IMG/VR virus record: IMGVR_UViG_2858635475_000003
Coordinates: 1,400-65,399 of that record
DNA length: 64,000 nt
Source of the DNA: a virus
Direction: 5' to 3' (one strand)
The number at the start of each line of letters is the position of its first letter. The first letter of the stretch is position 1. A model generated the notes under the pieces. That model saw only the letters and a list, made by a program, of their open reading frames with translations, made no database searches and was not told where the DNA came from. Positions 1-64,000 of the stretch are shown one piece after another. The translations under genes were made by a program, and so were the position numbers.

Positions 1-58
1 AATTGGAATCATTGGGAAATTTCGAATTCTTTCCGATATTTCCAACAGGATTCCAACA

Positions 59-814
59 TCATCGTTTTGCTTTGCTGGACTGGACTACGCCTTCGATATT
101 GGTGAAGTCCACGATCTCCGGAATCTCTTTGTTCCCGATGATAAGCCGATCCGCCGCAAATTCGCAATCGATTTCGGTGTACTCGCCGCGAACCTTACCT
201 TCATCGTTCATGATCGTTTCTGGCACGTTGAAGAAGCGGTAAACAGTAGGTGCGTCCGTTGGTATGACGATGATCGCGGCACCGACCGACAATGGCAGCG
301 AAACTCTAAAGGCGCCAGATGCAACACCGGGGCGAGCAGCCACGGTCTTTCTCCTGCCCTTCACGATCGTGTCCAGGTCGATCCCGACCCCTGCCTCATC
401 AGGAAAAGCGACGGACCCACCGGCCAGTTGGATTTGCGCAGCCACCATGTTGGCGGCCCCGCTTGCGAGAATGTTGCGCGACTTCTTTTCGCTGACTGTG
501 ATGTTGGGCGTCGAGCCGATCGCAAGCCACGCTTCGTCAACACCGAGAGCACGGGCCACGAGAGACATCATCTTGGGTTTTGGCTTGGCCTCGCCGGCAA
601 ACCACTTACGCACCGCTTCTCTGCTAACGGGTTCATTGAATTGCGCTTCGAGTTGGTTCTTCAGCCAAATTTGTCGACCGTGGGCGGCCGGCGCCTGCGG
701 TGAGTTTTCGCAGGCGATTCCGAGCCGTTTGGCAAAATCTTTGTGCCGGATCACCGCCTGAGATTGGGAGGAATTTGTCTTACCAGTGATGACTATCATT
801 CGCTGCGACCTCAT
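59..814 (-). CDS. HTH (XRE-family) transcriptional regulator, candidate phage repressor
   Basis: N-terminal helix-turn-helix segment (VSREAVRKWFAGE..MSLVARALGVDEAWL) typical of XRE/CI-like repressors. C-terminal domain unassigned. First gene of the minus-strand early operon, with a dyad motif just upstream (817-833). Confidence 0.5.
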   Translation of the reverse strand: MRSQRMIVITGKTNSSQSQAVIRHKDFAKRLGIACENSPQAPAAHGRQIWLKNQLEAQFNEPVSREAVRKWFAGEAKPKPKMMSLVARALGVDEAWLAIGSTPNITVSEKKSRNILASGAANMVAAQIQLAGGSVAFPDEAGVGIDLDTIVKGRRKTVAARPGVASGAFRVSLPLSVGAAIIVIPTDAPTVYRFFNVPETIMNDEGKVRGEYTEIDCEFAADRLIIGNKEIPEIVDFTNIEGVVQSSKAKR

Positions 815-908
815 TAATCAAGAACTGGTTGATAAATGAGCGCTTACCGCGAGAAAGTCAACAAACAGTCCCGCAATCAACTAAATGGTTGTATTTACTA
901 GTTAATAC

Positions 909-2507
909 CTAAACTTTTAATCGAACTCTAACTGCATCCATAATCTCGTCCTGAGTGATACCTTTCGTCCGCAAGGTCTCATATTGCACCTCATCCATAG
1001 TGTTTTTAGCCATGATAACGTGAATGAAAACAGAAGGATGAGGTTGGCCGGGGCGGGCCAGTCGCCGATTGAACTGATCCCACAATTCGAGCGACCAGGT
1101 GAGCCCGTACCAGACCTGAATGAAGCCACCGTACTGCAGGTTCAGACCATGCGCCATTGACGCCGGATGCGAAACACCCATCTGGATCTTGCCGGCGTTC
1201 CACTTCTTGACGAAATTCGGTTCCTCATCGAAGAAAACCGCCTTCGGAAACTTTTTGCGGATCCGCTCTTTGTCGAACTTGAAGCTGTATGCCACCAACA
1301 TGTTCTGACCGGCCGACTCTTCGACGATGCTCTCAAGCTCTTTGATTTTCGCATCATGCACATGGATCGTCTCGCGCACGGGCGGGTGGACATCCTCATC
1401 GGTACGGTAGAGTGAGCCATTGGCGAATTGGAGCAGTTTGTTTGTCAGCACCCCGCGGGAGACCGCTTCCACGTCGTAGCTCTCGGCGACCAGCGTCTTC
1501 TCAAAATCGCGGTACTGCTTCATGTGCTTCGGCGCCAGCGTAACGAAGCGCGGATTGAAAATCTGCGGCGGCAGATCGATATAATCCTGAGAGCGCAGGC
1601 TGATCATCACGTCTTTCATCAGCCCCATGATCTTGTCCTTCGCTCCCTCCTTCGGCGTTATCTTTTTTGAGAACGGGTTCTTGTCGAAGAATTTGTTCTC
1701 GAAACGGGTCTTGTTGATGCCAAGGCGCTCTCCCTGGTCCATTAGGTACGCCTGCCCTCCAAGGTCATGAACTCCGTTCGGCGATGGCGTCCCGCTTAGC
1801 TCGATCACGCGCTCCATCTTTTTGCGGGCTTGCGCGAGCACACCGAACTCCGTCAGGTTCGGTTTGACGCGGATTTTCTCACCGGTCTTGGGGTCTTTCT
1901 TTTTGCTTGGCGTGCGGAAGGTAAACCCCTTCAGTCGACTGGATTCGTCATAGACAAGGATCTGCCAGCGCCAGCCGGCATCGCCGCCGATCGTTTCCCA
2001 CAGCCATTGCAGGTTCTCACGATTGATGATCGTCAGGTCGGCGTCGACGGCCAGAGCGGCAATTCGTTGAGCAGCATCACCGACGACCACGGTGTAGGTC
2101 ATGTCCTGCAGGTGCTCCCACTCGCCGACTTCCGTGGGCCAGGTTTCCTCAGCCACTTTCAGAGGCGCGACAACCAGGCACCGCCAGTTCGTGTTCTTGC
2201 GCAAAAGACGGCGCACGCCGGTCAGCGTTGCACCGGTCTTGCCCAAGCTCATCTCGGCCGCGCCAAGAAGGTATTCGCGCTGCTCGATCTCGTCGGCCAG
2301 ATACCGCTGGTACGATCGAAGCATGGACTCAGGACGCAAACCCGATATCGGCTTACCGATATCGGCAACTACTTCCAAAATGGAAGGGGTTTCGATCAGG
2401 CCAAACGAGCGAAGATAGAGGTCGAGGGCGGCAGTCGTCTCGAATTTCCGGACAACTGGTATCGCGACGAACGATTGCCTGTAGATTTCAAATGGCGTCT
2501 GGATCAT
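909..2507 (-). CDS. SNF2-family DNA helicase
   Basis: SNF2 motifs in order: LRSYQ (Q-motif/I), SLGKTGATL (Walker A-like), VYDESSRLK (DExH-like box), and the C-terminal helicase block QMGVSHPASMAHGLNLQ. Confidence 0.8.
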   Translation of the reverse strand: MIQTPFEIYRQSFVAIPVVRKFETTAALDLYLRSFGLIETPSILEVVADIGKPISGLRPESMLRSYQRYLADEIEQREYLLGAAEMSLGKTGATLTGVRRLLRKNTNWRCLVVAPLKVAEETWPTEVGEWEHLQDMTYTVVVGDAAQRIAALAVDADLTIINRENLQWLWETIGGDAGWRWQILVYDESSRLKGFTFRTPSKKKDPKTGEKIRVKPNLTEFGVLAQARKKMERVIELSGTPSPNGVHDLGGQAYLMDQGERLGINKTRFENKFFDKNPFSKKITPKEGAKDKIMGLMKDVMISLRSQDYIDLPPQIFNPRFVTLAPKHMKQYRDFEKTLVAESYDVEAVSRGVLTNKLLQFANGSLYRTDEDVHPPVRETIHVHDAKIKELESIVEESAGQNMLVAYSFKFDKERIRKKFPKAVFFDEEPNFVKKWNAGKIQMGVSHPASMAHGLNLQYGGFIQVWYGLTWSLELWDQFNRRLARPGQPHPSVFIHVIMAKNTMDEVQYETLRTKGITQDEIMDAVRVRLKV

Positions 2508-2778
2508 ATCGGTCCAACAGAACTTTGCCGAGAGCGGCGTTGCTCACGACGAAAACCAACATCCCGGCTCGAAGCATCCGGGCATGTTCACGGTCCTGCA
2601 TGAGGGTGGTGTCCGAATCTTCATCCTTGAACTCGATCCAGATTGTCGGTGCACCTTTCTTGGAGAATACCGCGTCAGGCGCACCTACTCGCCCGATCCA
2701 CTGCACTCGACGAACGAACCATCCTGTCGATTTTGCATAGGCGATCACAGGGTTTTGGACGTGTGGTATCTCAGCCAA
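2488..2778 (-). CDS. VRR-NUC domain nuclease
   Basis: About 96 aa. PD-(D/E)xK core (GAPDAVF...IWIEFKDE). The small VRR-NUC gene next to an SNF2 helicase is the standard phage arrangement. Confidence 0.7.
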   Translation of the reverse strand: MAEIPHVQNPVIAYAKSTGWFVRRVQWIGRVGAPDAVFSKKGAPTIWIEFKDEDSDTTLMQDREHARMLRAGMLVFVVSNAALGKVLLDRYDPDAI

Positions 2779-3202
2779 GCGTCTTCACCTTGACGCCGGC
2801 TTCCGAGAACATTTCCCGCGAGGCGATGATGTCTGCTTCCCATCCTCCCGCAGCGCTCAGAAGGCCGCTCCCGATAGCCACGCATTTGATGCCGGCTTGA
2901 ATTATGGTGCGGGTGCACGCAGCGCACGGTGGATGGGTCACATAGAGCGTGCATCCCTCCGTCTGAATGCCGGCACGCGCAGCGAAGGCCAGAACGTTAG
3001 CTTCCGCATGTGATGCAAACAGGTATTTTGTGGGTCGCTCGCGGCGTTCGTCGGTCTCGTGGACTCCGATCGGCGGACCGTTGAAGCCCGTGAGCCGAAC
3101 CTCACGATTAGGCCCGACAAGCACAGCACCGACCTGAGTGCTGTCCTTAGACTTCTTGGCCGCGTGCTCGGCAAACCCTAGCAAATATTCATCCCATTTC
3201 AT
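2771..3202 (-). CDS. dCMP deaminase (cytidine/deoxycytidylate deaminase family)
   Basis: Zinc-binding deaminase motifs HAEANV ... PCAACTRTI. ATG at 3202 (MKWDEYLL) is preceded by the dyad motif plus a GGAG Shine-Dalgarno. Confidence 0.8.
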   Translation of the reverse strand: MKWDEYLLGFAEHAAKKSKDSTQVGAVLVGPNREVRLTGFNGPPIGVHETDERRERPTKYLFASHAEANVLAFAARAGIQTEGCTLYVTHPPCAACTRTIIQAGIKCVAIGSGLLSAAGGWEADIIASREMFSEAGVKVKTLG

Positions 3203-3224
3203 TGTTAACTCCACAAATGGTTGA

Positions 3225-3911
3225 TTATCCGAGAATGTCAGAAAAATCTAACTGGCTTGCGAGTTGGCTCGCGACATAACCACCCCATTGTTTTGCGATC
3301 GCCTTTGCATGGCCTGGATGTAACTTGGATCTAGCCATTCTACGAACTTCCGGATCGCTTGTCGGAGCATGTCGATGGACACTCTCTCTCGCTGTTTTTC
3401 CATCCAAAGTGCCGGTTCGCGTGAGCTTCGGCAAACCGCCTTCTGTCCACCAGCATGTCGCCTTCTTCTCGTTATCGGGACCATTTTCATCGTCACCGAA
3501 CCACCACGGTTGCACGGTCTGACATGGTAATTTTTCAACACCGCTCATGATCTGCGCATATCGCAACATCACGGGGTTTTCGTAAGCCACGTAACGTACA
3601 GGACAGCGTTCTCTCAGGTCATATAGATCCCATGCCGCTTGCCCCATTTTCACCCAACGGTCGATGTTCAGACCGCCCCGTTTATCCATTCCGTTGAAAA
3701 GGTGTTTTGAACTGGAATTTGCCATGAAAGTGCATGTTGGATGGAAAATTGCTAAATCCCAACCGTCGAACATCACGTCCCACCAGTTGCCCTGATAGTG
3801 TGGTCCCGGCACCTGCGTAGGAGACAGATCGCAGGACATCGCATCATAACCTTCGGCTATGAAGGCATCTCGTAACGTTCCCGAATATTCACCGCCGATT
3901 AAAACTCGCAT
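3225..3911 (-). CDS. putative DNA (cytosine-5) methyltransferase-like protein with C-terminal DFSDILG tail
   Basis: Start inferred at the internal Met (MRVLIGGEYSG, resembling C5-MTase motif I). PTCTF resembles motif IV (PCQ-F) and YENPV resembles motif VI (ENV). Ends ...QLDFSDILG*. Confidence 0.5.
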   Translation of the reverse strand: MRVLIGGEYSGTLRDAFIAEGYDAMSCDLSPTQVPGPHYQGNWWDVMFDGWDLAIFHPTCTFMANSSSKHLFNGMDKRGGLNIDRWVKMGQAAWDLYDLRERCPVRYVAYENPVMLRYAQIMSGVEKLPCQTVQPWWFGDDENGPDNEKKATCWWTEGGLPKLTRTGTLDGKTARESVHRHAPTSDPEVRRMARSKLHPGHAKAIAKQWGGYVASQLASQLDFSDILG

Positions 3912-3921
3912 AACACCATAT

Positions 3922-6039
3922 TCAACAATTTGTTGATTTTGTAAACGACGAAAGATAGAGATCGAGCGCTGTTTCCCGCTTTCCCCATCCCATGTTCCTG
4001 AGAATTTCGTAGGCTTCTTCGATGTAGCGCTCATGATCCACGTCCGCGGGCACAAACAGATCGTCCGGCAATGTCATGATTGGCCGGCAGCCGTCTGACC
4101 TCGAAACCTTGGCTCGGTTGCCGGTCTTGGCGTGCGGCTTGCCGCGCATGATCGGAGCACCGTCCTTCGCCCAATAGAACCGAACCGTTTTGCCGAGATA
4201 TTGACCGTTCCAGTCGCCGCCGCCCTTGGCCTTGATGACACGGACAAACCCGCGCACGTCAGGGTAATTCCGGATGAAATCCTCGATCGGAATGCCGTCA
4301 ACCAGAAATGCCAGGATCGCATCTCCGCACACCGTCATGTTCGGGTTCTTTTTCATTTGCTCGAACGACGGGCTGTATTCGGGAGAATCCTTCATCAGGA
4401 ATTTGCGCAAACCCTCGAGCTCGATCCCGGCCAGGAGCGGGTCGTCTTCCTTCAGTTTGTTCCGCCAGTGGTTCGCAATGTACCCCTTGCGCTTGGCCTT
4501 ACCATCGGGCTTGATCGCCAGGTAGAAGTTGACATCGCGGTTATAGATCGCCTTGTATTCAGCACCTTCGAGGATGAAACTTGTCGTGTTTTCCCACCAC
4601 TCGATAAGTTCTTTGAGGAAGCCGCCTGCCGGCCGGTCGCCCTTCATCCCTTCGTAAAGACGACGCGGTATCTTCATGACCACGCCGTCAGTGTTCGCCG
4701 AGACGATCCGGATACCGGCAAGTTCTGCGCGCTCGATCAGCATCAACAATGTTAGCTGACCGGTCAGCGTCGTAGCAATCATCAGGTGTGGAGCAAACAG
4801 AACGCTGTAACGGCTCCCGAGCTTGCCATATGGACCGTTCAGACCAACCTTTCGGCCATCCGACCGAACCTTGAAGAATAGTTCTTTCTCGCGGTCGCCG
4901 GCATCACGAGCGTCGTTCGAACGCTTCTTGTCTGCCATGCGCTCGGCTTTAATGCCGCCGTAGACAGGCTGGAATTTTGGGCCGACCGCTTTCGGGTAAA
5001 GGCCGAGCTTCAGGATGATAGAAGGGTACTGAGAGCCTACGTCGAAGTCGACAAGCTGCCAGTCGTCATCCGACTCCTCGACGCGGCATTTTTCCTGCGA
5101 ATGCAATCCGCCGATACCGAGCTTGTAGGTGGACTGCCCGATCTCGATCTTGAACTTTTTGAATTCGTCGGGGAACGGCACAGAGCCTGTGTCGGTGACC
5201 TCGATATCGGTCTCTCGAATGACCTTCAAAACGTTCTGTAGCAGCGGCGTTTTGAACTCTATGAAGTCGGGAACCTGGTATCGAAACTTGTAGCCGCCCT
5301 TGAACTTGGCTTTCTGAACCTGCTTTTTGATAAGACGCTCGACGCCGATCTTGATCATGCGCTCGCCCGTTTGCGCGTCAGACAGAGAGCGGGCATCGAT
5401 CCCGTAGATTTCGCCGATCGACTCGCGAAGTTCGAGCGCCTGTTTGCAATGTGAGTAAAGATTTGCGGTCGCGGGGCAGTCCGAATTTCGGCAATAGTCG
5501 TTCAGTACGTCCATCTCGTCGTGGGTGAGATCGGCATCGGGGTCTACGGGCAGGTCTTGGAGGCGCTTCGCGTGCAAGCGACCTGCAAGCGTCTTGAGGC
5601 TCGCACTACCAGAGGCGAAAACGTTCTCCTGCTCGTCGTCATCATCGGCACCGGTTCCAACGGAAGGGTTAGTGTCGAAAAGATCGATGTGATCCACGTA
5701 GGACGGAACGACGATCCCAAACTCGCGCTCGCAGTCCCACGGTTTTTTCCGCTTTTTGATAATCCAGTCAGAGAGTGCCTTCAGGTCCGCATTGCTCGCA
5801 CCGTTGAGCGCGTACAGCAGAACCATCATGTCGTAGTCCCGGCTATTGAAGCCGACCACAGTATACTTCTTGAGAATGCGCCTCACGCGCAGCGGATCGA
5901 AATCAGCGCGCTCGCTACGCTCGTAACCGATCGACCGGCCGTCCTCGGTCAGGAATGCTACATAGAAGTAATTCCGGTAGCATTCCAAGTCGAAGAAGGC
6001 GATCGGCCGCTCAGTTTTTGTCCTGACTTCTCTGGCCAT
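3922..6039 (-). CDS. DNA polymerase, family B-like, with 3'-5' exonuclease domain
   Basis: Exo I FFDLE near the N-terminus. Motif A-like DVGSQYPSIIL (cf. DxxSLYPSII) and motif C-like SANTDGV (cf. YGDTDS), in the canonical order. Confidence 0.75.
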   Translation of the reverse strand: MAREVRTKTERPIAFFDLECYRNYFYVAFLTEDGRSIGYERSERADFDPLRVRRILKKYTVVGFNSRDYDMMVLLYALNGASNADLKALSDWIIKKRKKPWDCEREFGIVVPSYVDHIDLFDTNPSVGTGADDDDEQENVFASGSASLKTLAGRLHAKRLQDLPVDPDADLTHDEMDVLNDYCRNSDCPATANLYSHCKQALELRESIGEIYGIDARSLSDAQTGERMIKIGVERLIKKQVQKAKFKGGYKFRYQVPDFIEFKTPLLQNVLKVIRETDIEVTDTGSVPFPDEFKKFKIEIGQSTYKLGIGGLHSQEKCRVEESDDDWQLVDFDVGSQYPSIILKLGLYPKAVGPKFQPVYGGIKAERMADKKRSNDARDAGDREKELFFKVRSDGRKVGLNGPYGKLGSRYSVLFAPHLMIATTLTGQLTLLMLIERAELAGIRIVSANTDGVVMKIPRRLYEGMKGDRPAGGFLKELIEWWENTTSFILEGAEYKAIYNRDVNFYLAIKPDGKAKRKGYIANHWRNKLKEDDPLLAGIELEGLRKFLMKDSPEYSPSFEQMKKNPNMTVCGDAILAFLVDGIPIEDFIRNYPDVRGFVRVIKAKGGGDWNGQYLGKTVRFYWAKDGAPIMRGKPHAKTGNRAKVSRSDGCRPIMTLPDDLFVPADVDHERYIEEAYEILRNMGWGKRETALDLYLSSFTKSTNC

Positions 6040-6452
6040 CAGATGTCGTCGAAGTCATTCGCGACTGTGACAGGCGCAGCAGAAATCCTTTGTAGGACTT
6101 CTGCTCTCACAACACTGTGGAACCTTACTCGGTCTTCTCGTGTCCGCATGTCGAAGCGAGAGTCGAAAAGCGCTTTCGCGCCGTATGCGATGGCGACTTC
6201 TGAAAGGAAAAAGGCACGGTCATTGACCGCGATTACATTGATGCTACCGCGGCGCCATGACTGCAGGGGTGACTCGTATTCAACTTCGATATCAGGTTGA
6301 AAACCCGCTCTAAGGAGAACCTCGTCGGAAGGAACGAGACACAGAAAATCAATGTCGTTACCCTTCCCGCAAATAAGGGTTGACCCAACCGTGCACACAT
6401 TTTCAACGGGCACCGATAACTCTTTCGCAATCTGCGTCTCTGTTGTCATCAC
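6039..6452 (-). CDS. nucleotidyltransferase-fold protein with DFDDI C-terminus
   Basis: GSTLICGKGNDIDFLCLV matches the minimal nucleotidyltransferase G[SG]...DxD signature. Ends ...VANDFDDI*. Start overlaps the polymerase stop. Confidence 0.5.
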   Translation of the reverse strand: MMTTETQIAKELSVPVENVCTVGSTLICGKGNDIDFLCLVPSDEVLLRAGFQPDIEVEYESPLQSWRRGSINVIAVNDRAFFLSEVAIAYGAKALFDSRFDMRTREDRVRFHSVVRAEVLQRISAAPVTVANDFDDI

Positions 6453-6483
6453 AGGACCCCAAAATCAACAAATGGTGGATTTA

Positions 6484-6505
6484 CAGGGCGCAGTTAAGCG
6501 CCCTG
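6484..6505 (-). terminator. perfect 8-bp stem hairpin (CAGGGCGC-agttaa-GCGCCCTG) between the SSB and nucleotidyltransferase genes
   Basis: Inverted repeat seen directly; no strong U-tract, so it may be an attenuator or processing site. Confidence 0.35.
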
Positions 6506-6515
6506 TAAACTGACA

Positions 6516-7193
6516 TCAAATTTCTTCGTCATCGTCGATAGAAGGTGCCTTCTTCTTGGCAGGCTTGCCGCCGAGATCATCATCGTCGTCATCGTCGCCG
6601 AGGTTTTCAATTTCGTCGTCGTCGATGCCGCCACCGGCAAATTCCTCGCCCTTCTTGAAGTACTGAAGCGCATCGAGAGTGGTGAAAATGCCGTTGCCGC
6701 CCTTGTCCTTGGCCTTGATGGCGTAAAGGTGGAAATAGGCGATCGCGTAGTAACCCGAGCGAAAAAGGTCTTCACCTTCGTCCTCGATGTCAATGTCCTC
6801 ACCGCGGCGGTTTTTGTACTTCGGCTTTCGGTCGTTGGTCAGGCGCAAATAGCGCATGCCCTCGTAACCGTCACGCACATCACCGTCATCGGTGACATAC
6901 TTGTCGCCATCGAACAGCGGCCAGCGGCCTTTCGGACCGTCGCCCATTGCTTCCTTGAGGTTCTTCAGTTCCTTGCCAGGCCACTCGGTGGAGCAAAGAT
7001 GACGAATGGCATCGTTGATCACCTTGATGCTGGCCTTACCGTCTTCGGTCGAAGGATCGATAAGACCATTGGTCCTGTATTTCAGAGCGCCGCTTTCAAA
7101 GGATTTCGTTTTCTCGAACCCTTTGAAGTAGCTTAGCCGCACCATAACTTTGATGGTGCCCTTCTCGGCGTTGAAAGATGGTTTGAATCCCAT
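6516..7193 (-). CDS. phage single-stranded DNA-binding protein, T7 gp2.5-like (DUF2815-type) with poly-acidic tail
   Basis: Size and composition resemble gp2.5-like SSBs. The C-terminus is extremely acidic (GDDDDDDDLGG...SIDDDEEI*). Sits next to a DUF2800-like nuclease, as in many phage replication modules. Confidence 0.5.
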   Translation of the reverse strand: MGFKPSFNAEKGTIKVMVRLSYFKGFEKTKSFESGALKYRTNGLIDPSTEDGKASIKVINDAIRHLCSTEWPGKELKNLKEAMGDGPKGRWPLFDGDKYVTDDGDVRDGYEGMRYLRLTNDRKPKYKNRRGEDIDIEDEGEDLFRSGYYAIAYFHLYAIKAKDKGGNGIFTTLDALQYFKKGEEFAGGGIDDDEIENLGDDDDDDDLGGKPAKKKAPSIDDDEEI

Positions 7194-7237
7194 TTGAACA
7201 TTTCCTTCTTACGTTTGAACAATGAAACGACTGCTAT

Positions 7238-8482
7238 TCAGTCGTCGAAATCTTCAAAATCCTCATCGAGATTTTCGAAGTCTGAGGTGACCAGAAGCGC
7301 TGGTCGCGCATCCTCGATCGAGACGATCGAAGGAGTTGGTTCGCCTCCGACGACAAAATCTCTTGGGAACTTCCCCTTCCCTACGATCTTGTCCAGCATT
7401 GCGGGCGTTTTCAACTTTTTGGTGATTATCTGGTCGTCCTTAAAGCCGTGCTTCTTGAGCCAGGCTTCCGACTGTTCTTCGTCAGCGTGCTTGCGGTTCG
7501 AGCGCCGGCCGGCGACGATCTTCAGCCCATACTTCTCACCATCACCGGTGCGCACGTCGGCAGCGACCGAAGCTTCCACGCGGGTGAGAAACTGCCGAGC
7601 GAGCGACAGGTGATCGTAGATCGCTTTCTTGCGGGCGGTCGTGAGACCTTCCACGTCAGGAAAGGTAATCTCGACGCCGAAGTCCTCGTACTCGTCAAGG
7701 TTCTCAAACTCGATACCAGCGAATTCGAGCGCCCAAGCTTCATATTCAGGACAGGCACCTTCCACCTTGGCGGCGGGGCACCAGGTGCACCCATCTTTCG
7801 AGGGAATGCATGGGGCGTTCGGATCGAACGTCAGCTTTGCACGTTCGCGGATCTCGGCAGCCTTCTTGCGAAGCTCGTCGATCGAGATCACCCACTCCCC
7901 GCCACCGCGACCATTTCTCGGCTGGTCAATGATGATTCGGACGCGCTTGATGTGGGGGTGGGTATCTTTGATCTGCTCCCACAGTGCATCGAAGTAGATG
8001 ATCTGTTGGGTGTTGCCGACTGCTTCGACAGGAATCCCCTTGCCGTATTTCAGGTCGGACTGAACCGCCTCGTCGCCCTGATCCGGAGCAGGAATGACCG
8101 CACAATCGAGCGTACCTTTCTGAGGTTCGCCGTGATCGTTCAGACCGGTAATGTGAGTGATGTCTACGCGACTTTCGATGATCATCTCACCGGGAAATTC
8201 GCGGATGCGGTCGATCCCCGGCTGCAGCGCATCGGCCATATCATCGTCACAGAGATAGATGACGCCGTTGACCTTCACCTCTGTTCCGACGAAATCGTGA
8301 GCATCGAGACCAACTGAGAGCGCCAGTTCTCGAATGAGGTGAGCGGCTGTGCCTTCATCGGCGGCAGGGTTGACCTTCCTGTCGTCCTTGTCGAGACCGA
8401 GCTTCTTGCACCGGTTCAGCGCACCGGGACATGTAGTCCATCTTTTCGCGTCGGAAGGCGCATTGCGAGCGTGTCCGGTCAT
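7238..8482 (-). CDS. Cas4/RecB-like PD-(D/E)xK exonuclease (DUF2800-type) with Fe-S cysteine cluster
   Basis: N-terminal Cys (TTCPGALNRC), nuclease core (D...DLKYGK) and C-terminal CTWCPAAKVEGAC: a 1+3 cysteine arrangement as in Cas4/AddB. Acidic C-terminus DEDFEDFDD*. Confidence 0.6.
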   Translation of the reverse strand: MTGHARNAPSDAKRWTTCPGALNRCKKLGLDKDDRKVNPAADEGTAAHLIRELALSVGLDAHDFVGTEVKVNGVIYLCDDDMADALQPGIDRIREFPGEMIIESRVDITHITGLNDHGEPQKGTLDCAVIPAPDQGDEAVQSDLKYGKGIPVEAVGNTQQIIYFDALWEQIKDTHPHIKRVRIIIDQPRNGRGGGEWVISIDELRKKAAEIRERAKLTFDPNAPCIPSKDGCTWCPAAKVEGACPEYEAWALEFAGIEFENLDEYEDFGVEITFPDVEGLTTARKKAIYDHLSLARQFLTRVEASVAADVRTGDGEKYGLKIVAGRRSNRKHADEEQSEAWLKKHGFKDDQIITKKLKTPAMLDKIVGKGKFPRDFVVGGEPTPSIVSIEDARPALLVTSDFENLDEDFEDFDD

Positions 8483-9030
8483 AGCACATGACCCTCGAAG
8501 GCTTTTCTCGCTTGAGCCGCCATTTCCTTCGTCGGAAAGTGCCCTAGACTACGAAATCTTCCTTTCTCATGACAGTATGCCTGCCACGGGTTCCTTCGAG
8601 TGGGTCTGTAACGAACTCCGAAAATTCCTGACGCAGCATTAGATTTATGGCGATTTCGGTTATTCTGAGAGCAGGTCAACCATCTGAGATTGGACAGACG
8701 ATTATCGTCCCTGACACCGTTCTTGTGGTCGGGAATGAGCGATGGGTCCTCTGGCGGTCCCAAAAACTGCAAAATCACTAAACGGTGGATTTTTCGGGTG
8801 TGCCTGATCCCATCTGCATCAAAAAGGTTAACCTGCAGGTAACCGTCTTTATCCGGAATGCCCTTCAAAATACGAACGGGTTTCACTCGTTTGTGAGACC
8901 CCTTCACGGCACTTTCAATATGCTGAACACGACCGAGGCTTCTGACACGGCCGAAATCACTGACTTGATACAGCCCTTCGTAACCAGAGATGTCTTTCCA
9001 GATTTCCTGCACAGTTTTTCCTCGGATCAT
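8479..9030 (-). CDS. HNH homing endonuclease (NUMOD4-HNH-AP2 architecture)
   Basis: From the internal Met: GYEGLYQVSDFGRVRSL (NUMOD4), DHKNGVRDDNRLSNLRWLTCSQNN (HNH), GVRYRP..WQAY...GHFPTKEMAA (AP2). Confidence 0.75.
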   Translation of the reverse strand: MIRGKTVQEIWKDISGYEGLYQVSDFGRVRSLGRVQHIESAVKGSHKRVKPVRILKGIPDKDGYLQVNLFDADGIRHTRKIHRLVILQFLGPPEDPSLIPDHKNGVRDDNRLSNLRWLTCSQNNRNRHKSNAASGIFGVRYRPTRRNPWQAYCHEKGRFRSLGHFPTKEMAAQARKAFEGHVL

Positions 9031-9162
9031 TTCAAAGGACGCTCGACGGTAGAGGCTGGGCCGTCTCAGCGGAGAAACTGAACACCGGGGGAATCGGTGG
9101 AGCGTCCTTTGAAATGATCCCGGCCCGAAGGCCGAGACCACTTTTCGCCTTGGGAGGCTTGA

Positions 9163-9750
9163 TCAGATTTCTTCGTCGTCGGAGCCGGCGTCGTCGGAAC
9201 CAGGAACAGCCGTGAGGCGACCCTTGCCGAAACCGTTGTCAGCTTCCTTCTGTTTGTTGACCCAATCGACGAGACGCTGAAGGTCTTTCGCGGGCACGTC
9301 AGCGACCGTCGCGCCTTCCTTGCCGACGAGCTTGGCCAGAGCGCCCTTGATCTTGGTCTTGCGGGCGTCGGTTTCCGGATCGCCTTCAACCTTGGCGAAT
9401 TCGCCGAGCCACGGTGCGACGATCTTCATCTTGACCGTCTCGTTGGTCAGCTTCGGCGCCGTGTCTTCTTCGCCCTCACCTTCGCCCTCGCCCGTTTCGG
9501 CGCCGGTCTCAGTCTTCGTATCTTCCTTCTTGGCGCGGGTGCGCTTGGGCTTGTCTTCGCCTTCACCGGCCGACGCCGACTTGCCGCCAGCAGCGAGCAC
9601 CGCATTCAGCTTTTCGGTATGGTCGTTCTGCGCTTCGGTGAGCGCCACGACGGCGCTGGTCAGAGCTTCGATCTTCGCTTCGAGAGACATTTCGTTCCTT
9701 TCAGGGTGACATTGAATGGTAAGATCGTGCGTTCGCCGCTTACGATGCAT
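9163..9750 (-). CDS. hypothetical acidic low-complexity protein ending DDEEI
   Basis: Start placed at the Met directly after the dyad motif (ATCAACtttttGTGGAaattgataATG); an alternative start at 9690 has an AAGGA SD. Contains GEGEGEGEE and ends GSDDEEI*. Confidence 0.5.
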   Translation of the reverse strand: MHRKRRTHDLTIQCHPERNEMSLEAKIEALTSAVVALTEAQNDHTEKLNAVLAAGGKSASAGEGEDKPKRTRAKKEDTKTETGAETGEGEGEGEEDTAPKLTNETVKMKIVAPWLGEFAKVEGDPETDARKTKIKGALAKLVGKEGATVADVPAKDLQRLVDWVNKQKEADNGFGKGRLTAVPGSDDAGSDDEEI

Positions 9751-9830
9751 TATCAATTTCCACAAAAAGTTGATTATGTCAACAAGCGATTGACTTCAAA
9801 ATCAACAAAAAGTACCTTTTCGGAAATCAC

Positions 9831-10163
9831 ATGTTCGAACAGGAAACGGGAATGACAGCCGAAACCAAACAGAAACGACGGAATTCCGGACCCTGCGGTC
9901 CTCTTTACGACCTTCTCGTGCAGAAGCTGCCAGATTACCACATGATCTATGGCGGGCACATCCGCCTCGACATCTACAAGCTCTCCGAGGCAATCGGCGT
10001 GAGCCCGCAGCACATTTATCAGGTTCTGCCGAGCGGCGACAAACCGGCTGCGGCAAAGAACCTCTCTGTCCGTCTGGCACGCAAGCTCATCGAATGTTCC
10101 GAGGAACACAAGACCATCGAGCCTCTGACCCTGCTCGACCTGGAACCCTTTCTTCCGTCCTGA
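9831..10163 (+). CDS. small HTH protein (Cro-like candidate)
   Basis: Predicted HTH (LSEAIGVSPQHIYQVL). Transcribed divergently from the early operon. Two dyad motifs lie in the 80-bp divergent intergenic region. Confidence 0.45.
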   Translation: MFEQETGMTAETKQKRRNSGPCGPLYDLLVQKLPDYHMIYGGHIRLDIYKLSEAIGVSPQHIYQVLPSGDKPAAAKNLSVRLARKLIECSEEHKTIEPLTLLDLEPFLPS

Positions 10164-10290
10164 TTCGTCCGCAGTTCTCCCTGATTTCTCTCTAACTGCG
10201 GACTGTCAGAAATGTTGAAACTGAAACTCGCTGGCCGTCCATCAGACGGATACACCTTCTGCCGTCTGCGCGAAGGGTTGGGGGCCGTAG

Positions 10291-12747
10291 ATGCTCCATG
10301 AAATTGAACCATTTGCGCGAGCAGGTTTTGCGATCCACTGGCTGCACCCGAAATCCAAGCGGCCGATCGGCAACGATTGGGCTTCGAAGCCAGTAAAGAC
10401 GCTGGACCAACTGCGCAGCAGCTACGAGGCCGGCGTATCCGGTAAAAACGTTGGCGTGAGACTCGGCAAGTGGTCGAAGGTCGGTTCCGATTTCCTGCTC
10501 GTCATCGATGTCGACATCCGCAAGCCGGAACTGGCGAAAGAAGCCTTTGCAGAACTAAAGCGCCTGTTTCCGGAATACGCGACGTATCCATCCGTGATCT
10601 CGGGATCGGGCGGCGCGAGCCGGCATTTCTACATCCTGACATCTCGTGAGTTCCCGTCGAAGCAGTTGGCTCACTCTGCACACCAATCCCTCGTTTGGGA
10701 TGAGAAGCAGCAGAAGGACGTGAAAAAGTGGGATTGGGAGATCGAGCTTTTCGGCACCGGCAAACAGGTTGCCATGCCGCCATCGATCCACCCGATCACC
10801 GGCAAACCCTATGTTTGGGAGCGCCCGTTCGACCTGGACGACCTCGATCTTGGCTTGGGTCCGTTCGTTGATTCGGATTACGTTGCCTCGCTAATCGACT
10901 ATGACGAGGAACGCGAGAACGCACCGGTCAATCCTGATGCCATTGAACCGCTCGGACTGACACCGGATCAGGTGCGCGAGATGTTGTCGAAGATCCCGAA
11001 TGAGGATTTCGACTACGAGGAATGGCTGAACGTCATGGCCTCTGTCCAGCATGAAGCGCAGGGACACCCTCTCTCGATCCGCAAGCAATTCTACGAGGTG
11101 TTTCGCGAGTGGTCAGCGAAATCATCCAAGCACGACGACGAGACGACCAAGGCCAAATACAAGAGCTTCAAGAACAGCCCGAACCGCAGGCAGCGCACGA
11201 TGCGCTCCATTCAGGCGCAGGTCCGCGAGATCGAGCTTGACGAGCAAATGGACGACCTCGGCGATGAGATTGATGATCTCGGGCCCGAGGAAGATGAGGA
11301 CGACGACGGCGAATTCGATGACGTGCTCGGCGGCGACCCCGACAAGCCGTCGAAACGAGAAATCAGACTGCGCAAGGCCGAGGTCGAGCACGCCTTCGGC
11401 ATTGTCCCGAAGCGCATCCAGCGCCTGAACGCAAAGCACGCCGTCACGTTTTTGAGCGGCAAGTGCGTGATTATCACCGAAAATTCTGACGGAACCACCT
11501 CTTACGGCACCCCCGGTGAGCTTCATAATTGGTACGAGAATGATCGCGTGGCGAGTGAGAAGGCCACGCAGCCTGTGTCAAAAGCCTGGATGCAGCATAA
11601 GGGGCGGCGCCAGTACCCGAACGGTGTCGTGTTCTCTCCTGGCAAGGAGCGGGACGGTTACTTCAACCACTGGAAAGGGTTCGATGTGGAGCCCGACCCC
11701 AAGGGTTCATGTCAAATGTGGCTGGACCACCTGCGCGAGATCATCTGTAACGGCAATGAAACGCACTACCGCTATGCGCTCGGCTGGTTCGCCCACATGA
11801 TCCAGAAGCCTTGGGAGAAACCAGGTGTCGCCATGGTGCTCCGCGGCAAAAAGCGGATCGGTAAGGATACGATCGCCGACTACTTCGCCGGCCTGATCAA
11901 GCGGTATCACGTCACGGTAGCAAATCAGGACCAGATGGTCGGCAAGTTCAATGCCCATCAGGAACGGTGCCTGCTTCTCCACGTGCAAGAAGGTTTTTGG
12001 GCCGGTAATAAGCAGGCCGAGGGTTCGCTGAAATACCTGATCACGTCCACCTCGGTGCTGATCGAGCCCAAGAGCGTCAACGCCTTTACGGTCGACAGTT
12101 ACCTGCGCCTTTTCATCTCGTCGAACGAAGATTGGGTGGTGCCAGCCACCGCGGACGAAGGCCGGTATTTTGTTCTCGACGTTTCCGACAAGCGAAAAGA
12201 CGACCACAAGTATTTCGGCGCGATGAAGCGCGAGATGATGAATGGCGGTCTGGAAGCCCTGCTCCACTACCTACAGAATTACGATCTCAGCAAGTTCGAG
12301 GTCCGCAAGGTGCCGGATACCAACGCGCTGGCCGATCAGAAAATCCAAGGCTTGAAGAACCTCGACAAATGGTGGTTCTCGATGCTCGAATCCGGCGAGC
12401 CCGAATTTGAATTCCAGAACATCAAGGGTATCGTTGCCGACTGGAATACGGAATCGATCGTTGTCGACCGAGACGATTTTCGCAATGTCTATTCAGCCTG
12501 GATGCGACACCAGCGTTATGACGGCAGTGAGCTTGTGAAATTCATGATCGGCAAGCGTCTGCGCGAACTGTGCCCGCAGATCGAGGACAGGCGGCGCCGG
12601 GACGGCGCGAAGCAGATTTGGACCTACGTGATTCCGAGCCTGCCGCAGTGCCGAGCGGAGTTCAGTAAATTCATGAATTCCGAGATCAAGTGGGAGACCA
12701 CTGATGTGCCTGAGATTATTCTGGAAGACGATTTCGACGATTTATAA
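10291..12747 (+). CDS. bifunctional primase-polymerase / D5-P4-type helicase
   Basis: PrimPol motifs (LLVIDVDIRKPE; SGSGGASRHFYIL). C-terminal P-loop NTPase (MVLRGKKRIGKDT). Ends EDDFDDL*. Confidence 0.8.
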   Translation: MLHEIEPFARAGFAIHWLHPKSKRPIGNDWASKPVKTLDQLRSSYEAGVSGKNVGVRLGKWSKVGSDFLLVIDVDIRKPELAKEAFAELKRLFPEYATYPSVISGSGGASRHFYILTSREFPSKQLAHSAHQSLVWDEKQQKDVKKWDWEIELFGTGKQVAMPPSIHPITGKPYVWERPFDLDDLDLGLGPFVDSDYVASLIDYDEERENAPVNPDAIEPLGLTPDQVREMLSKIPNEDFDYEEWLNVMASVQHEAQGHPLSIRKQFYEVFREWSAKSSKHDDETTKAKYKSFKNSPNRRQRTMRSIQAQVREIELDEQMDDLGDEIDDLGPEEDEDDDGEFDDVLGGDPDKPSKREIRLRKAEVEHAFGIVPKRIQRLNAKHAVTFLSGKCVIITENSDGTTSYGTPGELHNWYENDRVASEKATQPVSKAWMQHKGRRQYPNGVVFSPGKERDGYFNHWKGFDVEPDPKGSCQMWLDHLREIICNGNETHYRYALGWFAHMIQKPWEKPGVAMVLRGKKRIGKDTIADYFAGLIKRYHVTVANQDQMVGKFNAHQERCLLLHVQEGFWAGNKQAEGSLKYLITSTSVLIEPKSVNAFTVDSYLRLFISSNEDWVVPATADEGRYFVLDVSDKRKDDHKYFGAMKREMMNGGLEALLHYLQNYDLSKFEVRKVPDTNALADQKIQGLKNLDKWWFSMLESGEPEFEFQNIKGIVADWNTESIVVDRDDFRNVYSAWMRHQRYDGSELVKFMIGKRLRELCPQIEDRRRRDGAKQIWTYVIPSLPQCRAEFSKFMNSEIKWETTDVPEIILEDDFDDL

Positions 12748-12812
12748 TCAACTGTTTGTTGATTATGTAAACTGCTTGGGGTATGGTCATCGCAGTCACA
12801 AAGGAGATTGCG

Positions 12813-14219
12813 ATGACAGTTACTGGAAAAGATTTGATTGCGGCGGGCGCCGTGCCTGGAAAGTGGTTTCCGGAAGCTCTGCGTCTGATAAACGAAGAAG
12901 GTCTGACCATTCCGCAAGCGGTCGCGAGATGCGAACCCGCTCCTGCGTTGCCCCTGAGCCCCGCCCATTCGAAACCGATTTACGAAAACATCCGGTCCGA
13001 GAATGAGGCCGAAATGGCGAATGTTCTGGCCGTAAAACGCACTATGCAAGAAGTGATGCGCACGCCGGTCACGATCGCAGGCGCGATTATGCCAGATGCT
13101 TGCCCTGCCGGCCCGCTCGGAACGATTCCTGTCGGAGGCATCGTATCATCGACCGAAATCCATCCCGGTATGCATTCCGCCGACATCTGCTGCTCAATGG
13201 CAATCACTATCTTCGACGCCGCGGCGGATCCGAAAGAGCTTCTCGATGCTGTGAAAGAGGTTACCCACTTCGGACCAGGCGGTCGTCAGTTCGGCAACCA
13301 TGCGCTGAAAGCGGGAGAGTTTCGAGGCATCACTGACAGCGACAACCCCTTTCTTCAGGAGGCGAAAAAGTTGGCCTCGTCACATTTTGCCACACAAGGT
13401 GACGGAAACCATTTTGCCTATGTCGGGCGAATGAAGTCGGACGGTAAGGTTGCATTGGTGACCCACCACGGCTCTCGCGGTCCCGGCGCTATGCTCTACA
13501 AAGCAGGCATGCGGGTGGCCGAAAAGAACACTCGCGAAGTCTCACCTGAGACCCTGAAACAGAACGCCTGGATCAAGTCCGACAGCCGCGACGGCGAGCT
13601 TTATTGGGACGCCTTACAACATATCCGCAGGTGGACCAAAGCCAGCCATTTCCAAATCCATGACGATGCGGCGAAACTGTACCGTATGAACGTCAAGTCG
13701 GCCGGCTTCCGCACTCTGATGATCGAAGATCGATTTTGGAACGAGCACAACTTCGTTTTCAGGAAAAGCGATGGATTTTTCTATCACGCAAAGGGCGCGA
13801 CCCCTGCCTTCCTCAATTGGGCTGATGATGCCGGCGATCGAACCATCATTCCCTTGAACATGGGTGAGCCGATCTTGATTGTGCGCGGGCGCGATGCGCC
13901 CCATTCACTCGGGTTCTCGCCTCACGGCGCCGGCCGAAACTTCTCCCGCACTCAACACAAGCGTCTTATGGAGGGTCGCACCGACGAGGAAATCTTTGCC
14001 GAAGAAACCGCTCACATCGATGCACGCTTCTTCCTGGGCATCACCGATATTTCAGAGTTGCCGAGCGCATACAAAAACGCAGCGGCAGTGCGGGCGCAGA
14101 TCAACGAGTTCGGTCTGGCCGATATCGTTGATGAGGTGATCCCGTATGGCTGCATTATGGCCGGCGACTGGGAGCGGGATGCACCATGGAAGAAATCGCG
14201 GAAAGGCGGTGAAGCATGA
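12813..14219 (+). CDS. rtcB: RtcB-family RNA 3'-phosphate ligase
   Basis: RtcB signature blocks GDGNHF, HHGSRG and HGAGR. ATG at 12813 has an AAGGAG SD; an alternative upstream start at 12783 lies nearer the dyad motif. Confidence 0.85.
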   Translation: MTVTGKDLIAAGAVPGKWFPEALRLINEEGLTIPQAVARCEPAPALPLSPAHSKPIYENIRSENEAEMANVLAVKRTMQEVMRTPVTIAGAIMPDACPAGPLGTIPVGGIVSSTEIHPGMHSADICCSMAITIFDAAADPKELLDAVKEVTHFGPGGRQFGNHALKAGEFRGITDSDNPFLQEAKKLASSHFATQGDGNHFAYVGRMKSDGKVALVTHHGSRGPGAMLYKAGMRVAEKNTREVSPETLKQNAWIKSDSRDGELYWDALQHIRRWTKASHFQIHDDAAKLYRMNVKSAGFRTLMIEDRFWNEHNFVFRKSDGFFYHAKGATPAFLNWADDAGDRTIIPLNMGEPILIVRGRDAPHSLGFSPHGAGRNFSRTQHKRLMEGRTDEEIFAEETAHIDARFFLGITDISELPSAYKNAAAVRAQINEFGLADIVDEVIPYGCIMAGDWERDAPWKKSRKGGEA

Positions 14220-14413
14220 GTGCCGACTTCGTCACCGTCGCGCAGATTCGCGCCCAATTGGAGATCGCCCACGAACTGGCGAAATCCCATATCGGCTTCG
14301 TCGTTATGCCGGTGCTGAACAAGGACGCCTACCGCGTGCATCTGCTGAAACAGCAGGTCGCTTTGGAGGAAGTCGCGCAGGCCGCCGAACGAGCACAGGA
14401 GGGAGAGGTGTGA
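14216..14413 (+). CDS. hypothetical small protein
   Basis: ATGA overlap with the rtcB stop; 65 aa. Confidence 0.45.
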   Translation: MSADFVTVAQIRAQLEIAHELAKSHIGFVVMPVLNKDAYRVHLLKQQVALEEVAQAAERAQEGEV

Positions 14414-14922
14414 TGGATGATAACCAGATCAAACGCCTTGCCGCCGAAGCCTTCTGCCGATACCGAGGGATTGACCCGAATGCTCTTGAGCCAGGAGATG
14501 CCTATGGGATCGACGGCTATATGCGCAATGGCGATCCCGCACACTTCATCTGGCGGGAGTATGCCGATCATCGAGCAGTGGACGAGCTCGTTTACGGACT
14601 GAAGCAAATGTTCTCCCCGGCGAAACTCGCTCCGGATGAACTGAAACCGATCCGCCTCAGTTCCTTCCAGCGCGATGTGCTGCAACACCTGTTCGAGGAC
14701 GAGAAGCGCGAGTTTTATTCCTCGCTCAACAACATCGCGATCAACCTGCAGTGCGAAAAGAACAGGGTGCGGCTCGCCTGTCGAGCACTCAAACGGAAGG
14801 GTCTCGCCAAGCAGGTGCCGTTTCACGATGATGAGGGTTTCATCCGTGGCTCGGGTTACGGGATCACGCCGGACGGCATTACCTTTGCCGAGAAGCAGGG
14901 CTGGAAGGGAGCGGACGAATGA
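14413..14922 (+). CDS. hypothetical protein (possible winged-helix C-terminus)
   Basis: TGATG overlap with the upstream gene; 170 aa; ORF MDDNQIKRL... Confidence 0.5.
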   Translation: MDDNQIKRLAAEAFCRYRGIDPNALEPGDAYGIDGYMRNGDPAHFIWREYADHRAVDELVYGLKQMFSPAKLAPDELKPIRLSSFQRDVLQHLFEDEKREFYSSLNNIAINLQCEKNRVRLACRALKRKGLAKQVPFHDDEGFIRGSGYGITPDGITFAEKQGWKGADE

Positions 14923-15158
14923 AACTCCGCTGGGAGAAGCAGCCAAGTGTCCGCGGCGAGTCCTGGTTCGCCTACAGCGGCAAGCTGGTGATCGGCATGG
15001 TCGTCGAGCGTGATGATCGGACCATCGGCTACACCATGCATGCCGTCCATATGAAGTGGATTGGTAAGGGCTACGGAGAAGTCGCCTCGATCCAGTCTGG
15101 CAAGCGGGCGATCGAACGTGGGTGGCGCCAGTGGCTCACGGCAGCGGGATTGGTGTGA
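14919..15158 (+). CDS. hypothetical protein
   Basis: ATGA-coupled ORF; 79 aa. Confidence 0.45.
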   Translation: MKLRWEKQPSVRGESWFAYSGKLVIGMVVERDDRTIGYTMHAVHMKWIGKGYGEVASIQSGKRAIERGWRQWLTAAGLV

Positions 15159-15436
15159 TGGTCGCAAAACCAAAAACCCCATTGAGATGGTTCCCGGTCA
15201 TCCAAGAGCGCGCTGATTACAATGGGCGCTTTCCTGAAGACGACTTCCGCGCCTACCGAAAATTCTCGGTATGGCCGATCTCGTTTGCCACCCGCGCCGA
15301 ATGTGACGAGTTCATTTTCAGCACCTTCACGTTCGCCAACCTGCCACGCGCACGGAAGCGTTCGGTATCTTCGATGAACCAGGCGCAGCTTCGGAATGTG
15401 AACGTGCCAGGGCAGCCTTATCGGAGGTACGTGTGA
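15158..15436 (+). CDS. hypothetical protein
   Basis: TGATG-coupled; start at the internal Met (MVAKPKTPLRW). Confidence 0.45.
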   Translation: MVAKPKTPLRWFPVIQERADYNGRFPEDDFRAYRKFSVWPISFATRAECDEFIFSTFTFANLPRARKRSVSSMNQAQLRNVNVPGQPYRRYV

Positions 15437-15825
15437 TGCCGTTGACCAAACAGCAGATCGCCATCAAATGCTACTACGAGGGCCGGCGCAAACCGAAACG
15501 CCCGCCCCGTGACAAGATCGTGCTCGACGGCAAGGTCAAACTCACACCGCGGCGCCGTGAAATCCTGTTCCATATCGCTTTCACCGATGGCGTCCGGTGG
15601 CGGGAGGAACGCGATTGGAGCAATCGGTGGGAGAACCACCGCATCTTCGTTCCATATCTCGGTGAGACCTGCATCACGTCGATCGTCCAGTACCTGAAGC
15701 GGTGCCGGCTGATCGCTTGGCCCAAGGAAGGTGGTCATCCTTATCGACTGTCGTCCGTTCCGCCCATCTATCTCGTCATCCCTCGGGGTATGGATGCGCT
15801 TCTCGAATGCGTGGAGGGTTTGTGA
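15436..15825 (+). CDS. hypothetical protein
   Basis: Coupled ORF; 129 aa. Confidence 0.5.
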   Translation: MPLTKQQIAIKCYYEGRRKPKRPPRDKIVLDGKVKLTPRRREILFHIAFTDGVRWREERDWSNRWENHRIFVPYLGETCITSIVQYLKRCRLIAWPKEGGHPYRLSSVPPIYLVIPRGMDALLECVEGL

Positions 15826-15859
15826 TGAAGTGCTCATACTGCGGCAAGCCAGGGCACCC

Positions 15860-17002
15860 TTATTCGCCCGCTGGAACCGCAAGCTTGGCGCCGCCCATAT
15901 CCAGAGCAGGAAGTCCTTGATCCGTTTGCAACATCTTCGCCTTGGAGAGAGCAGTGACGCGGGGTCGAACGATTCTACGATATAGCCAATCTTCGGCTAT
16001 CCCGAAAAGGACACCTCCCGTGAGGCTGACCGTAATCATTATCGTAAATCGTTGAACCTCAGTGAGCGACGAGGTCATTTCTCCGACCAGAAAAATGATC
16101 GGGAAGTGGATTAGATATATCCCATACGACCAGCTACCCATCGAATTAATGTGTTTGGACACACGGTCGATCGGGTTCCTGATATTCGAAGCCGAATAGG
16201 TGATCCCAAGGCACGTGACAAGCAACAAGAATTGCCACAGAAACTGGTGCCGTTGTGCGAGTATGGTTACCACGCCCACCAAGGTCAGGAACACGCTCAG
16301 CGGGCCGTGCCTACCCTGTTTGGCAAGCGCCAGAAGCGCACCGCCGATGAAATACAAACCATAAGGGGACTGCCACACCATGGCCCCGAACAAACCATCA
16401 GGTGGCTCGGGAAAATTCGGGTACACGTAAAGAAGGGTTGCCGCCCACGCAACCATGAGCCAACCGTAAAACTGCCGCGGCATCAACATGATCAACGCGG
16501 TGATGAAGTAGAAATAGACCTCAAAATTCAACGTCCAGTACGGAACGCCGCTCCAACTGGCGTGTGATTTGCCCATCGGAAGCAAAAGAATGGAAGGGTC
16601 GAAAGAAATCTGTTCAGGTCGCACAGTCCCTCCCCCGACCATCATTGCGGTCCCGAGGACAAGAGCCACAAGATAACCGGGGTAAATGCGAGCAAGACGA
16701 AGGGTGATGAATGTGTTGACGCTAGAATGACGGGTCAGACACATAACGTAACCCGATATCACGAAGAAAATTAGCACTCCGACATTGCCAACATTCAGCG
16801 TCAGCCAATATTGATTGACAGGTTCCCACGGTCCATGTGGATTGGCCGGCGACGACCAGGCGAAAAGTGACGCGTGGAAGACAAGAACCAGGAGAGCGGT
16901 GCAAAATCTAAGACCTTGAATGCCGACGAGTTTACCGTCCCCCGCGCTCTTACCGTAATCCCCTATTGCCAAAGTCCCGCCTCCCGAGCCATTTATTAGC
17001 AT
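15860..17002 (-). CDS. acyltransferase family 3 membrane protein (candidate O-antigen/LPS acetyltransferase, lysogenic-conversion moron)
   Basis: Acyltransferase_3 N-terminal signature (GLRFCTALLVLVFHAS) and about 10 predicted TM helices. Oppositely oriented to the flanking phage genes. Confidence 0.75.
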   Translation of the reverse strand: MLINGSGGGTLAIGDYGKSAGDGKLVGIQGLRFCTALLVLVFHASLFAWSSPANPHGPWEPVNQYWLTLNVGNVGVLIFFVISGYVMCLTRHSSVNTFITLRLARIYPGYLVALVLGTAMMVGGGTVRPEQISFDPSILLLPMGKSHASWSGVPYWTLNFEVYFYFITALIMLMPRQFYGWLMVAWAATLLYVYPNFPEPPDGLFGAMVWQSPYGLYFIGGALLALAKQGRHGPLSVFLTLVGVVTILAQRHQFLWQFLLLVTCLGITYSASNIRNPIDRVSKHINSMGSWSYGIYLIHFPIIFLVGEMTSSLTEVQRFTIMITVSLTGGVLFGIAEDWLYRRIVRPRVTALSKAKMLQTDQGLPALDMGGAKLAVPAGE

Positions 17003-17138
17003 TTTGAAATGAAGTGCGCCTGATGATTGCGCCAGTCAAGAGCTTCTAACCTGAAGTGTGTACCTCGGTGATCACGAGGTCAGCAGGTGTTGTGAAGAAG
17101 CCGCAACATCCTTGCTTGCCTCGCAAGGTGCCGACAGT

Positions 17139-17696
17139 CTAAGCCCCAAGCACGTCCTCGAATTGAGCCATAGGGTTGGTGCGGCCATAAACTCTGAAAT
17201 TCACGTTACCGACCTTCCGTTCAAGACCGGTCGGCTGCCACCCGCCTTTTGTGAATGCCCGCTCAATCTTTCGGATTGGGCTCGCGTGCTCCCGCGACAA
17301 TCCGTTTGGGTCGACGCCAAAAAGGTTCTGCAAGACTGCCGCTGCGGTTATGGTGTGGCGCCGCGACTTTAGGAACTCGCGAACAAGCTTCTGATCCACA
17401 TTCCCAATGTCAAGCGGTTCTATGACCGATGCTTGATGGCCGGAAGGATAGTACATCCAATGTTGACGACCATCGATCCGTGCTCTGTCGCCACCCTTAA
17501 GCCATCCGCAATATGTCGACAGCACTATGCTCATTCGGTGCGCAACGTGCACGTCGTATTCGCTTGGGTCGCAACCAAGTGCTTCAACCCAAACCTGCTC
17601 GCAATAAGTTACGTCCTTGTCGCGCAGCCATTCTCGGATCTTATGAACCTGTTCGGATAGCTCCGACGTGTGATTAAGGGTCTTCATTTTTCTCAT
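17139..17696 (-). CDS. hypothetical protein ending QFEDVLGA
   Basis: 185 aa with no recognised domain. C-terminal F-E-D-V-L-G-A joins the recurrent tail-motif family. Lies next to the iteron region. Confidence 0.55.
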   Translation of the reverse strand: MRKMKTLNHTSELSEQVHKIREWLRDKDVTYCEQVWVEALGCDPSEYDVHVAHRMSIVLSTYCGWLKGGDRARIDGRQHWMYYPSGHQASVIEPLDIGNVDQKLVREFLKSRRHTITAAAVLQNLFGVDPNGLSREHASPIRKIERAFTKGGWQPTGLERKVGNVNFRVYGRTNPMAQFEDVLGA

Positions 17697-17784
17697 CTCG
17701 AACCTCTTTCGGTCAGGCAGTGAGATAAGTAAGGCAGAAATCCCGTGAAGTCAACTGTTTGTGGATTTTGGTTTGTTGAAAAGT

Positions 17785-18113
17785 CTCCTTATCTCACTTC
17801 CATGGTATCTTACACGTCCTTATCTCATTTTTTTCTCAGCAAGCTTCTGTAATTATTGAAGTTGTGACATTTTGAGATAGAGGAGATAAGGGAGATAAGG
17901 AGTTTTATTGCTCAGCAGAACAGACCGATTTTTTGCACACTTAGGTAGGTGCCTTTCCACTGGTTGGGTGGAGCATTCTTGTCGCCCTACACGGAAAACT
18001 CCTTATCTCATTTATCTACTCTATCTCAAAATGTCACTTATATAATAAAAACAATATGTTAAAAGAAAAAAAGTGAGATAAGGACGAGATAAGGAGGGGG
18101 TTTTGAGATAAGG
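17785..18113. repeat. AT-rich nested inverted iteron array, (T)GAGATAAGG / CCTTATCTC x >=11, plus 17-bp inverted repeat GTGACATTTTGAGATAG (17864-17880 / 18019-18035)
   Basis: Read directly. Copies point outward-inward symmetrically around a roughly 85-bp GC-richer core (17903-17985). Confidence 0.8.
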
Positions 18114-18293
18114 AGATTTTCGAAATCAGCGATTTTTTCCGAAAAACGGCAGTTTCGTAACGCTTAGAACCCTTCGGGCCAATTTCAGGGCCAAAATTTT
18201 TCCAAAAACTCTCGCAAGCCGGGGCTCGGCGCCCTCCGCACTGCGTTATTTCGATCGAGAGGGACCCGTAGCGCCTTGATAACGCTCATCTTT

Positions 18294-18500
18294 TCAAACG
18301 TAACGGTATGACGACAAGCCCGCGCTAACGCTATGTGAAGCTAACGCAATGAGGCCATCACATGTTACGTTCAGGTCGGTATGACAAGAATTGCATAAAC
18401 CCGTAACATGTGACGGTCTCGGTATGACAAGAAAGGTTTGCTTACCCACGGCGCATAAGTCCACAAACGGTTGACTATCTAACGCTATGACTGTATGAAA
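18294..18500. repeat. palindrome/direct-repeat cluster (CACATGTTACG..CGTAACATGTG inverted repeat; GGTATGACAAG x3; GCTAACGC x3)
   Basis: Read directly. Immediately upstream of the first plus-strand gene of the accessory cluster. Confidence 0.7.
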
Positions 18501-18525
18501 AGGATATGCGAAACGGATTGTCCAT

Positions 18526-19083
18526 ATGAACGGCGTAGGTACCAATCGAGCTATGGCGCTAAAGAAGGGGTTACCCTTCTATACCGGCAAGCAATGCTCT
18601 CAATGCCTGCAGCATAAGAAGCGGACGCACGATAAATGGTGTGCGGTATGCTACGATCTAGGGGACTTGAATTGGCAGTTAGCCCGCGCATGGGACCATG
18701 CCACACGCTCCCATATCAACGCCTTGGCACGCGCTCGATACCAGGCAAAGAAGGCGCATAACCCCGTCTTGTCTCTATATCTCAGAACATTCGAAACAGT
18801 CACCACAGTCACCACAAAGAAAGGAACTACCATGGCAACCGCATGCCCAAACAAAGCCAATGCCAGGAAGGCGGGCCGCAAGACTTACGGCACGGGAATA
18901 GCGTGTGAAGAATGCGACACTGATAGGCGCTATGTGGTGAGCGGCAATTGCGTGGAATGCGCCCGCGTATCAGCCAAGGCTTATCGCAAGACGCCTGCAG
19001 CACAAGAGGCGAACCGTGAACGGCAGGCCCGCTATAGGGCGCGCCAGTTGGCAAAGAAAATAGGTCTCCTTGATGATATTTAA
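18526..19083 (+). CDS. double zinc-ribbon protein (candidate regulator)
   Basis: Two C-x2-C-x12-C-x2-C units (CSQCLQHKKRTHDKWCAVC; CEECDTDRRYVVSGNCVEC) with a basic C-terminus. First gene after the repeat region, preceded by a dyad motif. Confidence 0.5.
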   Translation: MNGVGTNRAMALKKGLPFYTGKQCSQCLQHKKRTHDKWCAVCYDLGDLNWQLARAWDHATRSHINALARARYQAKKAHNPVLSLYLRTFETVTTVTTKKGTTMATACPNKANARKAGRKTYGTGIACEECDTDRRYVVSGNCVECARVSAKAYRKTPAAQEANRERQARYRARQLAKKIGLLDDI

Positions 19084-19163
19084 CCTGCCCCCATAATCAA
19101 CAAACAGTTGACTATTGCGTAACGCTGTGAGATAACAGACTCAACGAAACGGAGACGAGACAA

Positions 19164-19445
19164 ATGGAAACTACCCGTAAGAAAATCGGTCCTTTTTCCT
19201 TCACCTTTCGCGGGAACGTCGCATGGTGGAGTTATCGAAAAAAGCATTTCGGGACTTTGATTAAGGCAAGCGGGCGCGACAATATCTCAACAGTCGACAA
19301 GCTCAAAGCCTTCTTTGATCCAGCATGCCAAATCTATGGCGCAGACGGACTTGAGACGTTTGTACGCTGGAACATGAGCGATATTCCAGGGGCGCTTCAT
19401 TGGGCGGAGCATTACACGCGCTGCCGCTCCTCGGTCATTCGCTAA
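19164..19445 (+). CDS. hypothetical protein
   Basis: ORF with an upstream dyad motif (19093-19116). Confidence 0.4.
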   Translation: METTRKKIGPFSFTFRGNVAWWSYRKKHFGTLIKASGRDNISTVDKLKAFFDPACQIYGADGLETFVRWNMSDIPGALHWAEHYTRCRSSVIR

Positions 19446-19472
19446 AACTCAACCATTTGGGGATATATCACC

Positions 19473-19751
19473 ATGACAACTATCCGCACCATAGACCCCG
19501 CCATTCGGGAACATATCACGGGCACGGCACGCGGGTTTGCCGCTCTTGGATTGCTGGCAGGCGCCGGCTTGGCGGCAATGCTGCCGGTCGTTCTGCCGCT
19601 TGAACGCGATCGCACTTATGACCTTGTACAAGTGTCGCCAGACGGCGAGTCCGATATCGTCGATTATAATTTGAGTGCGACGGATTGCGGTTTTCTGAAA
19701 GAACGCCTGCAGGCTGCCGGTTATGAAATGCTGTGCGAACGCACGCGCTAA
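19473..19751 (+). CDS. hypothetical protein
   Basis: Dyad motif plus GGGGA directly upstream of the ATG. Confidence 0.4.
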   Translation: MTTIRTIDPAIREHITGTARGFAALGLLAGAGLAAMLPVVLPLERDRTYDLVQVSPDGESDIVDYNLSATDCGFLKERLQAAGYEMLCERTR

Positions 19752-19772
19752 CAATCAACCATTTGGGGATTA

Positions 19773-20237
19773 ATGATCATGACGAAACAATCCTTTCCAC
19801 ACTTCGATTCCTTCGTTTGCGACGGCGACACTGTATCGCTTGAAATTGAGGGTTTCACCCTTACAGCCACAATCTACCGTGACGACGATTGCAGCGCGCC
19901 CAATAAGCGGCAAGACGGTTTCTGGCCGTCTCTTGATCCAAGTAATGACGGCTATATTGGCGCAAAGTCCAAATCAACGCTTGCCCGTCATATGGCGCGA
20001 GCCCGCGAAGTTTTGCGGTCATGGTGCGCTGATGAATGGTTTTATGTCGGCGTGGCCGTGACTGTCGAAAAAGACGGCGTGCAACTCACTGGCGACTATG
20101 ACCATGCGCTGTGGGGTATCGAATGCAATTACCCGTTTGGCCGCAATCCTAACCACTATCTGAGTTCAGTTGCGGACGATTATATCGGCGAAGCTCTTGA
20201 CGCGGCACGGGCAAAGATTGCCAAGTTGGCGGCGTAA
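19773..20237 (+). CDS. hypothetical protein
   Basis: Dyad motif plus GGGGA directly upstream; 154 aa. Confidence 0.5.
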   Translation: MIMTKQSFPHFDSFVCDGDTVSLEIEGFTLTATIYRDDDCSAPNKRQDGFWPSLDPSNDGYIGAKSKSTLARHMARAREVLRSWCADEWFYVGVAVTVEKDGVQLTGDYDHALWGIECNYPFGRNPNHYLSSVADDYIGEALDAARAKIAKLAA

Positions 20238-20256
20238 ATTATGGGGATTAACGACT

Positions 20257-20565
20257 ATGGACAAGCATCTCACACGTAATGAAAAGAAGCTCAAGAAATT
20301 GATGGAAGCGGCCCACAATGAGGCGCTTGGAATTTACATTGATGAGGCGCGCCGCGTATTGTGTCGTTGTGCAACACTCTCCCATCTGGTTGCCGCAATG
20401 GGTTCAGCTTTTTGGGTTGATAGAGACGGCGACATAATCCACGAAGAAAGCGACTTACCGGCAATCGCACGGCATTTCATGATGAACATGGAAGACACTT
20501 ATTACAGTTATTTTCGCTCACCTGGAATCAAGATTTATCGCGACCGCATCATAACGGACTGGTGA
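20257..20565 (+). CDS. hypothetical protein
   Basis: ATG at 20257 after a GGGGATTAAC box. Confidence 0.45.
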   Translation: MDKHLTRNEKKLKKLMEAAHNEALGIYIDEARRVLCRCATLSHLVAAMGSAFWVDRDGDIIHEESDLPAIARHFMMNMEDTYYSYFRSPGIKIYRDRIITDW

Positions 20566-20686
20566 GTTGCTCACCTAAAATCGTCACTCAATAATCAACA
20601 AACGGTTGACTAATGCATAACACTGTGAGATAACCGGAACAACGAAACAAGAGCGCGCCGCGCTGCCACACTGAGGAGTCAAGGGA

Positions 20687-21352
20687 ATGAGCAAACACCC
20701 GCTAGAAGCTGCGATTGAGGCCCACGGCATTACCATTAAGGCCGAATTCGTGCCGTTCTCAAAGTCGCGCAATGCCACGCGTGCCGACATAGACGGCAAG
20801 CCTTGGCTTTCGCTCAACTGGAAAGTGACGCTGCAGCGCAACGGGCGCGATATCCTTACAACGGATTACGGCGCGGGAGTCGCACATTGCCCCGGCTATG
20901 CCGCCAAGGTCGCGCCAACGCATTTTCAGGCTCACAGTTACCGCAATGCAAGCGGCAAGCCTTACCCCGGCACGACAAGCATGTATCGCACGGCAACCCC
21001 TGCAGAACGGCTTAATCAGTATCGGGAAGCGATTGCAGCGGCGGAATGTGAGTCGGGTTTCCCTATGGAAATCGATCCATGGGGTCGCGGTCCTGAAAAC
21101 GTCTTCAAGCGCAAAGCAAAGGGTGAACCGATTGAGCCCAAAGTTACGGACGTTGTGCATTCCCTCATCATGGATGCAAGCGTTCTCGATAGCGGCGGCT
21201 TTGAAGATTGGGCGGCTGATTTAGGATATGACACGGACTCGCGCAAAGCAGAGTCCACCTATCGGGAATGCCTAGAAATCGCGTTGAAGCTTCGGGCGGG
21301 GTTGGGCGAGGCCATCCTGTCTGAATTGCGGGAAGCCGCGCAAGATTATTGA
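20687..21352 (+). CDS. hypothetical protein
   Basis: 221 aa; dyad motif at 20591-20614. Confidence 0.5.
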   Translation: MSKHPLEAAIEAHGITIKAEFVPFSKSRNATRADIDGKPWLSLNWKVTLQRNGRDILTTDYGAGVAHCPGYAAKVAPTHFQAHSYRNASGKPYPGTTSMYRTATPAERLNQYREAIAAAECESGFPMEIDPWGRGPENVFKRKAKGEPIEPKVTDVVHSLIMDASVLDSGGFEDWAADLGYDTDSRKAESTYRECLEIALKLRAGLGEAILSELREAAQDY

Positions 21353-21384
21353 CCTATAAGTCAACTATTTGGGGATTTATCAAC

Positions 21385-21600
21385 ATGAAAAGACTCGATT
21401 ATTGGCAGGCCCGCACGTTGGCGTCGACATTCGGTTTCAATCCGCTCGAAGATTTCCACGCTATGAGCACGGCCAGCAAAGAAGCCGTCATTCGTGCGGC
21501 CGACTCGGTGAAATACCGCCAGCCCAAAAACTCAAACGGGAGTCGTGGGCGATACTTCGCTGCCTACATCCGCCGCCTTATCGAAAAAGGGGACATCTGA
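21385..21600 (+). CDS. hypothetical protein
   Basis: Motif GTCAACtatttGGGGAtttatcaacATG. Confidence 0.4.
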   Translation: MKRLDYWQARTLASTFGFNPLEDFHAMSTASKEAVIRAADSVKYRQPKNSNGSRGRYFAAYIRRLIEKGDI

Positions 21601-21601
21601 C

Positions 21602-22057
21602 ATGACAACCACTCTTGAAGCAATGCGCGCCGATAGTCCGGTTTCCGGTCACAGCGCCGAATGGCACTTTTTCCGCTCCTATGTCGGCACTGCCTTTTGG
21701 GCAACAAATGCCAATCCGGATGATTGGGAACCAATGGATCGCAACTATGATATCAGCGATCTAGCGCCCGCCACGCTCGAATCCATGCTTGCAGATTGCG
21801 CACGTTTCTATGACGCAAACAAAGCGCATATCCATTGCGATGGTGCACCATGGGCTACTGACGGCGACTATGGAACACAAGCCGCACGTGAAGCCGCCAT
21901 GGCAGGTCACGATTTTTGGCTAACCCGTTGCGGCCACGGTGCGGGCTTTTGGGATGGTGACTGGCCGGAACCGGCAGCGAGCGCGCTCACTGAGGCAAGT
22001 AAGGAATTCGGCAACGTCGATTTGTATGTCGGCGATGACGGGCAGATTTACGCCTGA
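21602..22057 (+). CDS. hypothetical protein
   Basis: AAGGGGA SD; 151 aa. Confidence 0.5.
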   Translation: MTTTLEAMRADSPVSGHSAEWHFFRSYVGTAFWATNANPDDWEPMDRNYDISDLAPATLESMLADCARFYDANKAHIHCDGAPWATDGDYGTQAAREAAMAGHDFWLTRCGHGAGFWDGDWPEPAASALTEASKEFGNVDLYVGDDGQIYA

Positions 22058-22085
22058 ATAGTCAACCTTTTGTGGAGATGAAAAC

Positions 22086-22310
22086 ATGTCATTCGATCCA
22101 AGATTTGAAGCGTATGCGCAACACGGCAAGGCGGGCGAACCAATGCGGACAGAACGTGTTGACGTGCGTTTACGCCCTTCCCCTGCCGGTCACTATCAGG
22201 TCAAGCTTTTCGGCCGTTGGTTGCGCTTGCGGACAGATAAAAACGGCAAGGGATACGTGCTTACGCAAGACGGCGAAATAGCAATCAACCTTGTGCGGAA
22301 TGACGCCTGA
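22086..22310 (+). CDS. hypothetical protein
   Basis: Motif AGTCAACcttttGTGGAGatgaaaacATG. Confidence 0.4.
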   Translation: MSFDPRFEAYAQHGKAGEPMRTERVDVRLRPSPAGHYQVKLFGRWLRLRTDKNGKGYVLTQDGEIAINLVRNDA

Positions 22311-22327
22311 AGCGGTGACGTTTGGTT

Positions 22328-22350
22328 AGGCGCGTTCCACGGCGCGCCCT
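22328..22350 (+). terminator. GC-rich hairpin (GGCGCG-ttccac-GGCGCGCC) after gene 22086..22310
   Basis: Inverted repeat followed by a T-containing stretch. Confidence 0.3.
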
Positions 22351-22375
22351 TCCTAATTTCACACGGGAGTCAGTG

Positions 22376-22555
22376 ATGACGAAAATTGAAAAGTGGGCTG
22401 CGCGTGTTTTTGATGACGCTAACCGCCTTCTAGCTGAAAAGATTTGTGTAGGTGAAGTGGTCGCACGAATTGAGGGAGATCGTCTGTTGAGACGGCAAAA
22501 TCCTAAGGCAAATGCGCGACTTTTCATTGCCCCAACAGGGGAATTTTTCGAATGA
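22376..22555 (+). CDS. hypothetical small protein
   Basis: GGGAG SD with an ATG at 22376. Confidence 0.35.
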   Translation: MTKIEKWAARVFDDANRLLAEKICVGEVVARIEGDRLLRRQNPKANARLFIAPTGEFFE

Positions 22556-23841
22556 CACACGCCATGCTCAACACAAAAACCGGAATCCCGCTCAATAAGG
22601 CAAACCGGCATGGCCTCATAACCGGCCAAACCGGAACCGGCAAAACCGTCTCACTGCAACGCCTCACTGAGCAATTCAGCAAGGCAGGCGTGCCAGTCTT
22701 TATCAGTGACGTGAAAGGCGACATTGCCGCTCTTTCGCGATCCTGCCCTACTCAGTTTCTTGACGTTTTCGGGCAAACCGGAAAGCCGCTCAAAGCGGCC
22801 ATTTCCGCCATGGGTGCGGACTTAATGGCGCGTGCCCTGGAATTGACGGATACACAATCCGGCGTGCTCGAAATAGCGTTTGCTTATGCCCGCGATAGCG
22901 GCGCACCGCTGGCCACGATTGCCGATCTGCGGCAATTGCTTTCTGCCATTTCTGAGGACTCGGATTATGTGAATCGGCAGTATGGCCAGATATCGAAAGC
23001 AAGCGTTGGCGTGATTATGCGCGCCCTGTTGCGCCTGGAAACACAAGGCGGCAACGCCTTTTTCGGCAATCCGCAATTCGACGTGGCGGCATTGCTGGAA
23101 ACGATAGAAGAAAAAGTGCAGTTGCCCAACTTCGCTAACGCATTTCACGGTCGTCCACGTTCGCCGGATATCACCTTAGTAACAGACCGACGCGGTCAAG
23201 TTTCCATCCTGCAGGCCGAACGCCTCATTAACTCGCCACGGGTTTACGCGGCCTTCCTGCTATGGCTTCTAACGGAGCTATGGGAACGCCTGCCGGAAAT
23301 AGGCGACATGGATAAGCCGCGACTCGTCATGTTCTTTGATGAGGCACACTTGCTTTTCAGTGAGATCAACCCTGCCCTGTTGCGGCGGATTGAGCAAACC
23401 GTGCGCCTCATCCGCTCCAAAGGCGTTGGCGTCTATTTCGTCACGCAATCCCCCGACGACGTGCCGCACGCCATTCGGGAACAACTGGCATTCCAGATTG
23501 TGCATGATCGTGCCTATCGTATCGGGCAAGCGCACGTTTCCGGTCTCACACAAGACGGCAGGCCGGTTAATCATGGCCTTGTTCAAATCGACTTGCCGGA
23601 ATGCCCGCTAGGCGCGTTGACGGACGACGAGAAACCCGCCGCGCCGGTCACAGTTGAACCCATGGCCGAAAAGCCGCAATGGGCGCGCATGGGCAAGCCA
23701 GAGATTGCGCTGTTACTTGTGATCCTGGTAGCAGGCGGGTTTGTGTCATATGGGCTTGTATGGGCATGGGCGGCCGGTACAATCGGCAAGCTTGCAGCAA
23801 TCGGTTTTGCCGTGGCAATCGCTGGTGTTTTGAGGGGGTGA
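22552..23841 (+). CDS. P-loop NTPase (HerA/FtsK/TraD- or Zot-like) with C-terminal double-TM anchor
   Basis: Walker A ITGQTGTGKT and Walker B LVMFFDEAH. C-terminal hydrophobic segments IALLLVILVAGGFVSYGLVWAWAAGTIGKLAAIGFAVAIAGVL. Confidence 0.65.
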   Translation: MTHAMLNTKTGIPLNKANRHGLITGQTGTGKTVSLQRLTEQFSKAGVPVFISDVKGDIAALSRSCPTQFLDVFGQTGKPLKAAISAMGADLMARALELTDTQSGVLEIAFAYARDSGAPLATIADLRQLLSAISEDSDYVNRQYGQISKASVGVIMRALLRLETQGGNAFFGNPQFDVAALLETIEEKVQLPNFANAFHGRPRSPDITLVTDRRGQVSILQAERLINSPRVYAAFLLWLLTELWERLPEIGDMDKPRLVMFFDEAHLLFSEINPALLRRIEQTVRLIRSKGVGVYFVTQSPDDVPHAIREQLAFQIVHDRAYRIGQAHVSGLTQDGRPVNHGLVQIDLPECPLGALTDDEKPAAPVTVEPMAEKPQWARMGKPEIALLLVILVAGGFVSYGLVWAWAAGTIGKLAAIGFAVAIAGVLRG

Positions 23842-23846
23842 GGGAA

Positions 23847-24116
23847 ATGACCTATAGGGTTAGATTCATCAATCCCGACTTCACTAGACCGCCTGCAACG
23901 AACGTGTTTTGTGCACGCTGTGAAAGGGATATAAAGGAAGGCAAGCCGCGCCGATATATCTGCTATGAATTCGAAACCATGTCTGCAGTTCATCCGGACG
24001 ATTGGGAAAAGGCCAGATTTTCGAATCCTGTTGAATTCGCTTTTGCAGTTCTGCCCGTGGGCATGGATTGCGCAAAACGTATCGGGTTAGATTGGACGAA
24101 AGAGAGCGCGGAATGA
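23847..24116 (+). CDS. hypothetical protein
   Basis: GAGGGGGTGAGGG SD. Confidence 0.4.
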   Translation: MTYRVRFINPDFTRPPATNVFCARCERDIKEGKPRRYICYEFETMSAVHPDDWEKARFSNPVEFAFAVLPVGMDCAKRIGLDWTKESAE

Positions 24117-24298
24117 TTATCAACGGACAAGTGAAACACCCTGCCAGCGATGGAACGTACCACGACTCATGGTTTGCCGCGTGGCGTCGGTCACTGTCAT
24201 ATAGCATTTTCATGGGAACCTATGACGGCAGGCCGGAGTCGTGCGGTTATGGCTGGAACAAGGAAACGGGAAAGCCGATGGATCGTCATAAGGAGTGA
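24113..24298 (+). CDS. hypothetical small protein
   Basis: ATGA-coupled. Confidence 0.4.
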   Translation: MIINGQVKHPASDGTYHDSWFAAWRRSLSYSIFMGTYDGRPESCGYGWNKETGKPMDRHKE

Positions 24299-24489
24299 TG
24301 AATATGGATGATGCATGGATTGAGGGCGCGAATGCTGCCTATGACGGTAAATCTCGCAGCGCTAACCCTTACAGTTCCGCTCATAGTTTTTCTAGAAAAG
24401 ACCTTTGGAATGAAGGCTGGCTTTATGCTGCAAAACGAATAGCGATTCGCAAAATTGAAAAAGAGCGTGGTATATCAGACGACACTTGA
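24295..24489 (+). CDS. hypothetical small protein
   Basis: Coupled ORF. Confidence 0.4.
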   Translation: MMNMDDAWIEGANAAYDGKSRSANPYSSAHSFSRKDLWNEGWLYAAKRIAIRKIEKERGISDDT

Positions 24490-24512
24490 CCGCCAATAAC
24501 CTGCAGCACAAT

Positions 24513-24540
24513 GGCCCGCCTTAGAGCGGGCTTTTTGTTG
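24513..24540 (+). terminator. rho-independent terminator GGCCCGC-cttaga-GCGGGC-TTTTTGTTG
   Basis: Stem, loop and U-tract read directly. Confidence 0.6.
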
Positions 24541-24845
24541 TCCGTAGACCTGATTTTTATCTGCCCACGGTACAGCCTTTTCGGTTCCGTTTTCAGCCGG
24601 AATCCCCATATCTGCAAAACCCGCCGTAGAAGGCCGCACAGCGCGATTCCCGCATTTGCGCCATAACCGGACTCGCAACCCGTGAAAGCGTTTTCTTGGT
24701 GTTGCCAGCGACAGATATGAGGGGATTTTGACAGGACGGAGCCCGCCGTTTTGGCCGAAAATCACGGTTCGAGAGCGACGGCAACCATTCCCGATCGACG
24801 ACGTGGAGGCTTTGCGACCAGGCGGCCGGCCCGATTTCCCGTTTT

Positions 24846-24894
24846 GACCCTAAATCTCCAAAATGATCCGCGACCCTAAAATTCCAAATAGATC
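24846..24894. repeat. two 24-bp direct repeats GACCCTAAA(T/A)(C/T)TCCAAA(A/T)(T/A)GATCC inside a 420-bp non-coding spacer
   Basis: Read directly. The spacer (24541-25114) contains no convincing ORF. Confidence 0.6.
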
Positions 24895-25026
24895 CACGGC
24901 TCGGAAAACTCAAACGCCCCGTGCCGGCGAAAACCGAAACGAGGCGTTCTGAGGGGTCATGGTGATAGGAGGCGGGGACCTGCCTTCCGAGACACGAGCA
25001 ACATACCAGAAACCGGATCGAGCGCA

Positions 25027-25077
25027 ACAACTGTTTGTGGATTTTCGCATTGACTTTATCAACAAAATGTTGATTAT
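25027..25077 (+). promoter_or_regulatory. tandem pair of dyad motifs (CAACtgtttGTGGATttt ; ATCAACaaaatGTTGATtat) upstream of the BRCT gene
   Basis: Representative of the motif family found at more than 30 gene starts. Confidence 0.5.
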
Positions 25078-25114
25078 CGGATTAAAGATTGAACGCGAGC
25101 CCGAGGAGTCGGCG

Positions 25115-26467
25115 ATGAGTGAGTTGGGAATTTACGAGGGGTGTTACGTCCATCTCCGGAAGGGTGACGTGGTCGGGCCCCTTACGAAGGATGAAAACGC
25201 AGACCCTCTATACCAGTGGAGGGGCCCAAACGGTTTGTCCTGGTCGTCATCCGGCAAAGTTCTGCTTTCGGAATACGAGTTCCCGAATGACATCGTCCGC
25301 GTGATGCCGAAAGACGCAATCAAGTTGACGATGTCCAAGACATACGGCGACTTCTCCAAGCTCGGCGACTTCTCCAAGCTCGGCCAAGCCACCATCCCGC
25401 CCCACGTCACCAAGGCCGCAATGGACGCCGGCATCAAGGCCGACCCTGCCTACGAGCATTTCGTGAATGCGATACTGACGGCTGGCTTCAAGGCGCAGTA
25501 TGAGATCGAGTTCGTGCCGGTGGGTGAGATTATAGAACTCGCAAAGAACCTCATTGACGCCATTGATATGGAGCCGAGAGAGGCGTGGGGTTGCCGCAAC
25601 GTCGAGAGACCGAAATGGGAACGTCAAGTTTACGGGCCTGCGATCCGTGCGCTGAAATCGGCGTTTGAAAAAATTCCCAAAAACGAATCTGAAAAAAGGA
25701 TTCCGGATTCCGAAAAACCCAAAGGGGGTCTGAGCGGTCTACCACTCGAAGGCGTGACCATCTGCTTCACCGGCAGCATGAACATGCCCGTCGATACGCA
25801 CAAAGGGATTGCGGAAGCTCTCGGTGCCAAGGTTTCCGGCAGCGTCCATTCGAACACCACGCTGGTCGTCTTCGGAGCGGGCGCTCAATCGAAGCTCGAC
25901 AAGGCTATTGCGCATGATCTTCCCCGGATGAGCGAGAAAGCCTGGTTGTGGCTCGCCGGTCTGCTCGGATACGGCAAGCCGGAACATGTGAGCCCATACG
26001 GGAAGATCGGCGCACCCATTTCCAGGGCCGGCGAGAAGGTGCTTTTCGAAGTCCTGAAGCAGCGGTCGCGGGCAGATATCCCATCGGTGCAGACGATCGA
26101 CGAAGCTATCAGAGCAGCAGTTCGGGAATGGCGTGATAATAACCCCGTGGCCGTGATTCCACCGTCCCATTACATCGCCAAGAAGGTCCATGCGGCGATG
26201 GCGTGTGCATCCGGCGAGGATGTCGTCCATCTCGTGGCGCCGGAAGGTTGGTATCTCCACGAGTGCAAGCACGAGCACACCCCGCACCGGTTTGCAGGAC
26301 AGACGGTGGCCCCCTCAGACCATCCCGGTGGCGCGTGGTCCGTCGATTTCCAGCGCATTCAAAATGGTGGGATGCTAACTGGTGGCCGTGGAAAGACTCT
26401 TGTCGAAGCCTGGCAGAACGCGGTGGCGGCAATCAAACTCGCTGAAGAACACGGGCTTGACATTTAA
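25115..26467 (+). CDS. BRCT domain-containing protein with GDFSKL tandem repeat
   Basis: BRCT-like block GVTICFTGSMNMP...LVVFGAGAQSKLDKA. An 18-bp exact tandem duplication (25346-25381) encodes GDFSKLGDFSKLG. Confidence 0.6.
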   Translation: MSELGIYEGCYVHLRKGDVVGPLTKDENADPLYQWRGPNGLSWSSSGKVLLSEYEFPNDIVRVMPKDAIKLTMSKTYGDFSKLGDFSKLGQATIPPHVTKAAMDAGIKADPAYEHFVNAILTAGFKAQYEIEFVPVGEIIELAKNLIDAIDMEPREAWGCRNVERPKWERQVYGPAIRALKSAFEKIPKNESEKRIPDSEKPKGGLSGLPLEGVTICFTGSMNMPVDTHKGIAEALGAKVSGSVHSNTTLVVFGAGAQSKLDKAIAHDLPRMSEKAWLWLAGLLGYGKPEHVSPYGKIGAPISRAGEKVLFEVLKQRSRADIPSVQTIDEAIRAAVREWRDNNPVAVIPPSHYIAKKVHAAMACASGEDVVHLVAPEGWYLHECKHEHTPHRFAGQTVAPSDHPGGAWSVDFQRIQNGGMLTGGRGKTLVEAWQNAVAAIKLAEEHGLDI

Positions 26468-26488
26468 ATCAACAAAAGAGTGATTTCC

Positions 26489-26812
26489 ATGTCGAGACTG
26501 TGCCCGCACTGCCAGAGACCGCTCAATTCGAGCCTTCCGATGGAAGTGATCAACGAGCTAGATGCGCTCGAATTGCAGAGAAAGCAGCGTGCCGTGCTCG
26601 ATGCACTGGTCTCATCGTATCCGCGCTTTGTCACCGCAGCCGATCTGGAACAGTGGATGTGGGACGACGTGGGTGAGGCCATTCCAAAGAGTGATACTGC
26701 GATCTCATCGCATGTCTCGAAGCTGAGGAAAACGCTTCAGAAGCTCGGCTTTGGGATCGAGGCAAAACGGTTTGTCGGTTTGCGGCTGACCATAAAGTCA
26801 ACCAAGAGGTGA
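26489..26812 (+). CDS. zinc-ribbon + OmpR/PhoB-type winged-helix DNA-binding protein
   Basis: CPHCQRP zinc ribbon, then a trans_reg_C-like fold (RKQRAVLDALVSSYPRFVTAADLEQWMWDD...HVSKLRKTLQKLGFGIEAKRFVGLRL). Confidence 0.6.
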   Translation: MSRLCPHCQRPLNSSLPMEVINELDALELQRKQRAVLDALVSSYPRFVTAADLEQWMWDDVGEAIPKSDTAISSHVSKLRKTLQKLGFGIEAKRFVGLRLTIKSTKR

Positions 26813-26815
26813 TTT

Positions 26816-27004
26816 ATGCGCATCAAGGGCAATACCATCGAATGGAAGGGTTCGCACCTGCGGCTGAAACGGTCTTACCGCGAGTGGGTAGTATGGTGCG
26901 GGCAGAAATGCATCGCGACCGGAAGAACCAAAGCTGAAACTGTTGAAAACCTTAGGGCCTACCTCAGCGAAGTTGAGCGCGGCAACAAGGTTCTTGGCCA
27001 CTAA
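26816..27004 (+). CDS. hypothetical small protein
   Basis: Motif CAACcaagagGTGATTTATG. Confidence 0.4.
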   Translation: MRIKGNTIEWKGSHLRLKRSYREWVVWCGQKCIATGRTKAETVENLRAYLSEVERGNKVLGH

Positions 27005-27025
27005 ATCAACTAAAAGGTGATTTTC

Positions 27026-27292
27026 ATGATCCCCGATCATCAGGTGGTAGCCAGAGAACTCGACGAAGTGCCGGCCGGTTACCGTGGGCTCGGCCGGTGC
27101 CTCAACTCCACACATCGAGCCTACCTGTTCGAATATTACGGGCATGAGGTGTGGATTCCCAAGCGATCACTCGTGAAGGCCGAGGGCGGGTTTTGGGGGC
27201 CAGCGTGGGCGATCGAGAGCAGCAAGAAACATCAATCAGGATTTATGGTGGACTATGACAAACAGAGACGAGATCAAACAAAGCGTCGATGA
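27026..27292 (+). CDS. hypothetical protein
   Basis: Motif AAATCAACtaaaaGGTGATTTTCATG. Confidence 0.4.
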   Translation: MIPDHQVVARELDEVPAGYRGLGRCLNSTHRAYLFEYYGHEVWIPKRSLVKAEGGFWGPAWAIESSKKHQSGFMVDYDKQRRDQTKRR

Positions 27293-27896
27293 GATGCTGG
27301 CCGGCTGGTTCAACGGCGAGCGTTATGACGTGGACCGCAACGACATCATTGAACTGGTGATGAAGCATTGCGTGGGTGCTGCTCCTCCCGCGCCATCCGT
27401 GGCCGTGAAGGCTTTGGAGTGGCGCGAGAATTGGGGCGGCTTCGATGATAATATAGTGGAGTGGTCCGCCGATACTCCTTGGGGGCGGGTTCGCGTTTCT
27501 GTGGCTGGTCATCGTGATGTGGATGGGCAACCGTACGCGCGCCATGCTGACGTTCCTCATAAACTGCGTGACAGATTGCAAGCCGATGCTCAAGCCGACT
27601 ATGAGGCCCGCATTCGCTCCGCCCTGTCCGCACAGGTGCAGGACGTGGCGGGTTCCATCATAAAACTTGGCACCTACGGCAGAGCATACGACCGACCGGA
27701 GGAGCGCAGGGCTTACACGTATGAGCATCAGCCGGGGAATATCGAAGCTTACAAGCTTGGACGTGCTTGTTCAGATATTCACTCTGGCGGCGATTGGATA
27801 GATCGAGGTCTCAACCTTCTCAATTCTCTACAGCGGGAAGGGTTTGGCGTCTTCGAACTCCCCGCAGCACCCGCAAAGCAGGACAAGCCGGATTGA
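27255..27896 (+). CDS. hypothetical protein
   Basis: 213 aa ORF. Confidence 0.5.
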   Translation: MTNRDEIKQSVDEMLAGWFNGERYDVDRNDIIELVMKHCVGAAPPAPSVAVKALEWRENWGGFDDNIVEWSADTPWGRVRVSVAGHRDVDGQPYARHADVPHKLRDRLQADAQADYEARIRSALSAQVQDVAGSIIKLGTYGRAYDRPEERRAYTYEHQPGNIEAYKLGRACSDIHSGGDWIDRGLNLLNSLQREGFGVFELPAAPAKQDKPD

Positions 27897-28123
27897 GCGA
27901 TAAAGACCGCCAGATCCGCAGGAAGAACGCGATCTACCGCAAGGGGCTTCACGAGGGTTACCGGCTCGGCCTGGCAGCCGCAGAACGCGAAGCCCAACTC
28001 TGCCACATGGCGTGGGACGGTACTGCCAGGGTGGCTGCAAGCGCACTGGCAGATCAGATCGGCAAACTGGGAGTATCGGAAGACGATATCCAACGCATGG
28101 TCGTCAGCCGGCACGACGACTGA
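27893..28123 (+). CDS. hypothetical small protein (TTG start, tentative)
   Basis: Open frame coupled to the upstream stop; no ATG. Confidence 0.25.
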   Translation: MSDKDRQIRRKNAIYRKGLHEGYRLGLAAAEREAQLCHMAWDGTARVAASALADQIGKLGVSEDDIQRMVVSRHDD

Positions 28124-28127
28124 GCCG

Positions 28128-28466
28128 TCAGTCCCGAGCCAATTTCCCGATGATCCAGTTGTTGTTCCCTTTGTTGCCGCACTTCATGCATCGCAGTTTC
28201 TGCCGCAGGTGAGTGAGATAAATGCCCGATCCGAAGCGCCGCATTAGGTCATTGCGGTCGAGCCACCCTTCCCGTTCGCAACGTGAACACCGCCCGCCGA
28301 ACACGTACCACTCGGGATAGGAATCGAGAGTTGGATAGAGGTCGCGGCTGACCGTCCCTTCGTAGATGACGCGAAAGGAATCCGGAACAAGGTTTATGCT
28401 GCGGCGGTGTTTCATGTTCTTATTTTGTTCGCAAGGCCAGTAAAGAGTCAAGACAGTCCGCTCCAT
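28128..28466 (-). CDS. Cys-rich zinc-ribbon protein on the opposite strand (moron candidate)
   Basis: CSRCEREG and CMKCGNKG pairs. Lower GC than its neighbours. Antisense to the surrounding cluster. Confidence 0.45.
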   Translation of the reverse strand: MERTVLTLYWPCEQNKNMKHRRSINLVPDSFRVIYEGTVSRDLYPTLDSYPEWYVFGGRCSRCEREGWLDRNDLMRRFGSGIYLTHLRQKLRCMKCGNKGNNNWIIGKLARD

Positions 28467-28519
28467 CTTGACAATATCCACAAATAGTTGATTATCGAAA
28501 TCGAAGGTAAGGAAGAAAC

Positions 28520-29137
28520 ATGGGTACGCAGAACCGCATCAAATGGGATGATCGAAGTGTTGCCACGGCGAGCAGCCTGTGGGCCAGCGGCAAGTCCGTC
28601 ACCGATCTCGCGAGGCATTTCGATGTCAGCCGCAGCACCATCTCAGGCATGATCCTGCGCAACCGGGAAAAGTTCGAGAACCGGTCACGGGCTCCGGTTC
28701 AGCGAATTGAATGGAGCGAGCAGAGCATCGACAAGGCGGTTGCTCTCTGGAAGGAAGGCCGATCGGTCCGCGAGATTGCGGAAAACCTCAACGTTCCGAC
28801 CAGCCAGGCGAACGCCGTGATCTATCGCAACTATCGTGATCGGTTTCCGGTTAGATCGGGGAGCCGCAAACCGCCAAAGCCGGTCGGAGCGCCTGAGGTC
28901 GCCACGTCGTTCGTAAGCACCCAGGCGTCCGAGCGCTACGACTTCACGCAATACCAGATCGAGGGCACGGAACCGGTGCCATACTGGAAGCTCTCAGGCA
29001 GTCAGTGCCATTTTCCCCTCGAACGCTTTGAGGCTGTCAGCGGTCCCGAGACGCCGTGTTGCGGCCAGGGCAATCTCGAAGGGCGGTCCTACTGTAACAC
29101 CCACTGGAAGCTGATGCATGAGGTGAAGGTGCGATGA
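28520..29137 (+). CDS. GcrA-like cell-cycle regulator homologue with duplicated N-terminal DNA-binding domain
   Basis: Two GcrA-N-like repeats (W-DDRSV..LW.SGKSVTDLA..FDVSR.TI.G ; WSEQSI..ALWKEGRSVREIA..LNVP). C-terminal FCG/PYC-x-TH-like block (CCGQGNLEGRSYCNTHWKL). Confidence 0.7.
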   Translation: MGTQNRIKWDDRSVATASSLWASGKSVTDLARHFDVSRSTISGMILRNREKFENRSRAPVQRIEWSEQSIDKAVALWKEGRSVREIAENLNVPTSQANAVIYRNYRDRFPVRSGSRKPPKPVGAPEVATSFVSTQASERYDFTQYQIEGTEPVPYWKLSGSQCHFPLERFEAVSGPETPCCGQGNLEGRSYCNTHWKLMHEVKVR

Positions 29138-29520
29138 ACATCGTCGATTATATGCGCGATATGACCGATCAAATCGGCCGGTCCATGGGCATTCGTGAGG
29201 ACCTTTTGCGTTCCGAGGGGGTTCGCTCAACAGCCCGTGCCGTAGCAATCTCATTTGAGCAGCAACGAGCGCGGGTTTTTCGGCAGCGCAAGGAGTTGGA
29301 ACCGGTAGTGACGAGGATCTTCAATGACTTCCTCATAACGATCATCACGCCACGGCAACCACGCACTGCCGACATGCAGACGATGATCGATGACATCCAC
29401 CGCGTTGAACCTGTTCCACATCTGCGAACCGCAGAAAAAATCGAGGACGCAAAGCGCAAAGTGGCGAAGTCCTTTCGTGATGATTTCGACAGGATGCGAA
29501 CCGCGGGGTTGCTGCGATGA
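29134..29520 (+). CDS. hypothetical protein
   Basis: ATGA-coupled. Confidence 0.45.
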   Translation: MNIVDYMRDMTDQIGRSMGIREDLLRSEGVRSTARAVAISFEQQRARVFRQRKELEPVVTRIFNDFLITIITPRQPRTADMQTMIDDIHRVEPVPHLRTAEKIEDAKRKVAKSFRDDFDRMRTAGLLR

Positions 29521-29777
29521 ACCTCCCAATCACTAGCAAGTCCAAACATGCACTCGAACTGCAAGCCTATTACGTCTGGTGCGGCGCCAGTTCCGGCCGG
29601 CAGTTCGCCCGATCGGACGACCCTGACACCAGACTACGGGCTTGGGTCCGCTTGGACCCTCTCTCCCGCGTCAACAATGAGAAGTTCCCCTCGCTCACCC
29701 GCATCGCGCAAGACGCCGCACGGGATATTCGCCTGCAACTGGAAGCCTGGGAAGCTATGGAGCTATGGAGAACTTGA
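29517..29777 (+). CDS. hypothetical protein
   Basis: Coupled ORF. Confidence 0.4.
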   Translation: MNLPITSKSKHALELQAYYVWCGASSGRQFARSDDPDTRLRAWVRLDPLSRVNNEKFPSLTRIAQDAARDIRLQLEAWEAMELWRT

Positions 29778-29778
29778 G

Positions 29779-29943
29779 ATGAAGATCACCTATGAAGAAC
29801 GCGGAAGTAACGTGTTCACCAATGTCTCCTATGCCGACGAGAACGGCGTGCCCATGTACAGCCGGTTCGGGGAATACAAGAGCAAATCCCAGGTTGAGCA
29901 CTTTCTGGCTTGGGCGAGAAAGAACGATCGGAACGCCAAATGA
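29779..29943 (+). CDS. hypothetical small protein
   Basis: 54 aa; ATG 2 nt after the upstream stop. Confidence 0.35.
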   Translation: MKITYEERGSNVFTNVSYADENGVPMYSRFGEYKSKSQVEHFLAWARKNDRNAK

Positions 29944-30347
29944 TCGCCTGGATCGTCAAACTGCTCACCGGCTCCGTGCTCGACCGTCTGACCGGCTTGT
30001 ACGAAAAGAAACTGCAGGCCGATGGCGCCGCGCAGAAACTGGCCGCCGAGTTCGCCGTCAGGCAGATCGAAGCCGATCTCGAAGTGCGGCAGAACGCCAA
30101 GGAAATCCGACTGGCGACCGCAGGGTTTTGGGAAATGCGCACCATCACGTTCCTCATCGCCCTCCCCTTCGTGATCCACCTGTGGGCGGTCGGGCTCGAT
30201 ACCGTTTTTCGGTTCGGTTGGGGCGTACCGAAGTTCCCGAGTCCCATGGACGAATGGGAGGGGGCAATCCTGCTTTCGTTCTTCGGCGTGCAGGTAATTT
30301 CACGTGGATTCGACACGCTGGCGTTCATATTCAGGGGTAAGAAGTGA
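29940..30347 (+). CDS. hypothetical membrane protein
   Basis: Two or three hydrophobic helices (ITFLIALPFVIHLWAVGL; AILLSFFGVQVI). Confidence 0.45.
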   Translation: MIAWIVKLLTGSVLDRLTGLYEKKLQADGAAQKLAAEFAVRQIEADLEVRQNAKEIRLATAGFWEMRTITFLIALPFVIHLWAVGLDTVFRFGWGVPKFPSPMDEWEGAILLSFFGVQVISRGFDTLAFIFRGKK

Positions 30348-30640
30348 TGGAAAAGATCGTTGCTGCCGCTGTTTTCTATAAGCCAGAAAAACTTGATCCG
30401 AAGTGCCCCGATTATCGCGGTCTCATTTTCTCTGTTCCCGCACCTGGTCGGCACAGTGACGTGTTGATCCCGTTGAGCCAGATGCATGAAGACGCAGCGC
30501 TCGCATGTGAGCAAGGGTTTCTGACAGATCGAGGCCGTTTTGCCAACAGGGTAGCCGCCAAGGCACTCGTGCGCAGAAACAGGCAGCCGACCATCCGCGA
30601 CACACATCCAACGCAATTGTTTTCAGAGGATCTGTGGTGA
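30347..30640 (+). CDS. hypothetical protein
   Basis: Coupled ORF. Confidence 0.4.
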   Translation: MEKIVAAAVFYKPEKLDPKCPDYRGLIFSVPAPGRHSDVLIPLSQMHEDAALACEQGFLTDRGRFANRVAAKALVRRNRQPTIRDTHPTQLFSEDLW

Positions 30641-30993
30641 TGAAAGCCAAAAATCTGAAGGTCACTGCGGAATTTCTGTATGATCGTGCAATGCGATCTG
30701 TTCGCGCCGGCTATTCAATTCAACGGTGGGTGTGGTTCTGTGGAGAGATGTTGCAGCGTGGTTTCGATGTGCTGCTCTATGAGGCAAAGCACACCAACTC
30801 GAAATACGTGACGGTCATGGAAGGCGAGCGCAAATTTAAGGTCCGTTTCAGTGATCACAAACCAATTCCGGCTCGCGAAAAGAACAGTGATTGCGACTTC
30901 TTCGTCGGTAAAACCAACCTGACCGTGACGAACAATTCACAGGCGCTGGAAGCCACATTGAGGTTCTTCCGGACGGACAAAATATCTGCTTGA
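30640..30993 (+). CDS. hypothetical protein
   Basis: Coupled ORF; 117 aa. Confidence 0.45.
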   Translation: MKAKNLKVTAEFLYDRAMRSVRAGYSIQRWVWFCGEMLQRGFDVLLYEAKHTNSKYVTVMEGERKFKVRFSDHKPIPAREKNSDCDFFVGKTNLTVTNNSQALEATLRFFRTDKISA

Positions 30994-31053
30994 CCGCGTT
31001 TTTATAATCAACTATTTGTTGATTTAACCAATCAAACCCTGAAAGGAAACAGC

Positions 31054-31431
31054 ATGAACGTCTTCAACAAATTGGCAGGCGGTGATTTCGTCAGCACATT
31101 CCGCTTCGGCGCACCGCTCGGCGATGCCGCTGCGATCGATCGTCGCCTGACCACCATCGCGCAGATCACACGCGGCAAGGGTTTCCGCCTCTATCCCGGC
31201 AAGCCGGTGCGCACTGTCGGTGGCAAGACGCGGGCCGAGCGCAAGGCAGAACGGGTTGAGCGCGCAAATGAAGCAACCGCCACCTATCACGCCAATCTGC
31301 ACAAGGCTCGCGATCTTGGCCTGATCGGTATTGGCTACGTTTCGCCTGACCACGTGGCGAAGCTGCTGTCGGAGCATGCCGGCGTTCCCGCGAAGACGAA
31401 GAGGCCCCGCGCCAAAAAGGTTACCGCTTAA
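31054..31431 (+). CDS. hypothetical basic protein
   Basis: Dyad motif at 31006-31029; Lys/Arg-rich C-terminus. Confidence 0.45.
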   Translation: MNVFNKLAGGDFVSTFRFGAPLGDAAAIDRRLTTIAQITRGKGFRLYPGKPVRTVGGKTRAERKAERVERANEATATYHANLHKARDLGLIGIGYVSPDHVAKLLSEHAGVPAKTKRPRAKKVTA

Positions 31432-31461
31432 CCAACAAGTCACCTATTTGTGGATATCGAA

Positions 31462-31587
31462 ATGGCACTCAGGCTTATCGGCGCTTGTGTCGTCGTCACT
31501 CTGATCGCAATCGGCGCAACCTGGTTGCTCAACAATGTCCGCATCAAGCGGAATAACCGTCGCCCAAGGAGGGGCAAAACAGAATGA
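31462..31587 (+). CDS. 41-aa single-TM peptide coupled to the SPFH gene
   Basis: MALRLIGACVVVTLIAIGATWLLNN + basic tail. Preceded by the dyad motif; ATGA overlap with the next gene. Confidence 0.4.
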   Translation: MALRLIGACVVVTLIAIGATWLLNNVRIKRNNRRPRRGKTE

Positions 31588-32447
31588 ACCCTGCGTCTAT
31601 CGTCAAAACTGTTTTCTTTGGTCTGATAGCCATTGTCGCCGCTTCCGTCCTCGGCGGATCATTTTACACCGTCGATGAGGGCGAGCGCGCCGTTGTGGTC
31701 AGCCAAGGCAAGGTCTCCGGTGTATCGGCGCCTGGATTCCACTGGAAGGCTCCATTCATCACCGACGCGCATATCATCAGTGTTCGCACCCAGGCGATCG
31801 AGTTCAAGGACGAGCCGGTTTACACAGCAGACCGGCAGACTGCGACCGTAACGTTCTCGGTCAACTATGCGGCCACGCCCACAGATGCAGAGATCACCAC
31901 TCTATATCGTGAATTTCAGACTCTCGACGGCATCGAGACCCGCGCCCTGAAGCGTCAGGTTCGCGAGCAGATCAAAAACGTATTCGGCACATTCACGGCT
32001 GACACCGCTATCCGCGAGCGCGGCCGGCTGAATACTGAGGTTAGCGCGACCATTGCCACGCTCGGCGAACCTTTGATCAAGATTGAAGGCGTAAACATCG
32101 AGAATATCGACTTCTCCGACGCCGTCGAGCAGGCAGCCGAAGATCGCGCCAAAGCGGAAATGCTGGTGCAGACCGAAAAGCAGAAGCTTGCACGCGAAAA
32201 GGTGATCGCCGAGATCGCGGTCACACAGGCTCAAGCGCAGGCTGACAGCCAGGTCGCCACCGCCAAAGCAAATGCAGAAGCTGTACGATTGAACGGTGAA
32301 GCCGAGGCGGCCGCTATCAAGGCGAAATCTGACGCACTGGCATCGAGCCCCAACCTGGTCGAACTCACCAAAGCGGAAAAATGGAACGGCGCACTGCCCA
32401 CCACCATGGTTCCGGATGCCACCCTCCCCTTCATGCGCATGAACTGA
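31584..32447 (+). CDS. SPFH/band-7 (prohibitin/HflC-like) membrane protein
   Basis: N-terminal TM then an SPFH core (FYTVDEGERAVVVSQGKVSGVSAPGFHWKAPFI...), followed by an Ala/Glu/Gln-rich coiled coil. Confidence 0.75.
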   Translation: MNPASIVKTVFFGLIAIVAASVLGGSFYTVDEGERAVVVSQGKVSGVSAPGFHWKAPFITDAHIISVRTQAIEFKDEPVYTADRQTATVTFSVNYAATPTDAEITTLYREFQTLDGIETRALKRQVREQIKNVFGTFTADTAIRERGRLNTEVSATIATLGEPLIKIEGVNIENIDFSDAVEQAAEDRAKAEMLVQTEKQKLAREKVIAEIAVTQAQAQADSQVATAKANAEAVRLNGEAEAAAIKAKSDALASSPNLVELTKAEKWNGALPTTMVPDATLPFMRMN

Positions 32448-32515
32448 GTGACGGTTTCGGTCACCGGCAGGTCAGAGATGCCGGATTCCCAACCCGCCAC
32501 CAAGGAACCCTGACC

Positions 32516-33091
32516 ATGGATGAGCAACGAATTCAGATGATCATCGACAATAGCTTCAAGAACTTCCACGCGAAGGGGCTGGACTATATCTGCCTGAAAC
32601 GAACGCCGGAGCACACACGGAAGGCCTACTTCCTGAACGGTGATGTGACGAAGCTACCCGACGTGGTTAACCCGCACGATCATCGCTACCACTTCGATAC
32701 GACCGTTATTTGTGGGACGATGTCGAACTCGGAATACATCGAGAGTAGCTACGGCTCAGTTTACCAGCAGTTCGAGTGGCGCACCCCGCTCAACGGCGGC
32801 GACGGTTTCACCTGGAAACGAGAGACGAAACTTTTCGAGATCCAGCGCACCGGTTACCGTCCCGGCGAACAATACCGCATGAAGGCAGACGAATTTCACA
32901 CCATCCGTATGCACTCGGATCAGGTGATCATCATCCTCGATCAGTACGAAGACGTTGTGCCAGTCGACCAACCGACGCTCACCTTCATGCAATCGGACAA
33001 GGCTCCCGACCTCAACGGCCTGTATGAGCGCTTCACCGCGGACGACGTCTTAGATCGACTGACAGTTCTTCGGAATTTTGACGTCGAGTAA
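32516..33091 (+). CDS. hypothetical protein
   Basis: 191 aa ORF. Confidence 0.5.
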   Translation: MDEQRIQMIIDNSFKNFHAKGLDYICLKRTPEHTRKAYFLNGDVTKLPDVVNPHDHRYHFDTTVICGTMSNSEYIESSYGSVYQQFEWRTPLNGGDGFTWKRETKLFEIQRTGYRPGEQYRMKADEFHTIRMHSDQVIIILDQYEDVVPVDQPTLTFMQSDKAPDLNGLYERFTADDVLDRLTVLRNFDVE

Positions 33092-33122
33092 AAATCAACC
33101 ATTTGTAGAGAAAGCTCTGAAA

Positions 33123-33689
33123 ATGATCTCCAACATCCGAGAAATGCAGAAGCGCATCCATGCCCTGAACCACCGTTGGTGGCACGACGAGGCCGGCAAC
33201 CGGCTCGACCGTAACAAGGGTGAACTTATCTGCCTGTTTCATTCTGAGGTGTCCGAAGCAACCGAAGGTGCCCTCACCAACGCCATGGACGACAAGCTTC
33301 CGCATCGCCGGATGGACGAGGTGGAGATGGGTGACACCTACATCCGCGTTCTCGATTATGCGGAAGGTTTTGGGCACGACCTGGAATCGGCCGAGATTAC
33401 CGTATTTCCCGGCTGCCGCCGCTATTTCTACAATACCTCGGATGAAGGTAAGCTCGCGCAGCACGCCATCATCCACATGCATCTCAGCAAAGCAATGGAG
33501 TGCGAGCGGAAGGGAAATACTGCCAATGTCGCACGATGGCTCAATGGTGCACTTCATCTGATCGAGCAGTATTGCACACTTCACCGGTACGACTTGTTCG
33601 CCGCCATCGGCGAGAAGCTCGCCTATAACCAGCAGCGGCAAGACCACACCTACGAAGCCCGTGCGCAAGCCAACGGCAAGAAGTGGTGA
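33123..33689 (+). CDS. MazG-like nucleotide pyrophosphohydrolase
   Basis: EVEMGDTYIRVLDYAEGFGHDLESA resembles the MazG EExxE/D catalytic helix pair. Confidence 0.55.
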   Translation: MISNIREMQKRIHALNHRWWHDEAGNRLDRNKGELICLFHSEVSEATEGALTNAMDDKLPHRRMDEVEMGDTYIRVLDYAEGFGHDLESAEITVFPGCRRYFYNTSDEGKLAQHAIIHMHLSKAMECERKGNTANVARWLNGALHLIEQYCTLHRYDLFAAIGEKLAYNQQRQDHTYEARAQANGKKW

Positions 33690-33694
33690 TCGGT

Positions 33695-34027
33695 ATGGCG
33701 ATCCTCATATACCTCGTCGCCGCTCACTTCCTTTTTGACTACGCCCTGCAGGGCGACTGGATGAGCAGAGCGAAAAACCTGAAGCTCGATCTCGTGCTTG
33801 GCGAAACGATCTGGCCGCTGACATTGTTCGGGCACGCCCTCATTCACGCAACGGCTGTCCAACTCATCACCGGAAGCTGGATCTTGTTCACGGCCGAATT
33901 GGTCCTCCACACCTGGACTGATTACGAAAAGTGCCGCGGCAGTTTCGGATACAATACCGATCAGTTCATCCACATCGGCTGCAAAGTCGCATATGCTGCC
34001 GCACTGTTCTTTGAGGTGCTGGCATGA
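33695..34027 (+). CDS. hypothetical membrane protein
   Basis: Hydrophobic helices; ATG after the MazG stop. Confidence 0.4.
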   Translation: MAILIYLVAAHFLFDYALQGDWMSRAKNLKLDLVLGETIWPLTLFGHALIHATAVQLITGSWILFTAELVLHTWTDYEKCRGSFGYNTDQFIHIGCKVAYAAALFFEVLA

Positions 34028-34371
34028 ACATCGCCCTCGACTACGATTCCACCTACACGGCCGATCCGACCATGTGGGATGCATTCATCGAAATGGCGAC
34101 ACAGGTTTTTGGACATGACATCCGCATTGTGACCGCTCGTGATGACCGTCATGACCGAACCCCTGCTCTAATCGCTCTCGAAATGCGGCTGCCGGTCATC
34201 TACTGCCGTGGCGTTGCCAAGAGATGGTATCTGTCGCACCACGGCGAAGGGTTTGTCCCGCAGATTTGGATCGACGACAAGCCGGAGTCGATCTTGGAAA
34301 ACTCCACATTCGCTCCCGACAAGCTGGCGGAATGGCGTGCCAACCGCGTGGGCGAAGACGGCTGCGCGTAA
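34024..34371 (+). CDS. HAD-like phosphatase (candidate 5'-nucleotidase)
   Basis: N-terminal DxDxT (ALDYDST) HAD motif I. Confidence 0.45.
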   Translation: MNIALDYDSTYTADPTMWDAFIEMATQVFGHDIRIVTARDDRHDRTPALIALEMRLPVIYCRGVAKRWYLSHHGEGFVPQIWIDDKPESILENSTFAPDKLAEWRANRVGEDGCA

Positions 34372-34400
34372 AATCAACCATTTGTTGAAGGACAACCCTG

Positions 34401-35246
34401 ATGAATAACGTCGACAACCAGTACATCAGCACGCTGCGAAATCTCCTGGTCAACGGTATCTACCGAGAAGGCCGGAATGGTGGCACCTACGGTCTGTTCG
34501 GTCACCAGATGCGCTTCAATCTGGCCGAAGGATTTCCGCTGTTGACCACCAAGAAAGTTCACTTCCACTCGATCCTCGTTGAACTTTTATGGTTCCTGCG
34601 CGGCGACACGAACATCAAGTTCTTGCATGATCACGGCGTCACTATTTGGGATGAATGGGCTGACGAAAAAGGCGAACTCGGGCCGGTGTACGGGGCACAG
34701 TGGCGCAATTGGTACGGCGCGCATGTCATCGAAGGTACTAGCGATGACGGTGTGATCATTTCCCATAAGGACCAGATCACCGATCTCATCGACGGCATCA
34801 AGAATGACCCTCACGGTCGCCGGCATATCGTGACTGCATGGAATCCGGCCGAAATCGAAAACATGGCATTACCCCCATGCCACTGCCTGTTTCAGTTCCA
34901 TGTCGCCAAGGGTAAACTCTCTTGTCAACTTTATCAGAGATCCGCCGACTGGTTCTTGGGCGTACCCTTCAACATCGCCAGTTACGCACTGCTGACCCAT
35001 CTCGTGGCGCGAGAAACAGGGCTTGAGGTCGGTGACTTCATCCACACATTTGGCGATCTCCACCTCTACGCCAACCACGTAAATCAGGCATGGGAGCAGG
35101 TCGATAGAGAACCACGCCGGCTGCCAACCCTCAAGATCATGGACTTCGGCCAATCGATCCTGGTGAAGGACGACTATGGGGTTGATGACTTTGTGCTGGA
35201 AAACTACGACCCGCACCCTGTCATCCGGGCCGCAGTGTCGAAATGA
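34401..35246 (+). CDS. thyA: thymidylate synthase
   Basis: Full-length ThyA with conserved blocks ([34 protein letters not shown] active-site Cys, [16 protein letters not shown]). Confidence 0.9.
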
Positions 35247-35527
35247 CCTACGATCGCAACGCCACCCTGACCAATGCGCAGCCGGATGAACCATGGACGG
35301 CAGACCGGCTGCTCGACCTCATGGAGTCCATTCCACCGGTTTCGGACCCCCTCAATGGCGCCACCACGCTCTACGTGCATCCTTCTCGCGTCAGTGATGC
35401 AGATCGGATCAACGAGGCTGCCGGTGGTCGCCTCCACATTCAAACCAGCAAACTCGCATCGCCGAACGTCATTGCCGGATTCAAGGGCGACGACTGCGTG
35501 GTGATCATCAAAACGGAGAAGTCATGA
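35243..35527 (+). CDS. hypothetical protein
   Basis: Coupled ORF. Confidence 0.4.
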
Positions 35528-36075
35528 AGATTGTCTTTATCAATGGCAAGAAGCGAGCCGGCAAGGACACGTTCGTCGGATACCTGGAGTCTTCTGCTCG
35601 CTTCCACAAAATCCGTGTTCAGGCAGTTTCATCTATCGACCCTGTGCGCGAGGCGCTGGCCTCCATGGGTATCGACATCAACCAGAAGACACCTGAGTTG
35701 CGTGCCGCCATGTCGGAGATCGGAGATGTTCTGCAGAACAGGTTCCAGTTTCGATCGAAGTGGGTTTGCATGCGCGCCCTCGATGCGGACTTGGATTCCG
35801 CTCACATTTTCGTCGTCCATATGCGCGAACCCGAGATAATAGAGCAAACGATCGCTCTGCTGGCGCAATTCGATTTCCACGACGTGACGAAAATCTTCAT
35901 CGAATCTGATCGCGGTGACGTTGAGGAAAACAGTAACGCATCGGATCGGGATGTTTGGCGCGAGGGCTTCTATGACGAAGTCTATCCGAACAACGGCACC
36001 GTCCAGGAATTATCGCACAAGGCTGGCGCTTTTCTGAAAAAGCTGTTTCCGGGGCGCACTGGCGTCTTGCGCTAA
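35524..36075 (+). CDS. deoxynucleoside monophosphate kinase (T4 gp1-like)
   Basis: N-terminus [16 protein letters not shown] closely parallels T4 dNMP kinase MKLIFLSGVKRSGKDT. Confidence 0.65.
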   Translation: MKIVFINGKKRAGKDTFVGYLESSARFHKIRVQAVSSIDPVREALASMGIDINQKTPELRAAMSEIGDVLQNRFQFRSKWVCMRALDADLDSAHIFVVHMREPEIIEQTIALLAQFDFHDVTKIFIESDRGDVEENSNASDRDVWREGFYDEVYPNNGTVQELSHKAGAFLKKLFPGRTGVLR

Positions 36076-36125
36076 GCAAATAATCAACATATAGTTGACT
36101 AACACCACAAAAAGGAGTCGGGCGA

Positions 36126-36298
36126 TGGATCAGCCCATCTACCAGCGCATCGTGACGGAAAGTCATCTGGATGCGGAATGCCAGAAGTTCGTCGAGCGCG
36201 AGTTTCCGAAAGCCGTGCGCGCCGTGAACCGGTTCAGCGGCAAGGCCAATCCACCGGCTGCCGTCAAGTCCGCGGAGGGTCGTCCCGATGGTCGATAA
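36126..36298 (+). CDS. hypothetical small protein
   Basis: AAAGGAG SD. Confidence 0.35.
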
Positions 36299-36533
36299 CA
36301 GGGTTTTCGAGCGCATCAAGAACACGATGGTCAACTGCCAGCAGTTCCCGGCCGACCTGATCACGCCAGATGCGTCGATCGACAGTCTCGGCGGCGACAG
36401 CCTGGACGACATCGAGTTGGCGATCCTGCTCGAAGATGAATTCAACATCGAGATCAACGACGGTGCGTTCGACGTGAAGACGCCGATCTCGCAGATCGTA
36501 ACAGCAATCGAAGGGATCATGGCGGATGGCTAA
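36288..36533 (+). CDS. acyl carrier protein-like protein
   Basis: Phosphopantetheine-attachment signature [26 protein letters not shown] (cf. [20 protein letters not shown]). Confidence 0.65.
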
Positions 36534-36813
36534 GATCGGTCACAACAGCGGCGATGAAGACGACATCATGGGCACGACGGAGACGGTTGCTGCCGCCGAG
36601 CTTCGCCAGTTCGTCGAGCGGGTCGAAAGGCTGGAAGAAGAAAAGGCCGCCATCCAGGGCGACATCAAGGATGTGCTCGGAGAAGCCAAGGGTCGCGGCT
36701 ACGACACCAAGGCAATCCGCACCATCATCCGCCTGCGCAAGAAAGATGCGAACGAGCGGATCGAGGAAGAAACCATTCTGCAGACCTATATGGCTGCGCT
36801 CGGGATGGAGTGA
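36526..36813 (+). CDS. GapR-like nucleoid-associated protein (DUF2312/UPF0335)
   Basis: [70 protein letters not shown] matches the conserved GapR core. Confidence 0.75.
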
Positions 36814-36816
36814 CCG

Positions 36817-37029
36817 ATGACAATCCGTCTCTCCCAACCCCAAGCCGTTCTGCTCACCGAACTGCGCTCGGCCGGCAGCAAGGGCGTGTTCAAATCCACG
36901 GCTTACTCGCCGGCAGATCACCTCGTCGCCATGGGCTACGCCAAGTGGGCTCGCAGGTTCGACAATGGGCGTTCCGGCTGCCTGGTCATCACACCGAAGG
37001 GTGTGGCGTTTAAAGAGGGGCGCCTGTGA
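36817..37029 (+). CDS. hypothetical protein
   Basis: Coupled ORF. Confidence 0.4.
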   Translation: MTIRLSQPQAVLLTELRSAGSKGVFKSTAYSPADHLVAMGYAKWARRFDNGRSGCLVITPKGVAFKEGRL

Positions 37030-37241
37030 TGGCACAGCCGTTCTGGAAACGGGCACTTCTCGTCACAATCGATATCGGTGCGCTCGTGGCAGTAATCCTT
37101 TTGCTCTCGGCTTTGATCGCCGCGGTGCTGACCATCTCGCTACCAGTTCATGAGGATTATCTTTCTGTCTTGCGACGGGTCACGCTTCTGAACGCGGCTT
37201 TTGTTGCAGCGAAACTGTTCTTTGGTTGGGTGCAGAAATGA
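37026..37241 (+). CDS. hypothetical membrane protein
   Basis: Two hydrophobic helices. Confidence 0.4.
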   Translation: MMAQPFWKRALLVTIDIGALVAVILLLSALIAAVLTISLPVHEDYLSVLRRVTLLNAAFVAAKLFFGWVQK

Positions 37242-37444
37242 CCCCCTCTTTCGTCGAGCGTTTGAGAGACAGCGGGTTTACCCACATTTCGTTCGACCTG
37301 TCGAAGGCTGTCACGATCACGGCTTGGCGGAAGACGGAGCGGAAGACATACAGTGCCTACATGGCGCCTAGTCTGGCTGCCGCAGAAGCGCACATCCTCG
37401 CTCAACTGAAACCTGAACCAGATTTTTCGGATGTCCTCGGATGA
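37238..37444 (+). CDS. hypothetical small protein ending DFSDVLG
   Basis: C-terminal tail motif; ATGA-coupled. Confidence 0.4.
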   Translation: MTPSFVERLRDSGFTHISFDLSKAVTITAWRKTERKTYSAYMAPSLAAAEAHILAQLKPEPDFSDVLG

Positions 37445-37680
37445 GCGCTGATTTTCAAAAGTCCATCACGTTCTCGATCATGAGCGCCAAGGTCGAAGCG
37501 TTGGAAGACGCCATTCGTGCCATTCGCAATGCGCGGCAAGGCTTCCTTGAAGGAATACTCGGCGGCGAGGACATCGACGATTGCATTGACAGCGCGATCG
37601 AGTTGCTGCCGGAAAACGTGAAGCCAGACCGACGCAAGCAGCTAAAGCCCAAGGAGCCGTTCGATGACGTTCTCGGCTGA
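37441..37680 (+). CDS. hypothetical small protein ending PFDDVLG
   Basis: C-terminal tail motif. Confidence 0.45.
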   Translation: MSADFQKSITFSIMSAKVEALEDAIRAIRNARQGFLEGILGGEDIDDCIDSAIELLPENVKPDRRKQLKPKEPFDDVLG

Positions 37681-37948
37681 AGAACTGGTGTCCCTGCTGG
37701 ATGAGGCCATGACAAGCGGCGACTGGCACTCGGTTCGCATCTTCAATGGTGCGGCTGTCAGCAGCCCCGGCATTCTGGTGAGCATGGGTCGCGATCACAG
37801 TTCATTCACTGTCGACCAGCTTTCTGCCGAAGCGCGTCCATCCGAAAAGCTGCTTTGGCTGCTGAGAGACAATCTGCGCCGAGGAAGTGCGGGCGCACCT
37901 GAACTAACATCGAGCGATCCTATGGCTGATCTGCTCGAAGACATTTAG
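37664..37948 (+). CDS. hypothetical protein
   Basis: 94 aa; ends ADLLEDI. Confidence 0.4.
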   Translation: MTFSAEELVSLLDEAMTSGDWHSVRIFNGAAVSSPGILVSMGRDHSSFTVDQLSAEARPSEKLLWLLRDNLRRGSAGAPELTSSDPMADLLEDI

Positions 37949-37956
37949 GAATTTCG

Positions 37957-39555
37957 ATGACGACAATCACCCTGCACCCCGGCGATAACATTCTTTCAAT
38001 GAGAGGGATGGCGGAAAACAGCGTGCATAGCGTGGTGACAGACCCGCCGTATATGCTCACAAGCATCGTCAAGCGCTTTGGAAAAGAAGGTTCTGCGCCA
38101 GCCAAGACTTCTGGTAATGACGGTTCTTTTGCACGCCTTTCGGCTGGTTTCATGAACAAACAGTGGGACTCTCCAAGAGTGGAATTGCCGCCATTGAGTT
38201 CTGACTTCGGTCATTACATGGCAGGCTTGATTGACGGGGAAGGATGTTTTCATGTGCATCGGAAACTGGTAAACAACTGTGAGACCTACGACTGCCAATT
38301 TTCAATAACCCTCCGCTCTGATGACAAAGACATTCTCGTGGAGATGCAGCGCCAACTCGGCGGCATAGGCTCCTTGGCTCATCGGCCAGCGCGTGACAAC
38401 GCCAATAGCCAAGCGCGCTTCTGCATTAGCTCGAAAGCACATTGTCAGGTTCTACGGGCGGCTCTAAGCGTATTTCCATTGCGCGCAAAAAAGGCTCGTG
38501 ACTTTGAGATTTGGTGTCATGCACTTGATGCATGGGTCAATCACGAACCGAAATCCTCATGGGAAGACGTGTCTTTCTATCGTGACCAATTGATGATGGT
38601 GAAGCGTTTCGGAAGCCTCTATAAGCCCGAATTCCTTTTCCACTATCGTTGGGCCAAAGAAGCTTTCAGAGTTCTAAAACCAGGCGGCTGCATATTCGCC
38701 TTCTCCGGATCTCGCACTGGCCACTGGCAGGCAGCCGCCATGGAACTTGCAGGTTTTATCATGCATCCTATGCACGGTTGGTGTTTTGGATCTGGAATGC
38801 CGAAGCCTACCAATTTAAAAGGCGTTCCCGGTTACGAGGGGTGGGGTTATGGCACGCAAACACAGAAGCCTGCTCTGGAACCCATATACCTCGGTCAGAA
38901 GCCTTTCAGCGAAAAGACAGGTCCACTTAATGTTTTGAAGCACGGCGTGGGCGGTTTCAATCTTGAGGATTGTTCTGTCCCAAGTGCCAAGGGTGACCCC
39001 CGCCGACCCGCCAATCTGATCCTCGACGGCTCGCCGGAAGTGGTTGCGATGTTCCCTGACTCCAAAGGGCAGCAAGGCGCTGTGCGCGGCGATGAGCCTA
39101 GCGGTGTCACGAAGGATATCTACGGCAAGTTCAATGGCCGCGTTCCAGCGCCAGTCCGTGGTGACAGCGGTTCCGCAGCACGGTTCTTCCACCAGTTCGG
39201 ACCTGACGCCGACCCGCTGATCTATCACGGTAAAGCCGGCAAAACGGATCGCGCTGGCGGCAATCATCCCACGGTCAAGCCGATCGCCCTCATGAAGTAT
39301 CTCATCCGGCACATCACGCCACCTGGCGGCATTGTGCTCGACCCGTTCGCCGGCAGCGGCACCACAGGCGAAGCGGCGAAGCGTGAGGGCATGGACTGCA
39401 TTCTCATGGAAGCCGAGCCCGAATACATCGAATTTCTGGAAAAGCGGTTCGACATCGCAAAACCGGAGTTCGATTTCGACGACATCCTCGGCGAAGCTTT
39501 GCCGATCAAATCAACAAATAGTGGAGATACGTTTCATGACATTCTCGGTGCTTGA
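37957..39555 (+). CDS. beta-class (CcrM-type, DPPY) N6-adenine/N4-cytosine DNA methyltransferase with embedded LAGLIDADG domain and double DxxDILG tail
   Basis: Motif IV VVTDPPYML near the N-terminus and motif I LDPFAGSGTT near the C-terminus (beta order). Between them lies YMAGLIDGEGCF (LAGLIDADG). The C-terminus reads DFDDILGEALPIKSTNSGDTFHDILGA*. Confidence 0.8.
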   Translation: MTTITLHPGDNILSMRGMAENSVHSVVTDPPYMLTSIVKRFGKEGSAPAKTSGNDGSFARLSAGFMNKQWDSPRVELPPLSSDFGHYMAGLIDGEGCFHVHRKLVNNCETYDCQFSITLRSDDKDILVEMQRQLGGIGSLAHRPARDNANSQARFCISSKAHCQVLRAALSVFPLRAKKARDFEIWCHALDAWVNHEPKSSWEDVSFYRDQLMMVKRFGSLYKPEFLFHYRWAKEAFRVLKPGGCIFAFSGSRTGHWQAAAMELAGFIMHPMHGWCFGSGMPKPTNLKGVPGYEGWGYGTQTQKPALEPIYLGQKPFSEKTGPLNVLKHGVGGFNLEDCSVPSAKGDPRRPANLILDGSPEVVAMFPDSKGQQGAVRGDEPSGVTKDIYGKFNGRVPAPVRGDSGSAARFFHQFGPDADPLIYHGKAGKTDRAGGNHPTVKPIALMKYLIRHITPPGGIVLDPFAGSGTTGEAAKREGMDCILMEAEPEYIEFLEKRFDIAKPEFDFDDILGEALPIKSTNSGDTFHDILGA

Positions 39556-39832
39556 AGACGACAATAAGCTGAACCACATCGCCACAGACCTGTCGGCCCA
39601 ACTGAAGGCGTTGACGGACGCCCTGGTGGCGCAAGGCAAGCACGTGACCATCCTCGTCACCGAACAGGACGACCGAGGTGAATTCGAGTATGCTGTAGTC
39701 AGCACGATCGATGATCACGAGGAACTGATGACGATGGTCGACGACGTTTCCAGTGACCTGCTCGCGCCATATGTAGAGGTGGACGAGGACGACCAGCCGG
39801 AACTCCCGTTTAAGACCGAGACTATCCAATGA
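39536..39832 (+). CDS. hypothetical acidic protein
   Basis: ATG preceded by a dyad motif that lies inside the 3' end of the MTase gene. Confidence 0.5.
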   Translation: MTFSVLEDDNKLNHIATDLSAQLKALTDALVAQGKHVTILVTEQDDRGEFEYAVVSTIDDHEELMTMVDDVSSDLLAPYVEVDEDDQPELPFKTETIQ

Positions 39833-40065
39833 GGAAGATCGAGGTCACGCCGTCTGTCGACTGGCCGGTGGGCCGGAAAATCGTTCTGCTCGACGCCTAT
39901 CTGCAGAACCCTGTCACCGTGAAAATCACGCGACACCCTAATGCCGATCACCTGATCTGCGAGGATGACCGCGGTGTGGTCTATTACGCTCGCACCGACC
40001 GAGTTGAAGGTTTTGTGAACGAGCCTTTCGATTCAATTGATGACTTCTCCGACATTCTCGGTTAA
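39829..40065 (+). CDS. hypothetical small protein ending DDFSDILG
   Basis: C-terminal tail motif. Confidence 0.5.
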   Translation: MRKIEVTPSVDWPVGRKIVLLDAYLQNPVTVKITRHPNADHLICEDDRGVVYYARTDRVEGFVNEPFDSIDDFSDILG

Positions 40066-40149
40066 GGAAAACGAAACTTTTGTTCTTGCTCTGTTCTCCA
40101 TTTTATGAATATAATCCTAATTAGCAATTACGCAAAAAGGAGTGAGTGC

Positions 40150-40416
40150 ATGTATCGAGTAAAAATGACGCAAGCCCTTGATTTCGTGAAGGTTCGAAAC
40201 GGGGAGATCGACTATTGGCATGGGGATTGCGCCAAGACGGAATGGGGAGAAGGATGTGCTGAGGGCCGCAGGCGCGCAAGCGACCTTGTCGGTTTCATGC
40301 AGAACCAGAATGACCCTTCCCTCATGAATCGCGTCGGTAAGGCCATTGTCGGTTCCGGAAAATACGGAGCAGTCGAAACAGGGTTTTTTCAGGAGATCGG
40401 GAACAACCTGATCTAG
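40150..40416 (+). CDS. hypothetical protein in AT-rich convergent junction (moron candidate)
   Basis: AAAAAGGAG SD; low-GC leader; last plus-strand gene before the late module. Confidence 0.4.
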   Translation: MYRVKMTQALDFVKVRNGEIDYWHGDCAKTEWGEGCAEGRRRASDLVGFMQNQNDPSLMNRVGKAIVGSGKYGAVETGFFQEIGNNLI

Positions 40417-40432
40417 CCAGCGTCGGCCGGCG

Positions 40433-40942
40433 TCACAGTCCCGATAGCGATAGCGTGATCATGACGCCGGCAGCAAACGATCCGAGTCCCACGGACGTAA
40501 GAAGCCAGAAAATGTTACCTTTCGGGACGATCCCGCGCTCCGTGCCTGGGGCAAGAACAACGAGAGATCCTGCGATCATAAGGCACCAGACGACAAACGC
40601 TGTTACCGGCGAGTCGACAGCCCACGTCGGACGAATGACCTTGACGCCGTCATAGGTGGAACTCCACCGGATGATGTTCGTCCACAGCCGCCAAAACGCC
40701 GTGCAGGCACCAATTCCAAAGATCGCCACAGACAGAAAGTTCGGGCCCGCCTGCCCGCCGTCCTTGATGGCATCGTATGCCGGTACTGTCCACCGAACCA
40801 TAATGGCGAAGAAGACCCCAAGCATGAGGTTTGAGGCGATTTCGAGCATTATCGCCGGCCCGAACAGCGGCAGGATGATCCAGAAGCTCAAGACGCCGAT
40901 CAGAGCGACCATGGCCGCGGTATTGTTGGTGATGCGCTTCAC
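40433..40942 (-). CDS. 4-TM membrane protein (holin-like candidate)
   Basis: Four hydrophobic helices; terminal gene of the late operon. Confidence 0.45.
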   Translation of the reverse strand: MKRITNNTAAMVALIGVLSFWIILPLFGPAIMLEIASNLMLGVFFAIMVRWTVPAYDAIKDGGQAGPNFLSVAIFGIGACTAFWRLWTNIIRWSSTYDGVKVIRPTWAVDSPVTAFVVWCLMIAGSLVVLAPGTERGIVPKGNIFWLLTSVGLGSFAAGVMITLSLSGL

Positions 40943-41190
40943 GAGCGGCCTCCATTGAAGTTTTTGAGTGTGAGTTCGGCCAGGGTCGTGTTGAGGTGTG
41001 CAGCCTTGCGTTCCATGTTCAGGATCGCCTGGATGAAGTTGGTTTGCTCGCGCTTGCTTTCCGCCGCTAGGGATTTGTTGGGAAGCTCGGCTGCCGGCAC
41101 CTCGCTCACGATCACAACGTCCCGCGTCCTCGGCCGGCTGCGCGGTTTAGGGGCAGATTTCCTCTTGAACCAGTCACACAGTGCCATCAT
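40939..41190 (-). CDS. hypothetical protein
   Basis: 83 aa coupled ORF. Confidence 0.4.
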   Translation of the reverse strand: MMALCDWFKRKSAPKPRSRPRTRDVVIVSEVPAAELPNKSLAAESKREQTNFIQAILNMERKAAHLNTTLAELTLKNFNGGRS

Positions 41191-41543
41191 TTGAGGTTCC
41201 TCTGCACGATCGCCAGCGTGGTGTTCACAGCGTCGGTCGCGTTCTGGATGGTTACGGTGACCTTCTGGATCGCCTCCATGGCGCTCCGCGTTTCCAGAAG
41301 GCGGGTTTCCTGCAGTTCGGCATTCAGCTTGCGTTCTGCGGCAATCTCGATGGCGTGGCGCGTGCGCTCTGCGACCATATCCTCATCGAACTCGTCTCGT
41401 TGCGCCTCAATCTTGGTCTGAAGCTCCGACACCTTCCGCCAAAGCATGATTGCCGAGCCGACCAGGAACAGAACAAGCACGATCGTGGCGACGTGCACCC
41501 CCTGTTTGTCGGCCAGGTCAATAAGCTTGTCGGCGCTTTCCAT
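41187..41543 (-). CDS. N-terminal TM + coiled-coil protein (spanin/holin-like candidate)
   Basis: VATIVLVLFLVGSAIMLW then a long coiled coil. Confidence 0.45.
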   Translation of the reverse strand: MESADKLIDLADKQGVHVATIVLVLFLVGSAIMLWRKVSELQTKIEAQRDEFDEDMVAERTRHAIEIAAERKLNAELQETRLLETRSAMEAIQKVTVTIQNATDAVNTTLAIVQRNLK

Positions 41544-41573
41544 CCAAAAATCCCCAATTAGTTGATTTTGACG

Positions 41574-43268
41574 TCAAACAACGTTGTTGGGAGATACGAC
41601 CAGTGACGTGGAGCCAACCGAAATCCCGCCCGCTTGCGCATAGTTGCTACAAACGTTGTTGGAGATGATCCCCCGGCCGATGCTTCCGGACTCGCGGATA
41701 GCCCAACCCACGTTGAACGCTGCGCCGCCGATAGTGTTTCCTGACACAACGAAGTCGCCGCAACCAGTAAGATCGATGCCGTGCGAACCGGAATTGTTCT
41801 TATTTACATCGCGGACAACATTGTTATCGACATGAAGGTCTCTGACACCATTGAATATGGTGCCGAAATTCCCGCAGGAATAAACCTCCACCCCTTGCAG
41901 ACGAACGTCGTTGGCAGCAGTTTGCCAATTGATGCCGTGGGATTTCAGAAGCTTGATGGCCCCACCCTTGAACTCAATGCCACGCACTGTACGACCGGTC
42001 GCGCCGCCCGCTTGAATACCGATGTTCCCACCAAACGAACCATCGAAATACGTATTGAGAAAGTGCACGTTCTGAATGTTGTGCCCCGGCGTTGCCACCG
42101 GAGTAATGGAAAGCTGCGTATTGTCGGCAAAACCGATATGACCGCCGTTGAACCATACGCCGTCGACCCCTTCGATCAAGACAGCGTTATCAAGCATATA
42201 GTTGTTGCCTGCGTAAGACGCGCCTTTGATGTTGAAGTCGCTGAAGAAGATTTCAGAGAGTTCCTGGGGGGAGCCGTTGTGCGAAGACGACCGGAGCTTC
42301 AACAGGAAGCTACCGACCTTCTTGGATGTCCAACTATATCCCCCACCCAAAAACAGGCCGGGAAACTGGTGACCAAACCCACCCTCGATGTCGAGTGCCG
42401 CGAAGGCATGTACTGCGGCAACTTTGTCGAACACCGGATTGACGAGTTTCTGCAGGAAAAACGCCCGACCTGATGTCGGACCACCTGGACCGAAGTCATG
42501 CTCGATACCGATCCTCGATACGGACACATCGTAGAGGAATTCGGTCGCGGGATTGTTAGGCTTGAAAACCAGTGTATCGCGGTTGCCCTGCTGAGCAAAG
42601 ACCGTTGCGGTGCGGTTAGCACCCTTAATCGTTGAGCCGTTCTTTGTGAACGTCAGGGTGTCATTAAGGAGATAGCGACCGTTCTCAATGGTGATCTCTC
42701 TTTTTTCGCCCGCGTTCATCCATTCTTCCATGTCCTTCAGCTTGAGGGTGTCATCGGTTGAACTGTCACCTTTGGCACCAAAACTGTTCTTCAGGCTGAG
42801 TTGGGAAGCGAATATGGTCCTGAGGACGGCCGGCATTTTCCACCCCGGCACAGCATGGGCAATGTCGGCAATATAATCGCCTGCACCGCCACCCAGGTTC
42901 GCCAGTTTGTCCAGAGTGACGCTACCGGTTGCGGGGAAACCCGTCGACGCAGCTTCAGCGTAGTCTTGCGCCTGATCGCGTGCGGCTTCGGAAGCGTTTT
43001 TGGCAAGGACAGATTCGTCACGGGCAAGCTCGGAGCCTTCTTTCGCATCTACGGCGGCATCGCGGGCGGCCTCGCTTTGAGAAAGAATGTTGCCGGCCGC
43101 GACATTTATTTCGGTATCTTTGTCTTTCAGAAACTTCCGGATAGTTGGAACATTCTGACCGCCGCTCGTGACAAATGTCTGCGTGTCTGAGCCGTTAACA
43201 AAACGGTCAGTGCGATCTTCGTTCTGCTTGAAGCGATCGATGCCTTGCGCAAGAGGTAGTTCGGCCAT
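41574..43268 (-). CDS. tail fibre/tailspike with right-handed beta-helix (pectate-lyase-like) repeats
   Basis: Repetitive N/G-rich beta-helix rungs (NNVVRDVNKNNSGSHGIDLTGCGDFVVSGNTIGG...); N-terminal coiled-coil anchor. Confidence 0.6.
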   Translation of the reverse strand: MAELPLAQGIDRFKQNEDRTDRFVNGSDTQTFVTSGGQNVPTIRKFLKDKDTEINVAAGNILSQSEAARDAAVDAKEGSELARDESVLAKNASEAARDQAQDYAEAASTGFPATGSVTLDKLANLGGGAGDYIADIAHAVPGWKMPAVLRTIFASQLSLKNSFGAKGDSSTDDTLKLKDMEEWMNAGEKREITIENGRYLLNDTLTFTKNGSTIKGANRTATVFAQQGNRDTLVFKPNNPATEFLYDVSVSRIGIEHDFGPGGPTSGRAFFLQKLVNPVFDKVAAVHAFAALDIEGGFGHQFPGLFLGGGYSWTSKKVGSFLLKLRSSSHNGSPQELSEIFFSDFNIKGASYAGNNYMLDNAVLIEGVDGVWFNGGHIGFADNTQLSITPVATPGHNIQNVHFLNTYFDGSFGGNIGIQAGGATGRTVRGIEFKGGAIKLLKSHGINWQTAANDVRLQGVEVYSCGNFGTIFNGVRDLHVDNNVVRDVNKNNSGSHGIDLTGCGDFVVSGNTIGGAAFNVGWAIRESGSIGRGIISNNVCSNYAQAGGISVGSTSLVVSPNNVV

Positions 43269-43280
43269 GGACGCAAACCT

Positions 43281-44201
43281 TTATGGGTAGGTGATGACCT
43301 GGCCGTAATCGGCGTCAGGCATGAAAGTGTTGATGATCTCGTCAAGGCGATCTTCCCAATACGGGAATTCTTCGAGGGTCATCTGACCTCGATCGATGAT
43401 TGCTCGTTCATCGTCAGTGAGCAGCGGGCCAGCCAAACGCTTGACGTACACGAAGTTGGTAAGAGCATTCAGCTTGCGAATATCCAGGTCGAACGAGAGT
43501 TCCTGCCAGCCGTCGCCTTTGAGATCGACTTGAGAGGCTGGCTTCAGACGGACATACGGAAAGAAGTAGCTGACCACCGGCCCGACCGGATTTTTGGAAA
43601 TGTAGCGGAGCGCACCAACAACTTCCTTGGCACTGTCCACGACATCCACAGTGGCGGACTGGCGCCACTGGAATGTGACCGAAAGGTCGTCACCATCAGC
43701 AATCGTCTCCGACTCGTCCATGACGTAGAACCGACCTTCAGTGCGATCCACGATCAGGTTGCTTTCGACATCAAAGGGATTACCGTTACGCAGAAAGGCA
43801 ATGTCTGGCTCAACGTGTCGGATACCAAACGGCTCAACCGTGGTGCCTAGTTGATACCAGCGACCCTTTTTGACTTTGATGACCTCGGTGATGTCGCCGA
43901 TCGCAATCTGTCCGGTTTTGTCCGGTTCTGAGCCGAACCAGAGTGCAATATTGTCCATCGACATGTTGTCGGTGGTTATGTCCGCGCTATGCACCTCGCG
44001 AGTGACCAGACTGTCGATTTGGATCTGCTGACCGCCGTATGACGTGAAGCGTTCAACTTCCTCAACCGTTCTCGATATAGTGAAACCGGGGGTGTTGCCG
44101 AGATAGAGTTCCCCTTCCCCCTTCAACGTGCCCGCAGCGAAACGATCGAAGTAAAGCTCACCTCGACCAATCACCAGCGTTGCATTCGACGTGGTTGTCA
44201 C
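43281..44201 (-). CDS. paralogue of the major tail (tube-like) protein
   Basis: N-terminus LVIGRGELYFDRFAAGTLKGEGELYLGNTPGF aligns with the 56101..56892 product (TLGRGELHFSRFKPGTQIGEGYRYLGNSPEF). C-terminal KGDGWQE block also shared. Confidence 0.55.
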   Translation of the reverse strand: MTTTSNATLVIGRGELYFDRFAAGTLKGEGELYLGNTPGFTISRTVEEVERFTSYGGQQIQIDSLVTREVHSADITTDNMSMDNIALWFGSEPDKTGQIAIGDITEVIKVKKGRWYQLGTTVEPFGIRHVEPDIAFLRNGNPFDVESNLIVDRTEGRFYVMDESETIADGDDLSVTFQWRQSATVDVVDSAKEVVGALRYISKNPVGPVVSYFFPYVRLKPASQVDLKGDGWQELSFDLDIRKLNALTNFVYVKRLAGPLLTDDERAIIDRGQMTLEEFPYWEDRLDEIINTFMPDADYGQVITYP

Positions 44202-45421
44202 AGGGCCCGACCCTCACGGTAAGCCTCGACATACTTGTGAACGGCTCGGCGGCCGAAATAGAAAACGCCTGCGCCGGCAGCGGCCATCAGGAGCCACGGC
44301 AAGAACGGCTGGATCGTTTCGAAGATTGTTCGGACCTGCGTGACACCGTTGGAGATGTCTTCGAGACTGGCAGTACCATCTGTCACGCCGCCGAACAGGG
44401 CGCCGCCGAAAATGGTCATACCGATCTTCTTGAGCCACGAGGCTTCCTTGACGACCGGTTCTGCCTTCAGGTCTTTTTCGGTGGCGTTCTGGCGCGCTGG
44501 CGCCATCTCGCGCTTGGGTGCCTTCACCAATTGCGCAAGAAGCTCATCGGTGATCTCACCGGTCAGCGGCAGATTATTGTCGGCTTGGAACGCCAAGATG
44601 GCGTTGCGCGTGCGCCGTTCGTACTTGTTGTCGGACTCACCAACTTCGGGGTATCCTTTGTCCCACAGAAGATCCTGAACGCGCTCGATCAATTTGGTGT
44701 CTTGCGCGACCGGCTTGGGTTCAGGGACCGGCACATTAACAGGAACGGCAACAGCGTTGTTGGTTTCCGGCGACCAGGGGGTATCCTTGATAGAGCGCCA
44801 CTTGTTATGGGCCGCTGCCATCTTGATGTGATACCGATTTTTCTTGTAACCAGGGCCATTGTAGACACTGACGATCTTTTCGCAGTCCGCTGCAGTCGTC
44901 TTGCGTTTCAATGCAGCGAGCTTGCGGAGTTCGCCATCAATTTTCGCTGAAACCAGAAAATCCACCATAGCCTCAAGGTGGACTGCCTCATCTTCCATGA
45001 AGGCTCGAACCATACCTTGGACGGTTGAGAAACCAACCATTTCGTGGTTCTCGCCGAGGATTTGCCCTAATCCCCAAGAGGTTGATTTTAGCGCCGCAGT
45101 TTCGTTGATCGCCATCGCCTTTTTCAGGCGCGGGTAACTGTCAGCCGGGTAAGGTTTCTCGCCCCATTTTGCATAAGCAAGCCCCTGCTTGACAGCATCA
45201 TCTCGCTGCTTTCCTGTCAGGTTTCTGTAGAATACGTGGGGCTCGAAAAGGATCTTGGGACGCTTTTGCGCGTCGAAACCCGAGCCGCTTGTCTCGACAT
45301 CCATAAATGCGTGAAGTTCGTCCTCACCAACCCTGATCTTGTGGGCGATGCGCGGAATATCGATATCGGTTATGCGCTTGGCTGCGCCTTTGAAGTTGTT
45401 CCAAGCGGACGAGGTGGCCAC
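44198..45421 (-). CDS. peptidoglycan hydrolase (DUF3380-type muramidase-like) with PG-binding domain and C-terminal TM
   Basis: N-terminal muramidase-like domain; PG_binding_1-like block (RNAILAFQADNNLPLTGEITDELLAQL); C-terminal hydrophobic helix. GTG start with an AGGAG SD. Confidence 0.6.
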   Translation of the reverse strand: MATSSAWNNFKGAAKRITDIDIPRIAHKIRVGEDELHAFMDVETSGSGFDAQKRPKILFEPHVFYRNLTGKQRDDAVKQGLAYAKWGEKPYPADSYPRLKKAMAINETAALKSTSWGLGQILGENHEMVGFSTVQGMVRAFMEDEAVHLEAMVDFLVSAKIDGELRKLAALKRKTTAADCEKIVSVYNGPGYKKNRYHIKMAAAHNKWRSIKDTPWSPETNNAVAVPVNVPVPEPKPVAQDTKLIERVQDLLWDKGYPEVGESDNKYERRTRNAILAFQADNNLPLTGEITDELLAQLVKAPKREMAPARQNATEKDLKAEPVVKEASWLKKIGMTIFGGALFGGVTDGTASLEDISNGVTQVRTIFETIQPFLPWLLMAAAGAGVFYFGRRAVHKYVEAYREGRAL

Positions 45422-45474
45422 GGCAAACTCCTATGGTTTGCACATCAATACCACAATTTGTTGATTAATCCACT

Positions 45475-47682
45475 TCAAAGTGTGCGCGACATTGGGAACC
45501 GATACTTTTGGAATGATGTCAAGCCGCCTCGAACTGCTTCAAGTTCGACAAACATGGAACCGGTAAGGGTATTGTCCGACGAGGTGAATGTGCGGAAGTT
45601 CGTAGTGATGCCGGCGATCGTTCGGATCAAAGCGTTGCTCGAACTGTAGAATCTCAGGGTGTAGGTCGTATCCGGTTCAGGGCCTACGCTCGCATCCCAA
45701 TGGCTCACAATCTGGTCCGACTGCATCTTGCGGTCACGATGCGCCCAATCAATCCGAAAACTTGATCCGGCCGCAACATTGTTGAAAGCCGGCGTCGAGT
45801 TGACCGTGACCCCGCCAGGAACGTATGGACGCCCCTGCCGCCCGACAATCGAGAGGGTGTCCGTTGGCGCGAGAGTCGGATCGAGGGTTGCCGACGAGCT
45901 ATTCGATAGCAACTTCGCTTCCACCACATCGCTCGACACGTATTCACGAGAATCGGTTCCGACATACTCGCCGAGGAAGATGATCTGAGCATTGTCAGAG
46001 TGCGGTGCTGGCACCGTATCAACACAGCCCCGCTTCACCGTGAATGTTCCCGCGATCCCCGTTCCATCGAGCGCGATATCCACGACTTGGAGGATTTCCG
46101 TGTCGATCTGCAGCAAGCTACCGGCTACCATCAAGCCCACATCAACACCGCCGTCAAAGGGAACCGTGGTGTCGTAGTAACCGATCGCCCCGTTGCATAA
46201 GGCACCTGGAGCAAACGCCTCGCTTCCTCTGATCGTGAAATCCTCGGCACCGACGCGGGTTGAGATCGAATAATTCAACAGCATCTGTGCCGGTCGAACG
46301 GCGGCTGTCACCAGAGCGGATGAGTTTACGTCAAGGATTGCGAGATCGGCCGGCGTCAACTGTCCAATCAGTTCTTGGTAAGTTGCCTCCCTGACGATAC
46401 GAACCGGGACAACTTGCGGAGTGGAAATCGGCGGAACCCAAGCTGGATTTTCCGGTGAGACGAAAGCAGTTGACGAAAGGCCAAACACATCCAGCGCCGC
46501 CTCAACGGTAATCGTTCCATCCTTCAAGGTGCCATCGTTGATCTTCCCGGCACGTAGCACAAGGTTCTGGATGCCCATGTCCGGATCGGAGATGCGAAAG
46601 ACCTTGCCGGGGTGAATGCGCCATGCTCGCCGGTCCAACTTCACCGTATAGCGGTTCGTGCTTGCAGAAAGGGTTCTCAGGTCCCGTTGCGCGACACGAG
46701 CCGCGAGAGACAGGATTGGAATTCCATCGTAAGTGTTGGTCTTGGAACTCGTGCCTTCATTCGATTGAATGGCTGCCAGATTTTGGGCACGCACCTCTTT
46801 CGAACCGTTGAGAATTACGTCTTTGTATCTGATAATAACCTCGCTTATGGCGTCGGCCTGCGTTGCAGCTTCCGACTGGTCGACTGACAACAAACCCGTG
46901 TTGCGGTCAAACAGGGGAATCTCGTCGACATCATAGTCATCGCGGATCAGGTCTAGGTCCAGAAGGCCGGTCTCACGATTCACGTAAAGCGTTCCGCCAA
47001 TGTGGTCCAACACCTCTTGAATAAAGCTTTCGAGAGAATCCTGGCGGGACCAGCGCATGCAGAGCCCGAAACCCTCATTGAAAAGCGTTGTGGCTGTCTT
47101 GAACCATGTCGCATCACCGATGCGCGATCTGTCGTATCCGCGTCCCCACTCTCTATTGGTCACGCATTCGTACAAGATATGCGCGGCGTTCATGGCGCGA
47201 ATCTGGCCACCTGCGAGCCAAATGGTTGCTAGTTCCGGATGCCAGACAGGACCGTCCCATCCCGCCGTGGTTCGTCGCAAGCGAAAAGACCACTTCTTGG
47301 GGTAAGGGTTCAGCGCGCATATCATGCCGTCAAAGACAACGGTTGCTACGCCGCGAAAATCCGGAACGTCGCCACCGAGAAGCCCTTTGAACCAACTTGG
47401 ATAAAACTGCGAGGCACTACCCATCAGTGCGGTCAGCGAGCCTTGGATACCGCCTTCCGCCTTCTCCCCGCCGAACAAATCTGGCGCGTTAATTGAGGTG
47501 ACCCTGTCCCCTGTTATGGTTGAATCGTAATTGCCCTGCCCCTCCCGATAGGGCCAGGCGGATTTATCCCCCACCTTTATCTGCACGATCTCGTCTACCG
47601 GACCGCGGCAAAGCCCGTATTGGACTGTCATGAAATATCGATAGCCAATGGTTTGGCTTTTACCTTTACCGCCCACGCTCAA
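45475..47682 (-). CDS. host-specificity/central tail fibre protein (GTA g15 / Phage-tail_3-like)
   Basis: Size, position after the distal-tail genes and N-terminal conserved block typical of gpJ/g15-like proteins. Confidence 0.65.
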   Translation of the reverse strand: MSVGGKGKSQTIGYRYFMTVQYGLCRGPVDEIVQIKVGDKSAWPYREGQGNYDSTITGDRVTSINAPDLFGGEKAEGGIQGSLTALMGSASQFYPSWFKGLLGGDVPDFRGVATVVFDGMICALNPYPKKWSFRLRRTTAGWDGPVWHPELATIWLAGGQIRAMNAAHILYECVTNREWGRGYDRSRIGDATWFKTATTLFNEGFGLCMRWSRQDSLESFIQEVLDHIGGTLYVNRETGLLDLDLIRDDYDVDEIPLFDRNTGLLSVDQSEAATQADAISEVIIRYKDVILNGSKEVRAQNLAAIQSNEGTSSKTNTYDGIPILSLAARVAQRDLRTLSASTNRYTVKLDRRAWRIHPGKVFRISDPDMGIQNLVLRAGKINDGTLKDGTITVEAALDVFGLSSTAFVSPENPAWVPPISTPQVVPVRIVREATYQELIGQLTPADLAILDVNSSALVTAAVRPAQMLLNYSISTRVGAEDFTIRGSEAFAPGALCNGAIGYYDTTVPFDGGVDVGLMVAGSLLQIDTEILQVVDIALDGTGIAGTFTVKRGCVDTVPAPHSDNAQIIFLGEYVGTDSREYVSSDVVEAKLLSNSSSATLDPTLAPTDTLSIVGRQGRPYVPGGVTVNSTPAFNNVAAGSSFRIDWAHRDRKMQSDQIVSHWDASVGPEPDTTYTLRFYSSSNALIRTIAGITTNFRTFTSSDNTLTGSMFVELEAVRGGLTSFQKYRFPMSRTL

Positions 47683-47878
47683 ACTCCTTCCGAGCCTGTG
47701 CCGTGACCCTCAGTGCAAGGGGATCGCCCGTGGCTTCCATTTTCTCGATGGGAATTCCGTTGGCGATGAAATCGGACCAGTCGAAACCATGTCGAGAGAA
47801 CCATTCTCTTGTCCCGCCCGCACAAAGATTGGCTGCTCTGATGTGACGCATGAAAACGGTGATGGATTGGTTCGCCAT
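47666..47878 (-). CDS. hypothetical small tail-module protein
   Basis: 70 aa coupled ORF. Confidence 0.4.
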   Translation of the reverse strand: MANQSITVFMRHIRAANLCAGGTREWFSRHGFDWSDFIANGIPIEKMEATGDPLALRVTAQARKEFERGR

Positions 47879-47879
47879 G

Positions 47880-48185
47880 TTACTTCTTTCCGCCGCCAGA
47901 TTTTATTGCTGATGTACGCAGATTGCCGTACCAGAGGACAAACTGGTCCTCAGTCCAAACGTCACCGAAAACAACGGGCTGGGGCGTTCCCTCGTCGAAT
48001 TGAGGGAAGTCGAATTCTTCGAGAGAAGCAGGCTTCTGAGCCTCTGTTTTGGGTGTCAGAAGAACCTGGATAGCGTAGGATGCGATCAGCATCCCCAAGC
48101 CCCAAAGGAAGTTGATGAATGCGTAGACCGGCTTGATCTCGCCACTTGCAATCATCTCGACGCTCAATGTTTTCAAATCACTCAT
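47880..48185 (-). CDS. hypothetical tail-module membrane protein
   Basis: Start at the internal Met (MSDLKTLSVEM) overlapping the upstream stop (ATGA); one TM. Confidence 0.45.
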   Translation of the reverse strand: MSDLKTLSVEMIASGEIKPVYAFINFLWGLGMLIASYAIQVLLTPKTEAQKPASLEEFDFPQFDEGTPQPVVFGDVWTEDQFVLWYGNLRTSAIKSGGGKK

Positions 48186-49000
48186 CAGAACACCGGATCG
48201 CCTTGGAACGGTGATTTTCCAGGCATGTGCGGAATGCCACCGAAGTTCGGAAGGTTGTTGAATTTGTTCTTGCAGTCTTCGCGAGTGCGGGAACACCCTG
48301 GATAGGCAGTGATCATGTCACCCGCTTTCAGACCGGCGCCCGTTCCGAAAATGTTGAAGGTCGTGCCAGAATGGTTCTCGATCCCGCGGCGTTCAATCGC
48401 ACCGGCAAACCGAGGCCACTCGATAAAACCATTGGAGAAATGTGCGGCCGGAAAGCCCGCAAGGTCTGACGAGGTTATGACGTTCCCGCTGATTGCGTCG
48501 ATTTCAAACGTCACCCCGTATGAAGCCTTTGGAACTCTGCAACTGATGTCATAGAGGGCGTGCGGGCATTGCCGACCCCAACTCAACCGCAACCCGTTTC
48601 GATTGAAACCGGATGTCAGCATCTTGAGCGAGATTTCGACAGATACTGTGTCGATCTGTTTGCAACTAACCGCGTACCCTACCCACACGATCGGAGCAGA
48701 TGTTTCCCCACGGTGATGGCGCCGGATCAACAGCCAGACTTTTTCGCTTGGTGGCTGCCCGTTGAGCATGATTGCGACCGGGAGTGACTTAGGTAACGTG
48801 ACCTTCATTTCATCCGAGGACGCATCGCCTGATTGTTCGACGCCAGAATCCGTAATGGGTATCGCGATGTAGGTGGTGTCACCAAGCACGGTGTCTTCGT
48901 CGTCAGTTGAGTATTCCCACTTGGCAGTCCCGAACGTAAACTCGTAAAGGGCAATCGGTTCACCAAGGTTGTTCGAGATTTCGATTGCGTCGTGACTCAT
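48185..49000 (-). CDS. distal tail protein (BR0599/DUF2163-like, GTA g13 analogue)
   Basis: Conserved-phage-protein pattern and position between g12-like and g15-like genes. Confidence 0.6.
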   Translation of the reverse strand: MSHDAIEISNNLGEPIALYEFTFGTAKWEYSTDDEDTVLGDTTYIAIPITDSGVEQSGDASSDEMKVTLPKSLPVAIMLNGQPPSEKVWLLIRRHHRGETSAPIVWVGYAVSCKQIDTVSVEISLKMLTSGFNRNGLRLSWGRQCPHALYDISCRVPKASYGVTFEIDAISGNVITSSDLAGFPAAHFSNGFIEWPRFAGAIERRGIENHSGTTFNIFGTGAGLKAGDMITAYPGCSRTREDCKNKFNNLPNFGGIPHMPGKSPFQGDPVF

Positions 49001-49001
49001 C

Positions 49002-50234
49002 TTAGAACCCCGCCAGTGCAGTTCGGAGCGGTGGCGCCGACTTGAAGGTTGCAGCGCAACGAGAGACCCCTTGAGTGTCAGTCACGTGCACGATCTCGAT
49101 CCGGTCTTGGTCCAGGCGGGACAACCTCATGAAGCTGACACGCATCACATCTTCCGGAAGCAAACCTTCCTCAAAAGGCTGATCAACGCCGATAACCTCC
49201 ACGTCGTCATTCAAAACCGTGCTGCTCGTTACGCGGCGGTATTCTCGCCGCCCATCGCAGAAGAAGATTGCAAGATGATCGTGTCCAACTTGAAGTCCGC
49301 CCGACAAGGTGAAGCCGAAGTTCTCGACAAGTAGATACTGGTCGCCGGCCGGCGTCGGATCGGCGAGGCGCATATCGTCAGTGAACGAAGGGAGCCAGAC
49401 ACTCCCCCATCGCCCACGCAGCCCGAACAGTAGTGATTTCAGCTTCCTATAGTCTTGTCTGCCGGAAGAAACCCAATTGTGCTTCTGCGTCGGAAACGGG
49501 ATGCCCGCGATGTCAAAGAATTGCGGGATCGAGGTGTCGTTATCAAGTTCATCCATAATCCGGCTGAACGTGAAATCAGTGTTGTCGCTCTCGTCTGGCG
49601 GTGTGTTGAGAACGTTAAGCCCTCCGTAAACATCCAGATGTGAGACGATTACGGTGTCAGTCACTACATCGTCATTTCGTTCCATTATCCGGAAGTTGAT
49701 CGAGAACGACATCGCGCTGTCGCTGACCTTCCGGAGTGTCGGCTGATCATCCAATCGCGCCTTGCGCACCGGATGGATTTTCGAAAAGGCTTCCCATCCG
49801 CTTTCCAGCGGCGCGGCCAAGGTGATGGTGGTTGACGACACTGCGGAGACTTCCGCGAGTTCGAACTGACGGGCCTTGGCTCCCCCGATGAAGATTACGT
49901 CACCGACGCGGATACCGCCATTGTCCGCAAACGGAATCGGTATTGATGTTGCACCCGCCAGAACGCCGGCACCCGATCGGTAAGACTCATGCCATTGTGG
50001 CAGATAGAAGTTGCGACCACTGTGCGCTTCAAGGAACTGCCGGAACACCTGCCTGTCGTTGTTGCCGACTGCGGAGGTGAACTCGATCGTCTTGCGAGGA
50101 TAGAGGCGCAGCGATCGACGCTGTTCCGCACCTTTCGGCGAGGTTAGAACATCCGTCAGCCACTCAAGGGCTTCCGTATATGTTCCAGCCCAATTCGGCT
50201 CGAAGGTCCAGGTGGGTAAAATCTCAATCGCCAT
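49002..50234 (-). CDS. distal tail protein (DUF2460-like, GTA g12 analogue)
   Basis: Directly downstream of the tape measure; start at the in-frame ATG. Confidence 0.55.
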   Translation of the reverse strand: MAIEILPTWTFEPNWAGTYTEALEWLTDVLTSPKGAEQRRSLRLYPRKTIEFTSAVGNNDRQVFRQFLEAHSGRNFYLPQWHESYRSGAGVLAGATSIPIPFADNGGIRVGDVIFIGGAKARQFELAEVSAVSSTTITLAAPLESGWEAFSKIHPVRKARLDDQPTLRKVSDSAMSFSINFRIMERNDDVVTDTVIVSHLDVYGGLNVLNTPPDESDNTDFTFSRIMDELDNDTSIPQFFDIAGIPFPTQKHNWVSSGRQDYRKLKSLLFGLRGRWGSVWLPSFTDDMRLADPTPAGDQYLLVENFGFTLSGGLQVGHDHLAIFFCDGRREYRRVTSSTVLNDDVEVIGVDQPFEEGLLPEDVMRVSFMRLSRLDQDRIEIVHVTDTQGVSRCAATFKSAPPLRTALAGF

Positions 50235-50285
50235 TGCGCAGCACCATGTCAACCATTTCAGGGTTAGTCAACAAACAGTTGATTG

Positions 50286-53200
50286 TCAACCTAACAAGCT
50301 TCTAAGTTTTCCCTTGTTGCGACCGAGCACACCCATGATGACCTTTTCACCGGAGGCACTGTCCATCCAATTGGAGGCACTGGCTTCATCGAGAACGACA
50401 ATGTTCCTGATAGCACTCGGGCCGCTATTGGACGAACCACGCTCTGCGGCAGCCATCCGCTCCGTCAGAGCGCTCTCCTGCGCTTCCGTCCGGATCGTCT
50501 CCCCACGTTCGAGAATGGTCGGCACCTCGTTAGACTTCAGACCTGCAACGCCGCCGCTGTGATAATAGGACGCGACACTGAAGACGCCGGGGTCAACCCT
50601 GCGAGAGCGCGTGGTCGAGCCAATGGTCCCGCCACCGTGGGCAACCGCTCCACCGAGCGCCGACGCCGCCTTCCCGATTGGTCCGCCGAACCCTGCCAGT
50701 GCGTTGAGGATCGTCTGTTTCAAGATCATCATGGCGATCTCGCGCAGGAAGTTTGCAGCGAATTGCAGGAACGCTTTACCGAGAGCCTGAAACGCATTCT
50801 CACCGTTGGCAACCGCTTGGGCAAACGAGTCAAATACGCCAACCAGTCCGTCCACAAACGAGCCGACAAGCTGCTGTGTTTGCTGCGAGGTGAGACCAAG
50901 CGTATTGATTGCTCGCCCTACGTTCGAAATCGTGACCGCCGCAGTCTGAGTCTTCGTGATCAGCGCATCGATGACAGGCAACTTCGCAGCCGCTTCCGGC
51001 CCGCCGATCGCCTCCCACATGGCGCGAGCATTCTCGGCTGCTGTGACGATCTGGCTGTTCAGCCCGAGGATCTGCTGTTGAAGCGTTTCGGTTTGACTGG
51101 TATCGCCGCTCTGCACAGCCTGCTTGTACTGCTGCATGAGGGCATTACGCTGCTGCTCAAGAGCCTGTGCCTGTTGAAGTGCGGTGTTGGCTTCCTGAAT
51201 TGACGCCTTCTGGTCACGCTTTTCCTGGCTGATCTTGTATTCTTCTGTCGCCAGAGCCTTAATCTTCGCGATCTGTTCATCTGTGAGGACGACACCAGCT
51301 TCCTTGGCCTTCTTCTGTTCCTCGGCCAGTTTTTTCTGGACGAACGCTTCCTCGGTCAGCCGGCCGGCATTACCGTTCTCGGCCTCCTGCAATGTCAGGC
51401 GCTGCGCGAGCTCGTCATTGTATTCCTTCTGCGTCTGTAACCGTTTCCGCTCAGTCTCGAACTGCTTCTCGGTGAAATCGCCTCCGCCCTGGAAAAGCGT
51501 GGCTTCCTGGTTGCGACGACTGGTGTTGATACCACCGTTATGGGACGCGAGGCTACGGATGGCTTCGGCGATCTGCTCGACAGTGCCCTGCTGGATCGTC
51601 TCAAGGATGCCCGTGCTTTTCAGATCACCGTAGTTGTATGCGATCGATGTCAGGACACCCTGCTGCTGTGGCGAGAAGGCATCAAAGCGAGTTGCGCCGA
51701 CCTGATCGCGGGCAATCTTGCCAAACTCGTCCACGCGGCGCGTCAGATCGCGCACAGCGTCAGAGATAGGGACAGTCATCCCCTGAACGACTTTCTGGAT
51801 CGATCCGTCCGACAGGGTGACGGTGTCCGAACCATAGCCGGCACGATAAGCGTTCACATCCCAATACGGGGTGGAACGGTAGCCCTCGAACTGCTTGATG
51901 ATGTTGAAAGCCGCCGAGCCGCCGTCGCTACCAAGGTTGCCGAAATTGACGGCAGTCATGCCAGCCTGATAGCGTTCCTGCGCCTTCACGAGGTCATCGA
52001 ACGAACGGGCGAACTTGATCGCCTGATTGTACTGTTCTTCGAGCCCCTTGATCGTTTCCAGCTTTTTCAGTTCTTCGGCGACAGACGGAATGAGCTTCCC
52101 CATCTCATCCATCGCTTCGTTGAACTTTTTCGCTTTTTCCTCGGCCAGCTTGGTCGAGTCACCGTAGTTGTCTGTTGCCGCCTTTGTCCCGATAAGCGCC
52201 TTGTCCGCTTCCGTGGCAGTGCCGCTGAATGCCTTCACGACCGCGTCGGCCTGCTGCATGGCGTCATATAGTTCGAGCAGGCTCTTGGCCGTGCCGTCAC
52301 CAGTGTTTACGAGGTTGAGCAGTTCGAGCGCAATTTCCTTAAACTGCTCATCGGCAGGATTAAGCGCTATGTCGTTCAGCACCTTCTCCAAATCGCGCAG
52401 CGTCTTGGTGCCATCACGAACACCATTGATCGCTTCCTCGATCTGGCGAAACTGCTTGATCTGCGGCGAGTTGGACGGCAGATCGGCGTTGCCCGCATAG
52501 AGCACACGAGACAACCGCTCGGCGTCCTTGAGGCTCGACTGGAATGTGCTGCGCAGCTTTTCCGCACTCGACAATGCTTGCGCGAGCGTGGCGCCCTTGA
52601 TGTTGTCAGCAACCTTCTTCGTGGTGCCTTCGATTGAGTCGTATGCCGTCTGAACGGCCTGCAGGATTCGTTCGTGCTCGCTGACAGCGGTAACCGTCTT
52701 GTCGACTTCCGTTGCCCACGAACTCACAGCCAGTGTCACACCGGTCAGGATGATGCCGGGAAGGCCACCGACCGCCGACCAAAGCAGGCGGAAAGCGCCG
52801 GCCGCGATTCCTGCCAGTCTCGTGAGCCCGCCAACAGCAACCTGCAATGCGAGAAAGCGTGAACCGGCAGTGCCGCCGACGACGGTTGCCACCCGCAACT
52901 GCGCATTCATCGCCGCGATGATACCGGTGCCACGGGTCAGCGATCCAGTCAGCGCATTCCATTTCGCCTGGGTGGCGGTGACAGTGCCAGCCCACGTGAA
53001 CATTTCACGGTTCAGCGTTCCGGTGGCAACCGCGTTAGCCTTGATGGCGGAAAGCCAGTTGCCAAGGCTGCCTGCCACCTTCAGCGCAACCAGCACGCCG
53101 GCAATACGGGCGAAGTCGTCCATGTATGGCAGCAGCGCCACAAGACCGCGTGTGACATTACCGAGTGCCGCGCCGAGCGACAGGAAGAACTCACGGCCTT

Positions 53201-55316
53201 CCGTGCTCTGGAAGTAGGTGTTGAGCGTCCGCAACCCATCTGTAAAGGCATCAATGAACCCACCCTCACCGACGCGGAGTTGGGCCTGGAATATGTTGTT
53301 TTGGAAGCGACCGAGTTCAGCCGTGGTCGAAGCTAGAGCCGTACCAAGCTGTGGGCCGAAACGCCGTTTCAGTTCATCTGCGAATTTGAGAAGCGTGGTC
53401 TGGTCAGCCAGAACCTCACCCTTCTTCATCATCTCGCCGAGTTCTGCAGCGCTGACGCCGATCGCCTCTGCGAAGATATTGAACGCGCCGGCAAGACGGT
53501 CACCCAACTGGCGCCGCAGTTCTTCCGACGAGACCTTACCCTTGGAGATCATCTGTTCGAGGGCGAGGAACACGCCGTTCAACTGATCGATCGACAGCTT
53601 GTTGACACGACCAGCCTCGGCAACCGACAGGAAAATATCTCGGGTGGCACCGGCAGAGAAGTTCGCGGCGTTGGCTGCCACGGCGAATTTCGAATATTGA
53701 TCTGCGAGGACACCGAACTCGATACCGAGCCGAGCGGCGTTGCGCTCCAGGAAATCGAGTTCCTTGCTGACCTTACCCGTGTCCTGATTGAAGACCACGC
53801 CGAGTCGGCTTTGGGCTGCTTCGAGCGTCTGATACGCCTTTAGCACGCCGCCGATCTGCGCGATCGCGGCATTCAGACCAATGTAGCTTGCGGTGAGCGA
53901 AAGGATCTCACCACGGATGCGCTGAAAGAGCGATAGGGCGTCCCGGCCACCGCGAGTGCTGCTACGGAGAGCACTGTCGAGGTTCTTCGCACCGGATGCG
54001 CCCGATTCCATTGCCGAGCCAGCAGTCTGAGCCGCCTGCCCCATAGCGCGGATTGGCGGGAGCGAGGCGTTTGCACTATTGCCAAGCTGGCGATTTGCCG
54101 CGGCACTCGATGTAGCTGCCTGCGCAATGCGGGCCAACCCCGATACAGGCAAGCCGGCAGCGGCGCGCAGCTTGTCGAGGGCGTCAACCTGAGAGAAGTA
54201 TTCCGTCTTGGCACGGCGAGCGGCTTCCGTAATGCGTTTGAACGCATCCACCTGTTGCGTGGCATTGCCGCTGACCGACTGTAAACCGGTGGCAAGACGC
54301 TTGGCCTCACCTTCCAGTGCTTTCCAGTCGTCGCGCAGAGTGTTGATGGCCGCAATCTGCTTTTGGAGGGCAGCAGCCTGTTTCGGATCAACGACCTCCG
54401 CGCCACCGCTGCTGAACTTGTTGAGTGCTTCGATAGCTCGACGAGTCCGATCAATCTCAGCGGCGTTTTTCGCGGCAGCCGCAGCGACCTCATTCTGGCG
54501 AAGCGCGAGCCCGCCCATGGCGGTGCTGGCCTGATCGGCAACAGCTTTAACCTTGGACTGTTCGGCAGTCACCGTCACCAGCGCCGCTTCATTGCGCTTC
54601 ATCTCGGCAGTGGCTTTTGCCGTCTCGCGGGCAAGGTCTCTCTCATATTTGGCAGCCGCATCGAGCTTGGGGTTGAGCCGTGCCAGTTCGGCTTCCGTTG
54701 CGGCTATGGTGCGGTTCTGGTCGGCAAGCTGCTGTTGAACCTGCGCCTGAAGACCGCGGGCGGCCTGCGCATCACGGAAGACGGACGTGTCGCCGGAAGG
54801 TGCTACCGGTCCCGGCGCCTTGCGCGGCGTGCGAGCGAGTTCCTTGTTGTATTGATTTTGAGCCCGTTCGGTTTCCTTGACTAGGCGGTTTACCTCGGCC
54901 AGATCCTTCTTATAGGCGTCTCGCGCTGTCTTGGCGCGATTGAGAACATCGTTCTGCGCCTGAACTTCGTCGCGAAATTTCTTGGCGTTTTGAGCAGCTT
55001 CCGCCTGAAGTTGAGACCAGTCCTTGGTTTCCTGCGAACTCTTTTTCAGCGCAGTCGCGGCTTCACTGGCTGCCTTATCGACGCGATCCAGATTGTCGGC
55101 GATCGTGCCGAGCGCAGAAAGACCCTTGGCCTGCTGCAAGAGCGTGCCAAGGGCATTGCCGAGTTGTCCGAGAGTGTTTGTCGCCTTGGAGGCTTCGCCG
55201 CCACCGTCCTTGAGCGAAGCCTTTAGTTCTTTCCACGACTCCGTGATGACATCGAGGTTCTTTGAGGCTTCGTTTCTGGCTTTTACGACCAGGTCGACGA
55301 CATTTTCCTTGGCCAT
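50286..55316 (-). CDS. tail tape-measure protein with internal lysozyme-like (GH24-type) domain
   Basis: 1676 aa, Ala/Gln-rich coiled coil. Internal block AFNIIKQFEGYRSTPYWDVNAYRAGYGSDT matches the T4-lysozyme-family catalytic region. Confidence 0.8.
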   Translation of the reverse strand: MAKENVVDLVVKARNEASKNLDVITESWKELKASLKDGGGEASKATNTLGQLGNALGTLLQQAKGLSALGTIADNLDRVDKAASEAATALKKSSQETKDWSQLQAEAAQNAKKFRDEVQAQNDVLNRAKTARDAYKKDLAEVNRLVKETERAQNQYNKELARTPRKAPGPVAPSGDTSVFRDAQAARGLQAQVQQQLADQNRTIAATEAELARLNPKLDAAAKYERDLARETAKATAEMKRNEAALVTVTAEQSKVKAVADQASTAMGGLALRQNEVAAAAAKNAAEIDRTRRAIEALNKFSSGGAEVVDPKQAAALQKQIAAINTLRDDWKALEGEAKRLATGLQSVSGNATQQVDAFKRITEAARRAKTEYFSQVDALDKLRAAAGLPVSGLARIAQAATSSAAANRQLGNSANASLPPIRAMGQAAQTAGSAMESGASGAKNLDSALRSSTRGGRDALSLFQRIRGEILSLTASYIGLNAAIAQIGGVLKAYQTLEAAQSRLGVVFNQDTGKVSKELDFLERNAARLGIEFGVLADQYSKFAVAANAANFSAGATRDIFLSVAEAGRVNKLSIDQLNGVFLALEQMISKGKVSSEELRRQLGDRLAGAFNIFAEAIGVSAAELGEMMKKGEVLADQTTLLKFADELKRRFGPQLGTALASTTAELGRFQNNIFQAQLRVGEGGFIDAFTDGLRTLNTYFQSTEGREFFLSLGAALGNVTRGLVALLPYMDDFARIAGVLVALKVAGSLGNWLSAIKANAVATGTLNREMFTWAGTVTATQAKWNALTGSLTRGTGIIAAMNAQLRVATVVGGTAGSRFLALQVAVGGLTRLAGIAAGAFRLLWSAVGGLPGIILTGVTLAVSSWATEVDKTVTAVSEHERILQAVQTAYDSIEGTTKKVADNIKGATLAQALSSAEKLRSTFQSSLKDAERLSRVLYAGNADLPSNSPQIKQFRQIEEAINGVRDGTKTLRDLEKVLNDIALNPADEQFKEIALELLNLVNTGDGTAKSLLELYDAMQQADAVVKAFSGTATEADKALIGTKAATDNYGDSTKLAEEKAKKFNEAMDEMGKLIPSVAEELKKLETIKGLEEQYNQAIKFARSFDDLVKAQERYQAGMTAVNFGNLGSDGGSAAFNIIKQFEGYRSTPYWDVNAYRAGYGSDTVTLSDGSIQKVVQGMTVPISDAVRDLTRRVDEFGKIARDQVGATRFDAFSPQQQGVLTSIAYNYGDLKSTGILETIQQGTVEQIAEAIRSLASHNGGINTSRRNQEATLFQGGGDFTEKQFETERKRLQTQKEYNDELAQRLTLQEAENGNAGRLTEEAFVQKKLAEEQKKAKEAGVVLTDEQIAKIKALATEEYKISQEKRDQKASIQEANTALQQAQALEQQRNALMQQYKQAVQSGDTSQTETLQQQILGLNSQIVTAAENARAMWEAIGGPEAAAKLPVIDALITKTQTAAVTISNVGRAINTLGLTSQQTQQLVGSFVDGLVGVFDSFAQAVANGENAFQALGKAFLQFAANFLREIAMMILKQTILNALAGFGGPIGKAASALGGAVAHGGGTIGSTTRSRRVDPGVFSVASYYHSGGVAGLKSNEVPTILERGETIRTEAQESALTERMAAAERGSSNSGPSAIRNIVVLDEASASNWMDSASGEKVIMGVLGRNKGKLRSLLG

Positions 55317-55609
55317 CAGCCCTTCCTTTTAAGCAACTCGCTTATGTCTTTGGTCGGTTTGGCGCTGGTCGATTCATCATCTCGGTCGTTCGATCCGTTC
55401 AGGTTCTCGATCAGTTCCTTCAGGGCTTCACCGGCCTTCTCGGCGTCTTTCTTTTTGCCGAACGCAGCCACGGCGGATGTCATGACTGCACTCAGGATCG
55501 TGGCGGTAGTTGCGTGATGGCGGTTGACGCGATCCACAACTAGTTGATTTTCTTCCCAAACCTTGCCGATTGTGTAGTGCTCGGCGTTTACGTGACCTGC
55601 TGCCAGCAA
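55316..55609 (-). CDS. tail assembly chaperone frameshift-extension-like ORF (gpT analogue)
   Basis: Frame stays open upstream across the end of the gpG-like gene in the -1 frame; no ATG; TTG annotated. Confidence 0.35.
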   Translation of the reverse strand: MLAAGHVNAEHYTIGKVWEENQLVVDRVNRHHATTATILSAVMTSAVAAFGKKKDAEKAGEALKELIENLNGSNDRDDESTSAKPTKDISELLKRKG

Positions 55610-55647
55610 CTGGCTGAGTTGTCCTCGTAGACCCCAAATCCACTCGT

Positions 55648-56085
55648 CTAGGCTTGGGGCTTTCTGAGTTCTTTGCTGAGACCGCCCGCGTTCGCCACGA
55701 GTCGCACGACGGTCTCGACGAAGTTTTTTACGCCACCCTGCATCGCGAATGTCAGTGCGGCGATCTTTTCGAGAGCGGCCACCTGCACGTCGATCGGAAG
55801 GCTGGCGTAGGGTTCAACGGTCGTATCGGGCTCGCGGTCTGCGTCACAGAGATAGAGCAGGTGGGCGATAGCCGAGGGGAATTTGCCGAGGATTTCGAGG
55901 GCAACGGATTCTACGGTCTGCTCGCTAAGAGCTTCCGCATTCTTGCCACTGAATTTCTCATAGATTGCAACCGCACTGTCCTGGTGGACTTCGACAAGCT
56001 GCGTAAGATCAGGGACGGTAAGACCGCGGACTACGATCTCACCGCCCTCGAAATGAACTGCTTCAGTTTTCAGGGTGTATTTCAA
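55648..56085 (-). CDS. tail assembly chaperone (gpG-like)
   Basis: Position between the tail tube and tape-measure genes; acidic 145-aa protein. Confidence 0.5.
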   Translation of the reverse strand: MKYTLKTEAVHFEGGEIVVRGLTVPDLTQLVEVHQDSAVAIYEKFSGKNAEALSEQTVESVALEILGKFPSAIAHLLYLCDADREPDTTVEPYASLPIDVQVAALEKIAALTFAMQGGVKNFVETVVRLVANAGGLSKELRKPQA

Positions 56086-56100
56086 AGCACGGGCTCCGCG

Positions 56101-56892
56101 TTAAGCTGCCTTGGGCATGCTGGTGATGTAGATGGATTCGGTCGCGCCCTTACGCAGCAACTCAAGTGTGAACGGGATCTGCTGCCAGTCGTCACCCTTG
56201 AGATTGTAGTCACCGTTCGGAGCGAGCGTGACGTAAGGCATAAGAATCTTGCGATCCGGACCTGATGCGTTGCGCGTAATGAACAGAAGCTGGCCTTCCA
56301 CCTTCTCCGAACCAGAAATGACGCGGTCGTAACTGGACGCGAGGGTAGTGTAGTCGACCGTCAGATCATCACCCTCAACGATGGCCCCCCCTTCGACGAT
56401 CGTAAGCAGGCCGCGCTCGTAATCGATCAGGTAATCATCCAAGATCGTGAACGTGGTTGCACCCTTCTTGACGGTAAGACCAGTGGTGCTGATCTTCACG
56501 TCACCGACCGGATCAGTAAGCGTTTCGCCAAGCTGATACGAACGGCCGGGGATGGCGTCGGCGATTGCGTAGCCGGTCACAGTGCCACCGGCTTCCGTGA
56601 TCGTTTCCTTGCCGGCCGCAGAGAAGAAGTAATAGGCCAGGTTGTCTTCGTTGATCTCGTCGAGAACGAGTGAACCGGATCGCGTCACTTCGAGGGTGAT
56701 CGACTTGTCCTTTTCGCGGATGCCTCGGTCGCTGTTGAAATGGGCGAGTTCTTCGGTTTCCAGCGTCAGAGAAAACTCGGGCGAATTGCCGAGATAACGA
56801 TAGCCTTCGCCGATCTGTGTGCCAGGCTTGAAACGCGAGAAGTGAAGTTCCCCGCGACCAAGTGTATAGTTTTCACTTCCCATTATTGTCAC
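56101..56892 (-). CDS. major tail (tube) protein
   Basis: Position; AAGGAG SD and dyad motif upstream; paralogous to 43281..44201. Confidence 0.55.
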   Translation of the reverse strand: MTIMGSENYTLGRGELHFSRFKPGTQIGEGYRYLGNSPEFSLTLETEELAHFNSDRGIREKDKSITLEVTRSGSLVLDEINEDNLAYYFFSAAGKETITEAGGTVTGYAIADAIPGRSYQLGETLTDPVGDVKISTTGLTVKKGATTFTILDDYLIDYERGLLTIVEGGAIVEGDDLTVDYTTLASSYDRVISGSEKVEGQLLFITRNASGPDRKILMPYVTLAPNGDYNLKGDDWQQIPFTLELLRKGATESIYITSMPKAA

Positions 56893-56930
56893 TCCTTTGT
56901 TGCCAAATCGACAAACGGTTGATTTTTCTT

Positions 56931-57470
56931 TTAGCCGAAAGGATCGCTGTTGTCCTCAACGATTTTCAGCTTCAGGGTGAGCCAGAAATACGCCTTCGTG
57001 GATACGGCTTCTTCCGGAGGGCGTACAACCCCGGCGCCGATCTTGAATTGCTCGATCCGGTTCTTACGAGGCGTCCCGTCGTTATTGAAATTGACGCCGA
57101 ACGGATCAGGTTGACGGAAAGCTGATCCCGGTCCTTTGCGGTCGTTTTCCTTCGCCAGCCGCTTCTTCACGTCAGCCATTGCGACGTGAGCAGGATCGGT
57201 CGGGTTGTTGCGGTCATCACGCACGAAACCCTGCACGATTATGTCCCACCAGCCGTCTTCAGTCGTTGAAAGGAAAGGTGACGGACGCATTTCGTTCGGC
57301 AGCGGAGGCTCGATGATGCTGACCATGGGGATGGGATCGCCCTCGCCGAAAATCAGCCGGCCACGGAAAACCTTGCCCGTAAAATCGAGACTGTAACCCG
57401 TAGCGACACTGATCTCATCGATAGCGGCAGCAATCTCTTTTTGGGTTTTCAGGCGGAAAGGATCGCTCAT
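56931..57470 (-). CDS. head-tail/tail completion protein (hypothetical)
   Basis: Position in the connector module. Confidence 0.45.
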   Translation of the reverse strand: MSDPFRLKTQKEIAAAIDEISVATGYSLDFTGKVFRGRLIFGEGDPIPMVSIIEPPLPNEMRPSPFLSTTEDGWWDIIVQGFVRDDRNNPTDPAHVAMADVKKRLAKENDRKGPGSAFRQPDPFGVNFNNDGTPRKNRIEQFKIGAGVVRPPEEAVSTKAYFWLTLKLKIVEDNSDPFG

Positions 57471-58045
57471 GTCTGTGCCTCAAGTAGCCGCTCGAATTTG
57501 TCGCGCAGCAAGTCTTCCAGTTCGGGTTTAAGTTCTTCGCGGGTTTCGTCGAACACCTGATCGACCGCGGGCCCATACAAAAGCCAGAGACCCTTACCAA
57601 GCTGCTTCGCACCGCGGCTCGGCGCTTTGCCGTTCTTCGTGCGGTAGGCCAGTCCGATGTTATTGTTGCGGAGTTTGATGAGAAACGCGCTCGGCATGAA
57701 CTCGGACTTGCCGGGATCAACCGTCACGCTCACACCCTTGGCACCGACTTTCGGACTGCCCTGAACGAAACGAGCGAGCGAGGTGGGACGATCGCGACCG
57801 CGGACGATACCTGTCAGATCACCCTTGGTCGCGTACTTCGCAATTCCCAATCGGCCGGCCTGCCCCGTCAGGTATCCACGTGGAAAGTTGACCTGCTTTT
57901 CCATCGAGCGCGCTGCGCGCCGCCGACCTTCTTGCGTGGTCTCATTGACAGCTTGACGAAGAATGCTTGCAATTTTCGGATCGAGAGTTTCGATCTCATC
58001 GAACGAAGTAATGCCCTGAATGACGATATCGACAGCGCGGACCAT
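57467..58045 (-). CDS. head-tail connector module protein (hypothetical)
   Basis: Start at Met6, overlapping the upstream stop. Confidence 0.45.
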   Translation of the reverse strand: MVRAVDIVIQGITSFDEIETLDPKIASILRQAVNETTQEGRRRAARSMEKQVNFPRGYLTGQAGRLGIAKYATKGDLTGIVRGRDRPTSLARFVQGSPKVGAKGVSVTVDPGKSEFMPSAFLIKLRNNNIGLAYRTKNGKAPSRGAKQLGKGLWLLYGPAVDQVFDETREELKPELEDLLRDKFERLLEAQT

Positions 58046-58362
58046 CAGCCGCTCTCCCAATCGGGAATGTCGACCGTTTTGCCGGCGAGCGCATGAGTGC
58101 AGTCAGACAGAAACTGGATCCGGCCATCAGTCACGAACGAATGACAGATCGCTGGTGGAGCGCCGTCCTTGCCGGCGTCGGGGCCATTATACGTGACCAA
58201 TACTGACGGCGTGAATGTCGGCGCCTCCGGATTCCCGTTGTAACCCCACCGTGGTCCGGAGCCTTCACCAACACTGACCTGATGCGCCCCGTCACAACCG
58301 GGACACCAGAACATCAGTCGACCACCTTCGAGGCTGCGGAGCTTGGGAGAAATGAGCGCCAT
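58045..58362 (-). CDS. hypothetical protein with CxxC pair
   Basis: FWCPGCDG motif. Confidence 0.4.
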   Translation of the reverse strand: MALISPKLRSLEGGRLMFWCPGCDGAHQVSVGEGSGPRWGYNGNPEAPTFTPSVLVTYNGPDAGKDGAPPAICHSFVTDGRIQFLSDCTHALAGKTVDIPDWESG

Positions 58363-58763
58363 CACGGAGACTCCGGTGGAGCGTATGTTGCCGGGATTGG
58401 CAGAAGCGCCAGCTTCTCATCGTCTGCGTCCAACTGAAGCACCATGGCGGTGATCGTCAGATCGTCAGGCGGCTGAATGTTGTCGAGATAATAGGCTTCA
58501 CCCGCTTCCACGGAGATGATCGCATTGCGTACCGGCTGCGGGATTTCTTCGCGCCAGATGATAATGCGAGGGGTGATGTCTTCACGCTCTGCGTAATTGA
58601 AATTCGTGCCCTTCATATCCCCAAGGGCTTGGAACTTGGTGTGCACGCGCACGAAGCACGGGACCGGCTCAGCGTCGATTGACGCGAGATAGAGCGCGGG
58701 CACGCGCAAATGGAGTTGCACGGCCCGCCTCGCATTCCGCTTAATGTCGCGGAAAGATGCCAT
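58362..58763 (-). CDS. head completion/adaptor-like protein (hypothetical)
   Basis: Position. Confidence 0.45.
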   Translation of the reverse strand: MASFRDIKRNARRAVQLHLRVPALYLASIDAEPVPCFVRVHTKFQALGDMKGTNFNYAEREDITPRIIIWREEIPQPVRNAIISVEAGEAYYLDNIQPPDDLTITAMVLQLDADDEKLALLPIPATYAPPESP

Positions 58764-59095
58764 CAGATTTCTTCGTCCTTGGAAGCAGCCTTTGCGGCGC
58801 CTTTCGGTTTTCCCTGGGGGTCACCTTCCGCGCCGGAAGCAGGTTTCGCTTCTTCAGCAGCAAGCTGCTTTTCGACGTTGGTTGGTGCATTTTCCTCACC
58901 CGACTGAACCTTGGCGATAGCGACTTCTTCCTTCGTGGCCTTGCGGGCCGCGCCGAGAGCGATCAGCTTTTCCAGTTCTTCGTCGGTGGCATCGAACACC
59001 GAAACTCGGGTTTTCGTGGAAGCCGGCACGACGTTCTTTTCGCCGTCAACGCGGCGATGGATGGTGGTGATTGCATAACCTTTTACAGCGGCCAT
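58763..59095 (-). CDS. small Ala/Lys/Glu-rich head-module protein ending KDEEI
   Basis: Dyad motif and SD upstream; C-terminal DEEI. Confidence 0.5.
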   Translation of the reverse strand: MAAVKGYAITTIHRRVDGEKNVVPASTKTRVSVFDATDEELEKLIALGAARKATKEEVAIAKVQSGEENAPTNVEKQLAAEEAKPASGAEGDPQGKPKGAAKAASKDEEI

Positions 59096-59141
59096 TTCTC
59101 TGTTCCTTATCAGGGGTTAACTTATCCACAAACAGTTGACA

Positions 59142-59165
59142 TTGGCGGTATGACGTTACCGCCAA
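59142..59165 (-). terminator. perfect 9-bp stem hairpin TTGGCGGTA-tgacg-TACCGCCAA immediately downstream of the major capsid gene
   Basis: Read directly. The stem contains GGTATGAC, which also recurs in the 18300-18440 repeats. Confidence 0.4.
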
Positions 59166-59176
59166 TGTCAGTTCGG

Positions 59177-60271
59177 TTACGCCAGAACGCGAGCCTTGAG
59201 GGTGCGGTTCGGGTAGAGCGGGATCGGCAGCGGCGAAGACTGCGAGAGAACGAACTTCTCGCCGGGATCGTCGGTCTCGAACATCTTCTGGAAGATGTCG
59301 CTGTTCTGCAGGCCGGCTTCGATCGCCTTGGTGTCGTAGATCGCACCGTAGCAACGGACGCCGGTTGCGCCGGGAGCAATGAGCATGATGTCCTTTTCGT
59401 TGAAAAGGTCGATCTTGGTCTTGCCACCGGAACCGTTCGGGATATCGACCGTATCCTTGTACATCCAGACTTCGATGTTGTTCGAAAGCTGGCCGATACG
59501 GGTCATCGGCTGTTCGCGGATCTGGATGCCGCGATCGAAGGTCACGCTCTCGCCGCCACGGTAGCGGGTATCGAGCATATCCTTGATGCCGGCGTTGTTG
59601 CGGAAATAAGGGGCAACCTGTGCACCAACCAGCAGAATGGTCGGAGCGCCGCCGCGCAGAGCGCGAACCATGGTGTTCGCCCAAGCTTCCACATCGCCGA
59701 TGATGTCGGTGGCGGGATCGGACCAGAAGTCGTCGGTCTTCACGATCGTCTGACCGGGGTCGCGGCCGAAGTCGAGAAGGACGGACGGATTGGCGGCGCC
59801 CTGATCACGGTCGTAATCGACCTGAACCTTCGCGTCGATGAAGGCACGTGCCGCCATCCAGATTTCGCGAACGCGGATGGCACGCAGATGCCGTTCGACG
59901 ATCTCGGCCACGCGCATGTCGAAACGCTGTGCCAGTGTGGGACGCTGGCCGCCGTTGCGGAAAATTTCGGACGGCTTCAGGTTGCGCGCATCTTCCGGAC
60001 GAACGGCATTTTTCAGCTTGATGTACGGAGGTGCGAACGCACTGATCGATTCGCCGTGACGAATGTCGAGCGGCTTGCCCTGCTCGTAAGGCAGGACGAA
60101 CATCGCCATGAAGCGGTCGGCTTCAGGCAGATCGGCGAAGCGGATTTCGTCGTCTTCGGAGTAGAAGGTCTCACCGAAGTACGTGTCGAGAATCCACGAC
60201 GGCAACGCGTCCATGCGCGGGTCATTCCGCAGCATGAACAGATCGTTGGGGGTCCACAATTCAATAGCCAT
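59177..60271 (-). CDS. major capsid protein (lambda gpE family)
   Basis: Size (364 aa), position after the decoration and protease genes, and overall Phage_cap_E-like sequence. Confidence 0.75.
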   Translation of the reverse strand: MAIELWTPNDLFMLRNDPRMDALPSWILDTYFGETFYSEDDEIRFADLPEADRFMAMFVLPYEQGKPLDIRHGESISAFAPPYIKLKNAVRPEDARNLKPSEIFRNGGQRPTLAQRFDMRVAEIVERHLRAIRVREIWMAARAFIDAKVQVDYDRDQGAANPSVLLDFGRDPGQTIVKTDDFWSDPATDIIGDVEAWANTMVRALRGGAPTILLVGAQVAPYFRNNAGIKDMLDTRYRGGESVTFDRGIQIREQPMTRIGQLSNNIEVWMYKDTVDIPNGSGGKTKIDLFNEKDIMLIAPGATGVRCYGAIYDTKAIEAGLQNSDIFQKMFETDDPGEKFVLSQSSPLPIPLYPNRTLKARVLA

Positions 60272-60310
60272 GGTCTTGGTTCCTTTCTTTGGAGAGCGCT
60301 AGGCCACGGC

Positions 60311-60748
60311 TTATGGCTGTGCGACGATGGAGCCAGCGCGGACTTTGCGGACCACGATGGAGGATGGGGTCGGAGCGCCGCGGAAGGCTTCCAGCTTCTT
60401 CTCTTCGGTGTCGTAGGAAGCCGGCCATGCGATCATGTCCATGTTCACGCAGCCCTGACGGAGAACCGGCTGCCCCTGGATGGGAGACGCCGGCGTGGTG
60501 ATGGGGCGAAGCAGAATACCGATAGCCTGCGTCGTGCCGGAAACGGCAGGAACAAGGTTGCCCGAGCCGTCAAAACCGACCGGAACGTAGACGCCGGTAA
60601 TGGTCTGGCTTGCAGCAATGGTCATATCTTCGGTCACGACGGCCGGCGTCTCGCCGACGATCAGACCTTCAGCGACGGGATTGATGGAGTCGGTCCACTG
60701 GCGCGGAACACCGGCCATGTGGGCGTCATAGGGAGCATTGATTGCCAT
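60311..60748 (-). CDS. head decoration protein (gpD-like)
   Basis: 145 aa between the protease and MCP genes. Confidence 0.5.
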   Translation of the reverse strand: MAINAPYDAHMAGVPRQWTDSINPVAEGLIVGETPAVVTEDMTIAASQTITGVYVPVGFDGSGNLVPAVSGTTQAIGILLRPITTPASPIQGQPVLRQGCVNMDMIAWPASYDTEEKKLEAFRGAPTPSSIVVRKVRAGSIVAQP

Positions 60749-60812
60749 TTTCGGTGTCCTTTCACCAATTCGTTGGCCTCAAATCAACATTCAGTTGACT
60801 TTCGGCGCGAGA

Positions 60813-62147
60813 TTAAGCGGCAGCGGCGTCCCGCGGTCCTTTGGTCAGACCGAGTACCCGTTCGTGACGCGGAACTTCAGCCTGTTCGCCTTCACCAGGA
60901 ACGCCGACATCGGCCTTCTTGGTCTCGTCCATGGCTTCCTTGAAGTTCTTGCCGGTGGCATTGGTCTTCGTGTCAGCCGCAGCGGCTTTTTCTTCCGGCA
61001 TGTCCGCCAGCATCTCGGTGACCGTTTCAGCATCGAGCGATGCGAACTTGTCGCCGGTTGCCATCTTGAGGGCGATTACGGGGCGCTTCTTGCCTTCCTC
61101 GGAATTGACGATCGCCGAGATGCGAGCGCGTTCCGCGGTAGCACCTTCCTTGGCGCCCTCGATCTTGCCAACCTTCACACCTTCAGCGTGGCCTTCGGCG
61201 CGAGCGGTATCAACAGCAGCCTGATCGACTGCCGCGTCATTTTTCGTCTGTCCAGACATGGTTTCGTCTCCTTCATCTGAGGACAGTTCTGCCGCAAATG
61301 CGGCGACGGAGTCGTCAAGCGTACCGATCGCATCGGCCAGCCCGTTCGACGTTGCTTGCGAGGCAGTGAATGTGAGGGCTTCGGTGTCCCGAACAGCCTT
61401 TTCATCCATGCCTCTATTCCGCGCCACGGTGGACACGAAAACTGCGCCAAGCTCATCGATGCGAGCCTGGATGCGTTCTTTGACTTCGGGTTTCAGCGCC
61501 TCATAGGGATTGCCATCGACCTTGTGGGCGCCGAAGTGAATGAAGGTGACCTTGTAGCCGCGCTGCTCCATGGCGGCCGAGATATCGATGTGCGCCGTGA
61601 CCACGCCGATCGAGCCCACGCCGCCAGTGCGCGAGACCGTGATGGAGTCTGCGACGGACGCGATCGAATAGGCTGCTGAATAGGCGCTCTCCATCGCGTA
61701 AGCACGAACCGGCTTCGTCCCGCGAGCCGCGAACATCTTGTCCACGAGATCGAAGTTGCCGGCGACCTCGCCACCGGGGGAGTCGATGATCAGCGCAATG
61801 CCGCGGACACTGCCGTCCTCCAAGCCGCGTTCGAACGCCTTTTGGATATAAGCGTAGCCGGTTGCCCAAGATCCGAAAGCATAAGGGAAGTCGTGCAGAA
61901 GCACGCCTTTGACCGGGATCATCAGCACGCCGTCTTTGACGACATACGGTCGCAGCATCGAGCGGAACGAACCAGGCTCACCCCACCAGTTCTCGTCGAC
62001 AGACGCCATCTCGGCCTTGAATTCCGCCGAGTTCATCTGCGCGGCAACCTGATGCAGCGAGGCTTCGAAGATACCCTGCATTTCCGGTGCGACGATGGAA
62101 GGCTTCTGATCGAAACGGGCGAGAAGCGGGTTCATGTTATTCGGCAT
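60813..62147 (-). CDS. prohead protease (S49/SppA-ClpP fold) fused to scaffold-like C-terminal domain
   Basis: S49 peptidase core (IALIIDSPGGEVAG...SAAYSIASVAD...). Ala/Glu-rich C-terminal region. Start at the ATG 5 nt before the portal stop. Confidence 0.75.
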   Translation of the reverse strand: MPNNMNPLLARFDQKPSIVAPEMQGIFEASLHQVAAQMNSAEFKAEMASVDENWWGEPGSFRSMLRPYVVKDGVLMIPVKGVLLHDFPYAFGSWATGYAYIQKAFERGLEDGSVRGIALIIDSPGGEVAGNFDLVDKMFAARGTKPVRAYAMESAYSAAYSIASVADSITVSRTGGVGSIGVVTAHIDISAAMEQRGYKVTFIHFGAHKVDGNPYEALKPEVKERIQARIDELGAVFVSTVARNRGMDEKAVRDTEALTFTASQATSNGLADAIGTLDDSVAAFAAELSSDEGDETMSGQTKNDAAVDQAAVDTARAEGHAEGVKVGKIEGAKEGATAERARISAIVNSEEGKKRPVIALKMATGDKFASLDAETVTEMLADMPEEKAAAADTKTNATGKNFKEAMDETKKADVGVPGEGEQAEVPRHERVLGLTKGPRDAAAA

Positions 62148-63954
62148 CGCGGCCTCGCTTGTCTGGATCTGGATGAACGGCATCCATGAAGTCGTTCGCG
62201 AGCGTTCCATTCTCGCTGCCAAGGATGTCTGAGAAATCGTGCTTCGCGGCTTCGCTGACGTTCTTTTCACCGGAAGCGGCGTTTACGGTGTTGTCCTGCA
62301 CATCATCGATGTAGGTGAGATCGTAGTGTTCGAACTCTTTCTTCTCACGTGCGACCTGACGCAATTCGCGGCGCCAGTCGCTACCGTGGATGCGGGCAAG
62401 CTCGCGCTCGTAGGTTGAGAGCTTGTGCTTGATGAGAAGAACGGAGGACTGAGTTTCCTTGAGCGGATCAATCTGACCACGGGCCGCGCCGATCCACTCG
62501 CAAGCCGTGATCGCTTCCATGGCGAGCGGCGCGTAAAGCCATGCGCTGTCAGCACCCATGCGCTTCGGCAGAGACTTGATGACGCCCTTGTTGATCGCTT
62601 CTTCAAGCCACAGGCGGTAGACGATGTTGGCGAACCGATCGGCGACAACCTTTTTGCGGCCGACCATGAACTTCCAAGTCTCGGTCATCGCAGCGCGGGC
62701 CGAAGAATAGTTCGTCTCGGTGTAATCCTTCGAAAGCTGTTCGTAGGATACGCCGAGCAGCGCTGCGATGTTGCGCAGAATGGATTGCTCGAACTCCATG
62801 CCAAGCGGCGCACCCTGACCGGGAGACTGCATCTTGAGTTTGGAGCCGAGCGGCAGTGCCGGAATACGGACGCCGTTGAGCTTCAACTGATCTGCGGCAG
62901 CCATAAAGTCCGACATGACCTCAAGGTGCTGGCCGAGACCCTGCTTGATCGCCGTGTCGGCATCTGTATCAGACGCCATCAGGCGAGCGAAGATATCCTG
63001 CGCAGGCAGATCGGATTCCACGACAGCGGCATATGTCGCCTGAACCACGGCGTTCTGAAGCGCCACGTCGCGGAACTGGCGAGCCATGTGCGTTTCGCGA
63101 ATGCCGGCAGCCATGTCGGACATGCCTCGGGTCTGGTTCGGACGCATCTGCTCGAACAAATGGATGAACTGAGGACGACCCCACCAGAGTTTCGCCGGCA
63201 GGCGCTCCCACTGATAGGCTTGCGCCAAATAGACATCGCGAGGATTCGCCTTGCGAATATGGTAGTGGGTCGGAACGTGATCCTGATTGACCTCAACACC
63301 GCCAATGATGAAAGCGTTCGAGAGCTTGTCCATCGGGGTGGAGAGCCGATCCACGTCGATCATTCGGATTGAGGTGCTGAACGGGCGATCGGATTTTGAA
63401 GACCGGTCCCAATCGACAGCGGCAAGCACTTCACCGCACATCAGGTAGGTGCCGACAGCCTGGCGAACCAACATCGTGAAGGAGTTGCGTCGGGTGGAGT
63501 CGATGTAATTCGCATCGGACTCAGCCCAAAGGCCGAACTTTTCTTCGACTTCTTCCTGAAACTCTTCTTCCCACTTCTCGTCAAGCTTGCCCATCAGCAC
63601 TTGGCTGTTCGGCTTGGCGTTCAGAAGGAACTGGCTGCCAACGATGTTGTCCTGATGAAGGCGCTGGCCGTTCTGCGCGTAGGCGTCGTTCTGCAGGATG
63701 TTGCGAATACGAGCGTCGGAAAGGCGTTTCGCGGGCAGGATGTCCTGATCGGCGGTGCGGTTTCCCGGCTGCCAGAGCGCCAGTTCACGCGAAAACCGGC
63801 TTGCGCCCTCGTAGGCTTCGCCCGCAATGGCTGTTTCTTTACCCGCGCCTGACGCCACCCTGATAACGTCAGGCGCGGGAGTGCTCGAAACACCTTGGGA
63901 GGAGTCAGGACCGAGCACATCTGTGAAATCTTTTGAAGATGCCATCAAAACCAT
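62137..63954 (-). CDS. portal protein (lambda gpB-like) carrying two copies of the DF[ST]D[IV]LG motif
   Basis: 605 aa upstream of the S49 protease, the lambda B-C order. KDFTDVLG at residues 8-15 and HDFSDILG 27 residues before the C-terminus. Confidence 0.7.
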   Translation of the reverse strand: MVLMASSKDFTDVLGPDSSQGVSSTPAPDVIRVASGAGKETAIAGEAYEGASRFSRELALWQPGNRTADQDILPAKRLSDARIRNILQNDAYAQNGQRLHQDNIVGSQFLLNAKPNSQVLMGKLDEKWEEEFQEEVEEKFGLWAESDANYIDSTRRNSFTMLVRQAVGTYLMCGEVLAAVDWDRSSKSDRPFSTSIRMIDVDRLSTPMDKLSNAFIIGGVEVNQDHVPTHYHIRKANPRDVYLAQAYQWERLPAKLWWGRPQFIHLFEQMRPNQTRGMSDMAAGIRETHMARQFRDVALQNAVVQATYAAVVESDLPAQDIFARLMASDTDADTAIKQGLGQHLEVMSDFMAAADQLKLNGVRIPALPLGSKLKMQSPGQGAPLGMEFEQSILRNIAALLGVSYEQLSKDYTETNYSSARAAMTETWKFMVGRKKVVADRFANIVYRLWLEEAINKGVIKSLPKRMGADSAWLYAPLAMEAITACEWIGAARGQIDPLKETQSSVLLIKHKLSTYERELARIHGSDWRRELRQVAREKKEFEHYDLTYIDDVQDNTVNAASGEKNVSEAAKHDFSDILGSENGTLANDFMDAVHPDPDKRGRDAE

Positions 63955-64000
63955 GGGCGCATCGCCCCAACGGCTTTGGTTCCTGTGGAAAGCTCTGCTT

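Follow-up and report, generated by a model that had tools for sequence, protein, structure and literature searches.

The window analyzed here (64,000 nucleotides) is an integrated, temperate, lambda-like Agrobacterium prophage with a tyrosine integrase. It encodes a prohibitin/HflC-like SPFH protein whose gene is translationally coupled to that of a 41-aa single-pass membrane peptide, and the pairing of such genes in viral genomes is far above chance. The explanation favored here, if only tentatively, is that the two genes are a portable phage module in which a periplasm-facing SPFH cage contains the peptide as an integral micro-subunit. An earlier note, made from the sequence alone, had described a phage-borne SPFH/band-7 protein, its small transmembrane (TM) partner and their coupling. 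Each of these holds on closer analysis, and the phage context can be refined to the prophage named above.

The SPFH protein, the peptide and their coupling

The SPFH gene product is a member of the SPFH/Band 7 superfamily. It has the conserved domain PF01145 (Band_7; residues 29-203, E-value: 2.3e-29), with a score of 103.1 bits against a gathering cutoff of 23.6. It also matches the profile of PHROG 200, the phage SPFH or 'lipoprotein' family, over its full length (phrog_200 E-value: 6.2e-58; residues 5-286 align with profile positions 79-359 of 379). As the N-terminus contains no lipobox cysteine, the 'lipoprotein' label does not apply to this protein. Among PDB profiles, it is most similar to prohibitin (9urz_B, E-value: 4e-22), followed by HflC (2e-20), HflK (1e-17) and QmcA (1e-13); prohibitin is the top match, with HflC within two orders of magnitude, so membership of the prohibitin subfamily in particular is only tentative. 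Relatives carry the NCBI name 'prohibitin family protein'. A Megablast search of the region against GenBank phages gave zero matches, such that relatives are found at the protein level only.

An AlphaFold2 (AF2) monomer model of the protein (pLDDT 84, with the C-terminal 17 residues at low confidence) has the architecture of a cage-type subunit: a helix at residues 3-23, an alpha/beta domain at 26-177 and further helices at 179-254 and 256-266. Foldseek searches with this model gave full-length matches to HflC (7vhq_G, E-value: 4e-16), erlin, PHB1/2 and HflK. Both the family and the fold of the protein are prohibitin/HflC-like. The 179-254 helix aligns in Foldseek with the cryo-EM wall helices of HflK/C, prohibitin and erlin, and in the model it is the equivalent of the coiled-coil wall in SPFH cages. 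The C-terminal motif columns are invariant in both alignments made (A1 and A2) and are also kept in gp20 of coliphage N4. This segment, where model confidence is low, probably closes the cage or drives oligomerization. Compared with its counterpart in the prophage relative L022, the SPFH gene has a dS of 0.79, a dN of 0.003 and an omega of 0.004, while omega is 0.06 for the peptide gene and 0.06-0.16 for neighboring genes.

The peptide encoded immediately upstream (MALRLIGACVVVTLIAIGATWLLNNVRIKRNNRRPRRGKTE) is entered at NCBI as hypothetical protein CAM3841705.1, and no family in Pfam, PHROG, NCBIfam or PADLOC matches it. An alternative in-frame GTG at 31450 would lengthen it to 45 aa; homologues recovered by exhaustive search start at the Met instead. 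The TM segment covers approximately residues 5-23 and includes the invariant Gly7 and Gly18, and 8 of the last 18 residues are K or R, forming a basic tail. The Shine-Dalgarno sequence of the SPFH gene (AAGGAGG) is located 11 nt upstream of the SPFH ATG, within the last codons of the peptide gene, and the start and stop codons overlap as ATGA (Table 1). With this arrangement the peptide is translated in step with the SPFH protein, and the two products are therefore expected in roughly equal amounts. Tight spacing is the rule: of 43 non-redundant peptide-carrying loci, 41 have the SPFH start -11 to +7 nt from the peptide stop.

Table 1. Coordinates of the SPFH-peptide pair and its parts in the window
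Feature	Position	Strand	Basis and remarks
Mini-TM gene, 41 aa, single-pass	31462..31587	+	ATG 31462, TGA 31585-31587; predicted N-out/C-in
Shine-Dalgarno AAGGAGG for SPFH gene	31566..31572	+	Sequence read directly; within peptide codons P-R-R-G
ATGA overlap, translational coupling junction	31584..31587	+	SPFH start 31584-31586, peptide stop 31585-31587
SPFH/Band-7 gene, prohibitin/HflC-like, 287 aa	31584..32447	+	ATG 31584, TGA 32445-32447; Pfam PF01145, phrog_200
Predicted N-terminal membrane-anchor helix, SPFH residues 3-23	31590..31652	+	AF2 helix H3-23
SPFH alpha/beta domain, residues 26-177	31659..32114	+	AF2 strands and helices, pLDDT ~90; Pfam 29-203
Long Ala-rich 76-residue helix, residues 179-254	32118..32345	+	AF2 single helix H179-254
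C-terminal motif segment, P256...W267-x-G269-x-L271-P272...P277...P282-F	32349..32444	+	Clade-invariant alignment columns

Despite its size, the peptide gene looks real. Its substitution pattern against L022 is that of a protein-coding sequence (five synonymous changes and one non-synonymous), while the other two frames of the region would have 0-1 synonymous and 4-5 non-synonymous changes. The same region is the most nucleotide-conserved stretch in the comparison, with 5 synonymous changes versus approximately 15 expected (binomial p 1e-4). RNA structure was rejected as the cause of this conservation, the predicted fold across the junction having a z-score of only -0.59.

An exhaustive phmmer search with the peptide gave five genuine matches of 35-41 aa, with relatives at 50-80% identity; the top matches, two large repetitive proteins, are spurious and reflect low complexity. 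The family defined here, the G-x10-G mini-TM family, comprises ORFs of 28-54 aa that lie -11 to +7 nt from an SPFH start and encode a single TM helix beginning no more than 10 residues from the N-terminus, two Gly residues exactly 11 residues apart and a K/R-rich C-terminal tail. The window peptide has all of these features (G7 and G18, the ATGA overlap and a tail with 8 K/R). The G-x10-G spacing is invariant among 22 peptides for which the TM criterion was the only one used in collecting them, and in 44 of 44 peptides K+R are more abundant in the C-terminal tail than in the N-terminal flank. One face of the helix is conserved (Gly, Val, Ile and Gly at positions 0, 3, 8 and 11), and the juxtamembrane motif G..W.L..NV.IK is kept among peptides that are only 13-45% identical.

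Occurrence of the pair and its genomic setting

A mini-TM ORF abuts the SPFH gene in the same position at 36 of 80 non-redundant viral SPFH loci, down to approximately 38% SPFH identity, and at effectively 0 of 376 control genes. Similarly, in IMG/VR an abutting TM ORF of 25-55 aa with the G-x10-G spacing is found at 23/67 SPFH genes versus 1/377 other genes of those loci (Fisher p ~7e-20), the sole control match being an SPFH gene that escaped the exclusion rule. The peptide is missing at about half of the viral loci, among them that of RHph_N1_10, a close relative with 67% SPFH identity, as well as from approximately 65 chromosomal homologues in Pseudomonas, Shewanella and Buttiauxella, so the SPFH protein can persist without it. 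A search for covariation of the peptide with the SPFH anchor helix gave no signal, and the small-residue positions of the anchor are alike in proteins with and without a peptide.

The carriers of the cassette are of unrelated types: this lambda-like prophage, RHEph10-like phages of ~115 kb, the N4-like phage OLIVR1, the T7-like phage Pasto and the 131-kb Cp1R7A-A1. The cassette therefore moves as a unit. The SPFH clade as a whole matches 118 of 50,697 GenBank phage records, whose organism names begin with no fewer than 28 different words, in essence host genera, and includes N4 gp20, proteins of jumbo phages and that of Pasto. SPFH genes have been noted for years in T4-like and Vi01-like genomes as well. 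The earlier note had called SPFH pairs uncommon in tailed phages; SPFH genes are indeed rare per genome, but they recur. Bacterial chromosomes, those of Pseudomonas, Shewanella and Buttiauxella among them, encode homologues with 45-50% identity. The closest NCBI proteins are named as Agrobacterium proteins, and these sit within prophages.

In the window, the pair lies in a co-directional block of nucleotide-metabolism and replication genes with no recognizable immunity genes adjoining. The cassette is likewise among nucleotide-metabolism genes in RHEph10, while it is upstream of RNA polymerase in Pasto and near RNA polymerase genes in OLIVR1. These positions place the module near early or middle genes and suggest a corresponding time of expression. 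A scan for sigma-70 promoters and terminators flanking the pair, a method that fits alphaproteobacterial phages poorly, found none and so gives no support for an autonomous moron. The only lysin-like gene of the window (44198-45421) is more than 12 kb from the pair, and no holin, spanin or rII homologue was detected beside it with Pfam or PHROG. The prophage also has an O-antigen acetyltransferase-like conversion gene.

Coliphage N4 provides a useful comparison. N4 gp20 is a full-length homologue of the window protein (E-value: 1e-20) with an identical C-terminal KWNG.LPTTM.P motif, and both belong to phrog_200. In gp20, a lipoprotein signal with the lipobox LTSC replaces the TM anchor helix of the window protein, and this signal places the SPFH body in the periplasm. 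Upstream of gp20, with an 8-nt overlap, is gp19, a small membrane protein of 68 aa whose C-terminal tail is basic. With two hydrophobic segments and no G-x10-G spacing, gp19 differs from the window peptide; gp19-gp20 can nonetheless be regarded as an analogous pair. Gp20 is encoded near RNA polymerase genes, and 'superinfection exclusion' is the annotation of the gene that immediately precedes gp19-gp20. A literature search on phage SPFH proteins and N4 gp19/gp20 found no functional study.

Known SPFH systems and rival explanations

The window protein resembles E. coli HflK and HflC, which act with FtsH, in having one N-terminal anchor, an SPFH domain, a long wall helix, a C-terminal closing segment and, as predicted here, a periplasmic SPFH body, and these proteins are among its best sequence and fold matches. 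The kinship suggested in the earlier note does not extend to orthology, however. The protein scores 49.2 bits against a cutoff of 159.4 for HflK (TIGR01933; 37 vs 660 for NF008181) and 47 bits against 134.4 for HflC (TIGR01932; 31 vs 427 for NF008259). HflK and HflC are two paralogues, whereas there is one Band_7 ORF here and the neighboring ORFs have no Pfam SPFH match. The window protein also lacks the long cytoplasmic N-terminus of HflK, and its second subunit would be a 41-aa TM peptide. The prohibitins PHB1 and PHB2, which form cages, are closer in size (~270-290 aa), have the identical domain order and include the top PDB profile match, but they are eukaryotic or mitochondrial hetero-oligomers without a micro-protein partner, and identity to them is only ~20%.

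SPFH-NfeD operons (QmcA-YbbJ, YqiK-YqiJ and FloA/FloT-NfeD) also combine an SPFH gene with a membrane-protein partner. The NfeD-type partner is thought to help assembly, and the solved QmcA-YbbJ complex has 1:1 stoichiometry with 26 heterodimers. The NfeD-type partnership raised in the earlier note does not apply here: neither the peptide nor the flanking ORFs have a Pfam match, and 41 aa is too short for an OB-fold. QmcA, moreover, faces the cytoplasm, in contrast to the periplasmic location predicted for the window protein, and is a weaker match. Small single-pass regulators such as AcrZ, MgtS and CydX pack against a larger membrane complex. They resemble the window peptide in size (30-50 aa), in their single TM helix and in a tail that is short and charged, but there is no sequence kinship, and the family described here is set apart by its G-x10-G spacing and its fixed site upstream of a phage SPFH gene. 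A lambda CIII-type FtsH inhibitor was also considered; the peptide has no Pfam match and has a TM helix and basic tail instead. As for a holin, the peptide has no PHROG or Pfam match and no lysin-like gene close by, although holin families are too diverse for such a check to be decisive.

Among functional explanations, that of the earlier note was that the pair manipulates host FtsH in the manner of HflK/C and so sets the choice between lysis and lysogeny, for example by stabilizing a CII-like regulator. As the element is temperate and lambda-like, with a tyrosine integrase, a lysogeny role is at least possible; the nearest solved relatives (HflC, HflK and prohibitin) all partner FtsH-family proteases, and the predicted topology agrees with that of HflK/C. 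Nevertheless, this explanation is improbable. The protein is far under both equivalog cutoffs and has no SPFH partner, immunity genes do not adjoin the pair in its nucleotide-metabolism/replication block, and no CII- or CIII-like protein was identified. The cassette is also present in N4-like OLIVR1, and jumbo, T4-like and Vi01-like phages have analogous pairs, as has coliphage N4; none of these phages is known to be temperate. Its location by RNA polymerase genes in N4-like and T7-like phages argues against a lysogeny-specific role. A Bax1-I/YccA-family gene beside a chromosomal Pseudomonas homologue was given no weight as a link to FtsH, as it occurs in one Pseudomonas subgroup only. The earlier note also raised exclusion. 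A periplasmic cage and peptide that block DNA entry or membrane steps of rival phages, as superinfection exclusion or prophage defense, would fit the annotation of the gene next to N4 gp19-gp20 and that of the 'superinfection exclusion protein' gene adjoining the SPFH gene of Vi01-like PhiSH19. The conversion gene in this prophage could be read in the same way. T4 Imm and Sp and T5 Llp are exclusion proteins that are likewise small, early-expressed and located in the envelope. The neighbor annotations are putative labels, though, and amount to guilt by association. A search of PADLOC-DB 2.0 with the SPFH protein, the peptide and four neighboring ORFs matched no family at E <= 0.01, and a typical lysogen-expressed moron would look different from the pair, which is co-directional with replication and nucleotide-metabolism genes and for which no separate promoter or terminator could be recognized. 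Exclusion is therefore considered unlikely, if less so than control of lysogeny.

The cage might instead steady the energized inner membrane against premature holin firing or abortive-infection effectors. In RHEph10 and N4, rIIA and rIIB ('protector from prophage-induced early lysis') are a few genes away from the SPFH gene, and SPFH cages organize membrane microdomains; in Bacillus, the phage-shock protein PspA is brought to membranes by YdjI, an SPFH protein. In the window, by contrast, the pair is remote from the lone lysin-like gene and has no holin, spanin or rII homologue beside it, and the literature searched holds no experimental link. This role is about as improbable as one in lysogeny. 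Slightly more doubtful again is the idea that the mini-ORF is no subunit at all. It might serve only as a leader whose translation adjusts that of the SPFH gene, or its product might be a small membrane protein that acts independently and simply co-travels. The location of the SPFH Shine-Dalgarno sequence within the peptide gene, the nucleotide conservation of that gene, the many SPFH homologues that lack a peptide and the absence of TM covariation are all compatible with this. Across such divergent peptides, however, the two glycines are invariant and both the helix face and the juxtamembrane motif are kept, which would be unexpected of a pure leader. The substitution pattern is also a protein-coding one, and no stable RNA structure is predicted across the junction. 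Finally, the earlier note had allowed for a host-derived passenger pair with no role for the phage, in keeping with the chromosomal homologues and with the naming of the closest proteins as Agrobacterium. This is highly improbable. The 'Agrobacterium' proteins are prophage-encoded, the chromosomal homologues have no peptide, the SPFH protein falls in a phage family and the pair is kept in unrelated phage lineages. An omega of 0.004 at a dS of 0.79 indicates extreme purifying selection and therefore not a decaying passenger.

A proposed model and its significance

The proposed model for the portable SPFH-peptide module is as follows. The SPFH protein would be anchored in the inner membrane by its one N-terminal helix, with its body in the periplasm; HflC, HflK and prohibitin, the proteins nearest to it in sequence, have theirs on the periplasmic or intermembrane-space side. 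The peptide would be an N-out/C-in single-pass micro-protein; for both proteins the topology is predicted from the positive-inside rule and homology. Recent cryo-EM work has solved SPFH cages (HflK/C, prohibitin, stomatin, erlin and flotillin), and closed assemblies of this type have 16-44 subunits. The window protein most likely forms a closed ring or cage too, as do all of its solved full-length relatives, and this would fence a small patch of inner membrane. The Gly/Val/Ile/Gly face of the peptide most likely contacts the SPFH anchor helices, which would stand as a palisade, and a collar of positive charge would then arise on the cytoplasmic side from the basic tail. Early or middle in infection, the module would corral or shield a host inner-membrane machine to the benefit of the phage.

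By homology with HflK/C and prohibitin, FtsH is a reasonable guess as the client and the best single one, although a doubtful one: the protein is no HflK/HflC orthologue, and the transfer of this client is therefore weak. A bolder version of the model is rather unlikely, falling a little below exclusion in this respect. It envisages a two-component 'membrane corral' in which the G-x10-G micro-protein lines the anchor ring and a host machine is imprisoned early in infection. Candidate targets would be FtsH, a DNA-entry channel or a pore-forming abortive-infection effector. Such a corral would represent a new class of takeover or counter-defense system, swapped as a cassette between unrelated phages.

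SPFH cages are general organizers of membrane microdomains. For twenty years, SPFH genes have been mentioned in papers on phage genomes and left unexplained, and a 2026 paper terms their presence 'unclear'. The results point to the SPFH-coupled mini-TM peptide as an undescribed small partner of phage SPFH cages. One large phage-associated SPFH clade is accompanied by a micro-protein that is tightly coupled, strongly conserved and often overlooked in annotation or entered as hypothetical. The system lends itself to testing, as it consists of two small genes and has a pair of invariant glycines, and as coliphage N4 (gp19-gp20) and Agrobacterium phage OLIVR1 are tractable models. If the peptide is indeed built into the cage as a subunit, no smaller SPFH partner would be known, and it would show how phages customize the membrane microdomains of their hosts. 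If the client proves to be FtsH or a defense effector, the cassette would constitute a new mechanism of host takeover.

Structure and conservation of the peptide gene

The two genes of the pair (table) lie where the earlier note had placed them, and its description of a phage SPFH gene coupled to a small TM peptide is borne out: the SPFH ORF matches Pfam PF01145 (E-value: 2.3e-29) and phrog_200 (E-value: 6e-58). The peptide TGA and the SPFH ATG overlap and, as judged from sequence, this overlap and the internal Shine-Dalgarno site are the classic arrangement for translational coupling.

Features of the pair, the window and compared loci (L022, related Agrobacterium prophage; other L numbers, sampled SPFH loci, each with its own coordinates)
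Feature	Location	Strand	Details
Mini-TM peptide ORF	ATG 31462, TGA 31585-31587	+	41 codons; product MALRLIGACVVVTLIAIGATWLLNNVRIKRNNRRPRRGKTE
Shine-Dalgarno site for SPFH gene	31566-31572	+	AAGGAGG, within last codons of peptide gene
SPFH ORF	ATG 31584-31586, end 32447	+	287 codons; PF01145, phrog_200
SPFH N-terminal helix	residues 3-23		AlphaFold model
Alpha/beta SPFH domain	residues 26-177		AlphaFold model
Single helix of 76 residues	residues 179-254		AlphaFold model
Short helix, then flexible tail	after residue 254		AlphaFold model, C-terminus
Long antisense ORFs	31902-32234; 32231-32614	-	from Ala-rich SPFH helix
MazG-like pyrophosphatase, ThyA, dNMP kinase	33078-36075		adjoin SPFH gene
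ThyA-type thymidylate synthase	34401-35246		judged from sequence
Thy1 (ThyX), weak match	L022 12710-13630		at place of window ThyA
DNA methyltransferase	37957-39555	+	phrog_67; HNH-endonuclease-like residues 86-191 (phrog_5046)
GcrA-related gene	28520-29137	+	L022 homologue has precomputed GcrA (cell-cycle regulator) Pfam match
HerA-like ATPase	22552-23841	+	
O-acetyltransferase/O-antigen acetylase-like	15860-17002	-	phrog_3333, E-value 9e-36; strand opposite neighbours
RtcB RNA ligase	12783-14219	+	
Second micro-ORF	L002 3726-3869; L005 2746-2877; L009 2726-2869; L010 2750-2881; L012 2736-2876; L030		L030: 108 nt upstream of SPFH start
Predicted lipoprotein, RHEph10-like phages	L001 3580-3846; L003 3705-3953; L011 2577-2843; L007 2578-2841		
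OLIVR1 SPFH frame	L190 (NC_055840.1 15592-16803)		opposite in strand to two 'band 7-like protein' CDSs
CBB SPFH homologue	10865-11692		annotated 'structural protein'
Bax1-I (YccA-family) gene	L054 2960-3667	-	divergent from SPFH homologue

The mini-TM peptide is a real, conserved gene. In its own frame, comparison with L022 shows 5 synonymous differences and 1 non-synonymous difference, against 0-1 and 4-5, respectively, in the other two frames. In a non-exhaustive survey of loci sampled via conserved-peptide patterns and read by heuristic ORF, start-codon and hydrophobicity rules, a small TM ORF abuts the SPFH gene at 40 of 80 non-redundant viral loci (36 with two glycines 11 residues apart, G-x10-G), and 41/43 loci have a gap of -11 to +7 nt before the SPFH start. 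A second IMG/VR scan found a G-x10-G ORF at 23/67 evaluable SPFH genes and at 1/377 other genes in the same loci (Fisher p about 7e-20); this single control match is itself an SPFH gene missed by the filter.

Across loci the peptides are 13-45% identical. Common to them is the pair of invariant glycines at a fixed spacing of 11 residues, with zero indels between, within a conserved stripe on one helix face (Ile(-1), Gly(0), Val(+3), Ile(+8), Gly(+11)), and one subfamily has the juxtamembrane motif G..W.L..NV.IK. Because the C-terminal tail is enriched in lysine and arginine in 44/44 peptides (mean 4.7 vs 0.4 at the N-terminus), the positive-inside rule predicts an N-out/C-in topology. The peptide has no match in Pfam, PHROGs, NCBIfam or PADLOC, the last being a defence-database check of the kind the earlier note had suggested.

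At the nucleotide level, window 31468-31647 (peptide ORF and SPFH junction) is 92-97% identical to L022 9885-10064 and is among the most conserved stretches of the 2.7-kb comparison, with 5 synonymous differences vs about 15 expected (binomial p 1e-4). Stable RNA structure was rejected as the cause (z = -0.59).

The SPFH protein and its relatives

The AlphaFold model of the SPFH protein (pLDDT 84) aligns full-length with cage subunits of HflK/C, prohibitin, erlin, stomatin and QmcA (Foldseek). A sequence profile ranks prohibitin (4e-22), HflC (2e-20) and HflK (1e-17) highest among solved structures, followed by QmcA (1e-13) and stomatin (1e-11). Orthology to HflK (49 bits vs a cut-off of 159) and HflC (47 vs 134) was rejected, and the presence of a single SPFH gene at the locus also counts against it. 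The clade has an invariant C-terminal motif, W-x-G-x-LP...P...PF. Relative to L022, 105/864 nucleotides and 1/287 residues differ (dS 0.79, dN 0.003, omega 0.004; flanking genes 0.06-0.16). Purifying selection on the gene is thus very strong, and it is not a passenger in decay.

Coliphage N4 gp20 is a full-length homologue (E-value: 1e-20) with the same C-terminal motif, but a lipoprotein signal (lipobox LTSC) replaces the TM anchor. Lipoproteins are exported. Because this signal implies export, which is the best available evidence, the SPFH body in this clade is probably periplasmic, as in HflK/C. N4 gp19 (68 aa) is a membrane protein too; its tail is basic, and its overlap with gp20 is 8 nt. 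The arrangement is analogous, but gp19 is not homologous to the window peptide. The peptide is proposed to correspond, in minimal form, to the second subunit in HflK/HflC (HflK alongside HflC) or to QmcA's NfeD partner.

A Bax1-I gene is adjacent to a chromosomal SPFH homologue at L054 and 16 other Pseudomonas loci, all within the Pseudomonas corrugata/brassicacearum group. In E. coli, YccA is associated with FtsH/HflKC. The annotation of the homologue in the jumbo Pectobacterium phage CBB suggests detection in virion preparations, and the OLIVR1 GenBank 'band 7-like protein' annotation appears to have been placed on the wrong strand.

Prophage setting and distribution

The window is a tailed-phage genome throughout, with DNA polymerase, helicase, primase, RtcB, tape-measure, major head, S49-type protease and portal genes. 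An identical portal protein is encoded in the complete 2.97-Mb chromosome CP169641.1, where, beyond the window's right end, genes for gpW, GpA terminase, DUF1441, AlpA and a tyrosine integrase (about 4-5.5 kb from that end) follow in that order, then ordinary bacterial genes. NCBI holds the 41-aa peptide as an Agrobacterium radiobacter hypothetical protein, and a 1.57-Mb Agrobacterium contig carries a collinear relative in integrated form, at 83-88% nucleotide identity. The window is thus a temperate, lambda-like prophage in the integrated state. The pair is embedded among replication and nucleotide-metabolism genes (MazG-like pyrophosphatase, ThyA and dNMP kinase among them) that form one long co-directional block; a scan around it found no sigma-70-like promoter or terminator.

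Genes of dNTP metabolism repeatedly adjoin the SPFH gene in unrelated phages (L001, L003, L027, L028, L029 and the window), including dUTPase in RHEph10, Kc166B and Skarpretter and ThyA or ThyX in RHEph10 and Alteromonas AD45-P4. This adjacency may reflect function or a shared early/middle module. RHEph10 has an annotated thymidylate synthase gene similar in size to the window's; with a ThyX-like gene in the 83%-identical L022, these close relatives seem to differ by a non-orthologous gene replacement. The O-acetyltransferase-like gene looks like a lysogenic-conversion moron, and the methyltransferase (532 aa vs 450 aa in L022, 82 residues shorter) may contain an inserted HNH domain.

Equivalent ORFs of 28-54 codons abut the SPFH start in Rhizobium phages RHEph10 (annotated gp166) and RHph_X66, Agrobacterium N4-like phage OLIVR1 and T7-like phage Pasto, and, unannotated, Mesorhizobium phage Cp1R7A-A1. 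They also occur in many IMG/VR contigs, in prophage-like loci of Bartonella, Brucella/Ochrobactrum, Paenochrobactrum and Aureimonas, and in a few Pseudomonas and Dokdonella loci. When 158 SPFH proteins are placed on a neighbour-joining tree, peptide-bearing loci are concentrated in the half associated with phages, where the peptide is missing here and there, for example from RHph_N1_10 (SPFH 67% identical to the window protein); a large chromosomal clade from Pseudomonas, Shewanella and Buttiauxella has no peptide and longer cytoplasmic N-termini. The cassette is present in unrelated genome types (lambda-like prophage, siphophages of about 115 kb, N4-like and T7-like phages) and therefore moves between them as a unit. 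It lies between integrase and RNA polymerase in Pasto, near RNA polymerase genes in OLIVR1 (as do gp19-gp20 in N4) and among nucleotide-metabolism genes in RHEph10 and the window. This placement suggests early or middle expression.

Several phages carry a second micro-ORF family, also conserved, just upstream of the mini-TM gene (38-47 aa, start like 'MRPEDINTIN..G.AFNGN', C-terminal TM helix), forming a three-gene cassette; it is absent from the window. In RHEph10-like phages a predicted lipoprotein of 82-88 aa (lipobox LLSSC or LLGGC) is encoded directly upstream of the peptide-SPFH cassette, and in RHph_N1_10 one stands where the mini-TM gene is missing.

Proposed model and alternatives

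The SPFH protein is read as a cage because its solved full-length relatives are all closed membrane-attached cage subunits and every part is present. For assembly, contact, topology, timing and client we infer the following. The SPFH protein would assemble as a homo-oligomer into a cage that faces the periplasm, with its anchor in the inner membrane. Owing to the coupling, the peptide would be produced alongside it. With a conserved glycine-lined face and a predicted opposite membrane orientation, the peptide would most plausibly slot between the SPFH anchor helices, and its basic tails would form a ring on the cytoplasmic side. The absence of the peptide from about half of viral loci, and the lack of detectable covariation between peptide and SPFH anchor helix, are the two main points against an obligate partnership. 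FtsH is the best precedent for a client because both closest families partner FtsH-type proteases; that the cage would enclose FtsH itself is rather unlikely at best.

The lysogeny-control role raised in the earlier note is less likely as a specific function, since N4-like and T7-like phages also have the cassette. Two alternatives are still live, superinfection exclusion and the protection of membrane integrity, with neighbour annotations as their only evidence: superinfection-exclusion genes in N4 and PhiSH19 for the former, and rIIA/rIIB genes in RHEph10 and N4 for the latter.

Reports of SPFH genes in phages (T4-like, Vi01-like, N4-like, jumbo and others) go back to at least 2006, and a 2026 paper calls the reason for their presence unclear. 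As the literature search found no functional work on these proteins, the window gene adds a new member to a phage family that is known but uncharacterised. The G-x10-G micro-protein, conserved yet often missed by annotation, was in no library or paper searched, and the pair is classified as an SPFH operon whose minimal partner is novel.

What the first reader, a model, noticed from the sequence alone, without database searches (positions are those of the whole stretch)
36288..36813. Acyl carrier protein homologue adjacent to a GapR homologue
The DSLD phosphopantetheine site is intact. Phage ACPs are rare. This could be a host fatty-acid or polyketide hijack, or a decoy for a host enzyme. Note that it begins inside the stop region of the preceding micro-ORF, and its start overlaps, so coding status needs checking.

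GapR next door is known in alphaproteobacterial phages but is worth functional study: supercoil sensing during phage replication.
Basis: partly seen in the sequence, partly recalled or inferred. Interest (0 to 1): 0.55.

Follow-up and report, generated by a model that had tools for sequence, protein, structure and literature searches.

The report
Orphan phage ACP linked to GapR
A temperate Agrobacterium phage carries a real acyl carrier protein gene with no partner enzymes of its own; in every sampled relative it sits directly upstream of a GapR DNA-binding gene and a 70-residue unknown gene, which hints at a DNA-related role that has not been shown.

Summary
Window 36288-36533 (+) encodes an 81-aa acyl carrier protein (ACP): Pfam PP-binding above threshold, a confident AlphaFold model whose top PDB matches are all ACPs, and an intact G-G-D-S38-L-D site. 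Window 36526-36813 (+) encodes a 95-aa GapR-family protein. The overlapping start is genuine; coding is supported by conservation, dN/dS below 1, a conserved Shine-Dalgarno site and unconserved antisense ORFs.

The window is a Casjensviridae-like temperate Agrobacterium phage. No phosphopantetheinyl transferase, ketosynthase, adenylating enzyme or soluble acyltransferase was detected, so the ACP is an orphan that would depend on host AcpS (inferred).

The new result is that ACP, GapR and a 70-aa basic protein are contiguous and tightly packed in all 12 sampled lineages, down to about 40% ACP identity, while flanking genes are replaced. GapR alone occurs in 154 phage records, only one with this ACP.

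Function is untested. My best guess (about 0.33) is a holo-ACP acting with GapR and the 70-aa protein on DNA, as AcpP does with MukB. Hijack of host fatty-acid synthesis is nearly as likely.

Two side findings: a recurrent intergenic palindrome and a recurrent peptide motif, often C-terminal.

The parts
36083..36099 (.). Inverted repeat ATCAAC-N5-GTTGAC in the 49-nt gap upstream of the ACP unit. It lies inside a TTGCnn-N17-TAnnnT promoter-like frame and is probably the upstream boundary or control site of the cassette.
   Evidence: Conserved at the same place in at least 9 related loci, even where the upstream gene is replaced. It is one of 33 copies of this palindrome in the window against 2.6 expected. 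The simple sigma-70 scan does not call a promoter here.
36125..36298 (+). 57-aa micro-ORF overlapping the ACP start by 11 nt. Its 3' end carries the ACP Shine-Dalgarno site.
   Evidence: Homologous in the close clade (51-86% identity in L002, L110, L111, L113). RHph_X2_30 has a weakly similar 48-aa ORF with the same 11-nt overlap. There is no counterpart in L114-L116. dN/dS 0.33-0.42. No family hit.
36288..36533 (+). 81-aa orphan acyl carrier protein, AcpP-like; Ser38 is the predicted 4'-phosphopantetheine site.
   Evidence: Pfam PP-binding. AF2 pLDDT 85.2, pTM 0.73. Foldseek top 35 PDB hits are all ACPs, TM 0.67-0.78. PDB profile search: best hits are Thermus ACP 1x3o and Brucella AcpP 2n57. 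D37, S38, D40, E49, E51 and F52 are invariant across 10 lineages. dN/dS 0.25-0.69.
36526..36813 (+). 95-aa GapR-family (DUF2312) DNA-binding protein. Its start overlaps the ACP stop by 8 nt, and its Shine-Dalgarno site lies in the ACP's conserved I-E-G codons.
   Evidence: Pfam GapR_DNA-bd 1.7e-32; NF010247 above cut-off. Juxtaposition ranges from a 1-nt gap to a 20-nt overlap in the 7 lineages measured. dN/dS 0.05-0.22.
36817..37029 (+). 70-aa basic protein (pI 10.4) of unknown fold; the third constant member of the trio.
   Evidence: 50-96% identical in all 10 lineages aligned and present in 11 of 11 loci. Found in only one phage record (RHph_X2_30) and 5 protein clusters, always in this phage group. 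No Pfam, PHROG, NCBIfam or PDB match. The AF2 model is poor, pLDDT 57.
37029..39555 (+). Rest of the same cassette: four small variable ORFs, then a CcrM-like N6-adenine DNA methyltransferase (37957-39555) with a LAGLIDADG insertion. The next palindrome copy is at 39510.
   Evidence: Pfam N6_N4_Mtase and LAGLIDADG_1. NCBIfam CcrM models hit only the C-terminal part, below cut-off. A methyltransferase (N6_N4 or MT-A70 type) follows the trio in the related loci long enough to show it.
34401..36075 (+). Upstream cassette (context, not part of the trio): canonical thymidylate synthase, a 94-aa ORF, and a 183-aa P-loop protein resembling T4 gp1 dNMP kinase.
   Evidence: ThyA scores above the NCBIfam equivalog cut-offs. 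The kinase-like protein hits PHROG 139 at 3e-7 and Pfam DNMK weakly. In relatives these genes are swapped for ThyX and DUF3310.

Best explanation
Shown: the ORF encodes a real, selectively maintained, AcpP-like carrier protein of a temperate Agrobacterium siphophage.

Inferred: the phage has no phosphopantetheinyl transferase, and the protein keeps Ser38 and the helix-II acidic residues that AcpS-type enzymes and ACP client enzymes recognise. It is therefore most likely converted to holo-ACP by the host AcpS.

It does not belong to a phage-encoded biosynthetic pathway. It is the first conserved gene of an early cassette and is translationally coupled to a GapR-family DNA clamp. A 70-aa basic protein follows, and a DNA methyltransferase lies further downstream.

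Proposed mechanism (inferred, not shown): the small acidic holo-ACP acts as a subunit or regulator of the co-expressed GapR and/or 70-aa protein during phage DNA replication or transcription. The precedent is E. coli AcpP, which binds MukB and is needed for its activity. On this reading the ACP does not supply acyl groups for lipid synthesis.
For: Identity:
- Pfam, PHROG and NCBIfam hits; ACP fold; closest solved relatives are type II FAS ACPs, including an alphaproteobacterial AcpP.
- Ser38 and D37, D40, E49, E51, F52 are invariant; E43 is kept in 9 of 10 lineages and I56 and D58 in most, at only about 40% overall identity.
- dN/dS is below 1.

Orphan status:
- No PPTase, ketosynthase, acyltransferase or AMP-ligase was detected in the scanned window proteins.
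- None is annotated in the complete relative RHph_X2_30.

Linkage:
- ACP, GapR and the 70-aa gene are contiguous in the window and in L002, L113, L110, L111, L001, L007, L114, L115, L116, L118 and L119.
- Flanks vary: micro-ORF 4/10, TM protein 1/10, kinase 7/10 (otherwise DUF3310 or absent), thyA 6/10 (ThyX in at least two loci).
- The GapR start abuts or overlaps the ACP stop in all 7 lineages measured.
- The ACP and the 70-aa gene have the same narrow distribution, whereas GapR is widespread.
- A conserved palindrome and promoter-like element precedes the unit in all lineages examined.

Precedent: AcpP binds MukB and is required for its ATPase and in vivo function (PMC8602292).
Against: - There is no direct evidence of any ACP-GapR or ACP-70-aa contact. 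A complex could not be modelled with these tools.
- GapR works without an ACP in Caulobacter and is present without this ACP in about 150 other phage records. That includes the closest GapRs: phages 7-7-1, Atu_ph08 and Atu_ph04.
- All trio lineages belong to one broadly syntenic phage group. Flank replacements look like swaps between functional equivalents, at least for ThyA/ThyX. Conserved adjacency may therefore reflect backbone synteny, not function.
- In the MukB precedent apo-ACP works as well as holo-ACP (section titles). That would not explain the strict conservation of the serine here.
- Three distant relatives of the ACP have other neighbours: a TM peptide, an OmpR-like protein and a ketosynthase.
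Confidence: 0.33

Rival explanations
1. Metabolic hijack. The host AcpS makes holo-ACP, which host FabD, FAS or acyl-ACP synthetase then load. The phage ACP diverts or supplies acyl groups (membrane lipid, lipid A, acyl-homoserine-lactone or another acylation) during lytic growth. On this view the position next to GapR is only conserved genome order.
For: It is closer to housekeeping AcpP (32-39% identity to solved AcpPs) than to the specialised rhizobial-type ACP RPA2022 (24-25%). Helix-II residues used by FAS enzymes are conserved. The serine is strictly conserved, as expected if a prosthetic group is needed. PHROGs files phage ACPs as auxiliary metabolic genes.
Against: The phage has no acyl-handling enzyme. 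The one Acyl_transf_3 gene (15860-16972) lies far away and is missing from RHph_X2_30. The gene sits in a DNA-metabolism operon and is not a separately expressed moron: no promoter or terminator signal above chance. It scores below every NCBIfam AcpP cut-off. This view does not explain the invariant pairing with GapR and the 70-aa gene.
Confidence: 0.28
2. Decoy or inhibitor. The phage ACP mimics host AcpP and titrates a host ACP-binding protein (AcpS, a FAS or lipid A enzyme, or an ACP-dependent regulator) to shut down or re-programme the host.
For: It is an orphan with a conserved AcpP-like recognition helix but a fast-evolving remainder (dN/dS 0.25-0.69, against 0.05-0.22 for GapR). It is very acidic (charge about -13.5). 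It has a clade-specific conserved patch, N16-C17-Q18-x-F20-P21-A22, near the end of helix I.
Against: A pure decoy would not need the serine, yet it is invariant in every family member seen. The NCQxFPA patch is not conserved in the deeper trio lineages. No anti-defence or defence family hit.
Confidence: 0.15
3. Carrier for an unknown covalent modification. The modification would be made by uncharacterised genes of the same cassette (small ORFs 37029-37948, the 94-aa ORF, or the methyltransferase region), for example modification of DNA or of a protein.
For: The cassette holds several conserved unknowns (w94 in 9/10, w94b in 7/10, w79 in 6/10). It sits between nucleotide-metabolism genes and a DNA methyltransferase.
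Against: None of the unknowns resembles an adenylating, condensing or transferase enzyme. They are mostly under 100 aa. ThyA is a canonical thymidylate synthase and is interchangeable with ThyX, which argues against a hydroxymethyl-dU hypermodification pathway.
Confidence: 0.1
4. Not functional: a decaying captured host gene or a chance ORF.
For: It scores below the curated AcpP cut-offs and is the fastest-evolving of the three genes.
Against: The ORF is intact in 12 lineages down to about 40% identity, with invariant functional residues, dN/dS below 1, good codon adaptation (GC3 0.82) and a conserved Shine-Dalgarno site.
Confidence: 0.03

Closest known systems
Bacterial type II FAS acyl carrier protein AcpP (e.g. 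E. coli AcpP; Brucella AcpP, PDB 2n57; Thermus ACP, 1x3o)
   Same: Same length, helical-bundle fold and D-S-L attachment motif. Equivalents of E. coli D35, S36, D38, E41, E47-E49, F50, I54 and D56 are present. Similar pI of about 4.
   Different: Only 32-39% identical. Below all NCBIfam AcpP cut-offs, e.g. 40.7 against 70.45 bits for TIGR00517. Not next to fab genes. Phage-encoded and embedded in a DNA-metabolism operon. Helix I and the following loop carry N-C-Q-x-F-P-A in the close clade.
Other phage-encoded orphan ACPs (PHROG 5934 and 4154; Erythrobacter phage vB_EliS-R6L ORF32; Ralstonia phiRSL1; jumbo phages)
   Same: Small orphan PP-binding proteins in phage genomes, annotated as auxiliary metabolic genes. 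Their function is described as unclear (PMC5463345).
   Different: The other viral ACPs sampled (L008-L026) lack the helix-I signature, and none has a GapR, 70-aa or kinase homologue within the flanks held, up to 6 kb each side. This clade stands alone in a profile search of 1.84 billion representatives: 162 bits for its own cluster, then 73 bits.
AcpP-MukB interaction in E. coli
   Same: An ACP acting as a non-enzymatic partner of a chromosome-organising protein, and required for its activity (PMC8602292). This is what the proposed mechanism resembles.
   Different: GapR is unrelated to SMC/MukB. No interaction has been shown here. In MukB both apo- and holo-AcpP stimulate, whereas here the serine is strictly conserved.
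GapR (Caulobacter nucleoid-associated protein; DUF2312/UPF0335) and its phage homologues
   Same: The neighbour 36526-36813 is a clear family member. Homologues occur in 154 phage records, nearly all from alphaproteobacterial hosts. They have been noted as phage 'AMGs' (PMC12185513).
   Different: It scores below the Caulobacter GapR equivalog cut-off, 92 against 140 bits. It has an N-terminal M-A-x-I-G-H-N-S extension. Only in this phage group is it flanked by an ACP and the 70-aa gene.
Specialised rhizobial ACPs (NodF, AcpXL, RkpF; solved representative RPA2022, PDB 3lmo/2kw2)
   Same: The host lineage is known for several dedicated ACPs (own knowledge). The fold matches, TM 0.71-0.73. One cellular relative with an NCQ-like motif sits next to a ketosynthase (P0055).
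   Different: Only 24-25% identical to RPA2022. No dedicated ketosynthase or acyltransferase partner in the phage.

Membership tests
Acyl carrier protein / PP-binding superfamily (PF00550) | Profile match above the curated threshold | tested here: met
   34.3 bits against a gathering score of 20.8, E=2.8e-8. A profile of the clade hits 105 PDB ACP sequences at E up to 0.001.
Acyl carrier protein / PP-binding superfamily (PF00550) | Helical-bundle carrier fold of about 80 residues | tested here: met
   AF2 pLDDT 85.2, pTM 0.73, helices 5-18, 41-52 and 67-80. Foldseek top 35 hits are all ACPs, TM 0.67-0.78, probability 1.00.
Acyl carrier protein / PP-binding superfamily (PF00550) | Conserved D-S-L serine at the N-terminus of helix II | tested here: met
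   G35-G36-D37-S38-L39-D40. D-S is invariant in all 12 close-clade sequences, all 10 trio lineages and all distant relatives read.
Acyl carrier protein / PP-binding superfamily (PF00550) | Covalent 4'-phosphopantetheine on the serine | not testable with these tools
   Needs intact-mass spectrometry (+340 Da) of protein expressed in Agrobacterium, or in vitro AcpS/Sfp assays.
Housekeeping AcpP (NCBIfam TIGR00517 / PRK00982 equivalogs) | Score above the curated equivalog cut-off | tested here: not met
   Best scores are 45.1 against 71, 42.5 against 92 and 40.7 against 70.45 bits. It is AcpP-like but not an AcpP orthologue.
Housekeeping AcpP (NCBIfam TIGR00517 / PRK00982 equivalogs) | Location in a fab/pls gene cluster | tested here: not met
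   The neighbours are thyA, a dNMP-kinase-like gene, GapR and a DNA methyltransferase. No fab genes were detected in the window.
Self-contained phage ACP-dependent pathway (ACP plus its own PPTase or loading enzyme) | Phage-encoded PPTase, ketosynthase, acyltransferase or adenylating enzyme | tested here: not met
   Pfam scan of nearly all called window proteins found none. Not scanned: tape measure, three tail/baseplate-region proteins at 47666-50234, and a few short doubtful ORFs. The only hit is a membrane Acyl_transf_3 protein at 15860-16972, which is not conserved in RHph_X2_30. None is annotated in the complete RHph_X2_30 genome.
GapR / DUF2312 (PF10073) | Profile match above the curated threshold | tested here: met
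   PF10073 111.3 bits against 22.6; NF010247 122.7 against 94.
GapR / DUF2312 (PF10073) | Equivalog of Caulobacter GapR (NF052541) | tested here: not met
   92.1 bits against a cut-off of 140. It is a family member, not a demonstrated functional equivalent.
GapR / DUF2312 (PF10073) | Restriction to alphaproteobacteria and their phages | tested here: met
   The host is Agrobacterium. Phage homologues come mainly from Rhizobium, Rhodobacter, Agrobacterium, Ruegeria, Caulobacter and Brevundimonas phages.
GapR / DUF2312 (PF10073) | Tetrameric clamp on overtwisted DNA; stimulation of gyrase and topo IV | not testable with these tools
   Needs biochemistry or structure determination. Known only for Caulobacter GapR (as cited in PMC12185513).
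Anti-phage defence or anti-defence systems (PADLOC) | Match to a known defence-system protein model | tested here: not met
   No hit for the ACP, GapR, the micro-ORF, the 70-aa protein or six neighbours.

The most novel reading that the evidence does not exclude
ACP, GapR and the 70-aa basic protein form a previously undescribed three-part phage nucleoid module. In it a phosphopantetheinylated, possibly acylated, carrier protein controls a supercoil-sensing DNA clamp. This would tie phage DNA replication or transcription to the host's CoA and fatty-acid state, as a phage counterpart of AcpP-MukB.
Probability: 0.15. Interest if true: 0.8.

Novelty: new member of a known kind. Interest (0 to 1): 0.5.

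Why it matters
No phage-encoded ACP has an assigned function in the literature searched. This one comes with a concrete, testable lead. It is an orphan carrier protein whose only constant companions, across phages that have diverged to about 40% identity, are a topology-sensing DNA clamp and a small basic protein.

If the three act together, this would be a second example after AcpP-MukB of an ACP working in chromosome biology, and the first in a virus. It would also suggest a route by which a temperate phage reads host metabolic state.

If the ACP instead feeds on host fatty-acid synthesis, it is an unusual auxiliary metabolic gene for a soil phage of plant-associated bacteria.

In either case the system is tractable: an Agrobacterium prophage, small proteins, and a single serine to mutate.

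Tried and rejected
- Genome-contig scan with the ACP alignment: swamped by ordinary cellular ACPs, because the patterns chosen were generic. It gave no information on the phage clade.
- Metagenome scan with the 70-aa protein profile: no confirmed relatives.
- Viral scan with the same profile: only re-found the contigs of L002 and L007.
- AlphaFold model of the 70-aa protein: pLDDT 57, too poor for a fold search. Pfam, NCBIfam, PHROG and PDB profile searches found nothing.
- PADLOC: nothing.
- Simple sigma-70 and terminator scan: no more sites than chance on the + strand. The conserved TTGCnn-N17-TAnnnT frame I saw by eye fails the tool's -35 criterion.
- Thymidine-hypermodification pathway (ThyA-like hydroxymethylase plus DNA kinase): rejected. 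ThyA passes the thymidylate synthase equivalog cut-offs and is replaced by ThyX in relatives.
- Acyl_transf_3 membrane protein as the ACP's partner: rejected as a conserved partner, because it is absent from RHph_X2_30 and not linked.
- N-C-Q-x-F-P-A motif with its Cys as a family-wide functional signature: rejected. It holds only in the closer clade; the Cys is at that position in 6 of 10 trio lineages, and a similar motif occurs in a cellular ACP next to a ketosynthase.
- GapR-containing phages of similar size (RHph_Y60, RHEph19, 7-7-1) as same-backbone controls: they have a different backbone, with GapR after the DNA polymerase, so they cannot show paired loss of the ACP and the 70-aa gene.
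- Literature: no paper in the held library discusses this ACP or an ACP-GapR linkage.
Full report
**What is at the coordinates.** Window 36288-36533 (+) is an 81-aa ORF and 36526-36813 (+) a 95-aa ORF. The first matches Pfam PP-binding (34.3 bits, gathering score 20.8) and PHROG 5934 'acyl carrier protein'. It also matches a series of NCBIfam ACP models at 1e-10 to 7e-12, but all are below their curated cut-offs. Its attachment motif is G-G-D37-S38-L-D.

The second ORF matches Pfam GapR_DNA-bd (E=1.7e-32) and NCBIfam NF010247 above cut-off. It falls below the cut-off of the Caulobacter GapR equivalog.

A 57-aa micro-ORF (36125-36298) overlaps the ACP start by 11 nt, and the ACP stop overlaps the GapR start by 8 nt.

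**Is the ACP a real gene?** Yes.
- The identical protein is annotated as an ACP in Agrobacterium radiobacter, on a 2.97-Mb contig (a prophage). It also sits on a 69.5-kb contig.
- Homologues at 39-90% identity occupy the same position in 11 other loci.
- Pairwise dN/dS is 0.25-0.69. That is purifying selection, though weaker than on GapR (0.05-0.22) or the downstream 70-aa gene (0.03-0.35).
- A GGAGG-type Shine-Dalgarno site lies 8-9 nt upstream, inside the micro-ORF, in the window and in relatives.
- Sense-strand GC3 is 0.82. The long antisense ORFs (35897-36520 and 36517-37056) have GC3 of 0.61 and are broken at different places in relatives.
- An AlphaFold model built from the clade alignment is confident (pLDDT 85.2, pTM 0.73). 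Its top 35 PDB matches are all ACPs (TM 0.67-0.78).
- By sequence profile, the nearest solved proteins are type II FAS ACPs, including Brucella AcpP.

**What kind of genome is this?** A Pfam scan of nearly all called proteins shows a temperate-type siphophage. The tape measure, three tail/baseplate-region proteins (47666-50234) and a few short doubtful ORFs were not scanned. The scan found:
- structural and lysis genes: lambda-type portal, major capsid protein E, decoration protein D, tape-measure chaperone, muramidase
- replication genes: prim-pol primase, DNA polymerase, SNF2 helicase
- others: RtcB, HerA-like ATPase, GcrA, dCMP deaminase, ThyA, and a CcrM-like methyltransferase

The window is collinear with Rhizobium phage RHph_X2_30 (Casjensviridae, with an integrase). 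50 of 97 called genes have homologues there.

No phosphopantetheinyl transferase, ketosynthase, adenylating enzyme or soluble acyltransferase was detected in the window. None is annotated in the complete RHph_X2_30 genome. The single Acyl_transf_3 membrane protein (15860-16972) is unlinked and has no RHph_X2_30 homologue. The ACP is therefore an orphan. If it is modified, the host AcpS must do it (inference).

**Residues.** I aligned the protein to E. coli AcpP. The phage protein keeps the equivalents of D35, S36, D38, E41, E47, E49, F50, I54 and D56; these are D37, S38, D40, E43, E49, E51, F52, I56 and D58. From my own knowledge of the ACP literature, these are the helix-II residues through which AcpS and FAS enzymes recognise ACP.

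D37, S38, D40, E49, E51 and F52 are invariant across ten lineages. E43 is kept in nine of ten, and I56 and D58 in most, at about 40% overall identity. Every distant relative I read also keeps D-S. Such strict conservation of the serine argues that the prosthetic group matters. That weighs against a pure mimic or decoy role.

The closer clade also has an invariant N16-C17-Q18-x-F20-P21-A22 patch. It is not kept in the deeper lineages, and a similar motif occurs in a cellular ACP next to a ketosynthase. I do not treat it as defining.

**The main new result: a conserved trio.** ACP, GapR and a 70-aa basic protein (36817-37029, pI 10.4) are contiguous in all 12 lineages: the window, L002, L113, L110, L111, L001 (RHph_X2_30), L007, L114, L115, L116, L118 and L119.

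Five of these loci were reached through a profile search of 1.84 billion representatives. In that search the clade's own cluster scores 162 bits and the next hit only 73 bits. The next-best short hits turned out to sit in the same arrangement.

Relative to the window, ACP identity falls to 39-46%, GapR to 52-62% and the 70-aa protein to 50-66%.

The flanks turn over:
- thyA is present in 6 of 10 loci, and ThyX takes its place in at least two others
- the P-loop kinase-like gene is present in 7 of 10, with DUF3310 in its place in the others
- the micro-ORF is present in 4 of 10
- the gene after the 70-aa gene is shared in only 1 of 10

When the conserved M-A-x-I-G-H-N-S N-terminus is used to place the GapR start, it abuts or overlaps the ACP stop in all seven lineages measured, from a 1-nt gap to a 20-nt overlap. 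The GapR Shine-Dalgarno site falls in the ACP's conserved I-[EK]-G codons.

GapR alone is common: 154 phage records, usually in replication modules next to a DNA polymerase. This ACP and the 70-aa gene each occur in only one phage record, the same one, and in few protein clusters (12 and 5).

**Cassette structure.** The 49-nt gap upstream of the micro-ORF holds a perfect-to-near-perfect inverted repeat, ATCAAC-N5-GTTGA[TC]. It lies within a TTGCnn-N17-TAnnnT frame and is conserved at this spot in at least nine lineages, whichever gene lies upstream.

The palindrome is not specific to this site. It occurs 33 times in the window against 2.6 expected, and about 23 copies lie in short intergenic gaps. 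Neighbouring copies at 34373, 36083 and 39510 split the region into two cassettes: a thyA, 94-aa and kinase cassette, and a cassette running from the micro-ORF through the ACP, GapR and the 70-aa gene to the methyltransferase. The ACP therefore belongs with GapR and the methyltransferase, not with the nucleotide-supply genes. The simple promoter scan does not call a promoter here, so the regulatory role is an inference.

**Mechanism.** Nothing here shows function directly, so I rank the readings.

1. Holo-ACP acting with GapR and/or the 70-aa protein on DNA (0.33). This rests on the invariant, translationally coupled linkage, the matching narrow distribution of the ACP and the 70-aa gene, and the AcpP-MukB precedent (PMC8602292).
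   - Against it: GapR plainly works without an ACP elsewhere. All trio lineages share one syntenic backbone. MukB does not need the prosthetic group.
2. Hijack of host fatty-acid synthesis by a host-loaded ACP (0.28). This fits the AcpP-like sequence and the conserved serine. It explains neither the genomic context nor the lack of any phage acyl enzyme.
3. Decoy for a host ACP-binding protein (0.15). The invariant serine disfavours it.
4. Carrier for an unknown modification made by cassette unknowns (0.10). No enzyme-like candidate exists.
5. Non-functional (0.03). The conservation data contradict it.

**Comparison with what is known.** Phage ACPs are known and annotated as auxiliary metabolic genes of unclear function (PMC5463345; PHROGs). 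They are rare in deposited genomes: 24 of 50,697 records with an E. coli AcpP query. GapR in phages has been noted only as an annotated 'AMG' (PMC12185513).

Identical and related proteins are already labelled 'acyl carrier protein' in GenBank. The gene itself is therefore a new member of a known kind. The conserved link between the ACP, GapR and the 70-aa gene is not described in any paper in the held library. It is the part worth following up.

**Limits.**
- Twelve lineages from one phage group are not independent samples.
- Context look-ups for distant relatives were capped.
- Three distant ACP relatives have other neighbours: a TM peptide, an OmpR-like winged-helix protein and a ketosynthase. 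The trio therefore defines a sub-family, not all ACPs with this helix-I signature.

Noticed in passing
window, 33 sites, e.g. 817, 3921, 6464, 9758, 12747, 19096, 20594, 25058, 26468, 27005, 28476, 31007, 33094, 34373, 36083, 41550, 50267, 56907, 59124: A genome-wide intergenic palindrome, ATCAAC-N5-GTTGAT, gives 33 matches (up to 2 mismatches) against 2.6 expected (maximum 7 in 100 shuffles). About 23 copies lie in short gaps at gene boundaries, in operons on both strands. The copy upstream of the ACP unit is conserved in related phages. It looks like a multi-copy operator ('stoperator'-like) or an RNA hairpin that marks out cassettes. What binds it is unknown.
   Followed up: partly
window proteins 10291-12747, 17139-17696(-), 37238-37444, 37441-37680, 37957-39555 (twice), 39829-40065, 62137-63954(-) (twice); also RHph_X2_30 (L001) small ORFs: A short peptide motif, F-x-D-[IV]-L-G, occurs 10 times against 0.33 expected in shuffled proteomes. 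One of the ten is internal to GapR. Five sit at or within one residue of a C-terminus: four small proteins and the methyltransferase. The methyltransferase has a second internal copy, the primase one, and the portal one near each end. Codons vary synonymously, so it is a peptide motif, not a DNA element. RHph_X2_30 has it as well. It may be a docking tail for a hub protein.
   Followed up: partly
window 6039-6413(-), 6516-7193(-), 9163-9690(-), 10291-12747, 18832-19083, 37664-37948, 58763-59095(-): Seven proteins, including the Enc34-type ssDNA-binding protein, end in an acidic tail of the form [DE]-[DE]-[IL] (for example DDDEEI, DFDDI, DFDDL). This recalls SSB C-terminal interaction tails.
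   Followed up: no
window 37957-39555 (+): The CcrM-like N6-adenine DNA methyltransferase (532 aa) carries an in-frame LAGLIDADG homing-endonuclease domain (aa 88-189). It lies between the N-terminal DPPY motif and the rest of the enzyme. Relatives have 415-465-aa versions with no LAGLIDADG hit on record. This looks like a mobile insertion or intein-like element.
   Followed up: partly
window 28520-29137 (GcrA), 36526-36813 (GapR), 37957-39555 (CcrM-like): The phage carries homologues of three alphaproteobacterial cell-cycle or nucleoid factors together: GcrA, GapR and a CcrM-type methyltransferase. RHph_X2_30 also has GcrA and GapR plus a DNA methyltransferase of a different type.
   Followed up: no
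L111, L113, L114, L119 compared with window 34401-36075: Two upstream genes are swapped for unrelated genes in related phages. ThyA alternates with ThyX, and the T4 gp1-like P-loop kinase alternates with a DUF3310 protein. ThyA and ThyX are functional equivalents; the function of DUF3310 is not established here.
   Followed up: partly
window 36505-36533 and the same place in L001, L110, L113: The conserved I-[EK]-G near the ACP C-terminus is encoded by GAAGGG or AAGGGG, which also serves as the Shine-Dalgarno site of GapR. This dual constraint may lower synonymous change at the ACP 3' end (ACP dS is 0.13 against 0.42-0.93 for its neighbours, window versus L002).
   Followed up: partly
window 12813-14219, 15860-16972(-), 22552-23841, 31584-32447: Accessory genes unusual for a siphophage of this size: an RtcB RNA ligase, an Acyl_transf_3 membrane acyltransferase (a possible surface-polysaccharide modifier), a HerA-like ATPase with a C-terminal membrane segment, and an SPFH/Band 7 protein.
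   Followed up: no
L125:893-1171: A distant relative of the ACP (P0030) is followed, with an 8-nt overlap, by a different small putative DNA-binding protein: a zinc-ribbon-like N-terminus plus an OmpR-type winged helix, judged by eye. This is a second case of an orphan viral-type ACP coupled to a DNA-binding protein.
   Followed up: no

Follow-up and report, generated by a model that had tools for sequence, protein, structure and literature searches.

Homing endonucleases are thought to survive in genes only within self-splicing introns or inteins, or else between genes. The gene described here raises the question of how a LAGLIDADG nuclease domain comes to lie within the reading frame of a DNA methyltransferase, and whether it is removed by splicing, retained as a domesticated part of the enzyme, or maintained there as a mobile element in its own right. 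The gene was found in a 64,000-nucleotide stretch of viral DNA, called the window below. The window is a tailed-phage genome, in which genes for DNA polymerase, primase, helicase, tape measure, portal, and protease were found.

The methylase gene and its LAGLIDADG insert

The features of the gene are as follows.

37957..39555, + strand: complete ORF of 532 aa, encoding a beta-class N6/N4 DNA methyltransferase into which a LAGLIDADG domain is inserted in-frame (Pfam, AF2, Foldseek)
37957..38184, + strand: N-terminal methylase "exon", residues 1–76, with motif IV DPPY and the FMNKQWD segment (alignments)
38185..38622, + strand: in-frame insertion, approximately residues 77–222, 146 codons, a complete single-motif LAGLIDADG homing-endonuclease unit that has neither a start nor a stop codon of its own (alignment with insert-free relatives)
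38218..38523, + strand: core of the Pfam LAGLIDADG_1 domain, residues 88–189, with the motif MAGLIDGEG (Pfam)
38623..39555, + strand: C-terminal methylase "exon", residues 223–532, with RVLKPGG, HPTVKP, and motif I FAGSGTT (Pfam, alignments)

Motif IV (DPPY, residues 29–32, nt 38041–38052) was found N-terminal to motif I (FAGSGTT, residues 464–470, nt 39346–39366), which is the order of the beta class. The Pfam profile N6_N4_Mtase (PF01555) matches residues 228–494 with an E-value of 1.5e-28 and 100.7 bits against a threshold of 26.7, and the C-terminal exon ends with two D-[IF]-LG tail motifs. The family alignment demonstrates that every family-invariant residue of the methylase is retained. 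An AF2 model of the 532-aa protein, calculated from an alignment that left out the actinophage sequence, has a mean pLDDT of 75, with the core methylase strands around the insertion at high confidence. Using Foldseek, the methylase was matched to CcrM, M1.HpyAVI, M.BceJIV, and M.RsrI, with 6pbd as the top match. From the alignment and the model, the methylase of the insert-bearing gene looks intact.

The boundaries of the insert (WD..IE on one side and RDPEFW on the other) were set by alignment to insert-free relatives, and the LAGLIDADG motif region is YMAGLIDGEGCF (residues 87–98). An earlier note, made from the sequence of the window, had proposed a beta-class methyltransferase that is interrupted in-frame between motifs IV and I by a LAGLIDADG domain, and this arrangement is confirmed by the pair of Pfam domains. 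The LAGLIDADG_1 profile (PF00961) matches with an E-value of 3.2e-11 and 44.4 bits, above its gathering score of 23.1, and a phmmer search of the PDB with the isolated insert found solved LAGLIDADG nucleases of the I-OnuI family (E 1.3e-10). Because of these scores, the match is robust in profile searches and lies far above chance.

The DGEG of the insert aligns with the DAEG of the I-OnuI-family enzymes and contains the putative catalytic residue, Glu95 (nt 38239–38241). Among 42 insert-bearing homologues, which extend from proteobacterial to mycobacterial phages, at least 95% retain the segment DGEGCF with this glutamate, and both DGEGCF and FPLRAKK.RDFEIW are nearly invariant. In the AF2 model, the insert domain has a pLDDT of approximately 90 and an alpha-beta-beta-alpha-beta-beta-alpha topology with the motif helix first (H82-95, E96-105, E108-120, H121-133, E139-143, E152-157, H160-170, and H177-194). 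Its structural matches from Foldseek are I-OnuI-family enzymes and I-TnaI (TM 0.72 on the target). The catalytic potential of the nuclease thus appears, from its sequence, to have been kept. The GC content of the insert is slightly lower (0.47–0.55 versus 0.51–0.63), and its composition is uninformative.

The methylase had also been labeled CcrM-type and GANTC-type, and this label is unsupported. The NCBIfam CcrM equivalog NF050803 scores 60.1 bits against a cutoff of 830, and the match covers only residues 432–503 (profile positions 181–252 of 350), which is the AdoMet-binding region common to all beta-class enzymes. The window methylase has the same motif order as M.CcrMI (GANTC) of Caulobacter, with DPPY before FxGxG, and the CcrM structure 6pbd is its best structural match. 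However, its alignment with CcrM is confined to the AdoMet region and leaves the C-terminal domain of CcrM unmatched, and CcrM, M1.HpyAVI, M.BceJIV, M.RsrI, and M.PvuII match it about equally well. GANTC is depleted in the window, a depletion that assigns no specificity to the methylase encoded at 37957..39555.

Two context genes outside the element had been named in the same connection.

28520..29137, + strand: probable divergent member of the GcrA family, its N-terminal HTH duplicated (Pfam)
36526..36813, + strand: GapR-family protein (Pfam, NCBIfam, PDB)

The first had been called a GcrA homologue with a duplicated N-domain, and it appears to be a divergent member of this family. It matches the Pfam GcrA profile (E 1.4e-11, 45.5 bits versus 26.9), its HTH is repeated (residues 5–56 versus 61–113, 38% identity, E 1e-11), and its C-terminal region, with the Cys/His signature C.FP...CG...YC..H, can be aligned to Caulobacter GcrA. 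The NCBIfam GcrA equivalog gives 27.5 bits versus 280, and the matches to GcrA structures in the PDB are weak (E 0.13–0.47). The assignment of the second gene as a GapR homologue holds as well: it matches PF10073 GapR_DNA-bd (E 1.7e-32, 111.3 bits), NCBIfam PRK13694 (122.7 versus 94), and solved GapR structures (E 4.6e-23), and it falls below the cutoff of the Caulobacter GapR equivalog (92 versus 140). Phage-borne GcrA has been reported in phiCbK (PMC3556154) and phage-borne GapR has been reported as well (PMC12185513). The reading of the methylase, GcrA, and GapR genes as a kit for hijacking the host cell cycle is speculation.

Splicing tests and the source of the insert

The Hint, PT-HINT, and Intein_splicing profiles of Pfam gave no match in the 532-aa protein. 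Profiles of this type do match the real inteins in two relatives from the same methylase family (P0057 and P0063). The earlier note had seen no clear Cys/Ser...His-Asn boundaries, in agreement with the alignments of the junctions. These read ...VE↓LPP... and ...LY↓KPEF... (arrows mark junctions), so that the insert begins with Leu/Pro, ends with Tyr-Lys, and is followed by Pro; a Cys/Ser/Thr nucleophile at position 1 or +1 and a terminal Asn are absent. The AF2 model contains no Hint beta-fold, and the insert of approximately 146 aa is filled by the nuclease fold.

True inteins occur in close relatives at three other sites (in P0063; in P0071, P0089, P0053, and P0010; and in P0057). These are 330–400 aa long and have C...(H/G)N↓S/T junctions with Cys1, Hint domains, and a nuclease of the LAGLIDADG_3 type. 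One of the intein sites, FMGK↓C...N↓SWD, is 7 codons upstream of the position of the lone LAGLIDADG insert. As in-frame mobile insertions in conserved motifs, these inteins resemble the lone insert, which differs from them in having no Hint domain, no intein junctions, and no LAGLIDADG_3 domain. The insert is no intein. It is also no detectable intron: no Rfam intron family was found in the whole window at gathering scores, no relevant family was found between 37700 and 39700 at E ≤ 10, and the insert has no excess RNA structure (folding energy z = +0.19 relative to shuffled sequences).

Selection on the insert was estimated by comparing the window with the relative L002. For the insert, pN was determined to be 0.045 and pS 0.79 (saturated), residues 190–222 included, and this constraint is at least as strong as that on the methylase exons. 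Purifying selection at the amino-acid level reaches both junctions, and none of the 42 copies contains a stop codon. Since the synonymous sites are saturated, the insert is old. It has not undergone the fast decay that belongs to the classic cycle of homing, which is also compatible with a domesticated role.

The insert has free-standing relatives. Single-motif proteins of 141–170 aa, 36–46% identical to it, align to positions 2–141 of its 145, including the C-terminal tail. One of these is encoded by a small ORF that overlaps the 5' end of a class II ribonucleotide reductase gene, an arrangement typical of free-standing homing-endonuclease genes. Judging from these alignments, the insert is a complete homing endonuclease ORF of the free-standing type from which the original start and stop codons have been lost, and it probably derives from free-standing phage endonuclease genes, a link that is new here. 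The earlier note had left two options, a free-standing endonuclease domain fused in-frame or a degenerate intein; the former is borne out by the free-standing relatives, and the latter is contradicted by the missing Hint domain and intein junctions. Two other ways of expressing the nuclease were considered and rejected. Met88 as an internal start is not conserved (W, F, or L elsewhere) and has no Shine–Dalgarno-like sequence upstream, which speaks against it as a general mechanism, and a search of the insert for an alternative-frame ORF, as in ShiLan, found only short antisense ORFs of 46–100 aa.

Distribution and apparent mobility

The Rhodobacter phages RcAqua, which carries the insert in its gp52 (577 aa), and RcSalem, whose gp52 lacks it, are 96–99% identical over aligned blocks of 13 kb. 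Upstream, 494 nt contain a single substitution, and downstream there are 2 in approximately 700 nt. In between, approximately 55 substitutions and 2 indels are concentrated between nt 25 and 210 of the gene, the insert follows, and identity resumes at KPGG. The insert is carried by 3 of about 23 sibling Rhodobacter phages. Its proteobacterial carriers include the Rhizobiaceae-like window, the Rhodobacter phages RcAqua, RcAquaphina, and RcMrWorf, and Thauera and Bradyrhizobium records. Scans of viral contig and genome contig collections returned mostly distant, insert-free relatives.

A comparable discontinuity was found in the window itself.

37990..39006, + strand: tract of sharp divergence from the otherwise syntenic insert-free contig L001 (blastn)

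The blastn blocks between the window and L001 break at 37989 and resume at 39007. Within the gene, the distal C-exon is similar in the two sequences (pN 0.018, pS 0.335), whereas the N-exon (pN 0.27, pS 0.76) and the proximal C-exon (pN 0.18, pS 0.77) are not. It is a tract of recombination or co-conversion that surrounds the insert. The N-exon of the window is 85–88% identical to those of two insert-bearing relatives (P0001 and P0002) and 63–67% identical to those of two insert-free relatives (P0017 and P0018), and the N-exon allele type is tightly linked to the presence of the insert. The state of the insert requires 2 Fitch steps on the N-exon tree versus 11–13 changes on the distal C-exon tree, a scatter that may be inflated since the homologues were chosen by similarity to a mosaic query.

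The RcAqua/RcSalem pair, the comparison of the window with L001, and the Fitch test all indicate sporadic presence at one site with divergent flanks. By these comparisons, the insert looks mobile. It is widespread in proteobacterial phages. The mosaics demonstrate cassette exchange in one direction or the other. A break by the nuclease may have started it, but ordinary recombination between alleles would give the same picture. A palindromic target at the empty site was also considered and rejected, the symmetry (5–7 of 11 positions matched) being no higher than background, as 7 or more matches arise in approximately 14% of random 39-mers. In 2 of 3 alleles the best center falls at the insertion point itself, which is a weak lead.

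A lone or second LAGLIDADG domain has been described in DNA methylases of cluster-F actinobacteriophages, such as Taj gp79 (Gosselin et al. 2023, PMC9957025; Arsenault et al. 2025, PMC11855218). Using BLASTP, the window protein was found to be 33% identical to gp73 of Mycobacterium phage Hegedechwinu (E 1e-74), in an alignment that runs residue for residue through the insert. The actinophage proteins belong to the same methylase family, have the identical Pfam pair, and carry the domain at the same site, after FM.K.WD and before W..E.LRVLKPGG. They have the blocks AGLIDGEGCF, PLRAKK, and LM..R in common with the window insert, and in them too it is an in-frame, separate predicted domain with no detectable intein or intron. 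The actinophage study found nine copies with essentially vertical inheritance and no strong evidence of transfer (PMC9957025). Here, in contrast, the copies number in the dozens and proteobacterial phages are among the carriers; a clean presence/absence pair has conversion tracts beside the insert, and insert-bearing copies are scattered over the C-exon tree. The kind of insert is already known from actinophages; its spread in proteobacterial phages, its apparent mobility, and its free-standing relatives are new.

Proposed mechanism and alternative explanations

We consider it probable, though well short of certain, that the insert is a splicing-independent LAGLIDADG homing endonuclease that is fused within a functional methylase as one polypeptide and is never spliced as RNA or protein. 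In this proposal, the insert would occupy the loop that leads from the catalytic DPPY strand to the following core helix and strand, and the nuclease would be a single-motif, homodimer-type enzyme like I-CreI. Lacking its own promoter, ribosome-binding site, and start and stop codons, it would be produced whenever the methylase is produced. Two fusion proteins could then pair via their LAGLIDADG helices and form the nuclease active site. In a mixed infection, or upon an encounter with a prophage copy, an insert-free allele would be cut near ...WD-G-T-G-I-E↓R-D-P-E-F-W..., and recombinational repair from the insert-bearing allele would copy the insert, nearly the whole 5' exon, and 45–385 nt on the 3' side. 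Since the AdoMet-binding motif I is encoded downstream of the insert, a frameshift or nonsense mutation in the insert would also destroy the methylase, and this loss may help the reading frame to persist. For translation of the fusion, dimerization, empty-site cleavage, methylase activity, and the direction of transfer, the scheme goes beyond the computational results, and these steps we infer.

The full hypothesis is that a lone LAGLIDADG nuclease, without intron or intein, homes actively in phages of Actinobacteria and Proteobacteria from a tolerated loop of the methylase, that it was captured in-frame from a free-standing gene, and that it exists only as a nuclease–methylase fusion that dimerizes through the LAGLIDADG helices. 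We judge the chances of this whole account to be about evenly balanced. In a bolder extension, the fused methylase might aid target finding or protect the invaded allele.

Among known systems, I-CreI, I-MsoI, I-CeuI, and I-TnaI share with the insert one motif per chain, a length of approximately 150 aa, the fold, and the acidic residue that ends the motif. They are separate proteins from group I introns or free-standing genes, whereas the window nuclease is embedded in another enzyme. An alternative-frame HNH nuclease in the same methylase family, reported to be actively homing, is likewise unspliced and in a tolerated position of the methylase. It differs in its site, in its nuclease family, and in having its own GTG start and TAA stop, whereas the window nuclease shares the reading frame of the methylase and would form part of its polypeptide.

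Removal of the insert after translation, as a noncanonical or degenerate intein, could be imagined from its in-frame position in a conserved part of an intein-hotspot gene family and from its LAGLIDADG domain, which many inteins have. However, nearly all of the approximately 146 residues belong to the endonuclease fold, which leaves no space for a Hint domain of approximately 130–150 aa; with the negative profile, nucleophile, terminal Asn, and model results, and with LAGLIDADG_1 in place of the LAGLIDADG_3 of the methylase-family inteins, we regard this explanation as extremely improbable. A group I or other self-splicing intron, with its endonuclease ORF in-frame with the upstream exon as in mitochondrial introns, is also very improbable. 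Organelle introns commonly contain in-frame LAGLIDADG ORFs, and the nearest solved relatives of the insert are the intron-encoded I-OnuI-family enzymes. Against this stand the negative Rfam and folding results, the amino-acid constraint up to both junctions in 42 copies without stops, and the 438 nt themselves, which are almost wholly coding and offer no space for a ribozyme core of approximately 200–250 nt. For the actinophage copies, an intron search by RNAweasel was likewise negative (PMC11855218). The presence of a nuclease and a methylase within one polypeptide could also suggest a single-chain enzyme resembling a restriction-modification system, in which both activities act on one short sequence for defense or addiction. 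We find this very hard to accept, since insert-free siblings are common and the distribution of the insert fits a mobile cassette. Moreover, LAGLIDADG enzymes bind long sites, of approximately 18–22 bp, and no restriction-modification system is known to contain one. The option was raised by Gosselin et al., who made the same argument from long sites against it (PMC9957025).

Domestication is a more substantial alternative, which we consider unlikely without dismissing it. Here the LAGLIDADG domain would have given up its role as a mobile nuclease and would serve the methyltransferase as a DNA-binding or dimerization module, for target recognition or as part of an obligate dimer, and its patchiness would reflect ordinary exchange of alleles. 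Strong and long-term purifying selection with saturated synonymous sites is in accord with this explanation, as is the constant insertion site, which adjoins the DNA-facing loop after DPPY. Beta-class enzymes such as CcrM, the top structural match (6pbd), act as dimers on DNA. Domesticated LAGLIDADG proteins (WhiA, maturases) usually lose the catalytic acidic residue, however, and here it is retained in essentially all copies. Because near-identical phages go without it (RcSalem and about 20 siblings versus RcAqua), the insert is dispensable for the methylase. The close free-standing relatives appear to act like classic homing-endonuclease genes, and the pattern of a cassette plus flanks is what homing produces. 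The apparent vertical inheritance of the actinophage copies (PMC9957025) remains in favor of domestication.

For annotation, these results carry a warning, as insert-bearing genes are labeled merely "DNA methylase", and the assignment of CcrM or GANTC specificity from motif order alone is unsafe. Since the insert has been exchanged as a cassette between nearly identical, culturable Rhodobacter phages, the homing hypothesis can be tested by co-infection crosses, and if it is true, RcAqua and RcSalem would provide the first opportunity to watch a lone LAGLIDADG nuclease home in a culturable system. A nuclease that is retained in the mature host protein challenges the intron, intein, or intergenic rule and, if true, would represent a third, splicing-independent lifestyle for homing endonucleases.

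The methylase gene and its LAGLIDADG domain

The gene under study was defined as follows.
37957..39555, + strand, methylase ORF with a LAGLIDADG domain, 532 residues

Pfam places a DNA methylase domain at residues 228-494 of this protein (PF01555, E 1.5e-28) and a LAGLIDADG_1 domain at residues 88-189 (PF00961, E 3.2e-11). Since DPPY (motif IV, residues 29-32) precedes FAGSGTT (motif I, residues 464-470), the motif order is that of the beta class. The inserted segment by itself matched the solved LAGLIDADG nucleases of the I-OnuI family (E 1.3e-10), and its DGEG was aligned with their catalytic DAEG. The earlier note had proposed a LAGLIDADG domain within a beta-class methylase, and this observation is correct and far above chance because the solved nucleases and the Pfam profile are both matched, the latter with 44.4 bits where the gathering score is 23.1.

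At the insertion site, the sequence of insert-free proteins is FMGKKWDGTGIE-RDPEFW-KLIYDILLPGG, and that of the window protein is FMNKQWDSPRVE-[L77...Y222]-KPEF(LFHYR)W-AKEAFRVLKPGG. The insert is ~146 codons long (38185..38622) and, relative to insert-free relatives, is followed immediately 3' by a further 5-codon expansion. The LAGLIDADG motif was found in 44 of the best 120 homologues; column-based counts placed the insert in 42 of 56 aligned sequences and in 47 of 121, one of the 47 being an intein artefact. Among the insert-free homologues are copies in Agrobacterium prophages with 73-81% identity. The gene call of P0141, a metagenomic homologue of 270 aa, begins with MAKHWDS precisely at the FM.K.WD position and extends across the insert as far as the methylase core, which may reflect either a truncated gene call or a methylase divided in two at the insertion site.

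In the AlphaFold2 model (55-sequence alignment, mean pLDDT 75, pTM 0.69), residues 82-194 form a confident unit (pLDDT ~90) with the topology alpha-beta-beta-alpha-beta-beta-alpha-alpha, and two helices at residues 203-239 lead into a well-modelled methylase core. The loop after DPPY is disordered (residues 34-77). Residues 33-76 of this loop (38053..38184, pLDDT 32-44) begin with LTSIVKRFGKEGSAPAKTSGNDGSFARLSAGFMNKQWD and are kept across proteobacterial-phage homologues; ~29 of them are missing from the aligned actinophage homologue. The loop probably contacts DNA and becomes ordered upon binding. Foldseek returned the beta-class enzymes CcrM (6pbd), M1.HpyAVI, M.BceJIV, M.RsrI, and M.PvuII for the methylase and, separately, I-OnuI-family nucleases and I-TnaI (TM 0.72 on target).

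Methylase specificity and genomic context

The CcrM-type, GANTC-specific label previously given to the methylase was not sustained. The NCBIfam CcrM equivalog, whose cut-off is 830 bits, scored 60 bits and aligned only residues 432-503, which speaks against CcrM identity, and beta-class enzymes of differing specificity match equally well. GANTC is strongly depleted in the window, with 129 sites versus 354 ± 14 expected from dinucleotide shuffles (observed/expected 0.36 in a first-order and 0.57 in a third-order model), and none of the other 16 XYNY'X' palindromic pentamers (GANTC being one of these 16) is as depleted. This depletion could mirror a bias of an alphaproteobacterial host or serve to avoid HinfI-type restriction; it cannot be assigned to this methylase.

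The companion genes and other features of the window are listed below.
28520..29137, divergent GcrA-family protein
36526..36813, clear GapR-family protein
3225..4055, - strand, second putative DNA methyltransferase, 276 aa (phrog_757, E 1.2e-39)
17139..17696, - strand, tail-bearing ORF
37226..37444, + strand, tail-bearing ORF
37441..37680, + strand, tail-bearing ORF
39829..40065, + strand, tail-bearing ORF
12783..14219, 22552..23841, 24959..26467, 31584..32447, and 36288..36533, accessory gene loci

The proposed GapR homologue was confirmed. The proposed GcrA homologue with a duplicated N-domain stands as a family member, being above the Pfam threshold with a duplicated N-terminal HTH and a conserved C-terminal Cys/His signature, but its score is far below that of the NCBIfam equivalog. 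GcrA and GapR occupy the same relative position in L001, an insert-free phage contig, as does GapR in a second contig, L002. Phage GcrA is known from phiCbK (PMC3556154) and phage GapR from Erythrobacter Casjensviridae phages (PMC12185513). The idea that the methylase works in concert with GcrA and GapR as a "cell-cycle hijack kit" is a conjecture.

At least six plausible ORFs of the window, including 3225..4055 and the methylase, share an acidic C-terminal tail, [DE]-F-x-D-[IV]-L-G(-A), which is similar to the acidic tail of SSB and could serve as a shared docking peptide or degron. The six tails are LDFSDILG, AQFEDVLGA, PDFSDVLG, EPFDDVLG, DTFHDILGA, and DDFSDILG; the methylase carries an additional internal FDFDDILG, and its homologues in other phages end similarly (..DDILG, ..ELLG). 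The putative methyltransferase at 3225..4055 adjoins the DNA polymerase gene, likewise ends in DFSDILG, and had no match in Pfam or the PDB. The accessory loci encode an RtcB-type RNA ligase, a HerA-like ATPase (PF05872, E 4e-111), a BRCT-domain protein, an SPFH/Band 7 protein, and, immediately upstream of GapR, a small phosphopantetheine-binding (acyl-carrier-like) protein, a set that is unusual in a siphophage-like genome of ~64 kb. The nearest named phage for 41000..64000, Rhizobium phage RHph_X2_30 (host Sinorhizobium americanum), shows only 77% identity across 26% of this structural region, and the window therefore belongs to a Rhizobiaceae-type phage lineage that has been little sampled and whose relatives include Casjensviridae-like Rhodobacter phages.

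Nature and origin of the insert

The insert begins with Leu-Pro and ends with Tyr-Lys, followed by Pro, and thus has neither an intein nucleophile nor a terminal Asn. This bears out the reported absence of Cys/Ser...His-Asn boundaries and, together with the lack of Pfam matches to Hint, PT-HINT, or Intein_splicing in the window methylase, makes an intein, degenerate or otherwise, unlikely. Close relatives do contain canonical inteins, located at three sites other than this one; all have Cys1, (H/G)N|S/T junctions, and LAGLIDADG_3-type nucleases.

Intein sites in methylase homologues
FMGK|C...TGN|SWD: P0063
GWVFG|C...TGN|SGFPK: P0071, P0089, P0053, P0010
HP|C...SHN|TVKP: P0057

P0010 carries both an intein and the lone insert. 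As in actinophages, the methylase gene serves in Proteobacteria as a hotspot for mobile insertions. An intron is also unlikely, since no Rfam model matched at gathering thresholds in the whole window or at E<=10 in 37700-39700, RNA folding of the insert was not above that of shuffles (z = +0.19), and its 438 nt are nearly all coding.

The other option raised previously, a free-standing endonuclease fused in-frame, agrees with the relatives of the insert. When 1.84 billion representatives were searched exhaustively with phmmer, the insert gave 2259 matches at E<=1e-3 in three groups: copies embedded like that of the window at ~residues 45-230 of 450-840-aa proteins, double-motif enzymes of ~300 aa, and single-motif free-standing proteins of 141-170 aa that are 36-46% identical to the insert. 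Two of the small ORFs (~150 aa) lie on phage-like contigs.
L166:1963-2427, P0150, free-standing insert relative
L169:3001-3447, P0143, free-standing insert relative

One small ORF of this type and the start of a class II ribonucleotide reductase gene overlap, a placement that recalls the T4 mob/seg-type homing-endonuclease genes and is typical for a free-standing phage gene of this kind. Because the 141-170-aa proteins align with the insert end to end, from its start (IDPAFGHWLAGF.DGEGCF) to its C-terminal tail (HK.GDSW...L...R.YK), the insert looks like an entire endonuclease gene captured in-frame, its own start and stop codons missing.

Probable mobility and retention of the insert

The cultured Rhodobacter phages RcAqua (with insert) and RcSalem (without) are 96-99% identical in aligned blocks covering 13 kb. 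They differ by 1 substitution in the 494 nt upstream of the methylase gene and by 2 in the ~700 nt downstream of the insert, whereas gene nt 25-210 contain ~55 substitutions and 2 indels. The ~450-nt insert of RcAqua follows this tract, and identity returns exactly at the KPGG codons. The insert is also present in RcAquaphina and RcMrWorf and absent from ~20 sibling Rhodobacter phages. The window and L001 are syntenic at 87-95% DNA identity, with homology stopping at 37990 and restarting at 39007; pS is 0.335 in the distal part of the C-exon (methylase residues 223-532) and saturated in the N-exon (residues 1-76) and proximal C-exon. Identities of the window protein for N-exon, insert, proximal C-exon, and distal C-exon are 88/91/94/70% with the insert-bearing P0002 and 67/-/50/98% with the insert-free P0017. 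On neighbour-joining trees, the insert state requires 2 changes for the N-exon and 11-13 for the distal C-exon (~36 at random), a scatter to be read with the caveat that the homologues were picked with a mosaic query. For 12 insert-bearing proteins the nearest neighbour in the distal C-exon is insert-free (the intein artefact, P0063, was left out). The Rhodobacter pair, the mosaic with L001, and the tree scatter together argue, at the level of sequence, that the insert and N-exon move as one cassette among differing C-terminal backgrounds, a pattern that would fit transfer in either direction and with or without action of the nuclease. Dyad symmetry at the empty site was not significant.

Between the window and L002, pN of the insert is 0.045 at a saturated pS of 0.79; pN is 0.044 for residues 190-222 and 0.035-0.096 for the methylase exons. 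The blocks DGEGCF and FPLRAKK.RDFEIW are near-invariant across 42 insert copies and both occur in gp73 of the Mycobacterium phage Hegedechwinu. The LAGLIDADG domain is apparently kept functional in the methylase frame, its catalytic acidic residue being retained too. We consider it fairly probable that the insert is a non-splicing in-frame homing endonuclease, which would be made fused to a phage methyltransferase that still functions, never be spliced out, and spread through gene conversion with co-conversion of flanking sequence. The main rival is domestication, with the LAGLIDADG domain serving as a DNA-binding or dimerisation module, which we regard as doubtful; reading the nuclease-methylase fusion as a restriction-modification-like system is unlikely.

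Nine cluster-F actinophage methylases were reported by Gosselin et al. (2023) to contain a "second" LAGLIDADG endonuclease, which resembles a group I intron endonuclease and was predicted to be a separate domain; strong evidence for its transfer was not found (PMC9957025). Arsenault et al. (2025; PMC11855218) again stated that no intein or intron was detectable for this actinophage insert. The window gene is of the same, already described kind, because gp73 of Hegedechwinu can be aligned with the window protein (33% identity, E 1e-74), insert included, and has this insert at the same site. What is added to the published actinophage work is the proteobacterial range of the insert, its free-standing relatives, and the evidence for its mobility.
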